Below are positions 1 through 64,000 of a stretch of DNA of 64,000 bases, in pieces. Source of the DNA: Lepidodermella squamata (lineage: Eukaryota; Animalia; Gastrotricha). Where the stretch lies: the NCBI GenBank assembly GCA_047495785.1, contig JBLDXI010000002.1, positions 2,294,001 through 2,358,000 of the forward strand, written 5' to 3'. The position numbers and the translations under genes were made by a program. Within the stretch, counting starts at the first letter, position 1; each line of letters opens with the position of its first letter. The notes beneath the pieces are model-generated. The model ran no database searches. It saw only the letters and a list, made by a program, of their open reading frames with translations, and was not told the origin of the DNA.

Positions 1-3000
1 CGATTGATTGCCAAAATGCCACTTCAATAGCGCGGTGTGGCTTTGCGGTGATATGTACAGTGAGCAGTGAGGCGTATCGCCGCAGTCGACCCGGTATTGC
101 AGCAGCCACCGACCCGCTTTTACCATGTACGGTGAGGTCGGCATTTGGCTGATCGTTGGCCAATATACATTTTTCAGAGTTTCTTCCGATGGCTTGATAT
201 CAATCCAATATGTCAAATCTTTGATGAATTCGTTAAGGGGGAATAGGAAAGGGAGACCGCAGTATGGTTTAGTAACCGGGTCGTCACCTTGACACGCTTT
301 TCTCGCCCTCGACCAATAATCGTCCAATTTAGGCGATAGTCCCTTCAAATTCGAAATACCGGTGTAGTCAAGCGGGACGAACCATAGCCCGGATTGGATC
401 GGGGCAGTTTCCGTGTTGTCTTGAGCTGAGATGAACCGCCTTAACGTCAATTGAGCACCTGATCGTTGAGGCCGGGCGCCGTCCGCTCGACCGGGTATAA
501 TTTGGTACGGGTACCCGAATGGTGTTAAAACCACGGTGATTATCGTAAATGCGGTTATTATGCCGATCGATTTTACGATTGGAGAAACATGGCCGCCGCT
601 CAAATAGACAATTGGAGCCTAAATTGAACGAAAGATAATAAAATAATAAATAAGTCCGTCTTAATTTTAGTTTATATAATATTGAATAATTAATTCGCTC
701 AAAAATGCCTTTTCAAAATTTTGGGACATTTCAGATATTCGAGAAAATTCTATAAAATTACAATAAAATTCTACGAAACAGAAATTTTGAAAAATTTATT
801 AATTTTTGAAAAATTCAAAAATATCAAATATTTCTGGAAACTTACATGAAAGAACAAAATAATTGAAAGCACAGCGAGGGATAAAATAGACAGCAGAACG
901 TCCGGGTTCGTCGCATTGCCGATTCGCCCGGTTAGCGGGACGAAAATTTCGAAAACCGGATCAGTGATGTAGAAGAAATAAACGGTAGGAATTAGGGTGA
1001 GAAAAGCGTGGCGGAAAAGTAGAGTCGCGCCGCCATTTCTACGGCCTCGTTTACCGGCTATCGGGATCAACCGGTCCATAATAAGGGCGCCAATCAGCGG
1101 CATGCCGACCCAGAAAACGCTGAAAACGTACGACGCTGCTACTAGGTGGTAGGTCAGGTGGCAAATTGGTATCGAACAAAGCAGTAGAGCTGCGTCGAAT
1201 GAAATGTCGTAGGACGTTTCGCATTTTTGGGCGAAATTCGCTGTGGCGCATTTTGGCACCATGACGTATTTAAAGCAAGCAGCGTGAACTAGGAACGCCA
1301 CTGCAGTTGCGGGTAGGGCGAATAACGGGAATAACAGCCACGGTTTGCCGTACCAGGACATACTGGCCGGGCTTTTACTCAGCAGGGTGCCTAAAGCAAC
1401 AGAGACAATTCCAGCGGCTACGACCGATAAAAGATGGGCAAAAATCGCCGAGGCCAACATTTTCCCGTAGGAAATCCCATCTCGACGATGCTTATCGCTG
1501 AAAAGAAGGCCGAAAATCCGGTAAAGAGTACCAGCCACAGCTAGAAAATTGGTGGCGAGTCCAACAGTCCGAAATGGGTACACGACAAGATACTGAAAAA
1601 TCCTCCTTAATTTTGGCTTAAATTCAATGATTGATTTTACTTACCATCGAAAAAATGTCGAAAAAGACCAATTTTTCGCCAGATCGATCGTTAGGATCTT
1701 CAACCGGAGGTATTTTAGCCAGGTCCATATTCGCCAGGGTTCGAACCAGCGCCAAAATGTTAGACCCAGCCCGTTGAAGCGTGCCGTCCGAAATGCGATC
1801 AGGCGTGTCGAATCGATTGTGGTAGACATAACCATTCGCGTAGAAGGCGAAGTCAACGCCTGGCAAATGGCCGTGGTCTCGGAAAATTCGAAAATCAGTG
1901 TCTGATGGGATGACCCCGGATTGGAACACCTCCTGCCCGCCAACACTCGCGTAAGGATACGGCGCCGATTCGGCGTAGGCGCGGACTAAAATTGGCGTGG
2001 CTTTACCCGGGCCGGTTTGAAACATGGCCTCGCGCCCGCCCGACCCGCCTGCTTCCATGTTGACAAAGGCACGGATTTGTTTCGCCCAGGGATGGCCGGC
2101 ACCCTCGATATTTCCGCCGGCTTTAGACGTACCAGCGACGAAGCCGTTGCTGGTTTGAAGAACGTTTTCTTCACCGCCGTTGAAGAGGAAAATTACCGAG
2201 TGGGACACGGTTTTCGGTGAGGCCAGAAGGGCTCGCAAAATTTCCAGCATAATGGCACAATTCACAGCGTCATCACTAGCACCAACGGTCTAAAAAATTA
2301 AAAAATTGAAATAATTAAATTTTTTATTTTTTATTTAAAAAAATTGAAATTTGAAAATAATTTATAAAATTTTGAAATTTCACATTAAAAATTGAAATTT
2401 AATTTTTAAATTATTTTACCTCAAAATGAGTATCGTAGTGAGCATTAAGCAGTAGAGCATTTTCGTTATCACCACCAATCGGGTCAATCCTAGCTAAGAC
2501 ATTGCTAGAATTGGCATAGACCGAAGTGAAACCGCCCAGAAAATCCAAATCGAAAAATCCAGATACGTGATCAACCGATACGGTAAATCGATATCTCGCG
2601 TCTTCTTTCAGCTGAGCTTTCAGCGCATCAAGTTCGTGCAGCAGCCATGGTAACGCCATTTCTTCTGAAGCCGAGGTTCCAGCCAACCGGACCCCGAAAC
2701 TGGTCAGTTGGTTCAGGGTTCGGCGGACCCTAGCTACCACGAATTGATCCGTGTCTAAAACTGGTTTGCTGACATCATCCGGTTTCACGCCAAGTTCGGC
2801 GATTGGGTCAACAGCCTCCGGTACGCGGTAGACTTCGTAGCGAATGGCGACTTTAAGGCAGATTAGGACGGTGATAAGAACAGCGAGGTGTTTCCAACCT
2901 AACGGAGCGAGTTCTTTTCCGCTATGCTGCGACGCGCCTAGCTTTTTGAGCGCGGCCTGCAGCTCTTCGGGTCGCATGTCACGCATCCCATCTTCGTTGT

Positions 3001-3025
3001 CATGCCGAACTGGCCGCCTCAACAT
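1..3025 (-). CDS. ERMP1: ERMP1-like M28 metallopeptidase, copy A (runs off the window start)
   Basis: Exons 3025-2420, 2289-1645, 1592-846, 618-<1 with in-frame GT-AG introns. M28 motifs LLNAHYD, GASDD, FNGGEEN, NMEAGGSGG, IPSDTDFRIF, GYVYHN, followed by a multi-TM region and C-terminal domain typical of ERMP1/FXNA. Confidence 0.93.
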
Positions 3026-3127
3026 AACAAAAAATTAAAAAATCTAAAAAATTATAAAAAATCCGCCTTAATTTATTTTTTCAGGAAAATTACGATGAAA
3101 GCACTAAACAGCTGAAGATTTCGAATT

Positions 3128-6109
3128 TTAAAACGAATAACTCGCATAAAGCGTTGTTACAGGCGTCGTATGATGCCACTCGGGTAGGATGTCCACAAAA
3201 GCGGCCAGTTCAACCGGTAGGCCACTCAAAGGACTGCCAGAGCGATAATGCTGAGCCCCGACTCGCAAGTCAAACAGCGAATTTGAGCTTTGGGCTCTAA
3301 CCAACATTGTCGCGAATAAATGCCGATCATTTCGAGGCGAGCCGAATCGCAAATTGACCCACCATGTTGGGTAGGGGTGGTAACTCATAGCACCGCCGGG
3401 TTGAGCCAGATAATTCATAGGAAATTTATCCAACGGGATTGTGTTATCGTGAAAATACCAGCCTGATAGCGTCGCTTGATTTTTCAATGAAATATACAAC
3501 GCGCAGTGAGGAGTTCCACTGCAATCCACCTTAAATTGGAACAAGTAGTTATCGTTTAACAATTTAACCGGCGAGTTAGGAATCTGGGTAACCACGGGCC
3601 ATGTCAAGCTATTTCGGGTTGATTGGGATAGCTCAACATCGACCCAATAAGTGCCAGCGGTACGAAATCCAGCGACAGGGTGGATGTTTGGAAGAACGCA
3701 AAATGAATTATTCGCATAGTCGTTATCACTCAGGCATGGCTGGCGTGAATTTTCGAAGAAATGGTCGAGATTGTCCGAAATTTTTGGATACAAAACTGAT
3801 GCACCGCGGTAGTCATTAGGAATGAACCAGAGGCCTGAGAATTGAACTTTAGATTGATTGAGTGGGTCTCGAACCAGTGTCAACTGGGTCGCGGATCGTT
3901 GAACTCGCGCACCTTCGGCCCTGCCACTAACCAAGCTGAAAGGGTGACCAATCGGGGTGAGAACGATCAATGCGAAAGCAATGGCTGTAAGAGCACCAGT
4001 CAGAGGAACGAGCGGGAAAACATCGCCTCCCGCTAAATAAACTGACGGCGCCTGTTAAACAAAATAGATGAAAATTGATAAATTTCTGAAAAATAGAAAT
4101 TTTAAAATTTGAAATTTTTTTGAAATGTTTAAACTTTTTAAACCTTTCATTTGAAATTTAATGGAGTTTCAACTTACGTGAAATGCGAGTAGGAAGACCA
4201 AAACAAGAAAGACTATAGCACCAACAACTTGCTCAGGGTCCGAATCAACCCCTGATCGGCCAGTTATCGGGATAAACATTGCAATCAGTGGGTCAGTGAT
4301 GTACAAAAAATACACCGTCGGCACCAATGTGATCGCTAAATGGCGTAGCAATAAAACCACAGATGACTTCAAATTGTATATCGGAGCGATTAAATCGATT
4401 AAAGTTGCGGTGAGAAGCGGCCAAGCGACCCAGATGAAGGCAATGTAAGACGTCGCGAGTTGTTGGTACGTCAAAACAGCGATGATAATTGAAGTTATGA
4501 AAAGAGCCGTATCAATCGCACTCTCATAGGCCAGTTTACATTTCTGGTTAAAATCTGCCATATTCGTGAATTTAAGTATTAAAATCCGGAAAAATGCGGC
4601 ATGAACGCAGAAGGCTGCGATTGTTGCGGGTAGAGCGTAGATGAATATAGACAAATATTGGCGGGAGAACCAAAACATTGCCGTAGCTTCGTTCGAAAAC
4701 ATCATAACGAGTAGATAAATCAAACCAGCAGCTGCTCCAATCGCGAAAACTTGCGCGAAAAAGGTTGCGGATAGCATAACTGCATAATCCCATCTGCCTC
4801 GAAAAATTCTCCAGAAAATTCGTAAAATCGTACCAGAAATCGCTAAAATATTCAGAGCGATTCCGACCGTTTTGAACGGATATAACACGAGGAAAAATGA
4901 GAAAACGTCGAAGTAAACCAATTTCTCCCCGGATTGATCTGTAACTCGAGGCATTTCAGCAAGGTCGGATGCAGCTAAATTTCGTAAAATTCCGAGATAA
5001 TTCGACCCAGCTCTTTGAATAGTCCCGTCAGCAATCCGATCGGCCGTGTCGAAAATTGTATGGTAGACGTAACCATTTTCGATAAAGGCCATGTCTAAAC
5101 CGGGTATATGGCCGAAATCTCGAAACATTCGAAAATCTGTATCTGATGGTATCAACCCATGCTGGAACACCTCCTGGCCTACTACACTGGCGAAAGGGTA
5201 CGGGGCTGAGGCGGCGTAGGCTCTGACTAAAATCGGAGTAGCCGGTCCTGGGCCGGTTTGAAACAAAATCTCCCGCCCGCCTGAACCAGCCGCTTCTAAA
5301 TTGACGAAAGCCCGAACCTGTTTCGACCACGGATGGCCAGCGCCTGGTACGTAACCGCCATCTTTCGACGCACCAACCAAAAAACCGTGTGTCCCCTGCA
5401 AAATATTTTCCTCAGCCCCGTTGAATAGAAAAATTACCGAGTGATTTAAGGCGGATTGCGATGACATCATAGCCCGAATAATTTCCAACATAACTGCGCA
5501 GTTGATGCCGTTATCACTCGCGCCAACTGCTTCGAACATTGAGTCGAAATGGCAGTTTATTAAGGCGGCGTTTTTCGTGTCGCCATTTACCGGGTCAATT
5601 CTAGCTAACACATTTGTCACGTTTGAATACACGGAATTGCCCCAAGCCCCGCTGACTTGATCTACTGTGAAAATTAGTTTGGACCTAGATTCGGCTGATT
5701 GCTGCCTCTGTAGGTAAAGTAACCGATCCGCGAGCCATGGGACAGTTTTCAACTCGGCCGCTTCCGACCCGGCCGGTCTAACCCCGAAATATGTGATATT
5801 TTCAAGATTTAACCGAGCCCTAGCCGCGACGAAATTTTCAGTATCCAACAGATGTTTCCCGATATTTTCGGGTAAAATTCCGTAATCAAGCGGGTCAGGA
5901 ATAGCCGGGTAGCGATTTACATCGAGTCGAATCGCCCATTTAAGCAATAAAATTGATAGGATGACAATAATCAAATGCGTCCAGCTTAATGGCGCTAGGT
6001 TATACAAAGCAGGTAAGCAAAGTGGGCTTTTGTGGTATTTTGGCAAACTTTTCTCATCGTCACTGTCATGCTCATCATCTGCGCCAAGCCGTTTGTAGCC
6101 CAGTATCAT
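3128..6109 (-). CDS. ERMP1: ERMP1-like M28 metallopeptidase, copy B (~951 aa, 2 exons)
   Basis: Exons 6109-4178 and 4051-3128 (2856 nt). Motifs INCHFDS, GASDNG, FNGAEEN, NLEAAGSGG, SDTDFRMF, YVYHT; N-terminal TM and multi-TM segment. Confidence 0.93.
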
Positions 6110-7008
6110 GATAATATTTTCGACCTAATTTAAATGAAAAAAAGATGATAATGAAAATCCGAATAAATAGATACAACGAACCGTGATTTTATGATAATTA
6201 ACCCAGAGATGACGTGGGATGATTTCTGCGCGCTGCCTGCTAGGAATTTTAATCATGCAAAGCAGCAGCAGCTGAAACTGAGGACACGCACACACGAGTA
6301 ATATTATCACAGCATACAATGTGTACAATCTCTGGTTAAATTACGCGTCTTACCTCGCTTGACGTTGTTTACTACAACAATATTTCACGACGAGGTATAT
6401 ATATATATATGGGCACACAAAAGAGTAGGCAGAGTTCACGTCTTTTGTTATGCGAGAACAGCCGAACCAGGCGGTCAGATGAAACGGGGTCCTTAGATAA
6501 AATCTCACCGACGCCATAAAAATATTATTATTAAGGTGGATCAATTCATTCGGGGATATAAAAATAACTGTCTAGACTGGAAACTCATATATTTTTTTTA
6601 TTTTTTTCCAACTCAACCTTTCGAAATAATATTAATAATAATATCAATAACTCACAAAAAAATGGAATGAAGTCGTTGCAAGCTCATAAAATCAATTAGA
6701 AAATCACAAGTAATCCTAGAGCATATAAATCATCGATTTCAAGCAGTTGCAGCATCAAATTGAAAGAATCAATCAACAGTGGGCCGAAATTTTGCACTCA
6801 GATTCTTTTGACTCAGAAAAATTCAAACAAAAATGCATATAAATTAAAGAATTTGACACGAGATTTTGGTTGGAATAGATACTCAATTTTCGAATCATAA
6901 CCATGAATTAATTCGCACCGTATACAAATCGGTCTCAGCAATGAGCATTCAACGTTATTCGCATCTATTATAATAACAATTAAAAATATTGCGCATATTT
7001 TTGATGAA

Positions 7009-10000
7009 TTAAAATGCGTAAGTAGTGTATAACGAGGTTACAGGTATGCAAAAATGCCACGGTGGTAGCGTTGTTATAAAAGAGCGCAGCTCGGCAGGCA
7101 TCTCGCGGAATTCTCGTTCTGAGGACGAGCCGCGGAAATAATGACTGACAATAGCGAAATCCATCAAATTTCTGCCCGAAGCAGCCGCGTGCCCTGAAGC
7201 GCCCAATTCCATTGTTACAATTATTGACCGTTGCTTTATCCGAGTTTCGGCCGAAGATGAGCCAAATCGAAGCATAACAAACCAGGTATCCCGCGGTTCG
7301 TGGTCGGTAGGCTTGGGAGGCACAACTAATTTATCCATCGGGAAGTCGTTTATCGATATTCCTTCGCTTGAAAAGTGCCATTTCAGCAATGCGGCGTGAC
7401 TGTGGGGTGAAATATACAGAGAGCACTGAGGCGTGTCGCCGCAATCGACCCGGTACTGGACCAGCCAACGACCGGCTGTTACCAGTCTAGGGCTGGTCGG
7501 CATTTGGAACACAGACGGCCAGTAACTGTCTTTAACGGTTTCTTCCGATGTATCCACGTCAATCCACCATGTTTTGCCGTGGACGAAAGACGTGACCGGG
7601 AAAAAGTAGGGTAAACCGCAATATGGGTGTTTTTCCGGGTCTTCCTCCGTTGAACATGCAATTCTCGCCTGGTCCAAGTAGAAGTCCAGTGGTTTCGAAT
7701 GGCCTCTTAATGGCGAAATTCCGTTGAAATCGATAGGGACGAACCAGATACCTGAGCGTATCGGCGCATCAACCTCACGCCCGGCATCAACTATTCGCTG
7801 CAAGGTAAGCTGAGCAAAAGACCGTTGAACGTGAACTCCGTAATATTTGGTCGGATCAATGCTATAAGCATTGCCGAGAGGTGTTAGCAGAACAGTGAGT
7901 AAAACGAATCCGGAAATTCCGCCGATCCATTGAACTAGCGGCAAAATATGCCCACCGCTTAAATAAACCAAGGATGACTGAAAAAATCGAAAAAATTAAG
8001 GAGGCTTTCTGTTAATTTCAATAAATTACGTGGAATAAAAGCAGAATAGCGATCGCGATCAGAACAAGGACAGCGACGAAATATTCCGGGTTGACATGAG
8101 CCCCAGTCCGGCCCAGAATCGGAATAAAAATTTCGAAAATCGCATCGGTGATGTATACGAAATAAACGGTTGGGACACCGGTCAAGACGGCATGTCTAAT
8201 GAAAAGCGTAAATCCCCCTGTTGGTCGATTCGTACGGTTTCCAAGTGGAATTAATTTGTCCATGAACCAGGCTGAAACCAGCGGTAAGCCGACCCAGATG
8301 AATAAAATGTAGGATGAGGTGATCGAAAACAGAGATAAAACAACAATTCCGAACGAGCAAATCACAAGAGCAGCATCGAATGAAATGTCGTAAGTCCGTT
8401 CGCAATTTTGAGCGAAGTTTGTAGACACGCATTTTGATAACATGTAATACTTGAAGAAAAATGCGTGGACCAAGAAAACGGTAGCTATTGCAGGCAATAT
8501 GTAAATCGGCACGATAAGCCAGGGTCGAGAGTACCAAGCCATGCACGAAGAAGTAGATGACATGAAACTAGCAATAGCGAACAGAACAACTCCAGCAGCA
8601 GTGATGGCTTGGCAATGAGCAGCGATTGCAGACATTAAAATTTGTTTATACGAAGCCCCATCGCGTTGCCGTGATCGGTAAATCAAGGTGAAAACTCTCC
8701 AAACAGTCCCGAAGACGGCAATAAAATTCAGCGGCAATCCAACGGTGCGAAAAGGATACACGACGAGAAACTGAAATAAAAGTAATTTCAAATCACATTT
8801 CAATTAGACTAGTTTTCTTACCAGGGAAAAAATATCAAAATAAACGAGTTTCTCGCCCGACCGATCATTTGGGTCAGCAACAGGTGGCATTGCACCTAAA
8901 TCGCTAGATGCCAAAGTTCGCACCAGTGCTAATATATTTACTCCAGCACGTTGTAAAGTGCCATCTGAGATTCGATCTGGTGTGTCATAACGAGTATGGT
9001 ACACGAATCCGTTCGAATAAAACGCGAAGTCAATTCCAGGCAAGTGACCATAGTCACGGAATATTCGATAATCCGTATCCGATGGAATAATTCCAGATTG
9101 GAACACTTCTTGTCCCAAAACACTGGCAAACGGGTATGGAGCAGATTCGGCGTAGGCACGGACTAAAATTGGAGTGGCAGGTCCAGGGCCGGTTTGAAAC
9201 ATAATTTCACGGCCTCCAGCTCCGGCGGCTTCCATATTGATGAAAGCTCGAATATGCTTAGCCCAAGGATGCCCAGTTCCCTCGCTTCCACCGGAAGCAT
9301 GGGATGTTCCAGCCACAAATCCGTTGCTCGCTTGCAAGATGTTTTCTTCTGCTCCATTGAACAAAAAAATAACTGAGTTTGGTAGAGCCTGCTTAGAAGC
9401 GAGTAAAGCTCTCAATATTTCCAGCATTAATGCACAGCTAACAGCATCGTCACTCGCACCGACCGTCTAAAACAGATTTTTCAGTTGAGATAACATAGAT
9501 GCAAGACCTCGAAGAGCTTACCTCAAAGTATGAATCAAAGTGGCAATTAAGGAGTAACGCATGGTCTGTGTTACCCGATGCAGGATCTAATCTAGCAACA
9601 ACGTTGCTCACATTGGCGTAAACCGACGTAAATCCAGACGGGAAGCCCAACTCGAAAAATCCAGATACATGATCAGCAGCAAATGACAATTTGTGAGGAG
9701 ATCTATCAGTCAATTGTTTGCGCAGGTCATCTAGTTCTCCAAGAAGCCAATGCACAGCAATTTCATCGGCTGCCATCGTACCAGCCATTCGAACCCCGAA
9801 GCTAGTCAAATGATTCAAGTGTTTTCGTGCGCGGGCAGCAATAAACTGATTCGAATCTAGAAACGACTTCGCCAAGTTTTCAGGCGATACGCCTAATGAA
9901 CTCGCGTCCGGGACGTCAGGAACTCGGTGCATTTCATTTCTCACAGCGAACTTGATTATGCAGAGAACTATCATCGAAACCGCTATATACTTCCAATTCA

Positions 10001-10178
10001 AGGGGGTGTGGTTCTCAATATCTAACGGATGATGACCGTTCATCTTCGAATTACGATTTCCAGCCAAGAGCTCCTCTTCATCTTCGCGCAAATATCGCAT
10101 GCCTTCTTCATTGCCGTCAAGATCGTGGCGACCACGCCCATTTTCGTAAGTGCTCCGTCCTGCATTAGCGCGAAGCAT
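7009..10178 (-). CDS. ERMP1: ERMP1-like M28 metallopeptidase, copy C (~1003 aa, 4 exons, intact)
   Basis: Exons 10178-9522, 9466-8822, 8770-8030, 7977-7009 (3012 nt). All M28 Zn-ligand motifs present (NCHFD, GASDD, AEEN, NMEA, YHT). Confidence 0.93.
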
Positions 10179-12095
10179 ATTAACTATTCCCTAAAGAAAA
10201 AGCGAAAGGTTAATTATGAGATGGCAACCAGCACCCGGAGCTTTTCGAGCGCATTACACTTTAAGAATGTACAGTACAAACGTTGGTAATTATGAAGAGA
10301 AGCAACCATCTCAGCAAGTAAGCAGGACGAACCCAAACACTAAAGCCTGTACACGTTAACGACCACTCAACTCAATCCCTTTAGCTCATGCACCTGGTTG
10401 CTGGCCAAAATGCCGGCAGCAAAGAGAAATTGCGCGGGTAATTCAAATTCATGAAGGTCACATCACAATCTTGGACTATCCTAAAATTAAGCATTTTTTA
10501 AACAATAATGATTTTATTTATTGTGCAATAAGGCTAAATAAGAGATTTTAAGATGAACATTGTTTTCGGTTTCAAATTTCAAAGTTTAAACCCGTTTCGA
10601 TTTTCGATTTTGTCGACTTCTGACGATTCTTCCGACTAAGCAAATTGCCGTTCAATTGAGGGAGAAGAATTGCAAGATTTTACACATGCATGGGTAATGG
10701 AATTCATCAATGCTAGCATACTGTGCAAATGCCTAAATGTTGGTCGCGAAATCACTGCTGGCATGGAAGCTATGTAAGCTGTCACCTGGGTTTTCAGGAC
10801 TTGCCACGCTCTGTACATTGTTTCCCTCTGTTCAATAAAGTTTTGCATAAGTATCAAAACATCAATACCTTCTGCTGAGCGTTTTTCGCTGGTCTTCGCT
10901 CGCCGGTTCATCATCAAACGATAGAAAGAAATAATTCAAAGAAACAGCATCATTTGGGTTTTTACTTATAAGCCGGCCGCTGAGACGAATCATTTTCAAA
11001 TACCACACCAGTTCTTGCTTAGCAAATTGCTCCTCTGTTTTTTAACTTTTATTGAATTGCAAGCTGAAAATTTTTCCCGGAATGCACACCGCATAAAAAT
11101 TCCGGCCACCGTAAATCAAAATGATCATTCTCCATTCTCCGTTTGGTAAAAATCGAAATGTGCTTCCCAGATCTGATGTGTTTCACGAATATACCACAAT
11201 TTCGCAGTGCATCCATGGCGTTGTAAAATAAAATAGGCGCCACCCTTTTAGCTCATGTGACGTTGGAACGTAATTTGAAGGCTGATATTATCTCGAACTT
11301 TTGAGGGGGAACAACTGTAGAAATCGGGTCGTTAGTTTGATTGAAGTCGTGCCAATTCAAGGGCATATGTCTCCTGATCTGGGCCGATTGGCTCGTTTTA
11401 CATAATGACGTTATTAAAAGCCTCATGAGACCGCCTTTTTCATTCAGCCAGCATCGATTCGATTCATCACAGCATCGGATTTTACACTGGAATTATATTG
11501 AAGTTAACGCAAAAAACGGCAACGAATGGCAATTATTTCAGTTTTATTTCATTCATTTCATCAATATCACTTCTCTTTCTCATAAATAAAAAACAAAGAT
11601 GGCGAAGTTTTCGATTTCGCTTTGTATATAATCAACAATGGTGTTCACAAAGGAGAGCAGGCATCTTCGAATAGAAGAGGTAATATAGGCAAAAAGGACA
11701 CGAAAATTGCCAGCGTGAAAAGTCTCATCATCTTCATAAAAAGTGAGCTGTTCGATGTCATCATCAAGCGTGGATGTGGAAGGCCACTTGAAATATACCT
11801 ACTATTATTTATATATAAAGCAACATCGTTTTCAACAAGAGATGCGTGCGAATTTCTGTACAGTCGTCATCTTTTTCGCTTCAAGGCCACGACATTCTCA
11901 TAGAATATGATATTATTGGTACAATTTCATGCGTAAAAATGATAGAGATCCTTATATTAAAAAACTATGATGAGAGGAATAAATGTACTGTAGATCGCTT
12001 GTACAATACATTAGCACGTCGCCGAATACGTAACATCGATACGCATTTTAGAAATGATTATACATACACGCACGGAACTATACATCGAATCACCA

Positions 12096-14290
12096 TCATA
12101 CAACCATTTCAAGGTTTTGAGTCCGCAATAAATCATCGCTTAATTGGTGTTTATGCTGCGACGACTGCTGCTGCTGCGACGGAGCGACCGGCGCCGTGGG
12201 CAGGACGTTAAGGCGAGGGGCGAAGGTGACTTGCTGCGGCGGCTGCGACGTCGCGTTTTGACTGCGGGCTCGTGCCAGCGAGTCGAGACTAGGCGAGGCA
12301 ACGCTGCCGTTAGCCGGCCGCATGGCACTTTTCATGACCAGTGTCGAAGTAGGGTATTGCTGTGCGAGCTGCTGTTGCTGCTGCTTCTGCACCTCGTACT
12401 GCATAGGCCCGGACAGGGTGCCGTAGCCGGGCGGCACCATGCGCGATGTCTCATATGCTTGTTGGTAATGCTGCTGTTGCTGTTGCATCAGCGAATAGGC
12501 AAGAGCGGCATTGGTCATTGGAGGACCGCCTTGAACGCTGCTGCTTCGCGAGCTTGCAACTTCACTCGTTACTTGGGCCCAAGTTACTTGACGAGTTGCT
12601 GTTAACAAAAATTAGTTGAAAAATAATCCTCCTTATATATTTGAAATATCTAACCATTATTATCAGGCTCGCGCCGAACCGGTCGAGGGGGCGGTGATTC
12701 AACGGCTGTTTGAACGATTCTAGCCCGTTCAACGCAGGTGCCATTACTGAGCAAGAAAGAGGGCGGGGGAGGTGGCTGTTGTTGTTGTTGATGCTGGCAA
12801 ACTTGTTGCTGCTGCTGCTGAATCGATCTCGCAGACAAAATCTGCTGATGATGCGGATCGGCGAAAAATGCTCGAAGCCTGTCGTTCGACATGTGCTGTT
12901 CGAGGTGAGGTTGAAGCTGCTGCTGAGCCGCTTTTTTCTGAGCACTATGAATCGGGCAGTCGTTGCTAGCCGACGGCTGCTGTTTATCAGACCCGCTCAG
13001 GGCACTCGCCACCGTCGCCGCGCTTCCCTCACCGTCCGACGAATTAGCTGGCGAGATTTGCTGCTGAGGCGTTGTTTGCAGTTGAAATTTAACACTGCTC
13101 GCCTGCCGAGGCAGCGTGTGATGCAGCTGGTCCGGCCCTTCCGTGCTCGGAGTTTGATGAACCAGCGACGACGTTGTATTAACCGTGTGGTCTGACGAGT
13201 GGTCGGAGGGCGATGAATTTCGAAGATCGCCGTCCAGTTGCCGGTGGCCACTGGTCGGCGTCATCACCGTCGTGTCATTCGCCGTCGAAATATTCCGGGC
13301 TAAACTCGCGTGGTCACCAACCGGGGGTGAAGAGGCGTCGAAACCAAGCGCCTTCATCTTCCGCTCAGCCGCTTTCCTCGCGTTGTAGGTCCGGCCACGA
13401 CCGCGCCGCTTCACCACTACTACAACGGTGATAATAATAATCGAAGCGCCACCGGCCGCGCAAATCAAAATCACAACGATTGTCAAACTTCGGCTATCGC
13501 GGACAAATGCGGTTTTCGCAAACGCTTCCAGCGCGTTTTTGTCCGGTGAGACGAAGAGTTTCAGGGTGACTAGCGCCGACTCGCCGCGGTTATTCGTGAC
13601 CTGAACTCGAATTTCGTACAGAGTCGATTCGATAGCGACTAAATCGTCTCGCAGTGAGATAACGCCAGTTTTTGGGTCGATGACTAAATCGCCGAGTGGC
13701 GGCTCGATCGAGTCGATGCGGAACGAAATCGGGCTGGTTGAGTCGTCAACGTCGTAGGCAACGACCCGGCTAACCATAACACCGGCGCCGACCGGGGTCG
13801 ACATGATAACTGTGTCGTTTTTCGCGTTCGGGAACAGCACAACCGGGCCCTGGTGGTCGAAAGGCACGACGTGAAGGCTGGCCTGAACGCGGGAATACGC
13901 GGCTCGATTTTGCGAATCGCCGGCTAGAATCGCGAAATTCAACCGCCCATTCACTGGGTCGAGGGATTTCTGAAAAATTTCTGCGGCCGCAACGTAGATT
14001 TGCCCGGTAACTTCGTCGATTCGAATGGTTTTGCGCACCAACTCATCGCCGCTTATAAAGTACCGCACGTTCGACTGGTTCAGCTTGTCGTCGGAGAAAT
14101 CTTCATCCGCATCGATTGCTACGACGGGTTTCCCGAGTTCTGAGCCTTGCCTAGCGCCGTTTCTCGCGAAAAACGCGTAGGAATTGCGTTCGAACGTCGG
14201 TAGATTGTCGTTAATATTGATGATATTGACCTGGAAAGCGGTCGACCCAGTCAAACTCGGCTGGCCTCGATCAATCGCCATAATTTCCAT
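12096..14290 (-). pseudogene. 5'-truncated duplicate of the protocadherin (end of EC5, EC6-7, TM, cytoplasmic tail)
   Basis: Near-identical to 18918-21112; exons 14290-12655 and 12598-12096. Lacks signal peptide and EC1-4 because of the duplication breakpoint; frame still open from an internal ATG. Confidence 0.85.
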
Positions 14291-14291
14291 G

Positions 14292-17000
14292 TTAAACTGT
14301 TACCAGTCTAGGGCTCGTCGGCATTTGGAACACAGACGGCCAGTAACTGTCTTTAACGGTTTCTTCCGATGTATCCACGTCAATCCACCATGTTTTGCCG
14401 TGGACGAAAGACGTGACCGGGAAAAAGTAGGGTAAACCGCAATATGGGTGTTTTTCCGGGTCTTCCTCCGTTGAACACGCAATTCTCGCCTGGTCCAAGT
14501 AGAAGTCCAGTGGTTTTGAATGGCCTCTTAATGGCGAAATTCCGTTGAAATCGATAGGCACAAACCAGATACCTGAGCGTATCGGCGCGTCGACCTCACG
14601 CCCGGCATCAACTATTCGCTGCAAGGTAAGTTGAGCAAACGATCGTTGAACGTGAACTCCGTAATATTTGGTCGGATCAATGCTATAAGCATTGCCGAGA
14701 GGTGTCAGCAGGACAGTGAGCAAAACGAATCCGGAAATTCCGCCGATCCATTGAACTAGCGGCAAAATATGCCCACCGCTTAAATAAACCAAGGATGACT
14801 GAAAAAATCGAAAAAATTAAGGAGGCTTTCTGTTAATTTCAATAAATTACGTGGAATAAAAGCAGAATAGCGATTGCGATCAGTACAAGGACAGCGACGA
14901 AATATTCCGGGTTGACATGAGCCCCAGTCCGGCCCAGAATCGGAATAAAAATTTCGAAAATCGCATCGGTGATGTACACGAAATAAACAGTTGGGACACC
15001 GGTCAAGACGGCATGTCTAATGAAAAGCGTAAATCCACCTGTCGGTCGATTCGTACGGTTTCCAAGTGGAACCAATTTGTCCATGAACCAGGCTGAAATC
15101 AGCGGTAAGCCGACCCAGATGAATAAAATGTAGGATGAGGTGATCGAAAACAGAGATAAAACAACAATTCCGAACGAGCAAATCACAAGAGCAGCATCGA
15201 ATGAAATGTCGTAAGTCCGTTCGCAATTTTGAGCGAAGTTTGTAGACACGCATTTTGATAACATGTAATACTTGAAGAAAAACGCGTGGACCAAGAAAAC
15301 GGTAGCTATTGCAGGCAATATGTAAATCGGCACGATAAGCCAGGGTCGAGAGTACCAAGCCATGCACGAAGAAGTAGATGACATGAAGCTAGCAATAGCG
15401 AAAAGAACAACTCCAGCAGCAGTGATGGCTTGGCAATGAGCTGCGATAGCAGACATTAAAATTTGTTTATAAGAAGCCCCGTCACGTTGCCGAGATCGGT
15501 AAATCAAGGTGAAAACTCTCCAAACAGTTCCGAAGACGGCTAAAAAATTCAGCGGCAATCCAACGGTGCGAAAAGGATACACGACGAGAAACTGAAATAT
15601 AAGTCATTTCAAATCACATAACAAGTGAGAGTAGTTTTCTTACCAGTGAAAAAATATCAAAATAGACGAGTTTCTCGCCGGACCGATCATTTGGATCAGC
15701 AACAGGTGGCATTGCACCCAAATCGCTAGATGCCAAAGTTCGCACCAGTGCTAATATGTTTACTCCAGCACGTTGTAAAGTGCCATCTGAAATTCGATCT
15801 GGTGTGTCATAACGAGTATGGTACACGAATCCGTTCGAGTAAAACGCGAAATCAATTCCAGGCAAGTGACCATAGTCACGGAATATTCGATAATCCGTAT
15901 CCGATGGAATAATTCCAGATTGGAACACTTCTTGTCCCAAAACACTGGCAAACGGGTATGGAGCAGATTCGGCGTAGGCACGGACTAAAATTGGAGTGGC
16001 AGGTCCAGGGCCGGTTTGAAACATAATTTCACGGCCTCCAGCTCCGGCGGCTTCCATATTGATGAAAGCTCGAATATGCTTAGCCCAAGGATGCCCAGTT
16101 CCCTCGCTTCCACCGGAAGCATGGGATGTTCCAGCCACAAATCCGTTGCTCGCTTGCAAGATGTTTTCTTCTGCTCCATTGAACAAAAAAATAACTGAGT
16201 TTGGTAGAGCCTGCTTAGAAGCGAGTAAAGCTCTCAATATTTCCAGCATTAATGCACAGCTAACAGCATCGTCACTCGCACCGACCGTCTAAAACAGATT
16301 TTTCAGTTGAGATAACATAGATGCAAGACCTCGAAGAGCTTACCTCAAAGTATGAATCAAAGTGGCAATTAAGGAGTAACGCATGGTCTGTGTTACCCGA
16401 TGCAGGATCTAATCTAGCAACAACGTTGCTCACATTGGCGTAAACCGACGTAAATCCAGACGGGAAGCCCAACTCGAAAAATCCAGATACATGATCAGCA
16501 GCAAATGACAATTTGTGAGGAGATCTATCAGTCAATTGTTTGCGCAGGTCATCTAGTTCTCCAAGAAGCCAATGCACAGCAATTTCATCGGCTGCCATCG
16601 TACCAGCCATTCGAACCCCGAAGCTAGTCAAATGATTCAAGTGTTTTCGTGCGCGGGCAGCAATAAACTGATTCGAATCTAGAAACGACTTCGCCAAGTT
16701 TTCAGGCGATACGCCTAATGAACTCGCGTCCGGGACGTCAGGAACTCGGTGCATTTCATTTCTCACAGCGAACTTGATTATGCAGAGAACTATCATCGAA
16801 ACCGCTATATACTTCCAATTCAAGGGGGTGTGGTTCTCAATATCTAACGGATGATGACCGTTCATCTTCGAATTACGATTTCCAGCCAAGAGCTCCTCTT
16901 CATCTTCGCGCAAATATCGCATGCCTTCTTCATTGCCGTCAAGATCGTGGCGACCACGCCCATTTTCGTAAGTGCTCCGTCCTGCATTAGCGCGAAGCAT
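14292..17000 (-). CDS. ERMP1: ERMP1-like copy D, C-terminally truncated duplicate of copy C
   Basis: Exons 17000-16344, 16288-15644, 15591-14851, 14798-14292. The last exon ends RLVTV* at the junction, losing ~155 aa. Catalytic and TM regions intact; may be a pseudogene. Confidence 0.85.
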
Positions 17001-18917
17001 ATTAACTATTCCCTAAAGAAAAAGCGAAAGGTTAATTATGAGATGGCAACCAGCACCCGGAGCTTTTCGAGCGCATTACACTTTAAGAATGTACAGTACA
17101 AACGTTGGTAATTATGAAGAGAAGCAACCATCTCAGCAAGTAAGCAGGACGAACCCAAACACTAAAGCCTGTACACGTTAACGACCACTCAACTCAATCC
17201 CTTTAGCTCATGCACCTGGTTGCTGGCCAAAATGCCGGCAGCAAAGAGAAATTGCGCGGGTAATTCAAATTCATGAAGGTCACATCACAATCTTGGACTA
17301 TCCTAAAATTAAGCATTTTTTAAACAATAATGATTTTATTTATTGTGCAATAAGGCTAAATAAGAGATTTTAAGATGAACATTGTTTTCGGTTTCAAATT
17401 TCAAAGTTTAAACCCGTTTCGATTTTCGATTTTGTCGACTTCTGACGATTCTTCCGACTAAGCAAATTGCCGTTCAATTGAGGGAGAAGAATTGCAAGAT
17501 TTTACACATGCATGGGTAATGGAATTCATCAATGCTAGCATACTGTGCAAATGCCTAAATGTTGGTCGCGAAATCACTGCTGGCATGGAAGCTATGTAAG
17601 CTGTCACCTGGGTTTTCAGGACTTGCCACGCTCTGTACATTGTTTCCCTCTGTTCAATAAAGTTTTGCATAAGTATCAAAACATCAATACCTTCTGCTGA
17701 GCGTTTTTCGCTGGTCTTCGCTCGCCGGTTCATCATCAAACGATAGAAAGAAATAATTCAAAGAAACAGCATCATTTGGGTTTTTACTTATAAGCCGGCC
17801 GCTGAGACGAATCATTTTCAAATACCACACCAGTTCTTGCTTAGCAAATTGCTCCTCTGTTTTTTAACTTTTATTGAATTGCAAGCTGAAAATTTTTCCC
17901 GGAATGCACACCGCATAAAAATTCCGGCCACCGTAAATCAAAATGATCATTCTCCATTCTCCGTTTGGTAAAAATCGAAATGTGCTTCCCAGATCTGATG
18001 TGTTTCACGAATATACCACAATTTCGCAGTGCATCCATGGCGTTGTAAAATAAAATAGGCGCCACCCTTTTAGCTCATGTGACGTTGGAACGTAATTTGA
18101 AGGCTGATATTATCTCGAACTTTTGAGGGGGAACAACTGTAGAAATCGGGTCGTTAGTTTGATTGAAGTCGTGCCAATTCAAGGGCATATGTCTCCTGAT
18201 CTGGGCCGATTGGCTCGTTTTACATAATGACGTTATTAAAAGCCTCATGAGACCGCCTTTTTCATTCAGCCAGCATCGATTCGATTCATCACAGCATCGG
18301 ATTTTACACTGGAATTATATTGAAGTTAACGCAAAAAACGGCAACGAATGGCAATTATTTCAGTTTTATTTCATTCATTTCATCAATATCACTTCTCTTT
18401 CTCATAAATAAAAAACAAAGATGGCGAAGTTTTCGATTTCGCTTTGTATATAATCAACAATGGTGTTCACAAAGGAGAGCAGGCATCTTCGAATAGAAGA
18501 GGTAATATAGGCAAAAAGGACACGAAAATTGCCAGCGTGAAAAGTCTCATCATCTTCATAAAAAGTGAGCTGTTCGATGTCATCATCAAGCGTGGATGTG
18601 GAAGGCCACTTGAAATATACCTACTATTATTTATATATAAAGCAACATCGTTTTCAACAAGAGATGCGTGCGAATTTCTGTACAGTCGTCATCTTTTTCG
18701 CTTCAAGGCCACGACATTCTCATAGAATATGATATTATTGGTACAATTTCATGCGTAAAAATGATAGAGATCCTTATATTAAAAAACTATGATGAGAGGA
18801 ATAAATGTACTGTAGATCGCTTGTACAATACATTAGCACGTCGCCGAATACGTAACATCGATACGCATTTTAGAAATGATTATACATACACGCACGGAAC
18901 TATACATCGAATCACCA

Positions 18918-21900
18918 TCATACAACCATTTCAAGGTTTTGAGTCCGCAATAAATCATCGCTTAATTGGTGTTTATGCTGCGACGACTGCTGCTGCTGCG
19001 ACGGAGCGACCGGCGCCGTGGGCAGGACGTTAAGGCGAGGGGCGAAGGTGACTTGCTGCGGCGGCTGCGACGTCGCGTTTTGACTGCGGGCTCGTGCCAG
19101 CGAGTCGAGACTAGGCGAGGCAACGCTGCCGTTAGCCGGCCGCATGGCACTTTTCATGACCAGTGTCGAAGTAGGGTATTGCTGTGCGAGCTGCTGTTGC
19201 TGCTGCTTCTGCACCTCGTACTGCATAGGCCCGGACAGGGTGCCGTAGCCGGGCGGCACCATGCGCGATGTCTCATATGCTTGTTGGTAATGCTGCTGTT
19301 GCTGTTGCATCAGCGAATAGGCAAGAGCGGCATTGGTCATTGGAGGACCGCCTTGAACGCTGCTGCTTCGCGAGCTTGCAACTTCACTCGTTACTTGGGC
19401 CCAAGTTACTTGACGAGTTGCTGTTAACAAAAATTAGTTGAAAAATAATCCTCCTTATATATTTGAAATATCTAACCATTATTATCAGGCTCGCGCCGAA
19501 CCGGTCGAGGGGGCGGTGATTCAACGGCTGTTTGAACGATTCTAGCCCGTTCAACGCAGGTGCCATTACTGAGCAAGAAAGAGGGCGGGGGAGGTGGCTG
19601 TTGTTGTTGTTGATGCTGGCAAACTTGTTGCTGCTGCTGCTGAATCGATCTCGCAGACAAAATCTGCTGATGATGCGGATCGGCGAAAAATGCTCGAAGC
19701 CTGTCGTTCGACATGTGCTGTTCGAGGTGAGGTTGAAGCTGCTGCTGAGCCGCTTTTTTCTGAGCACTATGAATCGGGCAGTCGTTGCTAGCCGACGGCT
19801 GCTGTTTATCAGACCCGCTCAGGGCACTCGCCACCGTCGCCGCGCTTCCCTCACCGTCCGACGAATTAGCTGGCGAGATTTGCTGCTGAGGCGTTGTTTG
19901 CAGTTGAAATTTAACACTGCTCGCCTGCCGAGGCAGCGTGTGATGCAGCTGGTCCGGCCCTTCCGTGCTCGGAGTTTGATGAACCAGCGACGACGTTGTA
20001 TTAACCGTGTGGTCTGACGAGTGGTCGGAGGGCGATGAATTTCGAAGATCGCCGTCCAGTTGCCGGTGGCCACTGGTCGGCGTCATCACCGTCGTGTCAT
20101 TCGCCGTCGAAATATTCCGGGCTAAACTCGCGTGGTCACCAACCGGGGGTGAAGAGGCGTCGAAACCAAGCGCCTTCATCTTCCGCTCAGCCGCTTTCCT
20201 CGCGTTGTAGGTCCGGCCACGACCGCGCCGCTTCACCACTACTACAACGGTGATAATAATAATCGAAGCGCCACCGGCCGCGCAAATCAAAATCACAACG
20301 ATTGTCAAACTTCGGCTATCGCGGACAAATGCGGTTTTCGCAAACGCTTCCAGCGCGTTTTTGTCCGGTGAGACGAAGAGTTTTAGGGTGACTAGCGCCG
20401 ACTCGCCGCGGTTATTCGTGACTTGAACTCGAATTTCGTACAGAGTCGATTCGATAGCGACTAAATCGTCCCGAAGTGAAATAACGCCAGTTTTCGGGTC
20501 GATGACTAAATCGCCGAGTGGCGGCTCGATCGAGTCGATGCGGAACGAAATCGGGCTGGTTGAGTCGTCAACGTCGTAGGCAACGACCCGGCTAACCATA
20601 ACACCGGCGCCGACCGGGGTCGACATGATAACTGTGTCATTTTTCGCATTCGGGAACAGCACAACCGGGCCCTGGTGGTCGAAAGGCACGACGTGAAGGC
20701 TGGCCTGAACGCGGGAATACGCGGCTCGATTTTGCGAATCGCCGGCTAGAATAGCGAAATTCAACCGCCCATTCACTGGGTCGAGTGATTTCTGAAAAAT
20801 TTCCGCCGCCGCAACGTAGATTTGCCCGGTAACTTCGTCGATTCGAATGGTTTTCCGCACTAATTCATCGCCGCTGATAAAGTACCGCACGTTCGACTGG
20901 TTCAGCTGGCCATCGGAGAAATCTTCATCCGCGTCGATTGCTACGACGGGTTTGCCGAGCTCCGAGCCTTGCCTAGCGCCGTTTCTCGCGAAAAACGCGT
21001 AGGAATTGCGTTCGAACATCGGTAGATTGTCATTAATGTTGATGATATTGACCTGGAAAGCGGTCGACCCAGTCAAACTCGGCTGACCTCGATCAATCGC
21101 CATAATTTCCATGTTAAACGTCTTGATATGTTCGAAATCGAACGACCGTTTCGCCTTCAACATGCCGCGATTATCGGCGGAGATAATGTCGAAATATTCG
21201 CGAATGCTCTCAGGCCGGATTTCGTAGGTCAACTTAGCGTTATCGCCGATATCGAGGTCTTCGGCGACGAGTTCAGCGACAATGTAGCCGGGCGGGTTGT
21301 TTTCGGAGATGTTAACGGCGAACGGCGCATTTCCGGACTGGCTTCGGTAGAAAAAAGTCGGAGCGTTGTCGTTCATATCGCCGATTCGAATGACGACAGT
21401 TTTGCTGGCTGAGAGCGGCCCGCCTTGAGATCCTTTGCCCTTATCGGCACAGGAAATTTCGATCGGAACTTCCTGGGTCTTTTCGCGGTCGAAAGAACGC
21501 TTTGGTGTAATACTAAAAAGAGGAAAAAAATAAAATTAAAACAAAATTAAATATTCAAAAAATTAAAAATTAAAAGAAATATCAAAAATTATAAAAAGAA
21601 ATTAAGGAGGATTTTTCAAAATTTATTTTAAAAATTTTCTAAAATTATTCATGAAAAATTGGAATATTCAAATTACCGGTATGTTTTAGGATACATAGGA
21701 TCCAGAGCGAAGTCTGTAGTGTTGATACTGCAGGCCACCTCGCCGCCGCCATTTGTATCCGGATCTCGGACAATAACCAGTGCTAAGGTTTTCGGCTTCT
21801 CCGCATTTGGCTCGAGATTTTCCATCAAAACCGGCCCAGACCTGCCATTCGGGTCCGTATACTGGTCGCCGATGCTTTTAACCGTAATCGTCGGCGGGTT

Positions 21901-22965
21901 GTCGTTAACATCAGTCACGGTGACTACAACAGTCGCCGACGAAGTTCGACCCCGGCCTAGGTTATCAACAGCCAGGACTTTGAACCGGAATTCCTTGTTA
22001 GTTTCGTAATCAAGCGGCAGTAGCGCCGAGATTCCGCCATTTGAATGATGCACGTAAAAGTACTGCTTAGCAACGGCGTCACTGTCGTCGATTTTGTAGA
22101 TCAACTGCGAGTTGACGCCATCGTCACGGTCGACCGCTTTCACGGTAACAAACGGCTCCTTGTATGACCGGTTTTCGACCAGCTCCGCCGTGTAAATCGG
22201 CCGGCTGAATTCAGGGCTGTTATCGTTGTCATCAGCGACAGAGACATTTACATTAAGGCGGCCTTCCAAGCCACCGCCGTCGACTGCGCGAATCTGGAAG
22301 CGATACGTCTCGACCTGTTCACGGTCTAGCGGTTTCTTGAGCAAAATTTGAACTTCAGCCGGGTCGATCGGCGACTGCTTCACGTCGAAAGTTTCCGACT
22401 CGTCGTAGATAGAAAACGCGCGAACAGCGTTGTCGCCAAAATCGGCGTCATTCGCGCGGAACGTTGCGACAACATCGCCGACACGCGCCGATTCACTGAC
22501 GGCGATCGACTCGGTCGGGCGGGCGAAAGACGGCGCGACGTCATTCACGTCGTAAATGTGAAGAGTCAACGTGCCGACTATCATATCGCCGCTACCTGAC
22601 GCTGATTCGTTCCGCCTGATTGAAATATCGACGTTTTTCGAGCACGGGTTAACATTTTTGCCAGCGCATAGCTGTTCCCGGTCTAACCGGCCGGCGGCTC
22701 GGACGACGCCCGTCGCTTGGTCGATTGATAACAACCGGGCAAGTTCGGGTTGTTCGTTACTTTTCGGGTCGTTATTCGCAAGGATTGAAAAAATCGTGTA
22801 TTTAGTTGCGAAACGGGAAAATTCTCGATCTCGGGATAAATTGATAATTTCGTGGCCTATCGCGACTTCTTCGTTAACATTGGCCTGGGCGCTGAGGGCG
22901 CAGTTGACTGCCGAGATAACGGCCCCGAAAGCAGCGAGCCGAAGCAGCAGGACGACGATAATCAT
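18918..22965 (-). CDS. Protocadherin-like protein (~1275 aa; signal peptide, 7 cadherin repeats, TM, Q/S-rich tail)
   Basis: Exons 22965-21677, 21512-19477, 19420-18918 (3828 nt). Linkers DVNDVAP, DDNDNSP, DVNDNPP, DMNDNAP, NINDNLP; LDRE/LDYE and AxDxD motifs; EC1 Cys pair (CAGKNVNPC); TM LTIVVILICAAGGASIIIITVVVVV followed by KRR. Confidence 0.92.
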
Positions 22966-25900
22966 TTCTCGTTAACACGACCAACTCATTTTTCAAAGTT
23001 TTAAATTTCTAGACATATACAGAAAAATTATACGTAAATAAACAGGACGTTGAGGTGAATGGGAGAGAGGCCGGAGTTGCGGATAGCGTGAATTGGTTAA
23101 ATATTAATGCGAAACAACAATAATTCAGCGGCCGAGTTGCGGAATGACACCCGCTGTAGTAAAAATCTCGCCGTATATAAAATAATTCGTGCTAATAAAA
23201 GCAACAACGCATAAAATATGCGCGCGGCGAAAATCAGCGCGACATTTTATTTACTCACTGATTATATACGGGGGTCGCCCGCAATCGATGCAAACGGAAT
23301 TAGGTAGGGGCCGGTCTATTTATAAAGCTATGATCGATGCGCGCGCGCCAAAGACGTGTGTTTTTCTCCACGCTATTCGCTACATTTGCAGATCAAGAGC
23401 CACTTGTTGTTTGCCGCTCGGCTTCTCTTGCATCCCCATTTCTTTTGTACTCGCACGATAAACGATGGAGTGGTGGTGGCGATGGTGGCGAAAAACCAAC
23501 CGATCTACAATAAAACAATAGGCGGCTCTATCGCGATCAAGTGGCACTTATTGCCGCGCGCGACTAAATGGGTTGACAATAATAATATTATTAGTAATAG
23601 CCGCTCATCGCTCAATTCGCAAATCCGCCTTAAGCCACCGCGAGCGGATTAAAAATGATCGGTAATGAACACGCGTACGAATCCAGGTACTGCCCTTGAA
23701 TTGGGTACCTGGACAATGGCTGATCGAAGCCGGGTACATTAAGTATTATATTTAGCAAAACGGCGAAAATTATTAGGGAGGATCATAAAAAACAGGATGC
23801 ATTAGTCGATTGATCTTCCTATGATTTTCGATATAATGGATGATTAAAAAGTTGGCGGAAGGCGAGCGACAAAATGCACCGTCAATAAACAAAACGGCAC
23901 TCTATCATTAGGCTCTGGTGGGCAGGGTATAGAGAGAGAGGTGAAAGTGAGCGTGCGCTCTCTCGTGGCGCTTGTAGTAGTAATAATAATAATAATAGTA
24001 AAAACATCGTCATCCCTGTCATCTTGTTTGTTTTATGAGCGTGCTATAAACTCGTGTGTGACTGCGACGAAGATGGCGTTTACCTGGCGCGAGAAAAGGC
24101 GGCGGCGCCTTAAAAAAAAAACGCATGCACAGCCCGGTGCGAGCGAGCGAAATGGTTGCTACATGTGGGCATTTTCGAACACAGGCGCCCAAAAACAAAC
24201 TCTGTTTTTGTTTGTTTGTTGCCGCCGCCGCCGGCTGCAGCAGCAACCATAGCCGTTGCTGGTCTCGCTGGAGCCGGAATCTATCAAAAATGCGATACGA
24301 TTGCGCGTGAAAACGAGTGCGTCGTCGATATTTCCTGATTGGCGTCTCGGCTCTGCTATAAGAAGAAAGCGACACTTGATGCCGGGACCGGCCGCAAAAT
24401 GGCGCCGCCGCGGTTGTGTATATTGATTTGTTTACGTGGCGGAAAGAGGCGCGCATTTTTAAAGTCGAAAAATGATCGCCAAGAAGACATCAGCCAGCAA
24501 ATTGCGAAAACAATAATAATAGCAGCAATGATTTTGCTGCGTTAGATCGAGAGGCGTCGCGCTTGTATCTTGGCGCGATAACACGATATTTACGCGGCTG
24601 TGATGCTGCGTCAAGCTGATTATTTTATAACAGCGACAAGTCGAAAAACAACAACTAGCAAATTTATATCGCCGGCGGCGCGCGATTGTTGCAAAAATGC
24701 GCGGCCAAAAATGCGAAATCACGCGAAACCAGCGCGTTCGGTTCGTATCGAGAGCTAATCAAATAATCAATTTCTTCTTCTTGTTCTCAAGGTGTGTCTT
24801 ACGTTGCTGTTCGCGTTAGACGCGCGTCAGCTGCTCGTATATCGGCTATGAAATTATACGGGCATCTGCTGCCTTTCTATCAATTGCCAGTGTTGCCAAA
24901 ATAGACTCAGCAATATACTACTACTAGTAATAGTTATTAACAAAACAACAAGTTTTAAGGCGGCGTGTGGGCGCAACCGCGAGCAGGTAAATTAATAATA
25001 CTTATTAAGATGAACGGGACGAAGCAGCTACACGTCTATGATATATCCGATGAAAATGAGAGAGGAAAGGCCTGACAAGAAACAAACATCGGCGCAACAA
25101 ATGGCGATTCGATATCCACCAAAATCACTGTTTACCAAACCTGCTAATTGAAAAATGATGAGCGGTGGCCTGGCGAAAAAGCTTTTACGCGGCCGCGGCG
25201 CCCATTTACGTATGATTTATCGATGCGCGCTTTTCGGGTATTTCTACACAATTCATCTATATATCGTTATATTTTTAAACAAGACGTGCGTGGTTGTATT
25301 GCGGAAAAAATGACGGCGTCGTGGCGCAAAAAGTGGTAAATATTTTCTCGAAGCGAAACGCAAATCAAATCGCCATGGCAGAACGGTAATAATAATAATA
25401 ATAAAAGTAATAATTAATTAGCTTAATGGAAAACGAAATATTAGATGATGGGATGATGATGCTGTAGAAAAAACCTGATGCGGTTTTACGGGCCGTGAGA
25501 GAAAACGCCGGCCACTTGTTCGGCGAAAACAACAAGTTTTGGTCCTCTCGCCAATAGAAATTCAATTTGCCAGAAAAGCAGAGCAGTTGGATGATATTAT
25601 TAAATAATAAGAACAACAAGCAACTATTGATGACCGATTGGGGTTGGTTTAATAGGCTATGGAGCGTTTTGACAGAATAAGTGCGCGGTGTGTTCGGGGC
25701 GTGATTGATCGGCGCGTAAATAACGACACGGTAAACAAGTGGCTCGACCATTGAGCCCGGGCTGCGCGACGCCGCACGGTCGACGGCGCCCGGGCGCATT
25801 CAGGGCTATGTTGTGCCAGCACGCGCTCGCTTTTTCGCGTAAACAGTCCCGCACCTGAAATTTACGGCCGTCTCACGGTTGCAAATCTGTTGTTAGTTGG

Positions 25901-28900
25901 GCGCTATGAGAACTGGCTTAATAGCTTCGTTTATCCCGGTTGTAACAACACAAACACGCAAGTTGTGTTATTTTTAGCCCGCACCAAGTGGCAAGTACAA
26001 CAAAAATAGTGGCAAGGTGCGACGGACGAGGGTGACGCGCTTAATTTGCGAAAACAGCATGAATTTTCAATTAGTAGGGAAGATCATAATGGCGGTTAAA
26101 ATAATGAGAGCGCCGGCAAAAATCTCGAAAAAGTGGAACCGCCGGCGCCCGCGCGGGTGTGTCGCGGGCTTCCGCGGCGCGGCAAACAAACTGCCGGTGG
26201 CTACATTGGCAAGCAATTGACATAGTATCAAAGATGTCGTGATGAATGGGCTTGTCACTTGTCACCAGCGACAACAAAACGGCGAAGACGCGCCCGTATC
26301 AATGAGCGGCCGTCTTCATTGTCTGCAGGCTCGACTTTGTTGTTGCAAGCGGCGACGCTTGAGAGGTCTGCGTTAAAAGATGCGACGGTGATGAAAACAC
26401 GCCGTCAATGGCCGTATAAGTGGATAAAAGGCCAGCTCGGAAACGCCCGGTCGCGACCACTATAATGCAGTAGTAAAGCCCGGCGTGCCTTTTTCTGCGG
26501 TGACTCTGCAACACTGAAGACGATGGATGATAACGATGATGATGATTTTTGCCACTGTGTTTGCCGGTGGTCAACCCGGCTAACGGCCGCGTTGCTCGTT
26601 CCCTCTCTCTCAATTTGTGTAAGCAGAGGGGCGGAAGTCGGCGTTCAAGTGGCCGCAGATGGCACACGCAACAACCAATAGGTGAGCAAATACGCGGTGT
26701 GGAAATTACCCGCCTATTACATTTCACACACTCGCCGCCCGCCCGGCCGCCCCGGTCGTTCGTCGACGTGGCGCCAGATTGGCTCGAATTTTGACGCGCG
26801 GCGAGACTGAAACAAGCGAGCAACAAGTAAAAAATTAGCCAAGATCACCCTGCGGCAGCGGCGCCTGTCGACATCAAAGGCGGCGGCGCCGCGTCTAACA
26901 TAAGGTGCCACATAAATCAACTGGAAATGCGCGCGAAAAATGAACGAAACAAATTGCACGCAAGTACAATAAAATAATAAAAATTCCACCTTAATATGCT
27001 TTAAATTATATAAAAATCTATAAAAAAGAAACAACGTAAAATTTATGGGTCCAATTTGAAAAATATTGAAAATCTAATGAAGATTGATAAGTAGTAGCTT
27101 CAGAGTGTCACAAAAAAAGAGGATAAAGGCAAAGAAAAGCGTATATAGGTGAAAATTTCCCGTAGAGATGATAAGTGGAGAGTCTGTCCAAGTGGCTCAT
27201 TTGTTCACTTTGGCACGCATTAAACCGCAATGGATATGTGCTGCGCGTAATTTTGGCAACAAACGCGTTTGTGTTTGCGCAGGTATTCACGAGCGCACTC
27301 TTTCAACAAAATCCGCGCTCGCGTTGAGTGATGATGATTATTGTATTATTATTGTCCGTAATTGCGATAATATGATACCTTAAGAAGATGATGATGATAC
27401 CCTTGTTCTCTTCATTGCAAGCGAGCACAACAACAATAATGTGCGTTCCATGTTGTAAAATAAACGCGCGAGCGCGCCTTGGAAAAATGTGTGTACAAAC
27501 ACGGGGCAAGAGATCGGGAAAGCAGCCGGCGTATCATTGGGCGAAATCTCATCGCTGCTGAATAATTACGCGCTGGCCGTGATGAGTAATAAAGCGAGAG
27601 CGCGAATCGAACTGCAGCAGCACGTGTGAATAAATATTTAGTCTTTAAAGGGATGAACAAGTTAATAAGAAGGCCGAGGTCACGCTCAGGACCATCTTCT
27701 TCTCCTTTCTACAAGACGTTCAGATATCGTTCCATCTGTTAAAATAAAGCCCGTGTTGATGCTAATGGTTACTCTTGTTGTGCTTAATATGCGTGATGCG
27801 CTCATCGATGACTAAATAACAATAATAATCGCCACCAAAAGACAACAACATCTCTAATGACCATGTATCATCCGTATGATGGGTGATCTTTCGCCCGGAC
27901 GCGCGGGCGCACGGCCTTACGTAAGGGACGCGCGCGCGCAATAATTAACCGCGACACTAGCGCGCCATATGCGCTACGAAAAAGGTCGCCCTACGTCGCA
28001 AATACAGGAATCGATTGCGCAATGATGAGTCGCACGACAACTGATCAAACAAAAATCAAGTGCACGTCATCGGCTGGGGCCAGGAACACCACCGATAACT
28101 AAATTATTTGAGCGGCGCTAAATTTTAGGGCGCATATATTATATCATCTGATGGCTACATGCATATCAAAAATCGCGCACTGACGACAGGACATTATCGC
28201 TCATCATCAGTCAGTCATCGGCCTTATTATCCTAGGACGTGTTTTTTGTTAAATACAGTGCGTCGGAAATTTGCAATAATAAGATTTACTTTTTAAGGGC
28301 GCGCTAAAACTACTACCAGCAGCGGACAAAAGAAGAGCGGTCAAAAAATTCGATTTTTTTTCTTGCGGTCTCGTCTCGCTTTAATGGCTGATGGTGGCTG
28401 CTGGGTTAGCACGATAATAATAATAAAAATCATCACAAAAGCTGGAAACAACAAAATAATAATAAACTCGGCCTTACCGCAAAATAACACTTGCCATCGC
28501 AGTTTTTACTGCCAGTTTTTGCGCTGGCGCCTGAAAGATGACCAATAAAAAGGCGCGAGGCGGCTACTTAATAAAATATTATTATTTATCTTATACATAT
28601 AGGAAGCGGAATAAACACATTACTACGATTGTAGCTATAAAACACAAGCTTTTTCGCTGTTGCGGGATGGCCACTCAGTCTGTTAAAAACAGCAGCGGCG
28701 GCTGCTTAAATCTATAGCCTAGCACCAGCTCGTTAAGCGCTCGCAAAAAGACAAAAAGTCAAGAGGCGGCACATCTCGAGAGTTGACGTTCAACATTACC
28801 ATCATTATTATTGACTCGGGTTTGTTGTGCGCGCATTAACAAAAATAGCGCGTTTTTCACTCGCGCGCATCCTTGGCGCCAGAAAAGGCAGGCAGGCAGG

Positions 28901-31900
28901 CACTAACTAAGCGCTTGTAGTAGTCGTAGTAGCAGGCGGCAGTGAGATTTTTGCGGCGCGATATATCGCATGGCAAAAATAATGGGCTTTTCGGGCAGCA
29001 GCGAGAAAAGCGCGCGAGAAACGTGTTGTAAAAGCGAGCCGAACGCACTTTGTTGTTTATGACACGACGGCGAAGCGAGCCGATGACACGCCGGCGACAC
29101 TTTTTGCGGTGTGTCCAACCGAGCCGAGCGCGCGTGTAACGAACAGCTCGCAAGAACAAACAACGGCGGTGTTACAAAGCGCTTAGCAGCCGCTCGCTGC
29201 TGTGTAGTAAGTAACGTACTACAGCATATATATCGACAGCGTGTCAAAATTTTGCGCATTTTTAGCGCGCTAATTTGTATATTGTTAAAACAAGTGCTAA
29301 AAACTGAGCGCGAATACAATTAAATTTACGCGCGCGCCGGCGTGGAAAAATTCGAGAGTCTGCGATAACAAAACTGCTCATTAATGTTTTCCTACCTCTA
29401 CACCGCACTTCATTATTCTGGTTTCGCTAAAATGTTTTTTCAAGACAGATATGGGATGAGAATAAATATAAGGATTGTCGAAATATATAATATTATATGA
29501 AAAGTTGAGTTAATAAGATTAGTCTGGGTAATAAAAAGAATCCGTTTTTTTTTTTAATTAAATATGCTATACACTCGCGCAAAAGACCCTATAGTTTTAA
29601 TTACCACATCAGATGTTATAGGATACACGTGTCATTTAATGACAGCAACTGGTCAGTCGTATGGCGAGCGAAAAAAACGGGGCCTATCATTATTTCGAAA
29701 TCCGGCATAATCAGGAATTTAGCTAAGGAATGTGAGAGTAACAGGCACGGTGTTGGTAATTTGCAATAATAGCTATAGCGTGAACCCATCCCAAAGTTTA
29801 TGAGAACATAAAAATCGGCTTATTAAGCGCGCTTCAAAGTGGTGGGTAGAAAGATAGTGCGAGGCGATAGCGCAGGCAGCCGCAAAGCCGCTTTCGTGGT
29901 TGAATGGCACAAAGTAATCGAGAGCAGCAGCAGCGACTACTACCAGGTTGTTGTTATTGTCAGTTATAAACAATTACCTTTGATTTTATTCAATTTATGG
30001 CAGAAACGCGCGCGGCGAGTTCATTAAGCGGAGACACAAGTGGCCATTTAGTCGCGAGAGCGAGTGGACTTGAGGTGAACCCAGTGCAGTGAATCAAAAG
30101 GTATTAAGCTAGATCGTTGAGATACTTCTAAGAAGAAGGAAGCTATTTTCTTCGGTGCGACGGTTTCCGCCACCGCCAGCCGTTGTCGTCGGCGGATATG
30201 ATTACTAAAACAATGGCAGCACTGGCGCTTCATTAACACAGGGGCAAGTCTTTCAGCCAGTCGTAAGTATATCAATGAGCGGCGGAAGTGTGCAACGCTG
30301 TCGACAAGCCAAAGTGTTGTTGTTATCGCGTATATACAGATTTTCGGGCCAAAATTTGGCTTAAGACTCGCAATTTACGACAAAAGCCGTCCCCAGACGT
30401 GGCGCGCATGGGCCGGCCGGGTTACAGTCTGGTCTTTGGCCGTCGTCATATAAAAACGATAATTTCTGAAATCAATCCGCATTATCGATGCGTCATGACA
30501 TGATGATAGATGTCATCGAAGATAAAGCTAGCGCTAATGATTGAATATAAATCATGATGATAATAATAGCAGGAAATGCTGGGACTTTAATACTATAAAT
30601 AGGGCTCAAAAATGAAAAGTCGCCGCGGCTATCATCATCATCTGCGGCTAAATCAGCTACGATCCAATTGCAAGACGCTGCGTCCGACGCGTCTCGATAC
30701 TACTGGCCCCACCCGCCAGCTATGGCGATGTGTGGTGTTATTTTCGGCACACAAACGGCCGCTTCTTTCTCGAGTTTCGAAATGCGCATCCGTAAAATTA
30801 ATAGAGTCCTATCGCGCGCGCTTGTAATAGTATTACAAAAAGATGGCGCGGGAAAGAAATTCGACGACGCTGCCATTTGATTTGCGAATAGTGCCACCAA
30901 ACAATTGATTGTTGACACATCCGGGTTCGAATTTACACAAAAGTACGCACGCTTGGTGCAGCAGAAACAATAAATAATAATAGTAGTAATTGTAATCAAA
31001 TTGCTGCCTCAAGCCGGCTAATACCCGGCTAAAAATCACTTGAAATAAAAGTTCAATAGCAACAGCGACGACACAACAAACTCGGTCGCACAAGCGAGTT
31101 AAACCAGTGGCTATAAAGTTAGGTGTAATAAATGTCGCTAAATCGATAGGATTTATATTTCAGCGTGAGAGATTGAACCGGCCGTAGTCTATTAGCAGCT
31201 AAATGCTCCGCTGTAGGTAAACGGGTATTAGTAACGGATCTAAAGAGTTTGTTATTATTGTAGGGTCGAAAATGAACCCGCTGCGCGAAGGTGTCGTAGC
31301 AGGTTCGAGTGCATCGCAAACTGCTGCGAGACGCGACGACACTTGTCATTCCAGTAAGAAAAACGTAACGGATAGCGCTCGCGTGCGATGGATGATGGAT
31401 GAATGCTGTGCCAGTGAAATTGAAACGTTATTACCTAGCTATAACGCAATAACCGATGAGCGCTTGATAAACTCAGGTGCGCTAATAGCCCCGGTCATTT
31501 ACGAGACGCGCATTTTTGCGGCCGCGTGCGCGCATCACTGGGGCGTGTTGCGCCGATATATCCACCAGCCCACATTAATCCGCGGCAGGTAAATGCCGTA
31601 ATATGCGCATTTGCGTGCTGCATCTACAACGCCAACAACGATCGAGCGTTATAGCTATCATATAAATAACAATTTTGAAAATGATGGCCGTTATTATCAT
31701 TGGGAGGTAGGTATAATAAAATCGCGGCGAAAAAAACAGCGCGTGTCTGGCCGAGATTTTGGCACGAGTGACCCAGATTGCTAAATTACATGCTTAGTGT
31801 CGTTTACCGGTCCCAACACAGCCTGTTTTGGCTGTTTGTGCTGTGTCACACGCGGCCGTTTATTCGCGGCACTTGGTCACGAAGCAACTTCAAAACGAGA

Positions 31901-32500
31901 GTTTAATGAGCGTTGCCGGCTGCATACAGGATCGGGTTGCTTATCGGCGGCTGTGACTTCCTTGCGCCAAACACACTTCGCGCAGGCAGTCAACAACAAA
32001 CGGCAGCAACAGCAGGTGGGAAACGCGGCGAAGATGGGATAGGAAAACGCACGTTGCTAAACACGGCTGTTTGTCGGCGGCACAATTTCGTGTCAAAAGC
32101 AAACACTTCTGCTCTTAGGCACCAGTACTAGAGTGAAGACTATAAGAGAGACAACTGCCATCGTTTCCACATCATCACAGGCGAGTAAATAATAACTACT
32201 CTGAAAATTTTAATCACCCGGCTGCTCTGCGATGACCTTTGAAATTGTTACATTACTCACGAGTCTGCTGCTAGTTTCATCGCGGTGTCCTCAAGCGCGC
32301 TCGACAGTTTAAGGACACGGCGAGCAGTTTAGCTAAGGCCGCCGATGCTGATGAGGACGATGATGGCTAATTGAGGGGGCTGCGAACGTGGACTCGCGGC
32401 GCAGACGCGGCGCATCGCCGTCGGCACTGGCCCGCTGCGAAATTATCACGCCCCAGCGAACGGGAGCGGTCATTTTATTCGAGAAATAATTACGGGACTC
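22966..32500. promoter_or_regulatory. Long CpG/CGCG-rich non-coding region upstream of the protocadherin, putative cis-regulatory region or 5' intron
   Basis: No credible ORF or exon chain; many GCGC/CGCG words interleaved with short (TAA)n, (TTG)n and (GCA)n runs. Function inferred from position only. Confidence 0.4.
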
Positions 32501-32682
32501 ATCCAACGACCTCGTCATGGCTGAATTTTGAATGCGCATTTGCCAAGAATTTATTTTATTCTAAATTCATGGATGTCTTTTCAACCATCTCGAAAATATT
32601 TCACGAAATTTTGAAAAATGAGCCACTCGATTCAACACTAACGATTAACGATTTAATTAAAATTTTTCGTAATAACAAATAA

Positions 32683-33409
32683 TAAAGTGTGACCAATGTT
32701 TTTTTTGCCTCGCATTTCTTTAATAACTCCGTGACCGTGTGGAATATTTTTAAGCGGTTCTCAGCAGTCGATAGACCAGGTCTCCGGTAAACTTTCCTGC
32801 AATTTTCGTTAAAATTGTGAATCGAGCGAAGAAATTGGTAACGAAAATGCTGTTAGAGGTTTTAATTAAAAATTCCCATTTTTGAAAGGCATTTTTGCAT
32901 CCAATATGGCAAGAGCTGATCACCACTCTTTCCAGAGGATTCAAGCTGTTTGAGAGATGGTCCGTGATGGATCTAAGCCACCGATTCCTGAAAAGAAACT
33001 GCACAACTGTCCAAAACTCGCGGCTTCGCCAGGTTGGCACAGATCGCACAAAAAATGCAAAAAGCCATTTCGGATCGCTGTTGGTGGTCAAGAACTTTTC
33101 TGTGGATGCTGAGTTGAATTGGAGATGAGTTAAGGTTAAGGGCCTAATTATTAGCTAAGAAAATGTCCCCATGAAGCTTGTTTACAGGATGATGCCATCC
33201 AACCCAAAACTTAAAAAATGCCATTTTTCAAAAATGGGATTTTTTCATCAAAACCTCTAACAGCAATTTCTTCGCTCGATTCACATTTTAACGAAAATTT
33301 TAGGAAAGTTTACCGAAGACCTGATCTGTTGAAAACCGCTTAAAAATATTCCTCACGGTCACGGAGTTATTAAAGAAATGCGAGGAAAAAAAACATTGGT
33401 CATACTTTA
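32683..33409. mobile_element. Non-autonomous DNA transposon (MITE) with ~210-bp terminal inverted repeats
   Basis: Left arm TAAAGTGTGACCAATGTTTT...AGGCATTTT (32683-~32895) is the reverse complement of the right arm (~33215-33409, ending ACATTGGTCATACTTTA). AATAACAAAT occurs at 32671 and 33410, a possible Mutator-like TSD with a 2-nt offset. Confidence 0.85.
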
Positions 33410-34559
33410 AATAACAAATTACAGAAAATTAATCAAGTGATGAATTTTATCGGTTCTACCGTGGCGTGGGGTTAATTGGCCGGAAATATGGTTTTTTGAA
33501 CATTTTTTGCCTCTGGTAACTTGTTTCTTTTTAAATTTTATACCGTAAAAATCCCTGTTCAGTTCTCGATCGATTGGTAAAAACCCGGTCGACGACCGAT
33601 AAAATCAATCGATTCTGTGGAGCACTCTAAAACTTTACATGGTTTTCGTTTTTACGAATGCCGATCGAAGCCCGGGACAATGTTAGAAAACCTAGTCCTC
33701 GAATCGTTACGCCAGAAGTAGCGGGTCTCGCAACGGCAAACCAATCCACAAACCAGTGCAAACCCGATACAATATTGGAAAGCCTAGCCCGAGAACCGAT
33801 ACTAGCGCGAGCCGGTTTCCGGCTCGGCTTGGCCTTTTCATTCAAATTTAGTCGAACCGGGATGTGGCTGTAACCAGTGACTCTCGCCACTAAGTGGGGA
33901 TTTCGCTTAACAACGCGTGCGATAAATCCGGGTACCCAGACGGAAATATAAGACCAAAATCTCGGCCGTTTCATTTGGTCATCTTATTTGATACCCCCAA
34001 ATAGACGAAACGTTTTCTCCAAACTTTGGCCATAGATTCTCTCGGCCAAATTTTTCAGCTAAACGTGTCGTCAAAATAACCAAATTTTCGACAAAATATT
34101 GATGAGACTTTCAGCAAAACTGCGACCTGGGTTAAAAATGGACCAAAATATGTTGTCCATTAGTCCCTCACCATGTTCGACCGTGTAAGACTGCAATGCT
34201 GTGTTGTACTCAAGTCGCCCTTTTACTATGAGTTCAAGTCAGAAATCATCAAGTACTCACGATTATTTCCAAGTTTTATTCAATTATCAAGTTATACAAG
34301 TTGGGGTGGCGCAACACAGCTTTGAGTTGCATAACAATGGTGTGGAACGAGGGCGTGTCTCATTGCGAATTTTTTCATCCTCATTTATTTTATTTCGATT
34401 TTTACTGTGTTGTTTTTAAGATCTGCGCCTGACTTCGCTCTGCTGATTAGATTTCTGGGCATTTTTACTAGGTAGAACTATTAGGAAATACCGCATCACT
34501 ATTCCTTAGATTCCTTCATCAGGACTATCAATTATCATTTTGAATCAATATCTCGATTT

Positions 34560-36860
34560 TCTTGGGATAGCCAGCATTTAGGTAAAATTGCAAACTATTA
34601 ATTAATGTTATTTGATACGGCTAAAAATATAAGAGTGAAGTTTGTTGAATGCCAGAACTCCAGATCCAACCAGTCGTTTTTTATGGTTAATGGTTACCTT
34701 ATCAAAGATCCACCGTAAAATTTGGATTTGCGATTCTTCAGCTAAAAAATAGGTCGGCAGTAATAAACCATCCGAATAATCTCATCCAAAGCCTCATAGG
34801 CTTTTGAGCTGATTTTATGAAACATTTTATTACGTAATAAAATTCGAAAAATCACTTTCGTGTCGTCCAATGCGTAAATATCTTGTACCGAATCTGAACC
34901 GGAAAAAAACCTGAATGATGCCGAAGAAAATAACAAATAATGTAACAAATAATTCCGGCGAGGTCACAGAGACAGATTCTGAAGCTTTCAAATGGATAAT
35001 AAAGACTTGAAAAACGGAAATCATCTCTTGCTTATGGCCTTGATTGATTCAAGCCGGGTTGTATTTCATCAGGCAGGAAGCTGCGTAATTCTTGGTTGAT
35101 TATTCAAGCGATTTATGCCAAAACCTTCAGTCTATTGCGGATCGGAACTTCGCTGATTGAATGGCAAATTACTTCAGTCCAAACTGACTTCGGCCAGAAT
35201 CCCTCGGCTAAAAAATCGCAAATCAGTTTCAGTCAAATATTTCGCAGAACTTGAGGTCCAGCGAGTGGAAAAAATAGGCGAAAATATTAGGTGAAACAAT
35301 GGCCGAAACTCGTCAAAATGAGTAGGCAAAAATTTGACGCCAAATTTTCACCTAATCACATGAGACTTACTGGGTGGTATTCTCGAAGCAGTTTACATTT
35401 AAACCAAGTTTTATAAGACCAAACCAAAAACATTTTCGGTCTGAACAAGACCAAGAGCTTATTCTTGCGTATATAAAACGAGTTCAGTTTCTGATCGGGG
35501 ATTAACTGTAGACCTTATTAGACTAATTAGTTTGCGTAACAATCATGTATTAGCCGAGATTAGACCCTGTCCTCAGTCTTAGCCTTAGATCGTTATTGAG
35601 TTCTCGTTACTTCATCCATGCAAACTGTTGAACTGGTTCGTATTCACTACGCGGGGCTAATCTTGGGTTCTAATATCGTTTTTAGAACTCGGGTTTCAGT
35701 TTTCTCGTTCATGAGAAGCTGAAACCTGATTTTTCTAGAAAATAAACTCCAAATGTGTAGACCTGGTAGGGGGCAGGTCTACAGCTCATGGGTAAATTTG
35801 GACTGAACTGGTGGTTTTAACGGGGGGTTTGAAACAGTTCGGTTTTAAAATTTAAAACTTGGTTTTAAAGAAAGCCATCCATCGCCGGATTAACAGCTGT
35901 TTTAGCCGTTTGTCCCAACTTCTGTGTTTCATAACAATTGAATGTACCAAAAGAACAATCGACAAAATTCGTGGACAATCCTAAAACCAAATGCTAATTT
36001 GATTTGGTCTACATGAAACCACGTCTATATCCGGTTTGGTCTTAACATCAATAATACCGCTTCGAGAATACCACCCACTGTAGGACGCCGAGGCTGCTCA
36101 TTTTTGCTCGAAAATGCCGTGACAAGAATTAATCCGGGATTAGCTGCAGATGTTGCTAAACAAACCTCATTAAAATTCCGCGCGCTCTCCATGGCAACGC
36201 ATTTTTCAAATGCATGAAATAAGGTTTTACGAAGTGAGAAGCATGTAAATGTGACGTGTTTTAGGAGAAATGAATGCAAGTCGTTTTCGTTTTAAACTGC
36301 GCTGAAGATTCATTTTAAACTTTCCACCGCGAGAATAGTTAAATTTCAGCGTACATTTTTTAGATTGAATTCTAAATTATATTCTGGCTAAATATGAATA
36401 ATTCCAATAATAAAAAATAAAATGGGCTATTATTTTCATTAGCCGCTATATTCCAGCCATACATACGCTACAAGCCGCAATATTTCGCAAAGTCAGATTT
36501 AATAACAACGCATTTACGAGAAAGTCGATATTTTATTAAGCAGGCCTATAATTTTAAAGTCGACAACTGAAACACAGCGATCAGTGATTTTTAGTTTTTA
36601 GTCTTTTCCGAATTTCTTAATCCCTGCACGTAGCGATGTCGTAGTAGGTTTATCCCGAAAAATCGGATTGTTCGGTGACCCAACATGCTCTGCAGCTTCG
36701 TCAGAAAGGGACATCTCAACGCCTTAGCGGGTTAGAAACTCGACCCAGTTTTTGCTTTTGACCAGATGAAATGGGCATTGCATCGATAGGAAAGAAGTCC
36801 TAGTCTGTACAAGCTTGTATCGTCGCTGGTTTGAATCTGCGCTTCATGTCGACTCGGAAA
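34560..36860 (-). pseudogene. Possible highly decayed hAT-like transposase fragments
   Basis: Hand translation with stops/frameshifts gives DAMPFHLVKSKNWVEFL (~36740-36790), STRWTS (35252-35269), LEFW (~34650) and LAIP (~34565), in the order expected for hAT transposases. Confidence 0.3.
35368..36082. mobile_element. Innermost nested MITE (Tc1/mariner-like ends)
   Basis: Perfect 19-bp inverted repeat TGGGTGGTATTCTCGAAGC (35371-35389 / 36059-36077) plus an inner inverted pair TAAGACCAAACC / GGTTTGGTCTTA; right end CCCACTG-TA. Confidence 0.65.
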
Positions 36861-38113
36861 TATCGGGCTCGTAATCGACCGGTACCAAGCCATTTATTGA
36901 GTCTGCATGTGGCAATATGACGGCTCCAGGGTCTCTAGCCACTGAATAGCCACGGCTCTCCGTCTAACTAAAGACTTGCACTTGTTAACTGCGGCTTATT
37001 GGTGTATATTCCAAGTTTGAAATGATGAAAAGATGAAAAGGATGAAAGGATGCGAAAATCGGGATGAAAACCGGAGTGGTGGAACCAAAACCGGGTCTGG
37101 CCAAAGCCGGGGCAAACCCGTGTCATTTTTCGCACGAGACCCGTTACGTATGGCGATACGCCACAGCCAGGTCGAAAGCCGGGCGTCCCGGTTCAGTTAG
37201 TCTCACCTTACATAACGGGTCTCGTGCGAAAAATGACACGGGTTTTATGGATTAGGTTTTTAATATAGGCGAAAACCGTGTCAGGTCTTAGAGTGAGGTT
37301 GAAGGGGGGGGGGGGGGGGGGGTAACTTGGCCGGTGCGTGGGGTTCGGCGGTGAACCATCTGGCAGAAACTAGGTCGATGATTCATCACGCCCTCTCATG
37401 TCTAGGCCAAATTTTAGAGCGCATTTCGCACGTTAAACATCGGCCAAGTTACCCCACAAAATGCAGGTAATTACCGCTCGCGATTGCGACATCAGTTTTC
37501 AGGTGTCATTCGAAAGGTATCACCGAGAGGAGTCTGTCTGTGAAAACGGCGTTTTCCTCCGATCTCAGAATTCCTTGTTATAAAAGCACAAAATCTCAGC
37601 GCCTATAATGAACGAGTTTGTTTATTGTCATTTTAAAACGATTTCCGAATTCGGTGAAAAGGGAGTTGTAGCTCAGGTGGCAAGGAATGTTCCTATGAAA
37701 AAAATCGTGAAAAAAGTTTTTCTCGATGTGAAATCGACCATAAGGCGACTTTTACGGCCAAGTTACCCCATGCCACGGTGTATATGCCGTCAAATGCTTG
37801 TGTTTTCGTGAAAAAACATGTGGCCACGCGAAAGAAATGAAACAAGGACTCAACAACTAAATTTTAATGCACAGTTTTTTTCTAATTTAAAAATCAACGG
37901 GATCGAATTGCGTGATGAGCCTTTGACCTTTAGAATCCTTGAAAGACGGAGATTCTTGCTACGAAAATTTCAAAATTTCTGAGGATGTGCATCTTTTCCA
38001 CCTTTTAAATCAAGGAATTTAAATTAGCGTGCATATTTATTGTTTAACGACAACAGACAAGTGCGTGCGTCCGATCTGTTTCATCATTGTCTATGATGAA
38101 ACTTGAATGTGTA

Positions 38114-38930
38114 CCGTAAGGCGGTCTTACTTCGGACAAAAACGTGTTTTTGTGGCTTAGTTTTTCGAGGTGAACGAATTTTTTGACGGGCTTTATGTCA
38201 AAAGATGCGCCTTGAAAAACTGCATATTCTAGTATCAACTCCGGTAAGCAAATAATTTTTCCCGTACAGGTATTAAAGGAAAACTGGTCCGGCTAACTTC
38301 GGACACAACTGGGGTAATTTCGGACAGCTCAATGTGAATATTTAGATTGGGGTCAAAGTTCACATTAAAGCGAGATAAAATTAGTGAGCAGATTTAAGAA
38401 AAAAAAACTTAAAAAAAAACCAAATGCATGATGAGGGATTCGAACCCTCAATATTGAATTGTGCTCCCAACGCAGCTTAGTGCTGTTCTCAATAAAATAT
38501 GGAGTTTAAAAAATGTCAAGGTCAATTGACATCTTTTTTAATTTCCCGTAGTTTGAAGCTGTCCGAACTTACCCGGGACAAAATTTATTTTCTAAAGTAT
38601 TTCCTGATCAAAATTTTCGTTAAAAATTTGTTTGAACATGACAGCATTACTAAATCGATGGTGCTCTATCTTTTCCGCTTCTCTCCACGAAAAAATACCT
38701 ACCTGTGAAAAGTTAGCAATTTTGGGTCGCGGGACATGACTGCCAAGAAGTTAGACTATTCTTCGCATACTTATCTGTTTTCAATGTTTCTGGTGTCATT
38801 TGAAAGCCAAGACTCAGGGCTATCTTTTGCAATTTGAACGGTCTCTATATTCACCGGGGTTGAGGAGAAATTCCAGTTCAAAGTCAAAAGTGTCCGAAGT
38901 TACCCTGTCCGAAGTAAGACCGCCTTACGG
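38114..38930. mobile_element. MITE with perfect 25-bp TIRs and TA target-site duplication
   Basis: TA-CCGTAAGGCGGTCTTACTTCGGACA ... TGTCCGAAGTAAGACCGCCTTACGG-TA; internal TTCGGACA/TGTCCGAA copies at ~38298, 38319, 38560 and 38891. Confidence 0.9.
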
Positions 38931-39273
38931 TATTTTACACACACCTATGAACCCCACTTATATATTATAATGAATCATATTAAATGCGATGAAAAAATTG
39001 ACCCTCTAAGTATTCAAGATAAGATTATGTGTAATACTTCTTGGTAAAACTAAAATATTCATGTATTCATCGTATTACGCCTCCGCATGTTTGTCATCGT
39101 AGGGTGCAAAATGATTCAACTTTTCTTCAATTCAAGATATAAAACCTTCCTAAAATTCACTTCAAATTCACTTTACATAGCCTCTAACAACAAACACCCC
39201 AAGTTCTTAAATTTGAAATTTGGAGAGTTTCCATTTCCTGCATAAAAGCATTATATTTCTACAGTAACGCAAC

Positions 39274-42000
39274 ATGCCCGCTGTGCTATCTGCTCAAACC
39301 GGTAGGGTTATTTTTACATTTGCCTAGTTTGATCTTATTCTTGCGAATCAATGCATTTTCCAGGCTCTGTCACCAACGGCCGAGCTGGTACCGATGATGT
39401 AAGAACGCTGTTTCCCTACAAATCAATTCACAATTCATGTTTTCTACAGCTTGTAAAAAATGGCCGCAAATACAATGAAACACAACCCACGAAAAAAGCT
39501 TATATTGCTGCTCATGATTTGAAAGACAAAGCTGGGACGATTAAAGAGGTAATTGAAACTTCATGCAAGCGACATCATATTTGCAAAATATCTGATCTCC
39601 ATAGTATCAACTGCTGATAAATACTAATATTGTCTTCATGGTTGAAGTCCTCGACGTGATCACAGCAGATTCGCATACGACTGTTGTTACTGAAAGCTAC
39701 GCCATTGGTAAGTGACTGACATGACAAATTTTGATGTTGGGATAAGCAGCTTCAGAGTCGACGTGTTCAAGAATGTTTTCAAAATGAAGACATATTTAAA
39801 AAAGCTGAAGGCTATGAGCCGCTTCATAAGCGTTAATCTACGATCTGAATTTGAAAAGGACATTCTAGAGATTTGGAATACGTTGAGACTGAAGTTGCTG
39901 TTATAAATTCAACATCATCTTTTGAGTGCAACCTCACTATAAATTCAGCTATAAATTCATATCATTTCGCACAGGCTCGGATCTTTCATCTTATTTGGCT
40001 CAATCGAAAGAACCCATCTCAGAAAATATGATTCGAATTTGGGCTGCTCAGCTCGTGATAGCAATTGGATCTCTTCATGATCTTGGAATCGTTCATAGGG
40101 ATATACGACCCTCGGTATGAATTGATCTTATCATTTTACTTACGTCCTGCTATAACTCGGGCTTGTTTTGCAGAATATTTTTATCACTGGTAATGGCGCT
40201 TTGAAACTCGGAGATTTTGGGCTGACAAAACGGAAATGGTTAGGAATCAAACTTCGCTTGAATAATGTAACTAATTTTGTCATGTTGCTATAGCTTGGAG
40301 TCACTTCCGAATCTCGAAAAGGAAGAAGCAGTTTACGTCGCTCCGGAGCTATGGAGAAATCAGAGCTTCTCTGAAAAATCCGACATTTGGGCTCTGGGAG
40401 TAACCTTATTCGAATTAGCTAGCTTAAAAACACCAGCTTTCACAGTAGAATTGGGCGAAACTTACCAAATGGCGATAGCAAGGTTCGCAGATTTTAAATA
40501 AATCATGCTCCAAAACATCGATATTTCTTATTATTCAGGTGGAAGAATAGGTCTATACCTGAGATTTACAGTTCAAATCTTCGCAATTTAATCCTGTCTA
40601 TGCTCAATGATGACCCTGCATTGAGGCCGTCAGCTCAACAAATTCTTTCACACGACATTTTAACCGATCAAGTAAAAGAAGCCTTGGAATGCTCCGCTGA
40701 ATGCTCAAGAAACGAAATGAATGGTAAGTCATGAAACCATTCTTTTTAATTAATTTAATTTGCGATTTTGAAGGTTGTGACAAGAAAAGCGATTCTTTTG
40801 AAAGCTCAACGATCTCTTCCCTGCCAAAGCAAATATTAGCAGTCTCTTCTAGCTCAACCGTTACGCCGGTAAGCCTTCAATTTCATCTGAACTAGTGATT
40901 TATCTTCAAAAATCTTCTGCGGTTTCAGAATAACAGGAATCAAGGGCTAAGCGAGGAGAAAAGAATCGGGATTCAAAATCAGTTGATCCTGATTTTGCAT
41001 GCTCATAAGTGTGAAAAACGAGATGCTATGGCAAAGTCGATTGCAGCAAGTGTTGCTGGTGCTGCAACAAACCCGACTTTTCCGAACTGTAAAGTCGCTT
41101 TTTGTCAACGAATGAAAGAGGTGATAAACCACCTGAGAGGCTGCAAGGATGATAAGTCTTGCACCTGTAAGTTCAAGTTTTGTATCTAATTTCGAATATT
41201 ACCTGAGTCGATTTTAGACAAAAGCTGCTTGTCAACGCGGCAAATAATTGTACATTGGCAGAAATGCAGGGACGAGGAGTGTCCGGTATGTAAGGAGGTT
41301 CGGATGCTGAGTCTTTTGTCGAAGCCTGTTTTCGACTCGAAAGTTTTGCGAAAAACAACGAGTGATAATATCCCTGGAGTTCATTCTGGCTCCGTCATTC
41401 CCGTTCAAGCTAGTACATCAACCTGGCAGAAAGAATTCGGCACTGAAGCTAGGCAGGCTGCTATCGATAAATTTATGGAAGAATTAAGGGTGAGCAGCGG
41501 CGGCTACAGTGACTTGGAGGCTTTGCGCAAGTTTGCCGTTCAAACCGAAGCTGAAATTTTCACCCGATCAGATAAATCTGAGAGGTACTTCTTTTTGCTG
41601 GCTGAGAAGTTGTACACTGCTTCGAAGGAACTCTTGCATACTGGAGGAAACGGTACGTGTTGATGCAATTTTTCCAAACACGTTTTTATCTTTTTATTTC
41701 TTCCTTAAAGTGGAAAATGTAAATGGCGAGACGTCCCAATGCCCGATTTGTTACTTGGACATCGTGAAACTCGGTTGCGGTTCTAGACGATTGATTTGTG
41801 GACATGGTAAATTCAAAGTCGAATTTCTTTACCTCATCCTTATATCGATTTATTTTTTAGCTTACCATATGGAATGCATCAACCGCTGGCTGAGAGAGAA
41901 GGACACTTGCCCAACCTGCAGAGCTATTGTGCGGTCGCATTCAACAAGTAAACATGTAGTTTCAAGCACTTCAAGGCATGAAGTGATGAGCAGTGCTTAA
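39274..42000 (+). CDS. Chimeric NEK-like Ser/Thr kinase - TAZ1 zinc finger - KIX - RING-H2 protein (~615 aa, 13 exons)
   Basis: Exons 39274-39301, 39364-39398, 39450-39548, 39605-39707, 39975-40114, 40174-40238, 40294-40482, 40539-40723, 40774-40868, 40929-41166, 41218-41652, 41711-41806, 41861-42000 (1848 nt, phase-consistent GT-AG). Kinase: HRDIRPSN, KLGDFG, YVAPE, SDIWALG, RPSAQQIL. TAZ: QLILILHAHKC...HWQKCRDEECPVC. KIX: YFFLLAEKLYTASKEL. RING-H2: CPIC...CGHAYHMECINRWL...CPTC. Confidence 0.82.
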
Positions 42001-42935
42001 AATTCGAGATATCATTTGAATATCTATTATTATTCAAGGGTTATAAGACCTACCTAAACAAATTCATTCTAGCATATTTATGTGTGGGCGCGGAAGTGCC
42101 TCATTACACCCGATTTAACTCACCTTATCTAAAGACACTTTGGGTTAGTAATATAGTATGATTTAACTTCGTTGATGGTGATGAATATATACCATATTAT
42201 GGTTTTGACCGTGAGATGTAAATTCAAAGTGATAAAAGTCTGTTCGAGATCACCACTTTTATTGGCACAAATTTGGCCGCAAATACTTCTACTACTGGTG
42301 TGACTTGCGACTTAATATTCGTCAAATATGAATGTTTTATTCGCAGAAAATACATCTACAGATTTTTTCCGTTCGAAAATTCTAGAAAATTTCTGTTATT
42401 TCTGCGGATTCAAATAAAAAAATAAAGAAAATTTAGCCCTAATTTTCCTTCAACAAAACAGCCAGAACAAGTGTACAGGGCATAATATAGGGGTGCTTAT
42501 AAAGATGCTCGAAAAATGAGAAGAAAAAAACTGGCTTGAGTCGTCATCAATTTCGCCTAAAACAGATAATCTTTTAGCGGAAATTAAGGAGGAGCCAAAT
42601 TTTGTAAATTCTCGACAATTCAAATTTTAGCGGAACCAAATACCTATGCTGTAGCGGAACAAGATTATCAGAAACGGAACCAAATGTCATCATTTATTGG
42701 CAACAACACTATAATAACGCCAAATCAGTCAACTTTCACATTTTTCAGACCTCGCCCATGACCCACGACAACGTGCCTGTGCTGCTGCAGTTGATGTTGC
42801 AGGAAACGCTGCGGCTGAGTGGCTGGCGAGTGACTGATTTATTGGGCTCGTTAACCTTGAGCTGGAACCTCAATATCGTCGACGACGAAACCGACGTCCG
42901 ACGCCGCTGTCAGTCTCGCTGAAAGTTCCAGAAAA

Positions 42936-43063
42936 CGAATCTGGGACAAATCTCCCATCTTAGATCTTAGTCGAATCTGGTTATATTTGAGTCTAAACCA
43001 TCTGCGAAAATATTAGACGAATCTGGGACAAATCTCCCGTCTTTACCGAATCTGGCTATTTTG
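42936..43063. repeat. Short degenerate tandem repeat (CGAATCTGGGACAAATCTCCC x2, CGAATCTGG x4)
   Basis: Units at 42936 and 43018, partial units at 42972 and 43047; probably a transposon remnant. Confidence 0.6.
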
Positions 43064-43741
43064 AGCTTTTTTGTGCTCTTCGCGCCTTTTAAATGCGGGA
43101 CATATTAAATACTGTCGCTCTAAACGAACAATTAGTCGATAATAAAGTACGGACATTGCTTTTTTGCCTCGCAATATTTTATTTTCTCCCTAACCATGAG
43201 GAATTTTTGCAGCCGTTTTCGCCAATCGATAGATTTAGTGCGCGGTAATCTTCCCTCTACTCTCATTTGAATCGGATTCTATTAGCAGAAAAATTGGCGG
43301 TGAAAATGCTTCTTGGGATTTTGGCAAAACTGCCCATTTCGGGTATAATTTGGGTGTTCCTTTTATAGGATTGAACCCATAGAGCTGTTTGAAAACATCT
43401 TTAGTCGGAAATAAAATAATATTACCCAATTCCCGAGGAAATAGTCGGTATCAACTATGAGTGTCGTGCTTACGCGTGGAAACCACCTTATAATATCAAG
43501 TCCACTCATCGCGAGCTAATTTGCCAGCGATAACAGTGCTATTTGTCGCAAGATTCGATACGCATGACTGTCTGCGTGGTTTATGAATGACACAATATAA
43601 CTAAGTATAACAGGTAAACGTCCATCACCGGATACGTTATTATTTGGTACAGCTAATTATCTGCTGCTGATTCATTGCTTCACCGAATAAAAACTACCAA
43701 GAGGCAAGAAGTCATGATCACATTTCCGAGAAATTATACAA

Positions 43742-45040
43742 ATGGTCAGAGTAATTTTAGCAATATTACCACTTCTAGCCTTTCTGAATTCAGCCGATTC
43801 CACCTCCGATTGGATAGCAGTTGGGGGTGATTTCGAACACTCTGGCTACAAAGCAGAATCACTTGGATCTCTAAGTAGCATCGAGGTCGCTTGGAAGTAC
43901 TACGGCTATCGAAAATTTTCCGGCCTGGGTGTACTTACTTTCAAATCGAAAATCTACCAGATCTCAGGCGATGGATATCTCTCGATTTTGGACGCTAAAT
44001 CCGGCAAAAAGTTGAAAGAGTTCGCTGTCTGCCCCGACCAGGTTCCAATGAACCAATTCATCGACCCTGACAGTTCAACTCTATTCCTATCATCTCTGGC
44101 GAAGCTGTACGCTATCAATATTACTTATGACCATGAAAAGCTGCTCTGGTCGCGAGATATTGAAATGATCGTCGATATCGTGCCTAGTTTCAGCCTGAAC
44201 CGAGTTTTCGTCGCGACCGGCCTCGACCGAAAACTGCTAGCCCTAGACATGACTACAGGCGGAACAATCCAGAATTTCACCCCATCAGGCCATGCATTAT
44301 GGCTGTCACTTTTCAACAAAACTCGACTTCTGGCAATCTGCGATGATCAATCAGCCGGGCAAAGCTTGAAGGAGTACGATTCGGCTGGAACTGGGGCAGT
44401 TCTCTGGAGCGTCTCGTTGCCAAATGCTCACAAAGTTTTCCACGGCCCGATAATTTACGACAACTTCGCTTTTGTTAACAACAACGGGAATCTAAGTGCT
44501 GTAGATTTGACCTTGCATAACATTTCGTGGACAGCTTATACGCCTGATTGCGACAGTGGTGAACTACTCTCGTTGTCTCGAGGCGACTGGTACCTGTACA
44601 GAAAATGCAACGCTGACGATATTTTCAAGTTTGACATCATCACTGGCCATCTCGTAAATTCGTATCGTCTACCGAAAGATGTTTTCAACACCTTGGAGGC
44701 GAAATCGATAATTCTCGACGATTGGCTAATCTCTCCCCGCGAAAAAGGGCTGGACATAATTGATAAGCTAAGTGGGCAGGTTAAAGCTGCGTTCAATGGC
44801 GATGGTTCGTCATTTGGCCCAGCTAGCTGGGCTTATTTCGATGGGATGATTTACGCAGTTTCTACTCGAAATAACGTCATCTATGCGTTTAAGCCATCTT
44901 CAAGCACTTCAATAACTCCGGTATCAACTTCGACTCCATCCGCTCAAGGTCAACAGGGCAAGGGGAACGGTGCAACAATTGGTTATTCAATCGACGGAGC
45001 TTTAGCTATTCTCTGCTTCATCATGCTTTCTTTCTTGTGA
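43742..45040 (+). CDS. Single-exon secreted, probably GPI-anchored PQQ/BamB-like beta-propeller protein (432 aa)
   Basis: Signal peptide MVRVILAILPLLAFLNSADS; DWIAVGGDFEHSGY; repeated blades (LSILDAKSGKKL, LLALDMTTGGTI, LSAVDLTLHNISW, FKFDIITGHLV, IIDKLSGQV); S/T-rich stalk and terminal hydrophobic tail. Confidence 0.75.
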   Translation: MVRVILAILPLLAFLNSADSTSDWIAVGGDFEHSGYKAESLGSLSSIEVAWKYYGYRKFSGLGVLTFKSKIYQISGDGYLSILDAKSGKKLKEFAVCPDQVPMNQFIDPDSSTLFLSSLAKLYAINITYDHEKLLWSRDIEMIVDIVPSFSLNRVFVATGLDRKLLALDMTTGGTIQNFTPSGHALWLSLFNKTRLLAICDDQSAGQSLKEYDSAGTGAVLWSVSLPNAHKVFHGPIIYDNFAFVNNNGNLSAVDLTLHNISWTAYTPDCDSGELLSLSRGDWYLYRKCNADDIFKFDIITGHLVNSYRLPKDVFNTLEAKSIILDDWLISPREKGLDIIDKLSGQVKAAFNGDGSSFGPASWAYFDGMIYAVSTRNNVIYAFKPSSSTSITPVSTSTPSAQGQQGKGNGATIGYSIDGALAILCFIMLSFL

Positions 45041-45106
45041 TTACGTAGTATACATCTGATTTTTTACTCAAGCTCTCGAAATAAAAATTGTTGTAATTTT
45101 ATTTTT

Positions 45107-47034
45107 TCAATTGTTTAATAAGTTGATTCGCACGCATGATGTCGTACCAAAAATATTAACGACACCCCATAAAGGCTGTCTATCGGCAACCGGAACTTTA
45201 TCCTCACCAAGTTGGGGCCGTTGCTCGCTGACACTGCCATCTCGCAACTCAATGAAAGTCTGCCCGTCTTCGTTGTACGTAAAAACAGCCGTTGCCCCAT
45301 TTTCGGCCAGCGTGTCACTCGCAACCCAGTAGAAAAACGCATCACCAGTTAGTAGGCAATCTTCGGTCAGTAAATCGGGATATTTTTCCGGCAGAATTGT
45401 TGGGTCGAGCGTTGTGAAGCCCAGCGCACTTCCGCCAACACAGGTATCATCGGTGAATAGGCATGAAATCTGGATTCGTTCACCTGGTCTCACCGGCCGA
45501 TCGGTAAAACAGACACTTTTCGTAAATTCATTCATGTTTTTCGTCGCTCGAAGGCCGTTGGCCGATATTTTTGCATTCACCCCGCAAACAGCATGAAATT
45601 TTACCTGTAGTTGCAAATTTAAAATTTTCTTAAAAATTTAAAAATTTGATTTGAAAAATTTAAAATTCGTCCAAATAAAATTCGGTGTTTTTTATTTTAA
45701 ATTTAAATTTCAATATTAAAACTGATAATTTAAATTCAAATTAAAAAATTAATTTCATTTTTTTTTCAATTAAAATCAGATTTTGCTATTTTACCTCTTC
45801 TCTTTCAATTTTCAAAGCATTTGTGAATTCGTTTTCTTCGTTGATTCCCGATTCGTCCTCATCATCGGCTTCGTTGTCTTCCATCGGAACTTCAACAATC
45901 GACCTTCTTTTACCGGACAAATTTTGCTCACTCTGAACAGCCAATGAAACGTTGAAGCAACTCTTAGTCTGCCGCAGCCGTTGCGGGTTGCTGAATCTAT
46001 GCACTGAATTGTGAGTTTTAATCGCGCCGAGCGACCAGCCATCGAACGATGAAACAATTTTCGCCAAATCCTCCGCTGGCCGATAGATCACGCCAGTCAA
46101 ATGGCCTTGATTTATCATTTCCATGGTTTTAATCTGCTGATCGCGAGTCATAACGTCGCAGTGAAGCTTGGCAACGTCCTGCAGGGTCAATTTCAGGACA
46201 CTAGTCGTCATTAAATGGTCGACATTTTGCTTCAACCTGGCTCGGCGTTGTTGGCAGGTTTCGATCGCTTTCCGAACTGCGTCGAGTTGGTCAGTCGCTG
46301 TTTGCCTGGCTTCCTTCACGATTTCGTCCGCCTTATTTCGAATTAAGGCGGTGATTATTCCTATCAAATCATCCGCAGCTGAATTAACTTGTTGCGTCGC
46401 TTTATCAACAGCATTCGCGTAGCATTCCGTGATTTGTTTCGTTCGCTCAGTGATGTTTTCCGTCGCCTTTGTCGCACGTTGATCGAATTTACTGCTGATA
46501 TTCCGAATTTCAACTTTCAGCCGTTCCATATGGCTGATTTGACAGGCCTGGCAAAACTGGCCCTTGCAATGTGGGCATTCGAATGAAATCTGGTCCGAAG
46601 CCGCGTGGGGGCAGCCGTCATTGCCGTAGTACCTCGTATCATCCTCATCAGCGACGGATTGAGATTTATTAAGCTGGTTCTTATTCGACGTAGTTTGCTT
46701 CATCAATTGATTTCGCATGGTTTCGACCATTCGCTGGGCTGAGATATTTGTCTGATAGCTGACGACACCCTGGGGCCCGATTGGGCTGATAACCCGGCAT
46801 TCTGGGCAAGTAACACAAGGACCTCGATTTGTCAAAGTCCTTGGAAGAGCTTCCAAACATTTCAAGCAATAGGTATGGCCACAATTCGGCAGATTTTTCG
46901 GAGTGTCGAATAAATTCGCGCAAATTATGCATTCGAATACCTGAGCGAATTGCGATAATTACGATTTAATTTTCAGTTTTATCTCAATAACTTACAGCGA
47001 GAAGTTCCTCACTTGTCTTGATTAAGGTCGCCAT
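45107..47034 (-). CDS. TRIM-like E3 ligase: RING-HC, B-box, coiled coil and C-terminal NHR (neuralized) domain (~560 aa)
   Basis: Exons 47034-46996, 46940-45795, 45604-45107 (1683 nt). RING CIIC...CGHTYCLKC...CPEC; B-box-like CPH...CPHCKGQFCQACQISH; helical region; NHR FHAVCGVNAKISANGLRA...FTDRPVRPGE...LWGVVNIFG. Confidence 0.82.
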
Positions 47035-47373
47035 AGTGCAAAAATTGCGAACCTAGAGTAAGCGATTTGACATTTTGAGCGCAATTCGGTTAGGTGCACT
47101 TCAGACTCTTTGTTTTATCTTTATTCAGGTATTAGCCGTGCGAACAATGAATCTATACTACGTTGTAATATTGGTGGTTCGATAAAGCTGTGAATAATCA
47201 CGCAGGAAGCGACCGTTATTTGCTGGTCGATAAAACTCTACATGTAAATAATTCATTACAACAACTCTTATTTTGTCTATTTGCTTACTCAATTTTATTG
47301 AAAATGACTAATTTTGCCCCTCAAATCTAATTCACTACCTTAACCAAGCAAATTCAAGTTTTTGTCTTGTTGA

Positions 47374-48036
47374 TCAGTATTCTTCCTGCTCCTCAGCTTG
47401 GTCGCCATTCTGCTGTTGTTCAACGTTGGGTGGCGGCGGGACCAGAGCAAATTTGCAAGCCAAACAACGAATATTTTCGTGATTTTGGCACGCATTGACA
47501 ATGCACCACAAACAGGTTGGCTGCTTACTGCAGCAGGGCAGGTACAGCATAGCGGACGCCTGATTGCTTTGATTGCAAAGGCCGCAAATTGCCAACTTGC
47601 CTGTCCCACTTTCAGCTTGGCTCAAAGTCTAAAATTAAAAAATTAAAATTATAAAAAAAAATTAGGAAGTGGGGACCTCTTCATTGATCTTTTCGCCGTT
47701 TTGTTTGACTGGCGTTTGAAGGCTTCTGAACTGGAAAAAGGAATTAACAGCTGAGAGTCGCCGGTCTGAAGTGCTAGCCGTTTTCGAACCAAGATTTGTA
47801 GCCGAAGACTGGAAATTCAAAAAAATTGTTGAAGCATAAAAAATTGCGAAATTCCTCAATACATGAATGGCTTTTCGTGAGAGATGAGCAGCAGGTGAGC
47901 CGATGATCTTTTGCGGCATCTTTTCGTACCTGTTCGAAGCCATGGTTGGCGTTTTCGAATTTTGGGCTGATTTTCGCTCGGCAGCTTTCAGCAGTAATTG
48001 GCGGCTATATTCGAGCATTTTTTCACGAGAAGACAT
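47374..48036 (-). CDS. Array member G0, RING-like domain only (or the 3' part of G1)
   Basis: Last exon CGLC-x13-CC-x5-CLWC-x12-CLAC (ORF 47374-47625); upstream exon MSSREKMLEY; 5' structure uncertain. Confidence 0.6.
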
Positions 48037-48236
48037 CACATCCACTGAATTTATCTGTGCGTGTCGCAGGAAATTTAACGATGGGTGAAAAATAATTAAG
48101 GTGGAATATCACCAATACACCTGTTGCAAGCGCCTTGTCACCTGGAATAGCAATAAAACCGAAATAATTGCTCAATTTTATTATGGATCTTTGATTATAA
48201 GAGTTTGGTATAACAAGAATTTCAGTTAATTTTTTT

Positions 48237-50323
48237 TCATTGATTTCTCGACGTGCCGGGGCCTGCTGAGTTGGCGGTAAAAGGAGGCAGGACCAGGGCG
48301 AATTTGCACGCGTTGCACTTGATGGCGGCATTCGATTGCGTCGAAGCCGCGCTGACCAGGCACCACAGGCATGTCCGCTGGCGGTAGCAACACGGCATGT
48401 ACATCGTCGTCAGCGGGCAGATTTTACGGTGGCATAGCTGGCATTTCACCACACAATTCATCAATCGTGCCCGTTCCTTCGGATCCGAGAGCTTAACTGA
48501 CTGTTCGAGGGCTTTTGTTGCTTTCTCCTGTTTCGCCTTATTTCTCTTTTTCCTCGGCTTTCCAGTTGCACCAGATTCAGGTTGATTTGCGGGCGGTTCC
48601 CAAGAAACTGAACTTACATCCTTCAACGATTAAAAAAACTTGAATTATTTGAATTATTTTGATCACTAAATCGTCACCGAAATCGGGTCATCCTCCGGGA
48701 ATGATTCCGACAGCTCTCGTTTGCGACCTTTCCCTCGAACCGGTTCGACCCGTCGATGTTCCTCTTCACTCATAAACGCGCGAATCATCTGAAATATCTG
48801 AATTAATAAAAATACTTTGGTTCAAAATAAAACCCACCGAATCAACGGCTGAATCGGAATCATCAGCCTCTGAGTGGATGCTAGGTAGAGATGGCTCGAC
48901 GGGTTGGCGTTGCTTCTTCGTCGGCGAGCCTTTTAAAATGAACTCTTGCAAAAACTGAAAAAATAAAAAATTATTAAAAAAAGGAAAAATTTGAAAATTA
49001 CCTCTTCTTCATCAAATGATTTTTCAGCTTCGGAATCTGAGTCCAGAACAATCAAATCCGGCTTTTTCATCGGTTCCTTTCGGTTAGTCGAATGCACCAT
49101 TTCTTTAGAAGTTCCGGCCTGGTTGATAACTCTTGTAGAAATCTTCGCCTGTTTCGCAGTCGCAATTGCCCAAGCTTCGACTCGATCGTTAGTTGACTGC
49201 TTCTTCAAAAAAGGCGTCAAAAAAGATGAGAATAAAAATTCGTATTTCATACTTGAGGTGATTGCACTTCGGGTTTAACAGCAACTGGAGCTTTGCGGTG
49301 ATGCAATTTCGGGGTGACGGTGATGCTCTTATTCTAAAAAAGCCACCTTAATAAATTCAACGAAAAATAAAAAATAATGTCACCTGCGCAATCGAATTTT
49401 GCGGCACGCGTTCCATGTTTTGATTTGGACAAGGAGACTAGACAATTTTTTACAAAAAACAAACTCGATCTGAAAAAATTCGTTACCTGATCACTTGCAA
49501 CCGCATTTTGAACGGTTTTTGGCTTTCGTTGCGGCTTCGGCTGCACCTGAGTCTAGAATTAGGTCAAGAAAATAAGCCTTTTTATAATTTGAACGCATTA
49601 TTTATACCTTAGCTCTAACTGGCTGGTTTTCAGCGTGAATTTCATTAGCAGTTGCTTTTTCGGCCAGCTTAGCTTTCGACCGCTAGAAAGTTCGAGTGAG
49701 ACTTGAAGCAATTTTATTCCGACAAAACAAATTACCGTCACTTTAGGCTTGACAGGGGAAAGCTGCAATGTTTCCTGGACGGGGTCGTAATCTTCAGCAA
49801 TGGGACTCGAAGCTTCTTTTGGCTTGAAAAACAGTTAAAAAATAGAATAAGTCTAGGTTTTAAATAAAATTCCTACCTTAGCTTGAGCTGATTTAGCCGG
49901 AGGAGTTTTCGCTTGAGCTCTGCTAACGGCTTCTGTTTCTTCAATCGCAGCCATCAAAATATCGCGGTACTGGTCGACAGTAATTCCATCCGGATAGACC
50001 TGCCGAATGGCGGCGCAGCCTGGGCCCCGCCTCCTGCTGCCGTAGACATGATTTTGGAAAACACCATTCGCAATGATCGTTTCGCAGTACGGGCATTCCA
50101 ACGGCCGGCTGATGGAGATGTTCTTGCGAACAGAAGCTGTGAGGGCCTCGGCGATTTCGGCCTCAGATTTATCCGATTTTTTCTCTTCAGTGCGTGCAAC
50201 TTGTCGGCGGGTTGTAGGTGCCATTTTCTTCTTCGAAGCAGGCGGTCGTTTGATAAGTGTGCGGTAGTCGTCAGCAAGTGCGTTTATTTCGCCACTGCGA
50301 CCGACGATTTTTATTCTAACCAT
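48237..50323 (-). CDS. Array member G1: C2HC finger, disordered linker with SIM, PCC RING-like domain
   Basis: CPYC-x11-H-x10-C-x6-YPDG; several small exons; LIVLDSDSE; CQLC-x13-CC-x5-CLWC-x14-CNAC. Confidence 0.72.
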
Positions 50324-50537
50324 TTTTTGCAGTAAAAACGCGCGACCTCGAGTAAAAAATTGTAGCGTAAAAAGCGGACGTAGTAATAAAATCAATTAAT
50401 AAAAATCGGCTGTCGTCATCTAGATAAAAAAATCCACAACAGGAGCGTCAGTCTATTATAAGGAGTTTATTTGTCACTGCTGAGTTTTAAGAGTAATTTT
50501 TTGTAAACACGAGGTCAAGTGCTAATTTTTAAGATTT

Positions 50538-51147
50538 TTAATCGGTGGGCGGGATAAGGCCGAATTTGCAGATTTTGCAGCGAATAGTTTCGTTGTTGAC
50601 GCAAAACTTGGCTATGCACCAAATGCATGTGCGCTGACGGACGCAACACGGCAGCAACAGAGTTGAGGTGGACGAACACTGCTGACCACACAGCCCGCAA
50701 ACGGCTAGGCCCGGAGCGACGGAAAACGTGGCTTGTGGACCAACTGTCTTAACGGGAATTGCTACTTCGACATCAGGAATCTAAGAAAAATAAAATAATT
50801 CAAAATTCGCAAAATTAAGGTGGATTTTTTGTGTTTCACATTACCTCATAGACCGAAACCCAACCGTCAGTTGAAGGAGCTTCTTTGGCTAGGCGGGGTC
50901 GGGTTTTCGGAGCATCCGTCGTCTCTTCGCCATTCCGCGGTTTGCTTTCTTCGATGACTTGAGCGGCCTGAATCACCTTGCTCAAAATGTTCTTGTACTC
51001 GACGAACGTCATGCCCTGTGGGTAGGCTTTGCGAACGCCATGACAGTAAGTTTTCGGCTGATCACGCGTGCCATAAACGTGCTTTTTGAAGTTATTAATA
51101 CGCATCAAGCGCGTACAAAATGGACAAGCGACAAATTTAATTGTCAT
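50538..51147 (-). CDS. Array member G2: C2HC finger and PCC RING-like domain
   Basis: CPFC-x11-H-x11-C-x6-YPQG; second exon hand-translated as CGLCGQQCSSTSTLLLPCCVRQRTCIWC-x12-CKIC, stop at 50538. Confidence 0.75.
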
Positions 51148-51223
51148 TTTAATTAAAGTCTAAAAAAATTGAAATTCAAGAAAAACGTATTTTAAAGCAG
51201 TAATCGTAATATTTGGGAGTTTT

Positions 51224-52338
51224 CTAATTATCAGTGGTTTCGCTCTGCAAGTCAATATCGCCAGCTCTGCTCGGCGGCTCGCCCATTCGACTTTCCGCCT
51301 CCTCCTTAATTTGGACATCGTCTCTAGTCGGCGGCGTCATTGAGAAACCGCATTTCAGACATTTGACAGGCTGGTGGCGACTGAAGGCTTTCACGAGACA
51401 CCACAGGCACGTAGTTTGGCGGATACAACAGGGCAAAAGAACGGTCGAAGTGTTAACAGTTTCTTTTCCGCACACGCCGCAAATCACCATCATCGGACCA
51501 TTTAGTGGGACATCAAGATTCTAGAAGAAAAAACGATAAAATAAAGCCGCAACCAATCAGAACTCATACCTTTTTCACCGATAAACCTGGCTGAGTAGTT
51601 TTCTTAATTTTCGGCAATCGCTGGAAAAAAAGAAAAAATATTTAAGAATCACGAAAGTGCTGAAAACTCGTACAAGTTGTTTTTTCCCTGCGCGTTTGTC
51701 GATTTCTTCACTTGGAACACTGGATTCGGCCTCGTCTTCATCTGTCACTTGATCCTCTTCGTCTTCTTCCTGGGTGTCGCTCTGAGCCACAGAAGATACT
51801 GCTTGGTCCGGTTCCTGAAACATACAAGCTAAAAATGGCCACAATTCCGGTTTAACATTTTTTACCTTTCGAGCCCTACCGCGCCTTGTCACCCTCGCAC
51901 TCGTACCCGGCTGCTCCACGGTATTGTTTACCGACTCGAAAAAGTTCTGAAAAAATCGGTAAATATAAGAAATAAAACAAAAATAAATATTACTGAATAG
52001 CTTTCAGGTAATTGAATTTCGCTAGCGCCAGAACTTGAGGCGGAATCTGCTTCGTCTGCCGGGGCCTGTGGTGCCTTTCGTTTTGGTGCTGCTCGCTTCG
52101 ATGGGCCAGGTTTTGGCGGAGGTATTGAGACCGTCGATTCCTCCCCGTCCGCCACGTGATTCAGGCCTTGTTTCAGCAAAGTAACGTAGAGATCGTCGCT
52201 TACGCCATTCGGGTGAATTAAAGTGACCGCATTGCACGATGCCTTTTTCGTTTTCGTGCCGACCAGGTGCGATTTGAACATTCGATAGTTGACATTTAGC
52301 GAACACAACGAACACCAAACATTTTGCCGAGTGGTCAT
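51224..52338 (-). CDS. Array member G3: C2HC finger, acidic linker, PCC RING-like domain
   Basis: CSLC-x11-H-x10-C-x6-HPNG; CGVC-x13-CC-x5-CLWC-x12-CLKC. Confidence 0.75.
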
Positions 52339-52654
52339 TTTTCAGCTATAAGCGTGTGTCGATGATTTTATGTTGGTGGATGAAAAAATACACTGAACTG
52401 ATGGGCTTATTGCTGATAAAAAGTCGTCGTCATAAAATCAGTAAGCAATAAAATCAGCTCGCCGCCCCCTAATAAAAGTTGTTTACGTCGTTTACGAACG
52501 GAGCGACCGGCCAATCTGGGTCACCTCGTCGCAATTTAATAATTAAGAGGGAACGCAAAGGAAAAGGCATAAATTGTATAACGTCTCCAACATTTTATTT
52601 TGATGAAACGAAACAAGAAACATTTAATTGGCTGCTCGCCAAAAAATAACTTCA

Positions 52655-53702
52655 TCAGGAAGAAGGCGAGCCAAAAATAATTCTCGCTGCAAAGCCCTTG
52701 ATTGCCGAAAGCACACGGCTAGCAAACGACTGTCTCTAAAATAAATGAAAAAATAAAAATCGAAAATTAAGAAAAAAATCGCGTTCATACGTAATAACCG
52801 ACGGGCACCACTGCCGTGTTTTCGGGAATTTCATCGCTTGCCTCACTTGGCGCTTCGTCAGAAGGTTCTGAGGTAGAGATTGGCTCGGGAGTCGGCGGGA
52901 TTTCGTCCCTATCACTCGCCTCTCTCTGTTCCCTAATCTCCTCGAAAAATTTCTTCGACGACAAATCTTCTGGCCTGGCTTCAGGTTCAGCGAATTCGCC
53001 GTTTTCAGCTTGCATAAATTCCGAGGTTTCAGCTCGATTTATTTCCTAGAAAATCGGGATTTTAATAAATATCGCAGCAAAAATTAAGGTGGTTTTTACC
53101 TCTTCCAAAGTATTTTTCGACGTTCTCTTCAAGGCGCGATACGGTCGGCGATTAGGCACAACAGCTTTATTAATCAACATCTCAGCGTACCTGACAGTGG
53201 CCACTTTTTCGCCGATTTCCTCGAAAAAGGTATCGAGGGCCATGTCGTCAGATTGGGCTGCTGTGGCTTCGCTATTTTCAGCTCTTGCTTCAGCTTCTTG
53301 CTCCGCAAGTCGGAGTTTATCCTGAGAAAAAACTGATTTTTTCAGATTTTATTTAAAAATAATTTAATTTACCTGCTCACGCTTATGAATCACCAAACTT
53401 CGTTCTTCCGCGATGGGCAATGACCTGCTTTTCCGGTGATTTCTCGGCTTCGAAATCGCCTTTCGAATAGCCATCTCCGCGCTTTTCACATTCGCCGACT
53501 TATCACGCGATTGTCTCAATATATCCTTATATTCCTCGATAGCCAGCCCATCCGGGTGAAGTTTTCTCGCCTCGGCACAGGTGGGTCGCTTTTTCCCGAA
53601 GCCAATCAGGTGGCTCTTGAAGTTTTTACTTACAACTGTTTTCTGGCAGAACGGGCAGCGATGAGGCGGAGAGTAGTCCGACGTAGGAAGTGGCGTTGAC
53701 AT
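52655..53702 (-). CDS. Array member G4: C2HC finger, apparently without the RING-like domain
   Basis: CPFC-x11-H-x10-C-x6-HPDG; exons at ~53100-53320 and ~52795-53045; no Cys-rich exon found before G3; 3' end approximate. Confidence 0.65.
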
Positions 53703-54092
53703 GACTAATAAATCGGAGCAAAACTAAAGCACTATACTAATTTTGTCAAATTGCTGTATAGCTGCTGTATCCACTATAATGTTATCAATAAATCACTGGA
53801 AGGCGTGCGCGGCGTGGCTCGTCATTATGAAAAAACGGTCATCGAAATCACTGTCATAAAAGTCACTACAGAACGCGATAATATTTCGACAAAAAACTGA
53901 TAATATTTGGCAATCGATCAGCTCTATAAAATCGACCTTAAAACTTCTGTAAAATAGCAACAAAATAAATGAAAATTAAAACGGAAAAGCACAGAAAAAC
54001 AAAAAGCAGTGATTTGTTCGAGGAATTTTATTGAAAGTCTATTAACACAGCCGACAGATCTCTTTCATAATTGTCTACATATTACTGTCACA

Positions 54093-55357
54093 TCATGGAG
54101 TAGTTGCATCAATGGCGACCAAACCCGTTCGGCAATTGAAACATTTTATCGCCTGGTTGCCTTTCGCCAATCGGGTGATACACCAGAAACAAGTCGGCTG
54201 CCGGTGACAGCAAGGCAGCAACAGCGTCGAACTTGAAACAACATCGCGCGAGCAGATGGCACACCGTTCTATCGATACCGTCATTGATATCGTTCGTTTA
54301 TTGCTCGACGGTAACACTGGAGACTGCAACCCGGCCTCTTTAGGCAGCTCTGACCCATACACAGCACTCTTTTAATGAAAAAATAATAATTAAAAAAATA
54401 AACACAAAAAAATAAATACTTACTAATTTTGAAGAAATGGATTTTTCTTGAGTAATCTCTGTCTCATTTTTCTCGGCTGATGAAATGTCCTTCGAAAACT
54501 GCGAAGAGAAATAAATAAATTATTCAATTTTTAATATAAAAATTACCGGGCCATAGTCGTTTGGCGCCGCTGATTCGTTATCTTCTTGCTCAATATCAGT
54601 CGGAATTTGCGGTACATGATTGATTGCATCGAGCGATGAGTCAGCAATTTCGATAGCATCGACGTCCGATCGCAGCGAATCGAAGAACGATTGCGACGAA
54701 GATGACGCAGCCGGCTTTTCAGTTACCCGCTTTTCCTCCTCACTCGCGAGCAGCGCAAGCATTCTGTCGTCGAATGACGTGTCATCGGCTGCTTCGATTC
54801 CTCCGCCGCTTCGACTGATACCAGCAACTACCGATTTTCCGCGTTGAAAACGAACTTTTCTTGGGCTGGTTTTATCGGACGATGAAGGTTGCTGATTTTT
54901 CAGGTTAGTCATGGTATTTTCTATCACCAAATTAGCGTAGTTTACATTGACGGTTTTCTCTCCCAGTTCTTGAAGCATCGCAGTGGAATCGTTGTTCGAT
55001 GATGATCGAGTCGCGCGAGAGTTCTTTAAAAAATAAATTATCAAAAATATCGATGTAAAATTGAACTAATTTTACTTTGGGTTTATTTGAAGAGCCCTTC
55101 AGCTTCGAAATTGTGTTCGAAATGACTTTCTCTACGGTCTCAATTTTAGCAGCTTTCTGCTGCTTACCGGAATTTTTCAGGATCGATTTGTATTCTTCGA
55201 GAGACATACCGTCGGTATATTGCTCTCTTACCAGCGCGCAAATTGGGGGCTTGCCGCCCATCCCGATCAGGTGATTTTTGAAACTTTTACTAAGGATCGA
55301 TTTTTCGCAAAACGGACATCGATGAGCTTTCAGTTGAGGACGGCTAGCTGTTGACAT
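54093..55357 (-). CDS. Array member G5: C2HC finger and PCC RING-like domain
   Basis: CPFC-x11-H-x10-C-x6-YTDG; CAIC-x13-CC-x5-CFWC-x12-CFNC. Confidence 0.75.
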
Positions 55358-55552
55358 TCTTCGATAAAACCTAATGCAGAAGTCAGCAATAAAATGCGAT
55401 GTGACTAGAAGACAGTCATAAAAACGACAGCAGCAAAAAATCGACTTTTTATTACTATGTCGAAGTCATTATAACATCACTCCAATTACTATACTAGGCT
55501 TATATTATTCGATTCAAACGAAAATTCAAACATTTTATAAGGGTTTTTCATG

Positions 55553-56603
55553 TTATACAGGTGCGTTTAGTCGGACAAGGCCGGTGCGGCAGTTGAGGCA
55601 GCTCACCGGCTGATTGCTGCGGGCTAAATCGGTGATGCACCAAAAACACGTCGGCTGGCGATGGCAGCACGGCAGAAGAAGGGCTGACGTTGAAATGACA
55701 TCACGAGAACACAGGGCACATCTTTCGATTGTTATCACCATTGTACGTTTGCTCGAAACTGGAGCTTCGCATTTGACTTGCTGGCTCAAATTACAAACCG
55801 TATACTTGAATTAAAAATAATTAAAAATAATTAAGGCGGATAATTCGAATTTACGGAATAATTTTTTCGCGCAAGATCAAGCGGGGCGGAATTTTGCTGG
55901 TCAAGACTTTCAGCACCTGTCGAAATTTGGGACGATGATGCTGACATTGACATGGCACTAGACAACCGTTGAGCTGTATTCACATAGCCGTCGCTCGAAA
56001 TATTATCCACTAATTTCTGGCGAGCTATAGTTAACCGCACTCTCTCCTTCAAAATAAGTTTGATATAATAGGAAACAAGATTTGGGGCTTTTCATACCTT
56101 GTTGATTTTTTCCAAAATCGTCATAGCGCGGTAAGGCCGGCGGCTTTTTCGCTTTGATTTTCCCATGAATAGGCCAGTATATTTCGCAGGCGTTGGTTTC
56201 TCCTCTGGCATTTGAGGGCTTGATTTTTCCGGCAAAATCTTGTCTTCTTCGCAATCAGTAGCGCCATTTGAAGCCATTTCCTCATCCTAGGTATATCGAT
56301 TGGAATAAATATTCGCAAAAAGACAAAAATAATCACTTGATCAATAATTGCCGAAGTTTCCGCTAAATCGTCGGCCGCAGAATTTTTGGGGATTGGAATT
56401 TGCTCACCAGTGTAATTTAGCATTGCCCGATAATCTTCAAGAGGCAAGCCGTTTGGGTATAGCTTTTTAACCTCAGGGCAAGTTGGTCGCTTCTTCCCGA
56501 AACCGATTAGATGGCGTTTAAAATTCTTACTGACAATTGTCTTCGGGCAAAACGGGCAGTGATGCATGGTGGTACGAGCTGGCGACGAACGCGTATTAGA
56601 CAT
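55553..56603 (-). CDS. Array member G6: C2HC finger and PCC RING-like domain
   Basis: CPFC-x11-H-x10-C-x6-YPNG; CALC-x13-CC-x5-CFWC-x12-CLNC. Confidence 0.75.
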
Positions 56604-56850
56604 GGTGCTGTTGTTTAGCCAAAAAATCAGTATGAATTGATGTGTTTTATTCTCAATAAAAAGCTCGTTAGTTACGATAATATTGATGGTGACGAACGCG
56701 TGCTAGCAATTCACTCACTGGCTCGCAATCTTTCAATCGTTTTTGTCAGACACGTGCGAGTCTTTGAAGGGTTGTGTTTAAATTAAACTCGGAAAAATGA
56801 TAAAAAAAATTGCGAAATCCACCAGCTTCGAAAAATAAAAATTCGACATC

Positions 56851-56922
56851 TAGCAGAGCGTAGTTTCGATCTACAGACCTCTGGGTTATGGGCCCAGCGC
56901 GCTTCCACTGCGCCACTCTGCT
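56851..56922 (-). tRNA. tRNA-iMet: Initiator tRNA-Met (anticodon CAT)
   Basis: AGCAGAGTGGCGCAGTGGAAGCGCGCTGGGCCCATAACCCAGAGGTCTGTAGATCGAAACTACGCTCTGCTA: A1:U72 pair, three G:C pairs in the anticodon stem, ATCG T-loop characteristic of eukaryotic initiator tRNA, downstream T-run terminator. Confidence 0.97.
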
Positions 56923-56998
56923 TGTCCGAAAATTCACCGATTGAATTGCCAAAAAACACCAATTATTCAATTATTAAGGTGGATTAGGTATTGAAATT

Positions 56999-57620
56999 TT
57001 ATTCCTCAAAAGCGTGTTTACAGTTCCAACATTTCAAAGGCTTGTTCGCCTCTCGAACACACCAGAAGCATGTACGTTGAAGGTAGCAACAAGGTAGAAA
57101 TAGCATCGAAAATGTCGGCCTTGGTTCCCCACACAGCTCGCAAATGGCTGTTTGACATCGCCTCTAAAATGTAAAATTTAGCTATTTCATTGTTTAAGGT
57201 GAGTCTCACTTTTTTCGAACGAGTTGACCTGGGCATTGTCTCAGGAGAAATTTCCGAAGCGATTGAGCATGCAGGGGAGATTGGTTCGCATTTCATCATC
57301 GCATCATCGGAGGTCATAATCGTTTCTTCGGCCTTGATTACCACGTCAGCCTGGTGACTACTGCATTCATGCGATAGTTTGAATGACTGCCGCGAATGAT
57401 TTGATGAAGGCCGCCGAACGGGCACCTTGGCGCTGGCTCGAGACAAAATCTCCTTGTATTCGAGAATCGTCATGCCATTCGGGTAGGCGCTTTTCACACC
57501 TGAACAGTACGGCCCGTAGCCGTTGTAACTCATCAGGTGCTGCTTGAAATTACCGACATAGACGAGCTCGTTGCAAATCTCGCACGGGAGTTTTCGTACA
57601 TTCGCTTTACTACTGGCCAT
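56999..57620 (-). CDS. Array member G7: C2HC finger and PCC RING-like domain
   Basis: CEIC-x11-H-x10-C-x6-YPNG; after a short intron, hand-translated CELC-x13-CC-x5-CFWC-x9-CWNC, stop at 56999. Confidence 0.75.
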
Positions 57621-57929
57621 CGTCACTATTGGATCAGGCAACTAACTTTGCTGTTGATTTTCAGCTGACTGCTGATGCTTTAAGGGTCACATCTTTGAGA
57701 TCTGCCTCAGGCCGGATGCAAAACAGCTGATGCAACTATAAGTTATGGATTTTAGGAGCTAAAATTGTTTTCTCGAAAAAATTAACAAAAAATGCATATA
57801 ATCGATATTTATTGGACTCTCACTCGAAATATTTTCAATAAATCTCTAACAACTGAACGTCATTTCGATGCAGGCGTTGAAGCCCAATTAGCAATTTGAC
57901 TTTTATTTGGAGGAGGTACCAGAGAAAAA

Positions 57930-58759
57930 TTACCTGAAATAAAAATCGAGAGGATAAATTGCAAAAAAAATAATTAAGGTGGACAAACATCGCTGGCAGG
58001 ACATTGGTTTGTCGCCTTTGCTAGCAGCGGCCACGCACCAGAAACACGTTCGTTGTTTGTAGCAGCATGGCAGGCGAAGCGTGACCAAAGTTGCGACCAT
58101 TTGCCCACATAAATCGCAGGGTGCTGATTGTGCGGATTCTGAGTCATCGATCGTGTGCTGAAAAAAAATTGATTTTTTGCAATTTTCAGATGCAGTGTGC
58201 AAAATTTGCAAACCTGAGACCGGGATGAAAAATCGATTGGACTCGATTCCGCTGTATTCTCCTTGAAATTTAAAAAAAATTAAAAAAATTAACGATTTTG
58301 ATGACCTTCTTACTTGTACCGGTTTGATGACACTGACGTGGCTACTGCTTGGAGTTGACGGTTGAGGAGATGAGTTATAATGCTGAAAATATTAAAAAAA
58401 TATCAAATAAGTTAATCACGCTGAAAACTCACCTCAAAAGAGGGCGACGGGAAAACAGTTGAAATTTCAAATTCATTGCTGGAAAATTTCTGATCGAAAT
58501 TCAACGGTGCGTGACTTCGCAATCTCGCCCCTCGTCTCGCTGTTGGGACACGTCGGCTAGCCGATGACAAGATAGTTTTGTACTCCTCGAGCGACACGCC
58601 ACCAGGGTAGCGATCCTTCAAACCAGTGCAATAAGGGCCGTAGCCTTTGTAGCCCATGATGTGCTGCTTAAAATTGCCGACGAAAATTTCCTTGCGGCAA
58701 AATTCGCAGCCTAGAACTCGTCTGGGCTTTGAATTTCCCGGCTTTCTCTCGTCATCCAT
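57930..58759 (-). CDS. Array member G8: C2HC finger and PCC RING-like domain
   Basis: CEFC-x11-H-x10-C-x6-YPGG; CDLC-x13-CC-x5-CFWC-x12-CQRC; 3' end approximate. Confidence 0.72.
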
Positions 58760-59255
58760 GTTTTGAAATACACTCAAACCTATGGCGAGAAAATGTCTCA
58801 CAATATCATGTATATTTTCGGTCGATAAAAAAATGACTCAAGCGCTGGGGTGGTTGTACTAGTTAAGTATTGTAGTTTGATTATAAAAAAAGCGTAAAAT
58901 GCAGGCGGCCTAACAAACGACAGGCCGAGTACACCACGACACATCTCGTTGTTTAATGTTGAAATAAAAAAATTGCCGATCTAAAATAATAAAGCCTTTT
59001 TTTACCAGAGCGTGGCGGCGATGAATAAAAAAACAAAAAATAAATAAAAAAGCGCGGATTTTTTGCTTTCTCTAGTGCTCTCCGCGTAAAACCTGTGAAA
59101 AATAACACGCATGGATTCGTGCGTTTTTTTCATGAATTTCATCTGTTGAACTAGATTTTTTTCTTCTGAACAACGCCGAGAAAAAATATTGTAAATTAAT
59201 TGTGCAATTTTTTATTTTTCACTTCATTCACTAATTCAGTTGTGAGAATGTTCAG

Positions 59256-60248
59256 TTAGTTGCTTGTGAGAGGTACTAAACCAGTGCGGCAGTTCAAACA
59301 GCTGACGGGTTGATTGTCCCGAGCTAAGCTTGTGATGCACCAAAAACAGGTCGGCTGTCGTTGACAGCAAGGCAGTAACAAAGTAGAGGTCGACGCCACA
59401 TCCCGAGAGCAAAGGGCACAGCGTTCGAGATCGATAACCATCGTACGTTTGCGAGGAACAGGCGCCAATTCGTCGCCATCGGAATTCTCATCTTGCTCAA
59501 CAGACTGTGAAATAAATCAGGCTTAAAAAAGAGACATGAAAAAATGAATTGACGAACACTTTCCGAAATATTTATTATGTCCTGTTTTGATGCTCGTGAG
59601 ATTCTAGCCTTCGGGGGCCGAGATTTAGGCGAAGCTCCAACCATTTGTCGAGAATTAACTCGCTTTGGCGGTCGACCAAGTTTCGCCTTGGGTTTCTCTT
59701 GCACCTAAAATCGAACAAAAATAGTTAAATAATTGAATTAAAAAATAAGTATTATTTAAATAAAAATAGCAACATTTATGGAGAAAATTCCATAAAATCA
59801 CCATATCAGACGGCTGCAATTCTTCTTTTTTCACAGCGGTAACAAACTGAACATTACAACATACTTCGCTCGATTTAAACTTTTCCTCAATACGCTGGCC
59901 CGCCGTTTTCTCGCTGTTCGGAAAATCAGCTTTGTCGAAGTCTTCCAGAAAAGCCGTGACATTAAAGCCAGCAGAAGAGCCCCGGCGATTGGTGATGCTG
60001 TTAACTGAGCTGCCAGACAGCGATGGCTTCGAAAGTCGGCGAGATGATGTGCTGTCGTGCATGTCCAGCCGAAGGGCATTGGCTTCGATTTCTTTGTAAA
60101 GTGTTGAGTTCACACCGTCAGGGTAGACGGCGGACACGCCAGGACAGCTATCTTCCGGCCCACGGATATGCTGACGAAATTTTTCATTGCCGTCAATTAC
60201 CCTCGGGCAAAATGGGCATTTCCGAGATAATTTCATCGGAGCCATCAT
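59256..60248 (-). CDS. Array member G9: variant C2HC finger and PCC RING-like domain
   Basis: CPFC-x12-H-x7-C-x6-YPDG; CALC-x13-CC-x5-CFWC-x12-CLNC. Confidence 0.75.
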
Positions 60249-60574
60249 TCGAAAATTTTTGAAAAAGGCCAAGTCTGTGTAACATGTAAACAGTAGCGAA
60301 CGTTTGAAACGCAACAACTAATCTGGGAATAACCCCACCTGCTGCTTGATGCCGTAATCACAGCTTATCTAGAACGCCGACGCCTTTGAGCTAATATTTT
60401 AATCCGTTTCATATGTTACACACAAATACACCAACGGCGATATGCAGTTTTTATTATCGGATAAATGATACTTTCACATTTTTTGATTTAAGCGAAGCAG
60501 GTATATAACAAAACTAGAAATTCATTTCGGTTATTTCCCAACATTCAGGTTTTTAAGGTGGATTTTTTTCGATT

Positions 60575-62163
60575 TTAACCGCCTTTGCGCTTCGTGCTTT
60601 TTGGCTCTTTGTCGTTGACCGGCGCGTCGTCTTTGGGCGGCGGCGAGAGGCCAAAGCCACACGCCTTGCACTTGATGTGATCGTTGCGTCGGCAGGCGCT
60701 AACAATGCACCACAAACACGTCCGCTGGTTGTAGCAGCACGGTAGAAAGCAGGTCGCATGCGACGAAATTTCCTTTGCGCACAAGCCGCACTCGACCATC
60801 TCAGCTTTGCCGGCGGGCTCGGGGAACTTGGTTTTACGCTTTTTCCCTTTGTTCGACTCTGGCTGAAAAACCGATTCGTCTTCTTGCAGCTGGTTCGCAT
60901 CGCCACTGAAAATCGACGATGCAGGTTCGGAGCTGGCAGGAACTGGGGTAGGCGGGGCTTGTTTTCGTTTATTGTTCTTCTTTTGAGCTGGAGGCTGTTT
61001 CGTCTTAGGCGCGGGAGTATCCTTCGCTTGATTCTTTCTCGTCTTTTCGGCTTCGGGAGATGCATCGGGGAGCGGACCGGGAAAACGGAGATTCTAAAAA
61101 TAAATAAATAAAATAAATATTAATGAAATATGAAAAAAATTAATTATCAATATTTTTTAATTAAATTTTGATTCATTTTTTCGATTTAGCTCACCTGTTT
61201 CACCGGCGAATTTCCGCTCGCTCGTTTATTTCTCGGAGGTTCCACATCTTCGAATGCAGCCTCGCTCTGTGAAGTCGCCTGATTATTATCCGGCTGACCC
61301 GTCAACTCGCGCCAATTGTTAAAAATATTCGAAACGCTGTCGCTGAAATCAACACCATCATAATCATTTTGGCGGCGACTAGCTTTTTGCTCCTTCTTCT
61401 TGGCTTTCGGTTCAGCGACATGTGCAGCCTCGTCGTCGCTTGAAGAAAAGAACGAGTAGTTGTTCTTCAGGCGAGAGACGCTAACTTTCGGCGTGGTCGT
61501 GGGTTCGTTAGAGCGATCGGGTAATTTCTTTGGAGTCGAAATTAAAGCAGGTTTTGCAGCTGGCGTGGTCTTCATCGGAGCAGCGGAAGGCGTGGGGACA
61601 GATGAAGAAGGCTGATTCGATTTCACCATCAAGCTCTTAATTGGCTGCGGAATCTGAATAAAAATAAAAATCAGAAATAAAATCAAGAAAAATGAATAAT
61701 TACTTTTTGGCTTTGCTCGGGTGGCTTGGCTGAAATCGCTGGTAATGCGGAAGCAGAAAACGCCATAATGACTGCCTTTGACATTTGAAACTACAGAGCA
61801 AAAAATTCGAATAAATTTTGTAATTTTTAATTAACAATTGCCAACCGGATAAGTGCCATCTTTAACTTGCTCCAAGGTGATTTTGTCCTCAAGTCGCGAG
61901 TCCTTGTAAACTTGCCGGTAAACTGAAGGCGGAAGGCCATTTGGATAGGCTAATTTCATCTTCTGACAAACAGACGGAAGATCGTACCCGACATTAATGT
62001 GAGCGTTAAAATTCTTAGCGAACATGACCTGGAAAGCAAATAAAATTACATTAAAATTTTGAATTTTTCCAACAGCCATACTCACCTTGTAGCACTTTGG
62101 GCAGCGCATTAGAGGACCCGTATTCGAAACGGAAGCGTTCGAAGAAACCACAGAGTCAGCCAT
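60575..62163 (-). CDS. Array member G10: intron-split C2HC finger, long K/E/P-rich linker, PCC RING-like domain
   Basis: CPKCYK|VMFAKNFNAH-x10-C-x6-YPNG; CGLC-x13-CC-x5-CLWC-x12-CKAC; 3' end approximate. Confidence 0.72.
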
Positions 62164-62330
62164 GATCGCACGGCAAAAGAAAATGACTAATTCGTTCCTA
62201 GAGTTAAGTCAACAATGATTATTTTTTATTGATCAATGCGATGTTTTTTGCGTAAAAAATCGCGATGAATGGGCAGTGCTATACGGCGGCAAGAATTTTT
62301 TCAACATTCAGACTTTTTCGCCGATATGAT

Positions 62331-62506
62331 CGTCGTTGGATAACTTGAATTTGGGATTGTTTACTTCAGTTTTAAGGCGACAGGTGACGAATGAAAATTA
62401 AGCTGTTTTGCCTATAAAAATTCACGAAAAAACCGCCTTATTTCTATTGTCACCTATCATCTTGAAACTGTCGTAAGCCAGCAAAAACCAGAGTTATTCA
62501 ACGACG
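62331..62506. repeat. Imperfect palindrome (~176 bp), small MITE or hairpin
   Basis: CGTCGTTGGATAACT / AGTTATTCAACGACG (14/15) and inner arms CAGTTTTAAGGCGACAGGTGAC / GTCACCTATCATCTTGAAACTG (18/22). Confidence 0.6.
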
Positions 62507-63260
62507 GCAGCGTTATATTTAAAAGAAATGCCGAAGAAGAGCTAAAGTCGCAGCTCATTTGCTGATTAAAAATAAAATAAAATATGAAGTAAAATAACGG
62601 CAAAAATAAATAAAAATTCCACCTTAAAATATGGCCTGCAATGTGTTAACTTAGCACAGCATTTTAACAACGCATCTAAGAAGGCAAGAAGCTAAGCTTT
62701 TTTTAGTATGATGCGATAATATTACCACCTCTTTGTTAGCAATAAAATCGAAAAGTGACGGGGCAATAAAATCGGCTGGTAAAAGACGCTATGTGACCTA
62801 ATAAAGCCGCGAAAACTGCACGACTTCGTCCACCACTGCCAAGGGTCTTTTCCAATAGCAAAAGCAAGCATGCTATCGTCGCATATCAATGAAATGAAAG
62901 ATGATGTATGATTTGTTCTAGATCGCAAGTCGAAATTTGGAGACATTTTGTGGCAAAAAATGGCCGGAAATCACCCAACGGGTAAGTCGGCCCTGCTAGA
63001 ATTTCAGTCAGCCTTGCAAAATTTTTAACTAGGTGACTTTGAAATCCTAAACTCGAAAAAACTGGGACCTTGTTCCGAGGTGAGATTATTCGTGGCTAAT
63101 TCTATTTATTCACCCCATTTTTTCGCTTTTTTTACAGCGTAACTCGCCGATTTTTCGTCCGATTATTGTAAAACTGGAACAAGTAACCACCGCGCGCAAC
63201 GTTAGTTTTTATATCTGATGTAAAATTGTGGTATAAACCAAACGACTAGGAGTCAACTAG

Positions 63261-63690
63261 GCTGCCGCTATTCGATGAATTCTATGGGAAAGAGTCACAA
63301 AAAGTTGAAGCTCCCTACACCAGCCCGATTTACTTGGGACCTATCAAGCCTGGCAGTGGAAATTTAGAACCAATCGACTTGGCATCCGTGAACCCAGTCA
63401 GCTCAAGCGAATCAAGCGTTTCAGAATTCTTCGACGATCTATCGCCGGCTAAAAAATCGCGGAAAAAGCCGAACGAAACAACCGAAACGCCACCCGATAA
63501 TAACCGCGGAAAAACTTTGGCAAAATGCAAAATTTGTGGACTCGATGTGCCGAAGCTCACTCTGATTTGTTTGCCGTGTTGCGATGGTCAGCCGACTTGC
63601 CTGCCTTGCATCATGCGGCTGGCTTCAATTCCAAACGTGCCACTTAAATGTCTTGCTTGCGGTTTCACTGAAATACTACCGAATTCTTGA
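63261..63690 (+). CDS. Array member G11, inverted orientation, RING-like exon (5' exons unresolved)
   Basis: CKIC-x13-CC-x5-CLPC-x13-CLAC; frame open back to a possible acceptor near 63260. Confidence 0.65.
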
Positions 63691-63854
63691 TTTTAATCTC
63701 CTGCAAATTAAAATAAAACAAAAGCCGAAAAGCCTTTCATCTTTTTTATTGCCAATTTTTCCGGAAGTTCACGCGATTACAAGGTGTATTCATTGTTTCA
63801 AGGTCTCAGGGAAAAATCAAAAATTAATTGTCAGTGTCTTGAGAATTGTAATTT

Positions 63855-64000
63855 TCAGTCGAGGCGGGGTCGTTTCGACGACACGTCGCTGTGCATGACC
63901 AGTTTTCGGGGCGATGGGTGTTTCGGAAGAATGATAGCGAACTGGCAGGCGGTGCATTTGAGCGATGGCGGCTCATCGGTGCCCACGTGCTCGTTCCCAG
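63855..64000 (-). CDS. C-terminal end of a probable further array member (G12) continuing beyond the window
   Basis: Hand translation ...EPPSLKCTACQFAIILPKHPSPRK...KRPRLD*, matching the family's terminal (I/L)KCxACxF motif. Confidence 0.5.
   Translation of the reverse strand, partial: GNEHVGTDEPPSLKCTACQFAIILPKHPSPRKLVMHSDVSSKRPRLD

What the first reader, a model, noticed from the sequence alone, without database searches (positions are those of the whole stretch)
39274..42000. NEK-like kinase fused to CBP/p300 TAZ1 and KIX and to a RING-H2
One phase-consistent 13-exon frame links the four domains. TAZ1 then KIX occur in the CBP order and match CBP motifs closely (EKRxxIQxQLxLxLHAHKC; RQIIxHWxxCxxxxCPVC; YxxLLAEKxY), but bromo and HAT domains are absent. 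I know of no described protein with this architecture. Inference: a captured CBP N-terminal fragment acts as a docking platform for transcription-factor activation domains, coupling them to phosphorylation and ubiquitination (a co-activator decoy or TF-degrading ligase).
Basis: partly seen in the sequence, partly recalled or inferred. Interest (0 to 1): 0.82.

Follow-up and report, generated by a model that had tools for sequence, protein, structure and literature searches.

The report
Pseudokinase-TAZ1-KIX-RING ubiquitin ligase gene
A small invertebrate expresses one spliced gene that joins a degenerate protein-kinase domain and copies of the two transcription-factor docking domains of the coactivator CBP/p300 (TAZ1, KIX) to a ubiquitin-ligase RING finger. 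I found this design in no public protein or paper, and it would let a ligase pick targets by their activation domains.

Summary
A 13-exon, phase-consistent GT..AG gene (39274-42000, + strand) encodes a kinase-like domain, a TAZ1-type zinc finger, a KIX domain and a C-terminal RING-H2.

- **Domains:** each domain was confirmed exon by exon.
- **Transcript:** spliced contigs of a public run show the predicted joints, including kinase exon 8 to linker to TAZ exon 10. Kinase and TAZ-KIX-RING therefore sit on one transcript.
- **Family:** the gene belongs to a family in this 121-Mb genome. Six loci carry kinase+TAZ+KIX+RING, down to about 31-55% identity, and all modules are under purifying selection (dN/dS 0.13-0.54).
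- **Short forms:** kinase-less copies arose by a 1.35-kb deletion.
- **Origin:** the TAZ-KIX part is an old clade, not a recent copy of the animal's own CBP. It is shared with unnamed TAZ-KIX-RING proteins on animal contigs from metagenomes.
- **Kinase:** the N-lobe has no recognisable glycine loop or VAIK lysine, and divergent paralogues lose HRD/DFG/APE. It is probably a pseudokinase, and "NEK-like" is weak.
- **Public data:** no public protein I could reach joins a kinase to TAZ-KIX.
- **Function:** a ligase for activation domains is inferred, not tested.

The scan noted a paralogue of this design before on other DNA (s1-407499).

The parts
39274..39398 (+). Exons 1 (39274-39301) and 2 (39364-39398): start codon and short N-terminal peptide. 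This part is shared with the kinase-less paralogues.
   Evidence: First in-frame ATG after a stop. RNA joints 39301/39364 and 39398/39450. DNA homology to L024/L025.
39450..39707 (+). Exons 3 (39450-39548) and 4 (39605-39707): presumed degenerate kinase N-lobe (beta2-beta3-alphaC, beta4-beta5). It has no canonical GxGxxG, and the motif KKAYIAA stands where VAIK is expected.
   Evidence: No Pfam match even at E<=10. The motif KKAY[IM] is conserved in paralogues L022, L028 and L030. RNA joints 39548/39605 and 39707/39975.
39975..40723 (+). Exons 5-8 (39975-40114, 40174-40238, 40294-40482, 40539-40723): kinase C-lobe with HRDIRPSN, DFG, APE, DIWALG and the subdomain XI Arg.
   Evidence: Pkinase pieces in profile order. 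PDB hits are ULK4, NEK1/2/7, DMPK/MRCK and ULK1/2. dN/dS 0.24-0.38 among paralogues.
40774..40868 (+). Exon 9: Ser-rich linker between the kinase and TAZ.
   Evidence: RNA joints 40723/40774 (side 60) and 40868/40929 (side 65) tie kinase exon 8 to TAZ exon 10. The exon is conserved in all close paralogues.
40953..41303 (+). TAZ1-type zinc finger, split by intron 10 (41167-41217). All twelve His/Cys ligands of the three HCCC sites are present, and there is a 13-residue insertion in the first loop.
   Evidence: zf-TAZ 37.8 bits. PDB TAZ1 of CBP/p300 at E 2e-9 to 1e-8 against TAZ2 at about 1e-3. The C-terminal helix aligns with CBP TAZ1.
41418..41642 (+). KIX domain (three-helix bundle) in exon 11.
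   Evidence: KIX_2 34.4 bits. The family profile hits CBP KIX 1KDX/1SB0 at E 1e-10. In the AlphaFold model, helices 68-92, 99-116 and 120-141 have block pLDDT 76-90 from residue 71. The top Foldseek hits are CBP/p300 KIX, TM by target 0.70-0.79.
41740..41922 (+). RING-H2 (C3H2C3), split by intron 12 (41807-41860): CxxC...CxH..H..C...CxxC with the conserved Trp.
   Evidence: zf-rbx1 and zf-RING_2 on exon 13. The ligand pattern was read. RNA joint 41806/41861. Homologous RING in P0003, P0005 and P0014.
41998..42000 (+). Stop codon TAA. RNA coverage falls to about 1 just beyond it.
   Evidence: bin 41984-42124.

Best explanation
This is one expressed gene of a lineage-specific family of RING-H2 ubiquitin ligases. 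Their substrate-recognition part is a diverged copy of the N-terminal TAZ1-KIX module of CBP/p300. In one branch of the family a kinase-derived domain, probably catalytically dead, was added in front. Shown: the gene structure, its splicing into one transcript, the four domains, their conservation under purifying selection, and the family history (TAZ-KIX-RING first, kinase added once, then lost again in some copies by deletion). Inferred: TAZ1 and KIX bind disordered activation domains of transcription factors as they do in CBP, the RING recruits an E2 and ubiquitinates what is docked, and the pseudokinase serves as a regulatory or extra docking scaffold in the way Tribbles pseudokinases hand transcription factors to COP1.
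For: Gene and transcript: 13 phase-consistent exons. Spliced contigs in X1 match the predicted introns, including 40723/40774 and 40868/40929. X1 has no coverage in the 267-nt intron 4, and coverage starts near 39200 and ends near 42000. DNA run X2 shows no joints. Contigs on exons 1-4 must come from this copy, because paralogues share no close DNA there. Domains. All 12 TAZ zinc ligands and all 8 RING ligands are present (read). The KIX equivalents of Tyr658, Lys662, Ala654, Leu652/653 and Lys606 are kept (roles of Tyr658 and the groove residues from PMC2717803). Conserved architecture: six loci have kinase+TAZ+KIX+RING in the same order. This kinase type occurs nowhere else in the genome. 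Selection: dN/dS is 0.24-0.38 for the kinase C-lobe, 0.13-0.26 for TAZ-KIX and 0.15-0.54 for the RING. History: tree and deletion breakpoints in introns 2 and 8. Pseudokinase reading. Repeated, apparently separate fusions of TAZ(-KIX) to ligase modules support the functional logic: frog RING-TAZ-KIX P0154, fish TAZ-KIX-SOCS box P0006 and plant BTB-TAZ BT2 with CUL3 (PMC7468283).
Against: No binding, ubiquitination or kinase assay exists, so targets are unknown. The window's own copy keeps HRD, the catalytic-loop Asn, DFG and APE, so residual or atypical (WNK-like) kinase activity is not excluded. The beta3 assignment rests on reading, not on a fold, because the joined protein was not modelled. 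KIX alpha1 groove residues Leu599 and Leu603 are Ala here, so ligand preference may differ from CBP. The RNA evidence is short assembled contigs. No single molecule spanning exon 1 to exon 13 was seen, and some joints come from paralogues. The kind of run X1 is a guess in its record and was inferred here from its splicing pattern. Gene conversion among paralogues could distort the tree that places the short forms inside the kinase group.
Confidence: 0.55

Rival explanations
1. Dual enzyme. An active NEK-like kinase phosphorylates transcription-factor activation domains docked on TAZ1/KIX, for example creating a pKID-like phospho-motif. The RING then ubiquitinates them.
For: The window copy keeps HRD..N, DFG, APE and subdomains IX and XI. 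The KIX residues that read pSer133 in CBP (Tyr658, Lys662) are kept (PMC2717803). The kinase C-lobe is under purifying selection. Kinase-plus-RING ligases that target bZIP factors exist, such as KEG (PMC3697954).
Against: There is no recognisable glycine loop or VAIK lysine in any of the six paralogues, and the N-lobe matches no family even at E<=10. The catalytic loop has Arg for Lys. Divergent paralogues L028 and L030 have HRE, DIG and PKD/PRE yet keep the domain, so its conserved role does not need catalysis. NEK assignment is not secure: the best PDB hits are the pseudokinase ULK4, then NEK1/2, and DMPK/MRCK/ULK for another exon.
Confidence: 0.15
2. Coactivator decoy. The protein mainly competes with CBP/p300 for activation domains and so damps transcription. 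The RING serves its own turnover or has no substrate-directed role.
For: It carries only the docking modules of CBP and no bromodomain or HAT. Several paralogues are expressed. Short TAZ-KIX-only predicted proteins exist in other animals.
Against: The RING-H2 is intact with all ligands and the E2-contact Trp. It is under purifying selection and is the one feature shared by the whole clade, including the metagenomic relatives. That would be unexpected if it were dispensable.
Confidence: 0.15
3. Gene-model artefact: two neighbouring genes (a kinase, and TAZ-KIX-RING) that are transcribed separately.
For: Kinase-less TAZ-KIX-RING genes exist in the same genome and are expressed. No single long read across the whole gene was available.
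Against: Exact GT..AG joints link exon 8 to exon 9 and exon 9 to exon 10, with 60 and 65 letters on the shorter side. Exon 8 has no stop and leaves the frame open in phase 1, which exon 9 completes. The same order and spacing hold at six loci. The short forms are explained by a deletion of exactly the kinase exons.
Confidence: 0.03
4. A decaying duplicate without function (pseudogene of a recently expanded family).
For: Some paralogues are damaged: L023 has a 1.7-kb insertion in exon 10, and L026 has frame breaks.
Against: The window copy has an intact frame through 13 exons, is transcribed and spliced, and shows dN/dS well below 1 in every module.
Confidence: 0.03

Closest known systems
CBP/p300 N-terminal region (TAZ1 then KIX)
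   Same: Same two domains in the same order. TAZ1-type zinc sites are all kept. KIX has the CBP-type fold and keeps the alpha3 groove residues, including the Tyr658 and Lys662 equivalents.
   Different: There is no bromodomain, HAT, ZZ or TAZ2, and the protein ends in a RING-H2. It forms a separate clade on a long branch from all CBP/p300, including this genome's own CBP. It has a 13-residue insertion in TAZ1, and Leu599/Leu603 are Ala.
Unnamed TAZ-KIX-RING-H2 proteins of 305-314 residues on animal contigs in ENA metagenomes (P0003, P0005, P0014)
   Same: Same clade (100/99) and the same TAZ-KIX-RING-H2 order and RING type. Neighbouring genes on their contigs are animal-type.
   Different: They have no kinase-like domain, were called as single open frames, and are only 29-35% identical.
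Plant BTB-TAZ proteins (BT1-BT5, MdBT2), CUL3 substrate adaptors
   Same: A TAZ domain is joined to a ubiquitin-ligase module, and transcription factors are ubiquitinated and degraded. The TAZ domain is needed for binding at least one of them (PMC7468283).
   Different: The ligase module is a BTB adaptor for CUL3-RBX1, not an own RING. There is no KIX and no kinase, and the origin is unrelated.
Predicted vertebrate fusions: bullfrog 'CREBBP-like isoform X3' (RING-TAZ-KIX, P0154) and soldierfish 'p300-like' (TAZ, three KIX matches, SOCS box, P0006)
   Same: TAZ-KIX of CBP type joined to a ubiquitin-ligase module.
   Different: The RING is N-terminal and C3HC4/TRIM-like, or a SOCS box stands in its place. 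P0006 was not in the tree; P0154 was found after the tree was built. There is no kinase. Both are automatic gene predictions that I did not verify.
Tribbles pseudokinases with COP1; KEG (RING-kinase-ankyrin-HERC2-like)
   Same: A kinase-derived domain works with a RING ligase to destroy transcription factors (PMC7923445). KEG carries a RING and a kinase domain in one chain and targets the bZIP factor ABI5 (PMC3697954, PMC5385374).
   Different: In Tribbles the ligase is a separate protein. KEG has other substrate-binding repeats. Neither has TAZ or KIX.

Membership tests
Protein kinase superfamily (Pfam Pkinase PF00069) | C-lobe catalytic and structural motifs HRD..N, DFG, APE, and subdomains IX and XI | tested here: met
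   Exons 5-8 match Pkinase in profile order, and exon 7 alone scores 33.6 bits against a cut-off of 31.7. HRDIRPSN, DFG, APE and DIWALG were read.
Protein kinase superfamily, catalytically competent | Glycine-rich loop GxGxxG and the beta3 VAIK lysine | tested here: not met
   No such motifs appear in exons 1-4 or in the equivalent exons of L022, L028 and L030. These exons match no Pfam family at E<=10. The alignment of beta3 is by eye, and a fold of the joined protein was not made.
NEK kinase family | Closest similarity to NEK catalytic domains over the whole domain | tested here: inconclusive
   For exon 7 the best hit is ULK4 (1e-6), then NEK1 and NEK2 (5e-6 to 9e-6). For exon 5 the best hits are DMPK, MRCK and ULK2, with no NEK listed.
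TAZ zinc finger, TAZ1 type | Three HCCC zinc sites, and a better match to TAZ1 than to TAZ2 of CBP/p300 | tested here: met
   zf-TAZ 37.8 bits against a cut-off of 25. All 12 ligands were read. TAZ1 structures score 2e-9 to 1e-8 and TAZ2 about 1e-3.
KIX domain, CBP type | Three-helix bundle with a hydrophobic groove on alpha1/alpha3, and the Tyr658 and Lys662 equivalents | tested here: met
   KIX_2 34.4 bits against a cut-off of 25.6, while PF02172 KIX scores 19.2, below its cut-off of 27. The family profile hits CBP KIX at 1e-10 and MED15 KIX at 5e-6. The model's top fold hits are CBP/p300 KIX, TM by target 0.70-0.79. Note that the profile includes this genome's own CBP row.
RING-H2 E3 ubiquitin ligases | C3H2C3 ligand pattern with correct spacing | tested here: met
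   CxxC-x13-CxH-x3-H-xx-C-x10-CxxC was read across exons 12 and 13. zf-RING_2 scores 28.9 bits on the exon 13 half alone.
RING-H2 E3 ubiquitin ligases | E2-dependent ubiquitin transfer | not testable with these tools
   This needs an in vitro ubiquitination assay.
CBP/p300 (KAT3) coactivators | Bromodomain, CBP-type RING/PHD, HAT (KAT11), ZZ and TAZ2 after KIX | tested here: not met
   The frame ends 350 bases after KIX at a RING-H2 and a stop, and RNA coverage ends there. A separate locus with TAZ, KIX and a second TAZ (C2:2726755-2730775, L029) groups with the CBP fragment P0002, which has a bromodomain and CBP-RING.

The most novel reading that the evidence does not exclude
An animal lineage evolved, and then expanded to a dozen or more genes, a family of natural 'activation-domain degraders'. 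These would be RING ligases that read transcription-factor activation domains with CBP-derived TAZ1 and KIX modules and compete with the coactivator for the same motifs. A pseudokinase would be added as a switch that gates substrate access. The expansion and fast N-terminal turnover could reflect diversifying control of many factors, or a conflict with foreign transactivators.
Probability: 0.3. Interest if true: 0.8.

Novelty: new variant of a known kind. Interest (0 to 1): 0.62.

Why it matters
CBP/p300 TAZ1 and KIX are the textbook receivers of disordered activation domains. A natural protein that wires these receivers directly to a RING ligase would mean that activation domains can double as degrons read by a coactivator look-alike. 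Plants reach that principle with BTB-TAZ adaptors, and engineered degraders imitate it. The family offers natural variants with and without the kinase-like domain, including a clean deletion, to test what a pseudokinase adds to a ligase. It also shows that CBP docking modules have been joined to ligase parts several times, apparently separately.

Tried and rejected
- **Whole-protein searches or folds:** not done, because the spliced model may only be used exon by exon. The kinase class and the state of the N-lobe therefore rest on pieces.
- **Pfam on exons 1-4 and on the single-exon N-termini of L028 and L030 at E<=10:** nothing found.
- **phmmer of exon 11 alone against PDB:** found only the TAZ1 end, not KIX. 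The family profile was needed.
- **Foldseek E-values for the KIX model:** weak (0.065), as expected for a small helical domain. The ranking and TM-scores were used instead.
- **ESM Atlas look-alikes:** only CBP-like TAZ/KIX clusters, no kinase or RING set.
- **Literature searches for the architecture:** no description found.
- **Linkage with the downstream beta-propeller gene:** rejected. Its paralogues are only about 35% identical and are not adjacent to the other family loci.
- **A mobile-element carrier for the dispersed copies:** homology between copies is confined to the gene plus a short downstream block. A MITE-like element lies upstream, but it is not part of the duplicated unit.
- **Identity of the animal:** not tested here. 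Earlier notes of this scan suggest the gastrotrich Lepidodermella squamata.
Full report
**What is there**

The stretch 39274-42000 on the + strand reads as 13 exons with GT..AG introns. Eleven introns are 50-62 bases long; intron 4 is 267 bases. Phases fit throughout. The exons are 39274-39301, 39364-39398, 39450-39548, 39605-39707, 39975-40114, 40174-40238, 40294-40482, 40539-40723, 40774-40868, 40929-41166, 41218-41652, 41711-41806 and 41861-42000.

The window lies in a 121-Mb, 151-contig animal genome, at contig C2:2294001-2358000. Cadherin and ERMP1 genes sit nearby. Earlier notes of this scan take the animal for the gastrotrich Lepidodermella squamata. I did not test that.

- **Kinase C-lobe.** Pfam finds Pkinase pieces in profile order in exons 5-8.
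- **TAZ.** Pfam finds zf-TAZ in exon 10, running into exon 11. The TAZ part matches solved TAZ1 domains of CBP/p300 at 2e-9 to 1e-8 and TAZ2 only at about 1e-3. All twelve zinc ligands are present, and there is a 13-residue insertion in the first loop.
- **KIX.** Pfam finds KIX_2 above its cut-off in exon 11. A profile of the family's exon-11 equivalents hits CBP KIX (1KDX, 1SB0) at 1e-10 and MED15 KIX at 5e-6. The alignment keeps the equivalents of Tyr658, Lys662, Ala654, Leu652/653 and Lys606, while Leu599 and Leu603 are Ala (roles of these residues in PMC2717803).
- **KIX fold.** An AlphaFold model of exon 11 gives three helices at residues 68-92, 99-116 and 120-141; block pLDDT is 76-90 from residue 71 to 140 (68 for residues 61-70). 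Its best fold matches are CBP/p300 KIX, with TM by target 0.70-0.79.
- **RING.** Pfam finds the second half of a RING-H2 in exon 13. The full C3H2C3 pattern with the usual Trp spans exons 12 and 13.

**One transcript**

Of two public runs that hold the stretch, X1 shows contigs that skip the predicted introns with GT..AG ends. X2 covers the introns and shows no joints.

- The joints include 40723/40774 and 40868/40929, with 60 and 65 letters on the shorter side. These tie the last kinase exon to the linker exon and the linker exon to the first TAZ exon.
- X1 coverage is nil in the long intron 4 and in the bin just upstream of the start, and it drops after the stop.
- Exons 1-4 have no close DNA copy elsewhere among the loci fetched, so their spliced contigs come from this gene.
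- Some other joints carry a few differing letters and come from paralogues.
- A loose end at 40931 matches the exon-9 equivalent of the short paralogue L024, so that gene is expressed too.

The limits are that these are short assembled contigs, and that X1 is labelled RNA only as a guess. Its behaviour supports that label.

**The family**

The genome holds many relatives.

- **Close paralogues with a kinase.** Three loci on C7, C16 and C11 keep kinase, TAZ, KIX and RING at 65-100% identity per exon. The C11 copy has a 1.7-kb insertion in exon 10.
- **Divergent paralogues with a kinase.** Two loci (C2:2157600 and C24:1447000) keep the same order at about 31-75% identity.
- **Kinase distribution.** This kinase type occurs at these six loci only.
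- **Close copies without a kinase.** Three copies (C46, C29 and C7:1486200, the last with frame breaks) have exons 1-2 and 9-13 but no kinase.
- **More distant TAZ-KIX-RING genes.** These lie on C6 and about 9 kb upstream of the window.
- **The animal's own CBP.** It is probably the locus at C2:2726755-2730775, which has TAZ, KIX and a second TAZ.

Among the four close kinase-bearing copies, dN/dS is 0.24-0.38 for the kinase C-lobe, 0.13-0.26 for TAZ-KIX and 0.15-0.54 for the RING. All modules are therefore kept by selection.

**History**

A tree of the exon-11 region was built from 52 rows. These were the own-genome copies plus public hits that cover the region, with near-identical cluster members left out.

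- All RING-bearing proteins of this genome, together with the metagenomic proteins P0003, P0005, P0008 and P0014, fall in one clade (100/99). It sits on a long branch apart from 39 CBP/p300 rows.
- Those 39 rows include the genome's own CBP, which pairs with the CBP fragment P0002.
- The TAZ-KIX module was therefore not copied recently from the host CBP.
- The metagenomic relatives are TAZ-KIX-RING proteins of 305-314 residues on contigs with animal genes. They have no kinase.
- The kinase-less copies L024 and L025 nest inside the kinase-bearing group.
- DNA alignment shows that L024 and L025 equal the long form minus window 39403 to about 40756. The breakpoints lie four bases into intron 2 and about 17-25 bases before the end of intron 8, and the intron remnants are now read as codons.

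The simplest order is TAZ-KIX-RING first, the kinase added once, and the kinase then lost by deletion. Gene conversion could blur this order.

**Is the kinase active?**

The window copy has HRD (with Arg for the catalytic-loop Lys), the Asn, DFG, APE and the later subdomains. Exons 1-4 match no family, even at E<=10. The single-exon N-termini of L028 and L030 also match nothing.

No GxGxxG is present. The conserved stretch KKAY[IM] followed by Ala or Ser stands where VAIK is expected, in all paralogues. L028 and L030 have HRE, DIG (L030 only) and PKD/PRE in place of HRD, DFG and APE. A domain kept under selection without these residues is most simply a pseudokinase.

For the window copy alone, atypical activity cannot be excluded. 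The best solved matches to single exons are ULK4, NEK1/2/7, DMPK/MRCK and ULK1/2, so 'NEK-like' is not established.

**Is it known?**

- An exhaustive phmmer search of exon 11 against 1.84 billion representative proteins gave 80 hits, none above 45% identity.
- None of those hits matched the kinase exons in a local BLAST at E<0.1, and none of the 20 scanned with Pfam had a kinase domain.
- A word-indexed search with the TAZ-KIX region of P0002 among proteins of 385-1223 residues gave 114 hits with precomputed Pfam lists. None had PF00069.
- Three literature searches found no description.
- Related ideas do exist: plant BTB-TAZ adaptors that ubiquitinate transcription factors (PMC7468283), a predicted frog RING-TAZ-KIX protein, a predicted fish TAZ-KIX-SOCS-box protein, Tribbles pseudokinases with COP1 (PMC7923445), and the RING-kinase ligase KEG (PMC3697954).
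- This scan had already noted a paralogue of the same design on another piece of this genome (s1-407499) and a TAZ-KIX-RING gene (s1-402061). I reached the same reading from my own tests.

**Verdict**

The architecture is undescribed as far as these resources reach. The mechanism is a reasoned inference: a RING ligase that selects activation domains through CBP-type TAZ1 and KIX, with a probably inactive kinase domain as regulator or scaffold.

It is a new variant of a known kind, a modular RING ligase with a borrowed recognition module. It is not a new category.

**Left out**

Joining the exons into one protein for searches or folding was left out, by instruction.

Noticed in passing
window 38112-38932: An element of about 820 bases with perfect 27-base terminal inverted repeats lies just upstream of the gene. 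The region (38600-39022) has DNA-run depth in the thousands, against about 50-800 for the gene. Part of it recurs at 98% identity in locus L030. It is probably a MITE-like DNA transposon.
   Followed up: partly
L031 2700-5200 (G000:C2:2283700-2286200, about 9 kb before the window's start): At least one further, much more divergent TAZ-KIX-RING-H2 gene, and a KIX-like/RING fragment before it. The wider family is therefore partly clustered on this contig.
   Followed up: partly
L023 1077-2772 and L026 2130-3430: The paralogue on C11 has a 1.7-kb insertion inside exon 10. The paralogue at C7:1486200 has frame breaks in exons 10 and 11. Both are probably decaying copies.
   Followed up: no
window 40774-40868 (exon 9): The Ser-rich linker exon has very low synonymous divergence to the C7 and C16 copies (dS 0.05-0.11, against 0.13-0.54 in other exons). 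This could be gene conversion or a constraint at the nucleotide level.
   Followed up: no
window 43381-43745 and 42040-43380: A non-coding block of about 360 bases is shared with four paralogue loci, where it follows the gene directly. In the window it is separated from the gene's end by about 1.35 kb of extra DNA, probably an insertion.
   Followed up: no
window 43742-45040: An intronless 432-residue beta-propeller gene (PQQ_2 / ACSF4-propeller-like) belongs to a family of 30 or more copies in this genome at about 26-37% identity.
   Followed up: partly
window 771-10178 and 12096-22965: These are runs of minus-strand open frames for ERMP1-type M28 peptidase parts (duplicated) and for cadherin-repeat proteins. 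The blocks 12096-14290 and 18918-21376 look like tandem duplicates.
   Followed up: no
P0006 and P0154 (public proteins): Two automatic vertebrate gene predictions join CBP-type TAZ-KIX to ligase modules: soldierfish 'p300-like' with three KIX matches and a SOCS box, and bullfrog 'CREBBP-like isoform X3' with an N-terminal C3HC4 RING.
   Followed up: partly

What the first reader, a model, noticed from the sequence alone, without database searches (positions are those of the whole stretch)
47374..64000. Tandem array of ~13 fast-diverging genes pairing an unusual C2HC finger with a PCC-type RING-like domain
Seen: ten N-terminal fingers with consensus C-x2-C-x8-F-x2-H-[LIV]xG-x7-C-x6-[YH]PxG-x5-Y, and eleven complete C-terminal domains C-x2-C-x13-CC-x2-Q-x-TC-x-WC-x9/14-C-x2-C. 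They are joined by poorly conserved low-complexity linkers with basic NLS-like patches. Known: the CC-containing C4C4 spacing resembles the RBBP6/Mpe1 RING. The CxxC-x8-F-x2-H core resembles SGF11/ATXN7-type fingers, and H-x10-C resembles some hAT BED fingers. I do not recognise the combination as a named family. Inference: a lineage-specific expansion of nuclear reader-plus-E3 proteins, analogous in logic to KRAB-ZFP or ZAD-ZNF clusters, possibly for transposon or virus silencing or germline chromatin control.
Basis: partly seen in the sequence, partly recalled or inferred. Interest (0 to 1): 0.88.

Follow-up and report, generated by a model that had tools for sequence, protein, structure and literature searches.

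The report
Tandem zinc-finger-plus-RING gene cluster
Twelve related small genes sit in a row in an invertebrate genome, most encoding a protein with an unclassified zinc finger at the front and a ubiquitin-ligase-type RING domain at the very end; the family is real, old and confined to this lineage, but it is an ordinary kind of thing (an expanded RING ligase family) whose function is untested.

Summary
Six-frame pattern searches find 10 N-terminal C2HC fingers and 11 all-cysteine RING-like domains, all within 47.4-63.7 kb and none elsewhere in the window. One finger is restored exactly by a canonical 57-nt intron. They form 12 compact genes: 9 have both domains, 1 has only the finger and 2 have only the RING.

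The C-terminal domain is predicted to have a RING fold (pLDDT 86.5), and its best solved matches are RINGs. No Pfam RING model reaches its cut-off.

The finger is a beta-beta-alpha zinc finger followed by two helices (pLDDT 82). It fits no named family. BED, Di19/RNF125, CEP104 and plain C2H2 fingers all match about equally weakly.

An exhaustive profile search of 1.84 billion representative proteins found one true relative. It lies on metagenome contigs of a distant related animal, which carry a three-gene array of the same family.

Synonymous sites are saturated between all paralogues, yet every zinc ligand is kept. The family is therefore old and constrained, and "fast-diverging" is not shown.

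Most likely these are nuclear RING E3 ligases with a private accessory finger. The transposon-silencing reading has no support. No RNA evidence could be obtained. The scan had not noted this family on other DNA.

The parts
47374..48045 (-). g1: RING-only gene. RING C1-C8 at 47455-47586. The 5' extent is uncertain.
   Evidence: RING found by regex. No finger upstream even with a loose pattern.
48237..50395 (-). g2: finger 49985-50095 plus RING 48306-48443. It has the longest linker, which carries a SIM-like LIVLDSDSE stretch.
50538..51147 (-). g3: finger 51013-51126 plus RING 50568-50699, with one intron of about 64 nt. It is the orthologue of gene LB on L001.
   Evidence: The orthologue alignment favours the intron 50781-50844.
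51224..52338 (-). g4: finger 52204-52314 plus RING 51350-51481.
52785..53702 (-). g5: finger 53547-53657 and linker exons, with no RING exon. The 3' end is uncertain.
54093..55357 (-). g6: finger 55208-55318 plus RING 54132-54263.
55553..56603 (-). g7: finger 56448-56558 plus RING 55589-55720.
56999..57620 (-). g8: finger 57474-57584 plus RING 57020-57142, with one 46-nt intron (57164-57209).
57930..58759 (-). g9: finger 58598-58708 plus RING 57987-58118. The 3' end is uncertain.
59256..60248 (-). g10: finger 60114-60218 plus RING 59289-59420.
60575..62163 (-). g11: finger 61936-62103, interrupted by a canonical 57-nt intron (62029-62085), plus RING 60659-60790.
63334..63690 (+). g12: RING-only gene on the opposite strand. 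RING at 63526-63660. The 5' extent is uncertain.

Best explanation
This is a head-to-tail cluster of 12 old paralogous genes with short introns in a poorly sampled invertebrate lineage. The genes encode small, mostly disordered proteins of roughly 170-350 aa.

Each protein starts with one C2HC beta-beta-alpha zinc finger, extended by two helices (YPxG...EYKxIL). Each ends with an all-cysteine (C4C4) RING domain at the extreme C-terminus.

Most likely they are RING-type E3 ubiquitin ligases. On this reading the RING recruits an E2~ubiquitin. The conserved finger docks onto a partner shared by the whole family. The divergent linkers give each paralogue its own localisation and target choice, through basic NLS-like patches and a recurring FF[DE][DES][ILV] motif.

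Shown: the domains, their conservation, the predicted folds and the restricted distribution. Inferred: that each pair is one transcript, E3 activity, nuclear location, and the finger's role.
For: - Motif counts and exclusive location in the array.
- Finger 10 is restored by a canonical intron.
- All zinc ligands are invariant despite about 46% column identity and saturated dS. This points to purifying selection, not pseudogenes.
- RING model: pLDDT 86.5. Foldseek's top matches are RING domains with probability 0.9-0.98 (RNF213, RBR RING1, TRIM2, RNF12). VIA gives RNF213 RING at Z 4.9, 51 aa, 2.3 A.
- The PDB profile search aligns all eight cysteines with the RBBP6 RING. The nearest Atlas clusters by features are RING families.
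- An aliphatic residue occupies C1+2 in 11/11 window copies, and K/R follows C8 in 9/14 copies. From established RING:E2~Ub structures, these are the positions of an E2 contact and of the 'linchpin'.
- The same finger-then-RING arrangement, in tandem, occurs on contigs of a distant relative, including an orthologue of g3.
- Basic patches are present in nearly all linkers. The FF[DE] motif is found only in the array.
Against: - No Pfam RING model reaches its cut-off; the best is E 0.05-0.1.
- Ligand spacing is atypical: C3 and C4 are adjacent, with five residues before C5.
- The fold Z-scores (<5) are modest, though usual for a domain of about 50 residues.
- There is no transcript evidence.
- Exact exon structures are ambiguous.
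- The conserved Trp lies between C5 and C6. In canonical RINGs the E2-contact Trp lies in the helix after C6.
- Three genes lack one of the two domains.
- The net charge of the fingers ranges from 0 to +8, so a common nucleic-acid-binding role is not evident.
Confidence: 0.6

Rival explanations
1. These are non-catalytic adaptor or corepressor proteins built like IRF2BP1/2/L. The N-terminal finger would mediate homo- and hetero-oligomerisation among the paralogues. The C-terminal RING would serve mainly as a protein-binding module, with little or no ligase activity.
For: - The overall layout is the same: N-terminal zinc finger, long disordered middle with basic patches, C-terminal RING.
- For IRF2BP proteins, PMC11260449 states that the finger interconnects the paralogues and that the RING binds partners.
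- Here the finger's helix face is the conserved part across paralogues. That fits a common partner, which could be each other.
- The IRF2BP2 RING is among the fold matches (Z 3.9).
- The ligand spacing is atypical, and the linchpin K/R is missing in 5/14 copies.
Against: - No sequence match to the IRF2BP finger or RING families at E<=1.
- The finger here is C2HC beta-beta-alpha, a different type.
- Oligomerisation was not tested.
- RING-only and finger-only genes exist in the array.
Confidence: 0.17
2. This is a genome-defence family. The finger would be a BED-like DNA or chromatin reader derived from a hAT transposase. The paralogues would diversify to target transposons or viruses for ubiquitin-dependent silencing.
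For: - The finger profile reaches a plant hAT-derived protein (P0033) at library-wide E 3.2e-4. Pfam confirms zf-BED plus the hAT dimerisation domain in that protein.
- hhalign against its two BED fingers gives 95% probability and aligns all four ligands, with the same H-L-x-G-x7-C spacing.
- The family is expanded in tandem: 12 genes here against 3 on the relative's contig.
Against: - Control comparisons with CEP104-type and plain C2H2 fingers taken from the same hit list score the same: 93.8% and 94.5%.
- zf-BED is matched by 1 of 11 fingers, at E 0.018 and below cut-off.
- The aromatic N-terminal half of BED fingers is absent.
- There is one finger per protein, and the helix residues are conserved rather than variable.
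- The paralogues are old, with no recent duplicates.
- There are no transposon features or flanking repeats.
- Nothing was found in viral contigs.
Confidence: 0.1
3. The finger is a ubiquitin-binding (UBZ-like) or RING-supporting C2HC finger, as in the RNF125/RNF114/RNF138/RNF166 ligases. It would help the ligase's own activity or read ubiquitin marks, rather than choose substrates.
For: - The nearest Atlas shape match is a cluster of RING E3 fragments carrying zf_C2HC_14 and zf-Di19 (TM 0.47).
- Foldseek aligns RNF125 (5dka) over 40 columns at 1.3 A, and the WRNIP1 UBZ over 22 columns at 1.1 A.
- zf-Di19 is the Pfam model matched by most members, 6/11 with best E 0.016.
- The C-x2-C-x11-H spacing equals that of the UBZ4/TRAF class (my own knowledge).
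Against: - All these matches are below significance: Foldseek E>0.6, TM<0.5, Pfam below cut-off.
- In RNF125 the C2HC finger packs directly after an N-terminal RING. Here it lies 100-250 disordered residues upstream of a C-terminal RING.
- There is no UIM.
- The H-x10-C spacing is longer than in UBZ4.
Confidence: 0.1

Closest known systems
C4C4 RING domains of RBBP6/Mpe1 and CNOT4
   Same: Both have eight cysteine ligands, and ligands 3 and 4 are adjacent ('PCC') as in RBBP6. The PDB profile alignment pairs all eight cysteines (2yur E 0.24; 1e4u E 0.31). The predicted fold is a RING.
   Different: Five residues rather than four lie between ligands 4 and 5. There is no DWNN domain, zinc knuckle or RRM. 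The RING sits at the extreme C-terminus. The sequence matches are not significant.
RNF125/RNF114/RNF138/RNF166 ligases (RING + C2HC + Di19-type fingers)
   Same: They also pair a RING with a C2HC beta-beta-alpha finger. The finger shows weak shape and sequence likeness (TM 0.47; 5dka at 1.3 A over 40 columns; zf-Di19 in 6/11 members).
   Different: The domain order is reversed and the domains are separated by a long disordered linker. The RING is C4C4 rather than C3HC4. There is no UIM. Nothing reaches a curated threshold.
IRF2BP1/IRF2BP2/IRF2BPL
   Same: The architecture is the same: N-terminal zinc finger, disordered middle, C-terminal RING (PMC11260449). The IRF2BP2 RING is among the fold matches (Z 3.9).
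   Different: The finger type differs and there is no sequence similarity. The IRF2BP proteins are a small conserved family, not a tandem expansion.
BED fingers of hAT-derived proteins
   Same: The H-L-x-G-x7-C spacing and the [FL]K-x-HL motif are shared with a plant BED pair.
   Different: The match is no better than controls. The N-terminal aromatic half is absent. The C2-to-H spacing is 11 rather than 13. Pfam zf-BED is below cut-off.
KRAB-ZFP / ZAD-ZNF clusters
   Same: These are also lineage-restricted tandem clusters of zinc-finger genes.
   Different: Here there is one finger per protein, the helix is conserved, the paralogues are old, and the effector domain is a RING. The likeness is in genome layout only.

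Membership tests
RING finger (cross-brace E3 domain) | Eight zinc ligands with the spacing C-x2-C-x(9-39)-C-x(1-3)-[HC]-x(2-3)-C-x2-C-x(4-48)-C-x2-C. | tested here: inconclusive
   Eight cysteines are invariant in 14/14 copies. However, ligands 3 and 4 are adjacent (x0) and ligands 4 and 5 are separated by 5 residues. Both are outside the canonical ranges and close to the RBBP6 variant.
RING finger (cross-brace E3 domain) | RING fold. | tested here: met
   AF2 model pLDDT 86.5. The best solved matches are RING domains (Foldseek probability 0.9-0.98; Z 4.9-4.0). This is a prediction only.
RING finger (cross-brace E3 domain) | A match to a curated RING profile above its threshold. | tested here: not met
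   zf-RING_4 and zf-RING_11 give at best E 0.05-0.1, 12-14 bits against a cut-off of 27.
RING finger (cross-brace E3 domain) | E2 binding and ubiquitin transfer. | not testable with these tools
   Only suggestive residues are seen: aliphatic at C1+2 in 11/11 window copies, and K/R after C8 in 9/14 copies.
RBBP6/Mpe1 | A DWNN domain and a CCHC knuckle N-terminal to the RING. | tested here: not met
   No such Pfam hits in any exon.
zf-BED (PF02892) | A profile match above cut-off, and the N-terminal aromatic signature. | tested here: not met
   1/11 members at E 0.018, below cut-off. The hhalign probability of 95% is matched by controls at 94%. The upstream GW-HG-type segment is absent.
Sgf11/ATXN7-type finger | A profile or fold match. 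| tested here: not met
   No finger member matches PF08209 at E<=1. VIA gives Z 2.4. Atlas gives TM 0.39.
zf-Di19 / RNF125-type C2HC | A profile match above cut-off and packing against the RING. | tested here: inconclusive
   6/11 members at E 0.016-1, all below cut-off. TM 0.47. The packing could not be modelled because no full-length spliced protein could be given to the tools by reference.
IRF2BP family | The IRF-2BP1_2 N-terminal C4 finger. | tested here: not met
   No Pfam hit at E<=1.
KRAB-ZFP/ZAD-ZNF-like defence clusters | Arrays of fingers with variable DNA-contact residues, and young, rapidly turning-over paralogues. | tested here: not met
   One finger per protein with conserved helix residues. 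dS is saturated and DNA identity is at most 73%, confined to three RING exons.

The most novel reading that the evidence does not exclude
The N-terminal module would be a truly new zinc-finger reader domain private to this animal lineage. The cluster would then be a set of nuclear E3 ligases that share one docking platform, such as chromatin or a ubiquitin-like mark, and use their divergent linkers to pick different targets, possibly in genome defence.
Probability: 0.12. Interest if true: 0.6.

Novelty: new variant of a known kind. Interest (0 to 1): 0.35.

Why it matters
RING ligase families often expand in single lineages, so the cluster as such is not surprising. It does add three things:
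- a compact zinc-finger module of about 55 residues, well predicted, with no family assignment and almost no relatives among 1.84 billion representative proteins;
- a rare 'CC' all-cysteine RING variant;
- a natural series of 12 paralogues in which two folded ends are conserved while the disordered middle has diverged beyond alignment.

If the proteins are active ligases, the series would be a convenient system for asking how disordered linkers set E3 specificity. It would matter mainly to people annotating this poorly sampled animal group.

Tried and rejected
**Read data**
No transcript or splice evidence could therefore be obtained.
- Two local sandbox scripts still read the whole window file or the g6 region. 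From then on the stretch was masked with N.

**Sequence searches that found nothing**
- Word-index protein searches with the 207-aa g8 ORF and with the RING alignment found nothing.
- JGI metagenome scans found nothing by tblastn. The finger alignment was too variable to seed a scan.
- The viral contig scan found nothing.

**Hits and ideas set aside**
- P0040 was the second single-stretch hit of the finger profile. It lacks the fourth ligand and sits in a polinton-like contig (rve + DNA_pol_B_2). I set it aside as probably unrelated.
- BED origin is rejected as a specific claim after the controls.
- An RNF4-like SUMO-targeted ligase idea is dropped, because only g2 has a convincing SIM-like motif.
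- Recent duplication, transposon ORFs and pseudogene array are rejected: DNA identity is at most 73% and only in three RING exons, there are no flanking repeats, and the ligands are intact.

**Limits**
- dN/dS ratios cannot be given because dS is saturated.
- The host could not be identified. The best named relatives of a neighbouring enzyme are only 35-40% identical.
- Two literature searches found no description of the family.


Full report
**Observation**

The window is eukaryotic, with GC about 0.43 and introns of about 45-60 nt with GT-AG ends.

A regular-expression scan of all six frames finds nine intact copies of C-x2-C-x8-F-x2-H-x(9-11)-C-x6-[YH][PT]xG, all on the minus strand between 49985 and 60218. 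It also finds eleven copies of C-x2-C-x13-CC-x2-Q-x-TC-x-[WP]C-x(9-14)-C-x2-C. Ten of these are on the minus strand (47455-60790) and one is on the plus strand (63526-63660).

A tenth finger at 61936-62103 is interrupted. Removing a canonical 57-nt intron (GTGAGT...TTTCCAG, 62029-62085) restores the consensus spacing exactly. This is also the best internal evidence that these are spliced genes.

Neither motif occurs elsewhere in the window.

Fingers and RINGs alternate along the strand. Each finger has a start codon just upstream, and each RING has a stop 6-17 codons downstream. The gaps between genes are only 76-496 bp.

I count 12 genes:
- nine have both domains (g2-4, g6-11);
- g5 has a finger and linker exons but no RING exon;
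- g1 and g12 have a RING but no finger.

For every finger-RING pair, open reading paths through AT-rich GT-AG introns exist. The exact exons are ambiguous without transcripts.

**No RNA evidence**

The look-up of sequencing runs listed holders under coded names, none on record as RNA. Two local sandbox scripts still read them as part of the window file, and they were masked from then on.

**The C-terminal domain**

An alignment of the 11 window copies and 3 copies from a related species keeps all eight cysteines, the proline before 'CC', and mostly Q and W.

No Pfam model reaches its cut-off. zf-RING_4 and zf-RING_11 give E 0.05-0.1.

A profile search of PDB sequences aligns all eight cysteines with the RBBP6 RING (E 0.24) and the NOT4 RING (E 0.31), both not significant.

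AlphaFold2 on the alignment gives pLDDT 86.5, with the short strands and central helix of a RING. Foldseek's best matches are RING domains with probability 0.9-0.98 (RNF213, RBR RING1 domains, TRIM2, RNF12), although E is only 0.1-0.5 for this small domain. VIA-align gives RNF213 RING at Z 4.9, 51 residues, 2.3 A, then other RING/U-box domains at Z 4-4.8. Language-model neighbours are RING families.

I conclude that it is a C4C4 RING variant of the 'CC' type.

An aliphatic residue occupies C1+2 in 11/11 window copies, and K/R directly follows C8 in 9/14 copies. From established RING:E2~Ub structures (my knowledge, not tested here), these are the positions of an E2 contact and of the linchpin.

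**The N-terminal domain**

The invariant residues are C, C, F, H, C, G and Y. The consensus is CPFC-x8-NFK-x-HL-x-G-x7-C-x2-V-x3-YPxG-x4-EYK-x-IL.

AlphaFold2 gives pLDDT 82: a beta hairpin, a helix carrying the His, then two more helices.

No solved structure matches the whole domain. Foldseek gives E>0.6 and an exhaustive VIA search gives a maximum Z of 3.2. The partial matches are beta-beta-alpha fingers:
- RNF125 C2HC, 40 columns at 1.3 A, and WRNIP1 UBZ;
- Atlas TM 0.47 for zf_C2HC_14/zf-Di19 ligase fragments, 0.44-0.45 for TRAF, XAF1 and U11-48K fingers, and 0.39 for Sgf11.

Pfam gives zf-Di19 in 6/11 members (best E 0.016), DUF7501 in 4/11 and zf-BED in 1/11. All are below cut-off.

The profile search also reached a plant hAT-derived protein at E 3.2e-4, which Pfam confirms as BED plus hAT dimerisation domain. 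hhalign against its two BED fingers gives 95.2% probability with the same H-L-x-G-x7-C spacing. However, controls with CEP104-type and ordinary C2H2 fingers from the same hit list give 93.8% and 94.5%.

The finger therefore belongs to the broad C2H2-like class. It cannot be assigned to BED, Sgf11 or any other named family.

**Distribution**

An exhaustive HMMER search with the finger profile against 1.84 billion representative proteins gave 47 hits at E<=0.001. Ten of the multi-stretch hits were put through Pfam, and nine proved to be multi-finger proteins of generic C2H2-like classes; the remaining multi-stretch hits were not examined. Only one hit is a full-domain relative (P0001, E 1.2e-11).

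P0001 lies on metagenome contigs. Contig L001 carries three tandem genes of the same family: two finger+RING genes and one further RING. One of them is the orthologue of g3, with 73% identity in the first exon and a conserved linker stretch, DGW-SVYE-P-V-V.

The same sample holds the best match (54% identity) of the window's ERMP1-like gene. The relative is therefore distant, and the g3 finger is at least as conserved as that enzyme.

Word-index searches, JGI metagenome scans and a viral scan found nothing more. Two literature searches found no description of the family.

**Age and selection**

- Paralogue identity is 22-51% in fingers and 25-81% in RINGs.
- dS is saturated for nearly all pairs, even the closest (g7/g10 RING, dN 0.19).
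- At the DNA level only the RING exons of g6, g7 and g10 are alignable, at 72-73%.
- Linkers are unalignable except for one short segment shared by g5 and g7.

The array is therefore old, and its folded ends are under purifying selection. 'Fast-diverging' is not demonstrated, and positive selection cannot be tested with these data.

**Mechanism**

The best reading (0.6) is a family of RING E3 ligases. The shared finger would dock onto a common partner, and the divergent disordered linkers would carry localisation and target motifs. Nearly all genes have K/R patches. FF[DE][DES][ILV] has six hits in the window's six-frame translation, all in the array, and five of them in coding-strand linkers.

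Rival readings:
- an IRF2BP-like non-catalytic adaptor, in which the finger oligomerises the paralogues (architecture described in PMC11260449);
- a BED-derived genome-defence reader;
- a UBZ/RNF125-like finger that supports the ligase.

The KRAB/ZAD analogy fails on its defining points: there is a single finger, and its helix is conserved.

**Verdict**

This is a lineage-restricted, previously undescribed variant of a known kind, a RING ligase family with a private accessory finger. It is of moderate interest.

Noticed in passing
window 51929-51943, 52935-52949, 53214-53228, 54673-54687 (-) and 63427-63441 (+): A short linear motif, FF[DE][DES][ILVF], often preceded by Ser or acidic residues, recurs in the linkers of g4, g5 (twice), g6 and g12. 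All 6 hits in the whole 64-kb six-frame translation lie in the array (1.6 expected by length). Looser versions occur in g1, g10 and g11. It could be a docking motif, but its partner is unknown.
   Followed up: partly
window 48936-49274 (-), linker of g2: The stretch KKPDLIVLDSDSEAEK looks like a SUMO-interaction motif (a hydrophobic core followed by an acidic/Ser run). Only g2 has a convincing one.
   Followed up: partly
window 7476-13500 versus 14297-20322: A tandem segmental duplication of at least 6 kb at 99.2% identity. It covers an ERMP1-like gene and the 3' part of a protocadherin-like gene. It is either a recent duplication or an assembly or haplotype artefact.
   Followed up: partly
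window 45107-46932 (-): Directly beside g1 lies a gene with the second half of a RING, a B-box-like CHC motif and a long coiled coil (TRIM-like). It is followed by an ORF that looks like a neuralized-homology repeat. Pfam gave no significant hit for the 359-aa ORF.
   Followed up: no
window 47374-62163: The eleven minus-strand genes are separated by only 76-496 bp; the g4 stop to the g3 start is 76 bp. Such spacing raises the possibility of co-transcription, but this was not tested.
   Followed up: no
L001 10885-10960 versus window 51009-51010: The orthologue of g3 in the related species has an intron right after YPNGM within the finger extension. g3 has none there. This is an intron gain or loss between the two species.
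   Followed up: partly
L004 1-4178: This small contig has an rve integrase and a protein-primed DNA polymerase B (polinton-like). It encodes the 89-aa zinc-finger protein P0040, which weakly matches the finger profile, including an LPDGITLEGLL stretch. P0040 lacks the fourth ligand and is probably unrelated.
   Followed up: partly
L005 1-5425: The metagenome sample that holds the related array also holds tandem ERMP1-like genes. Their products are 54% identical to the window's tandem ERMP1-like genes at 771-10178. That tandem arrangement is therefore shared by the two animals.
   Followed up: no
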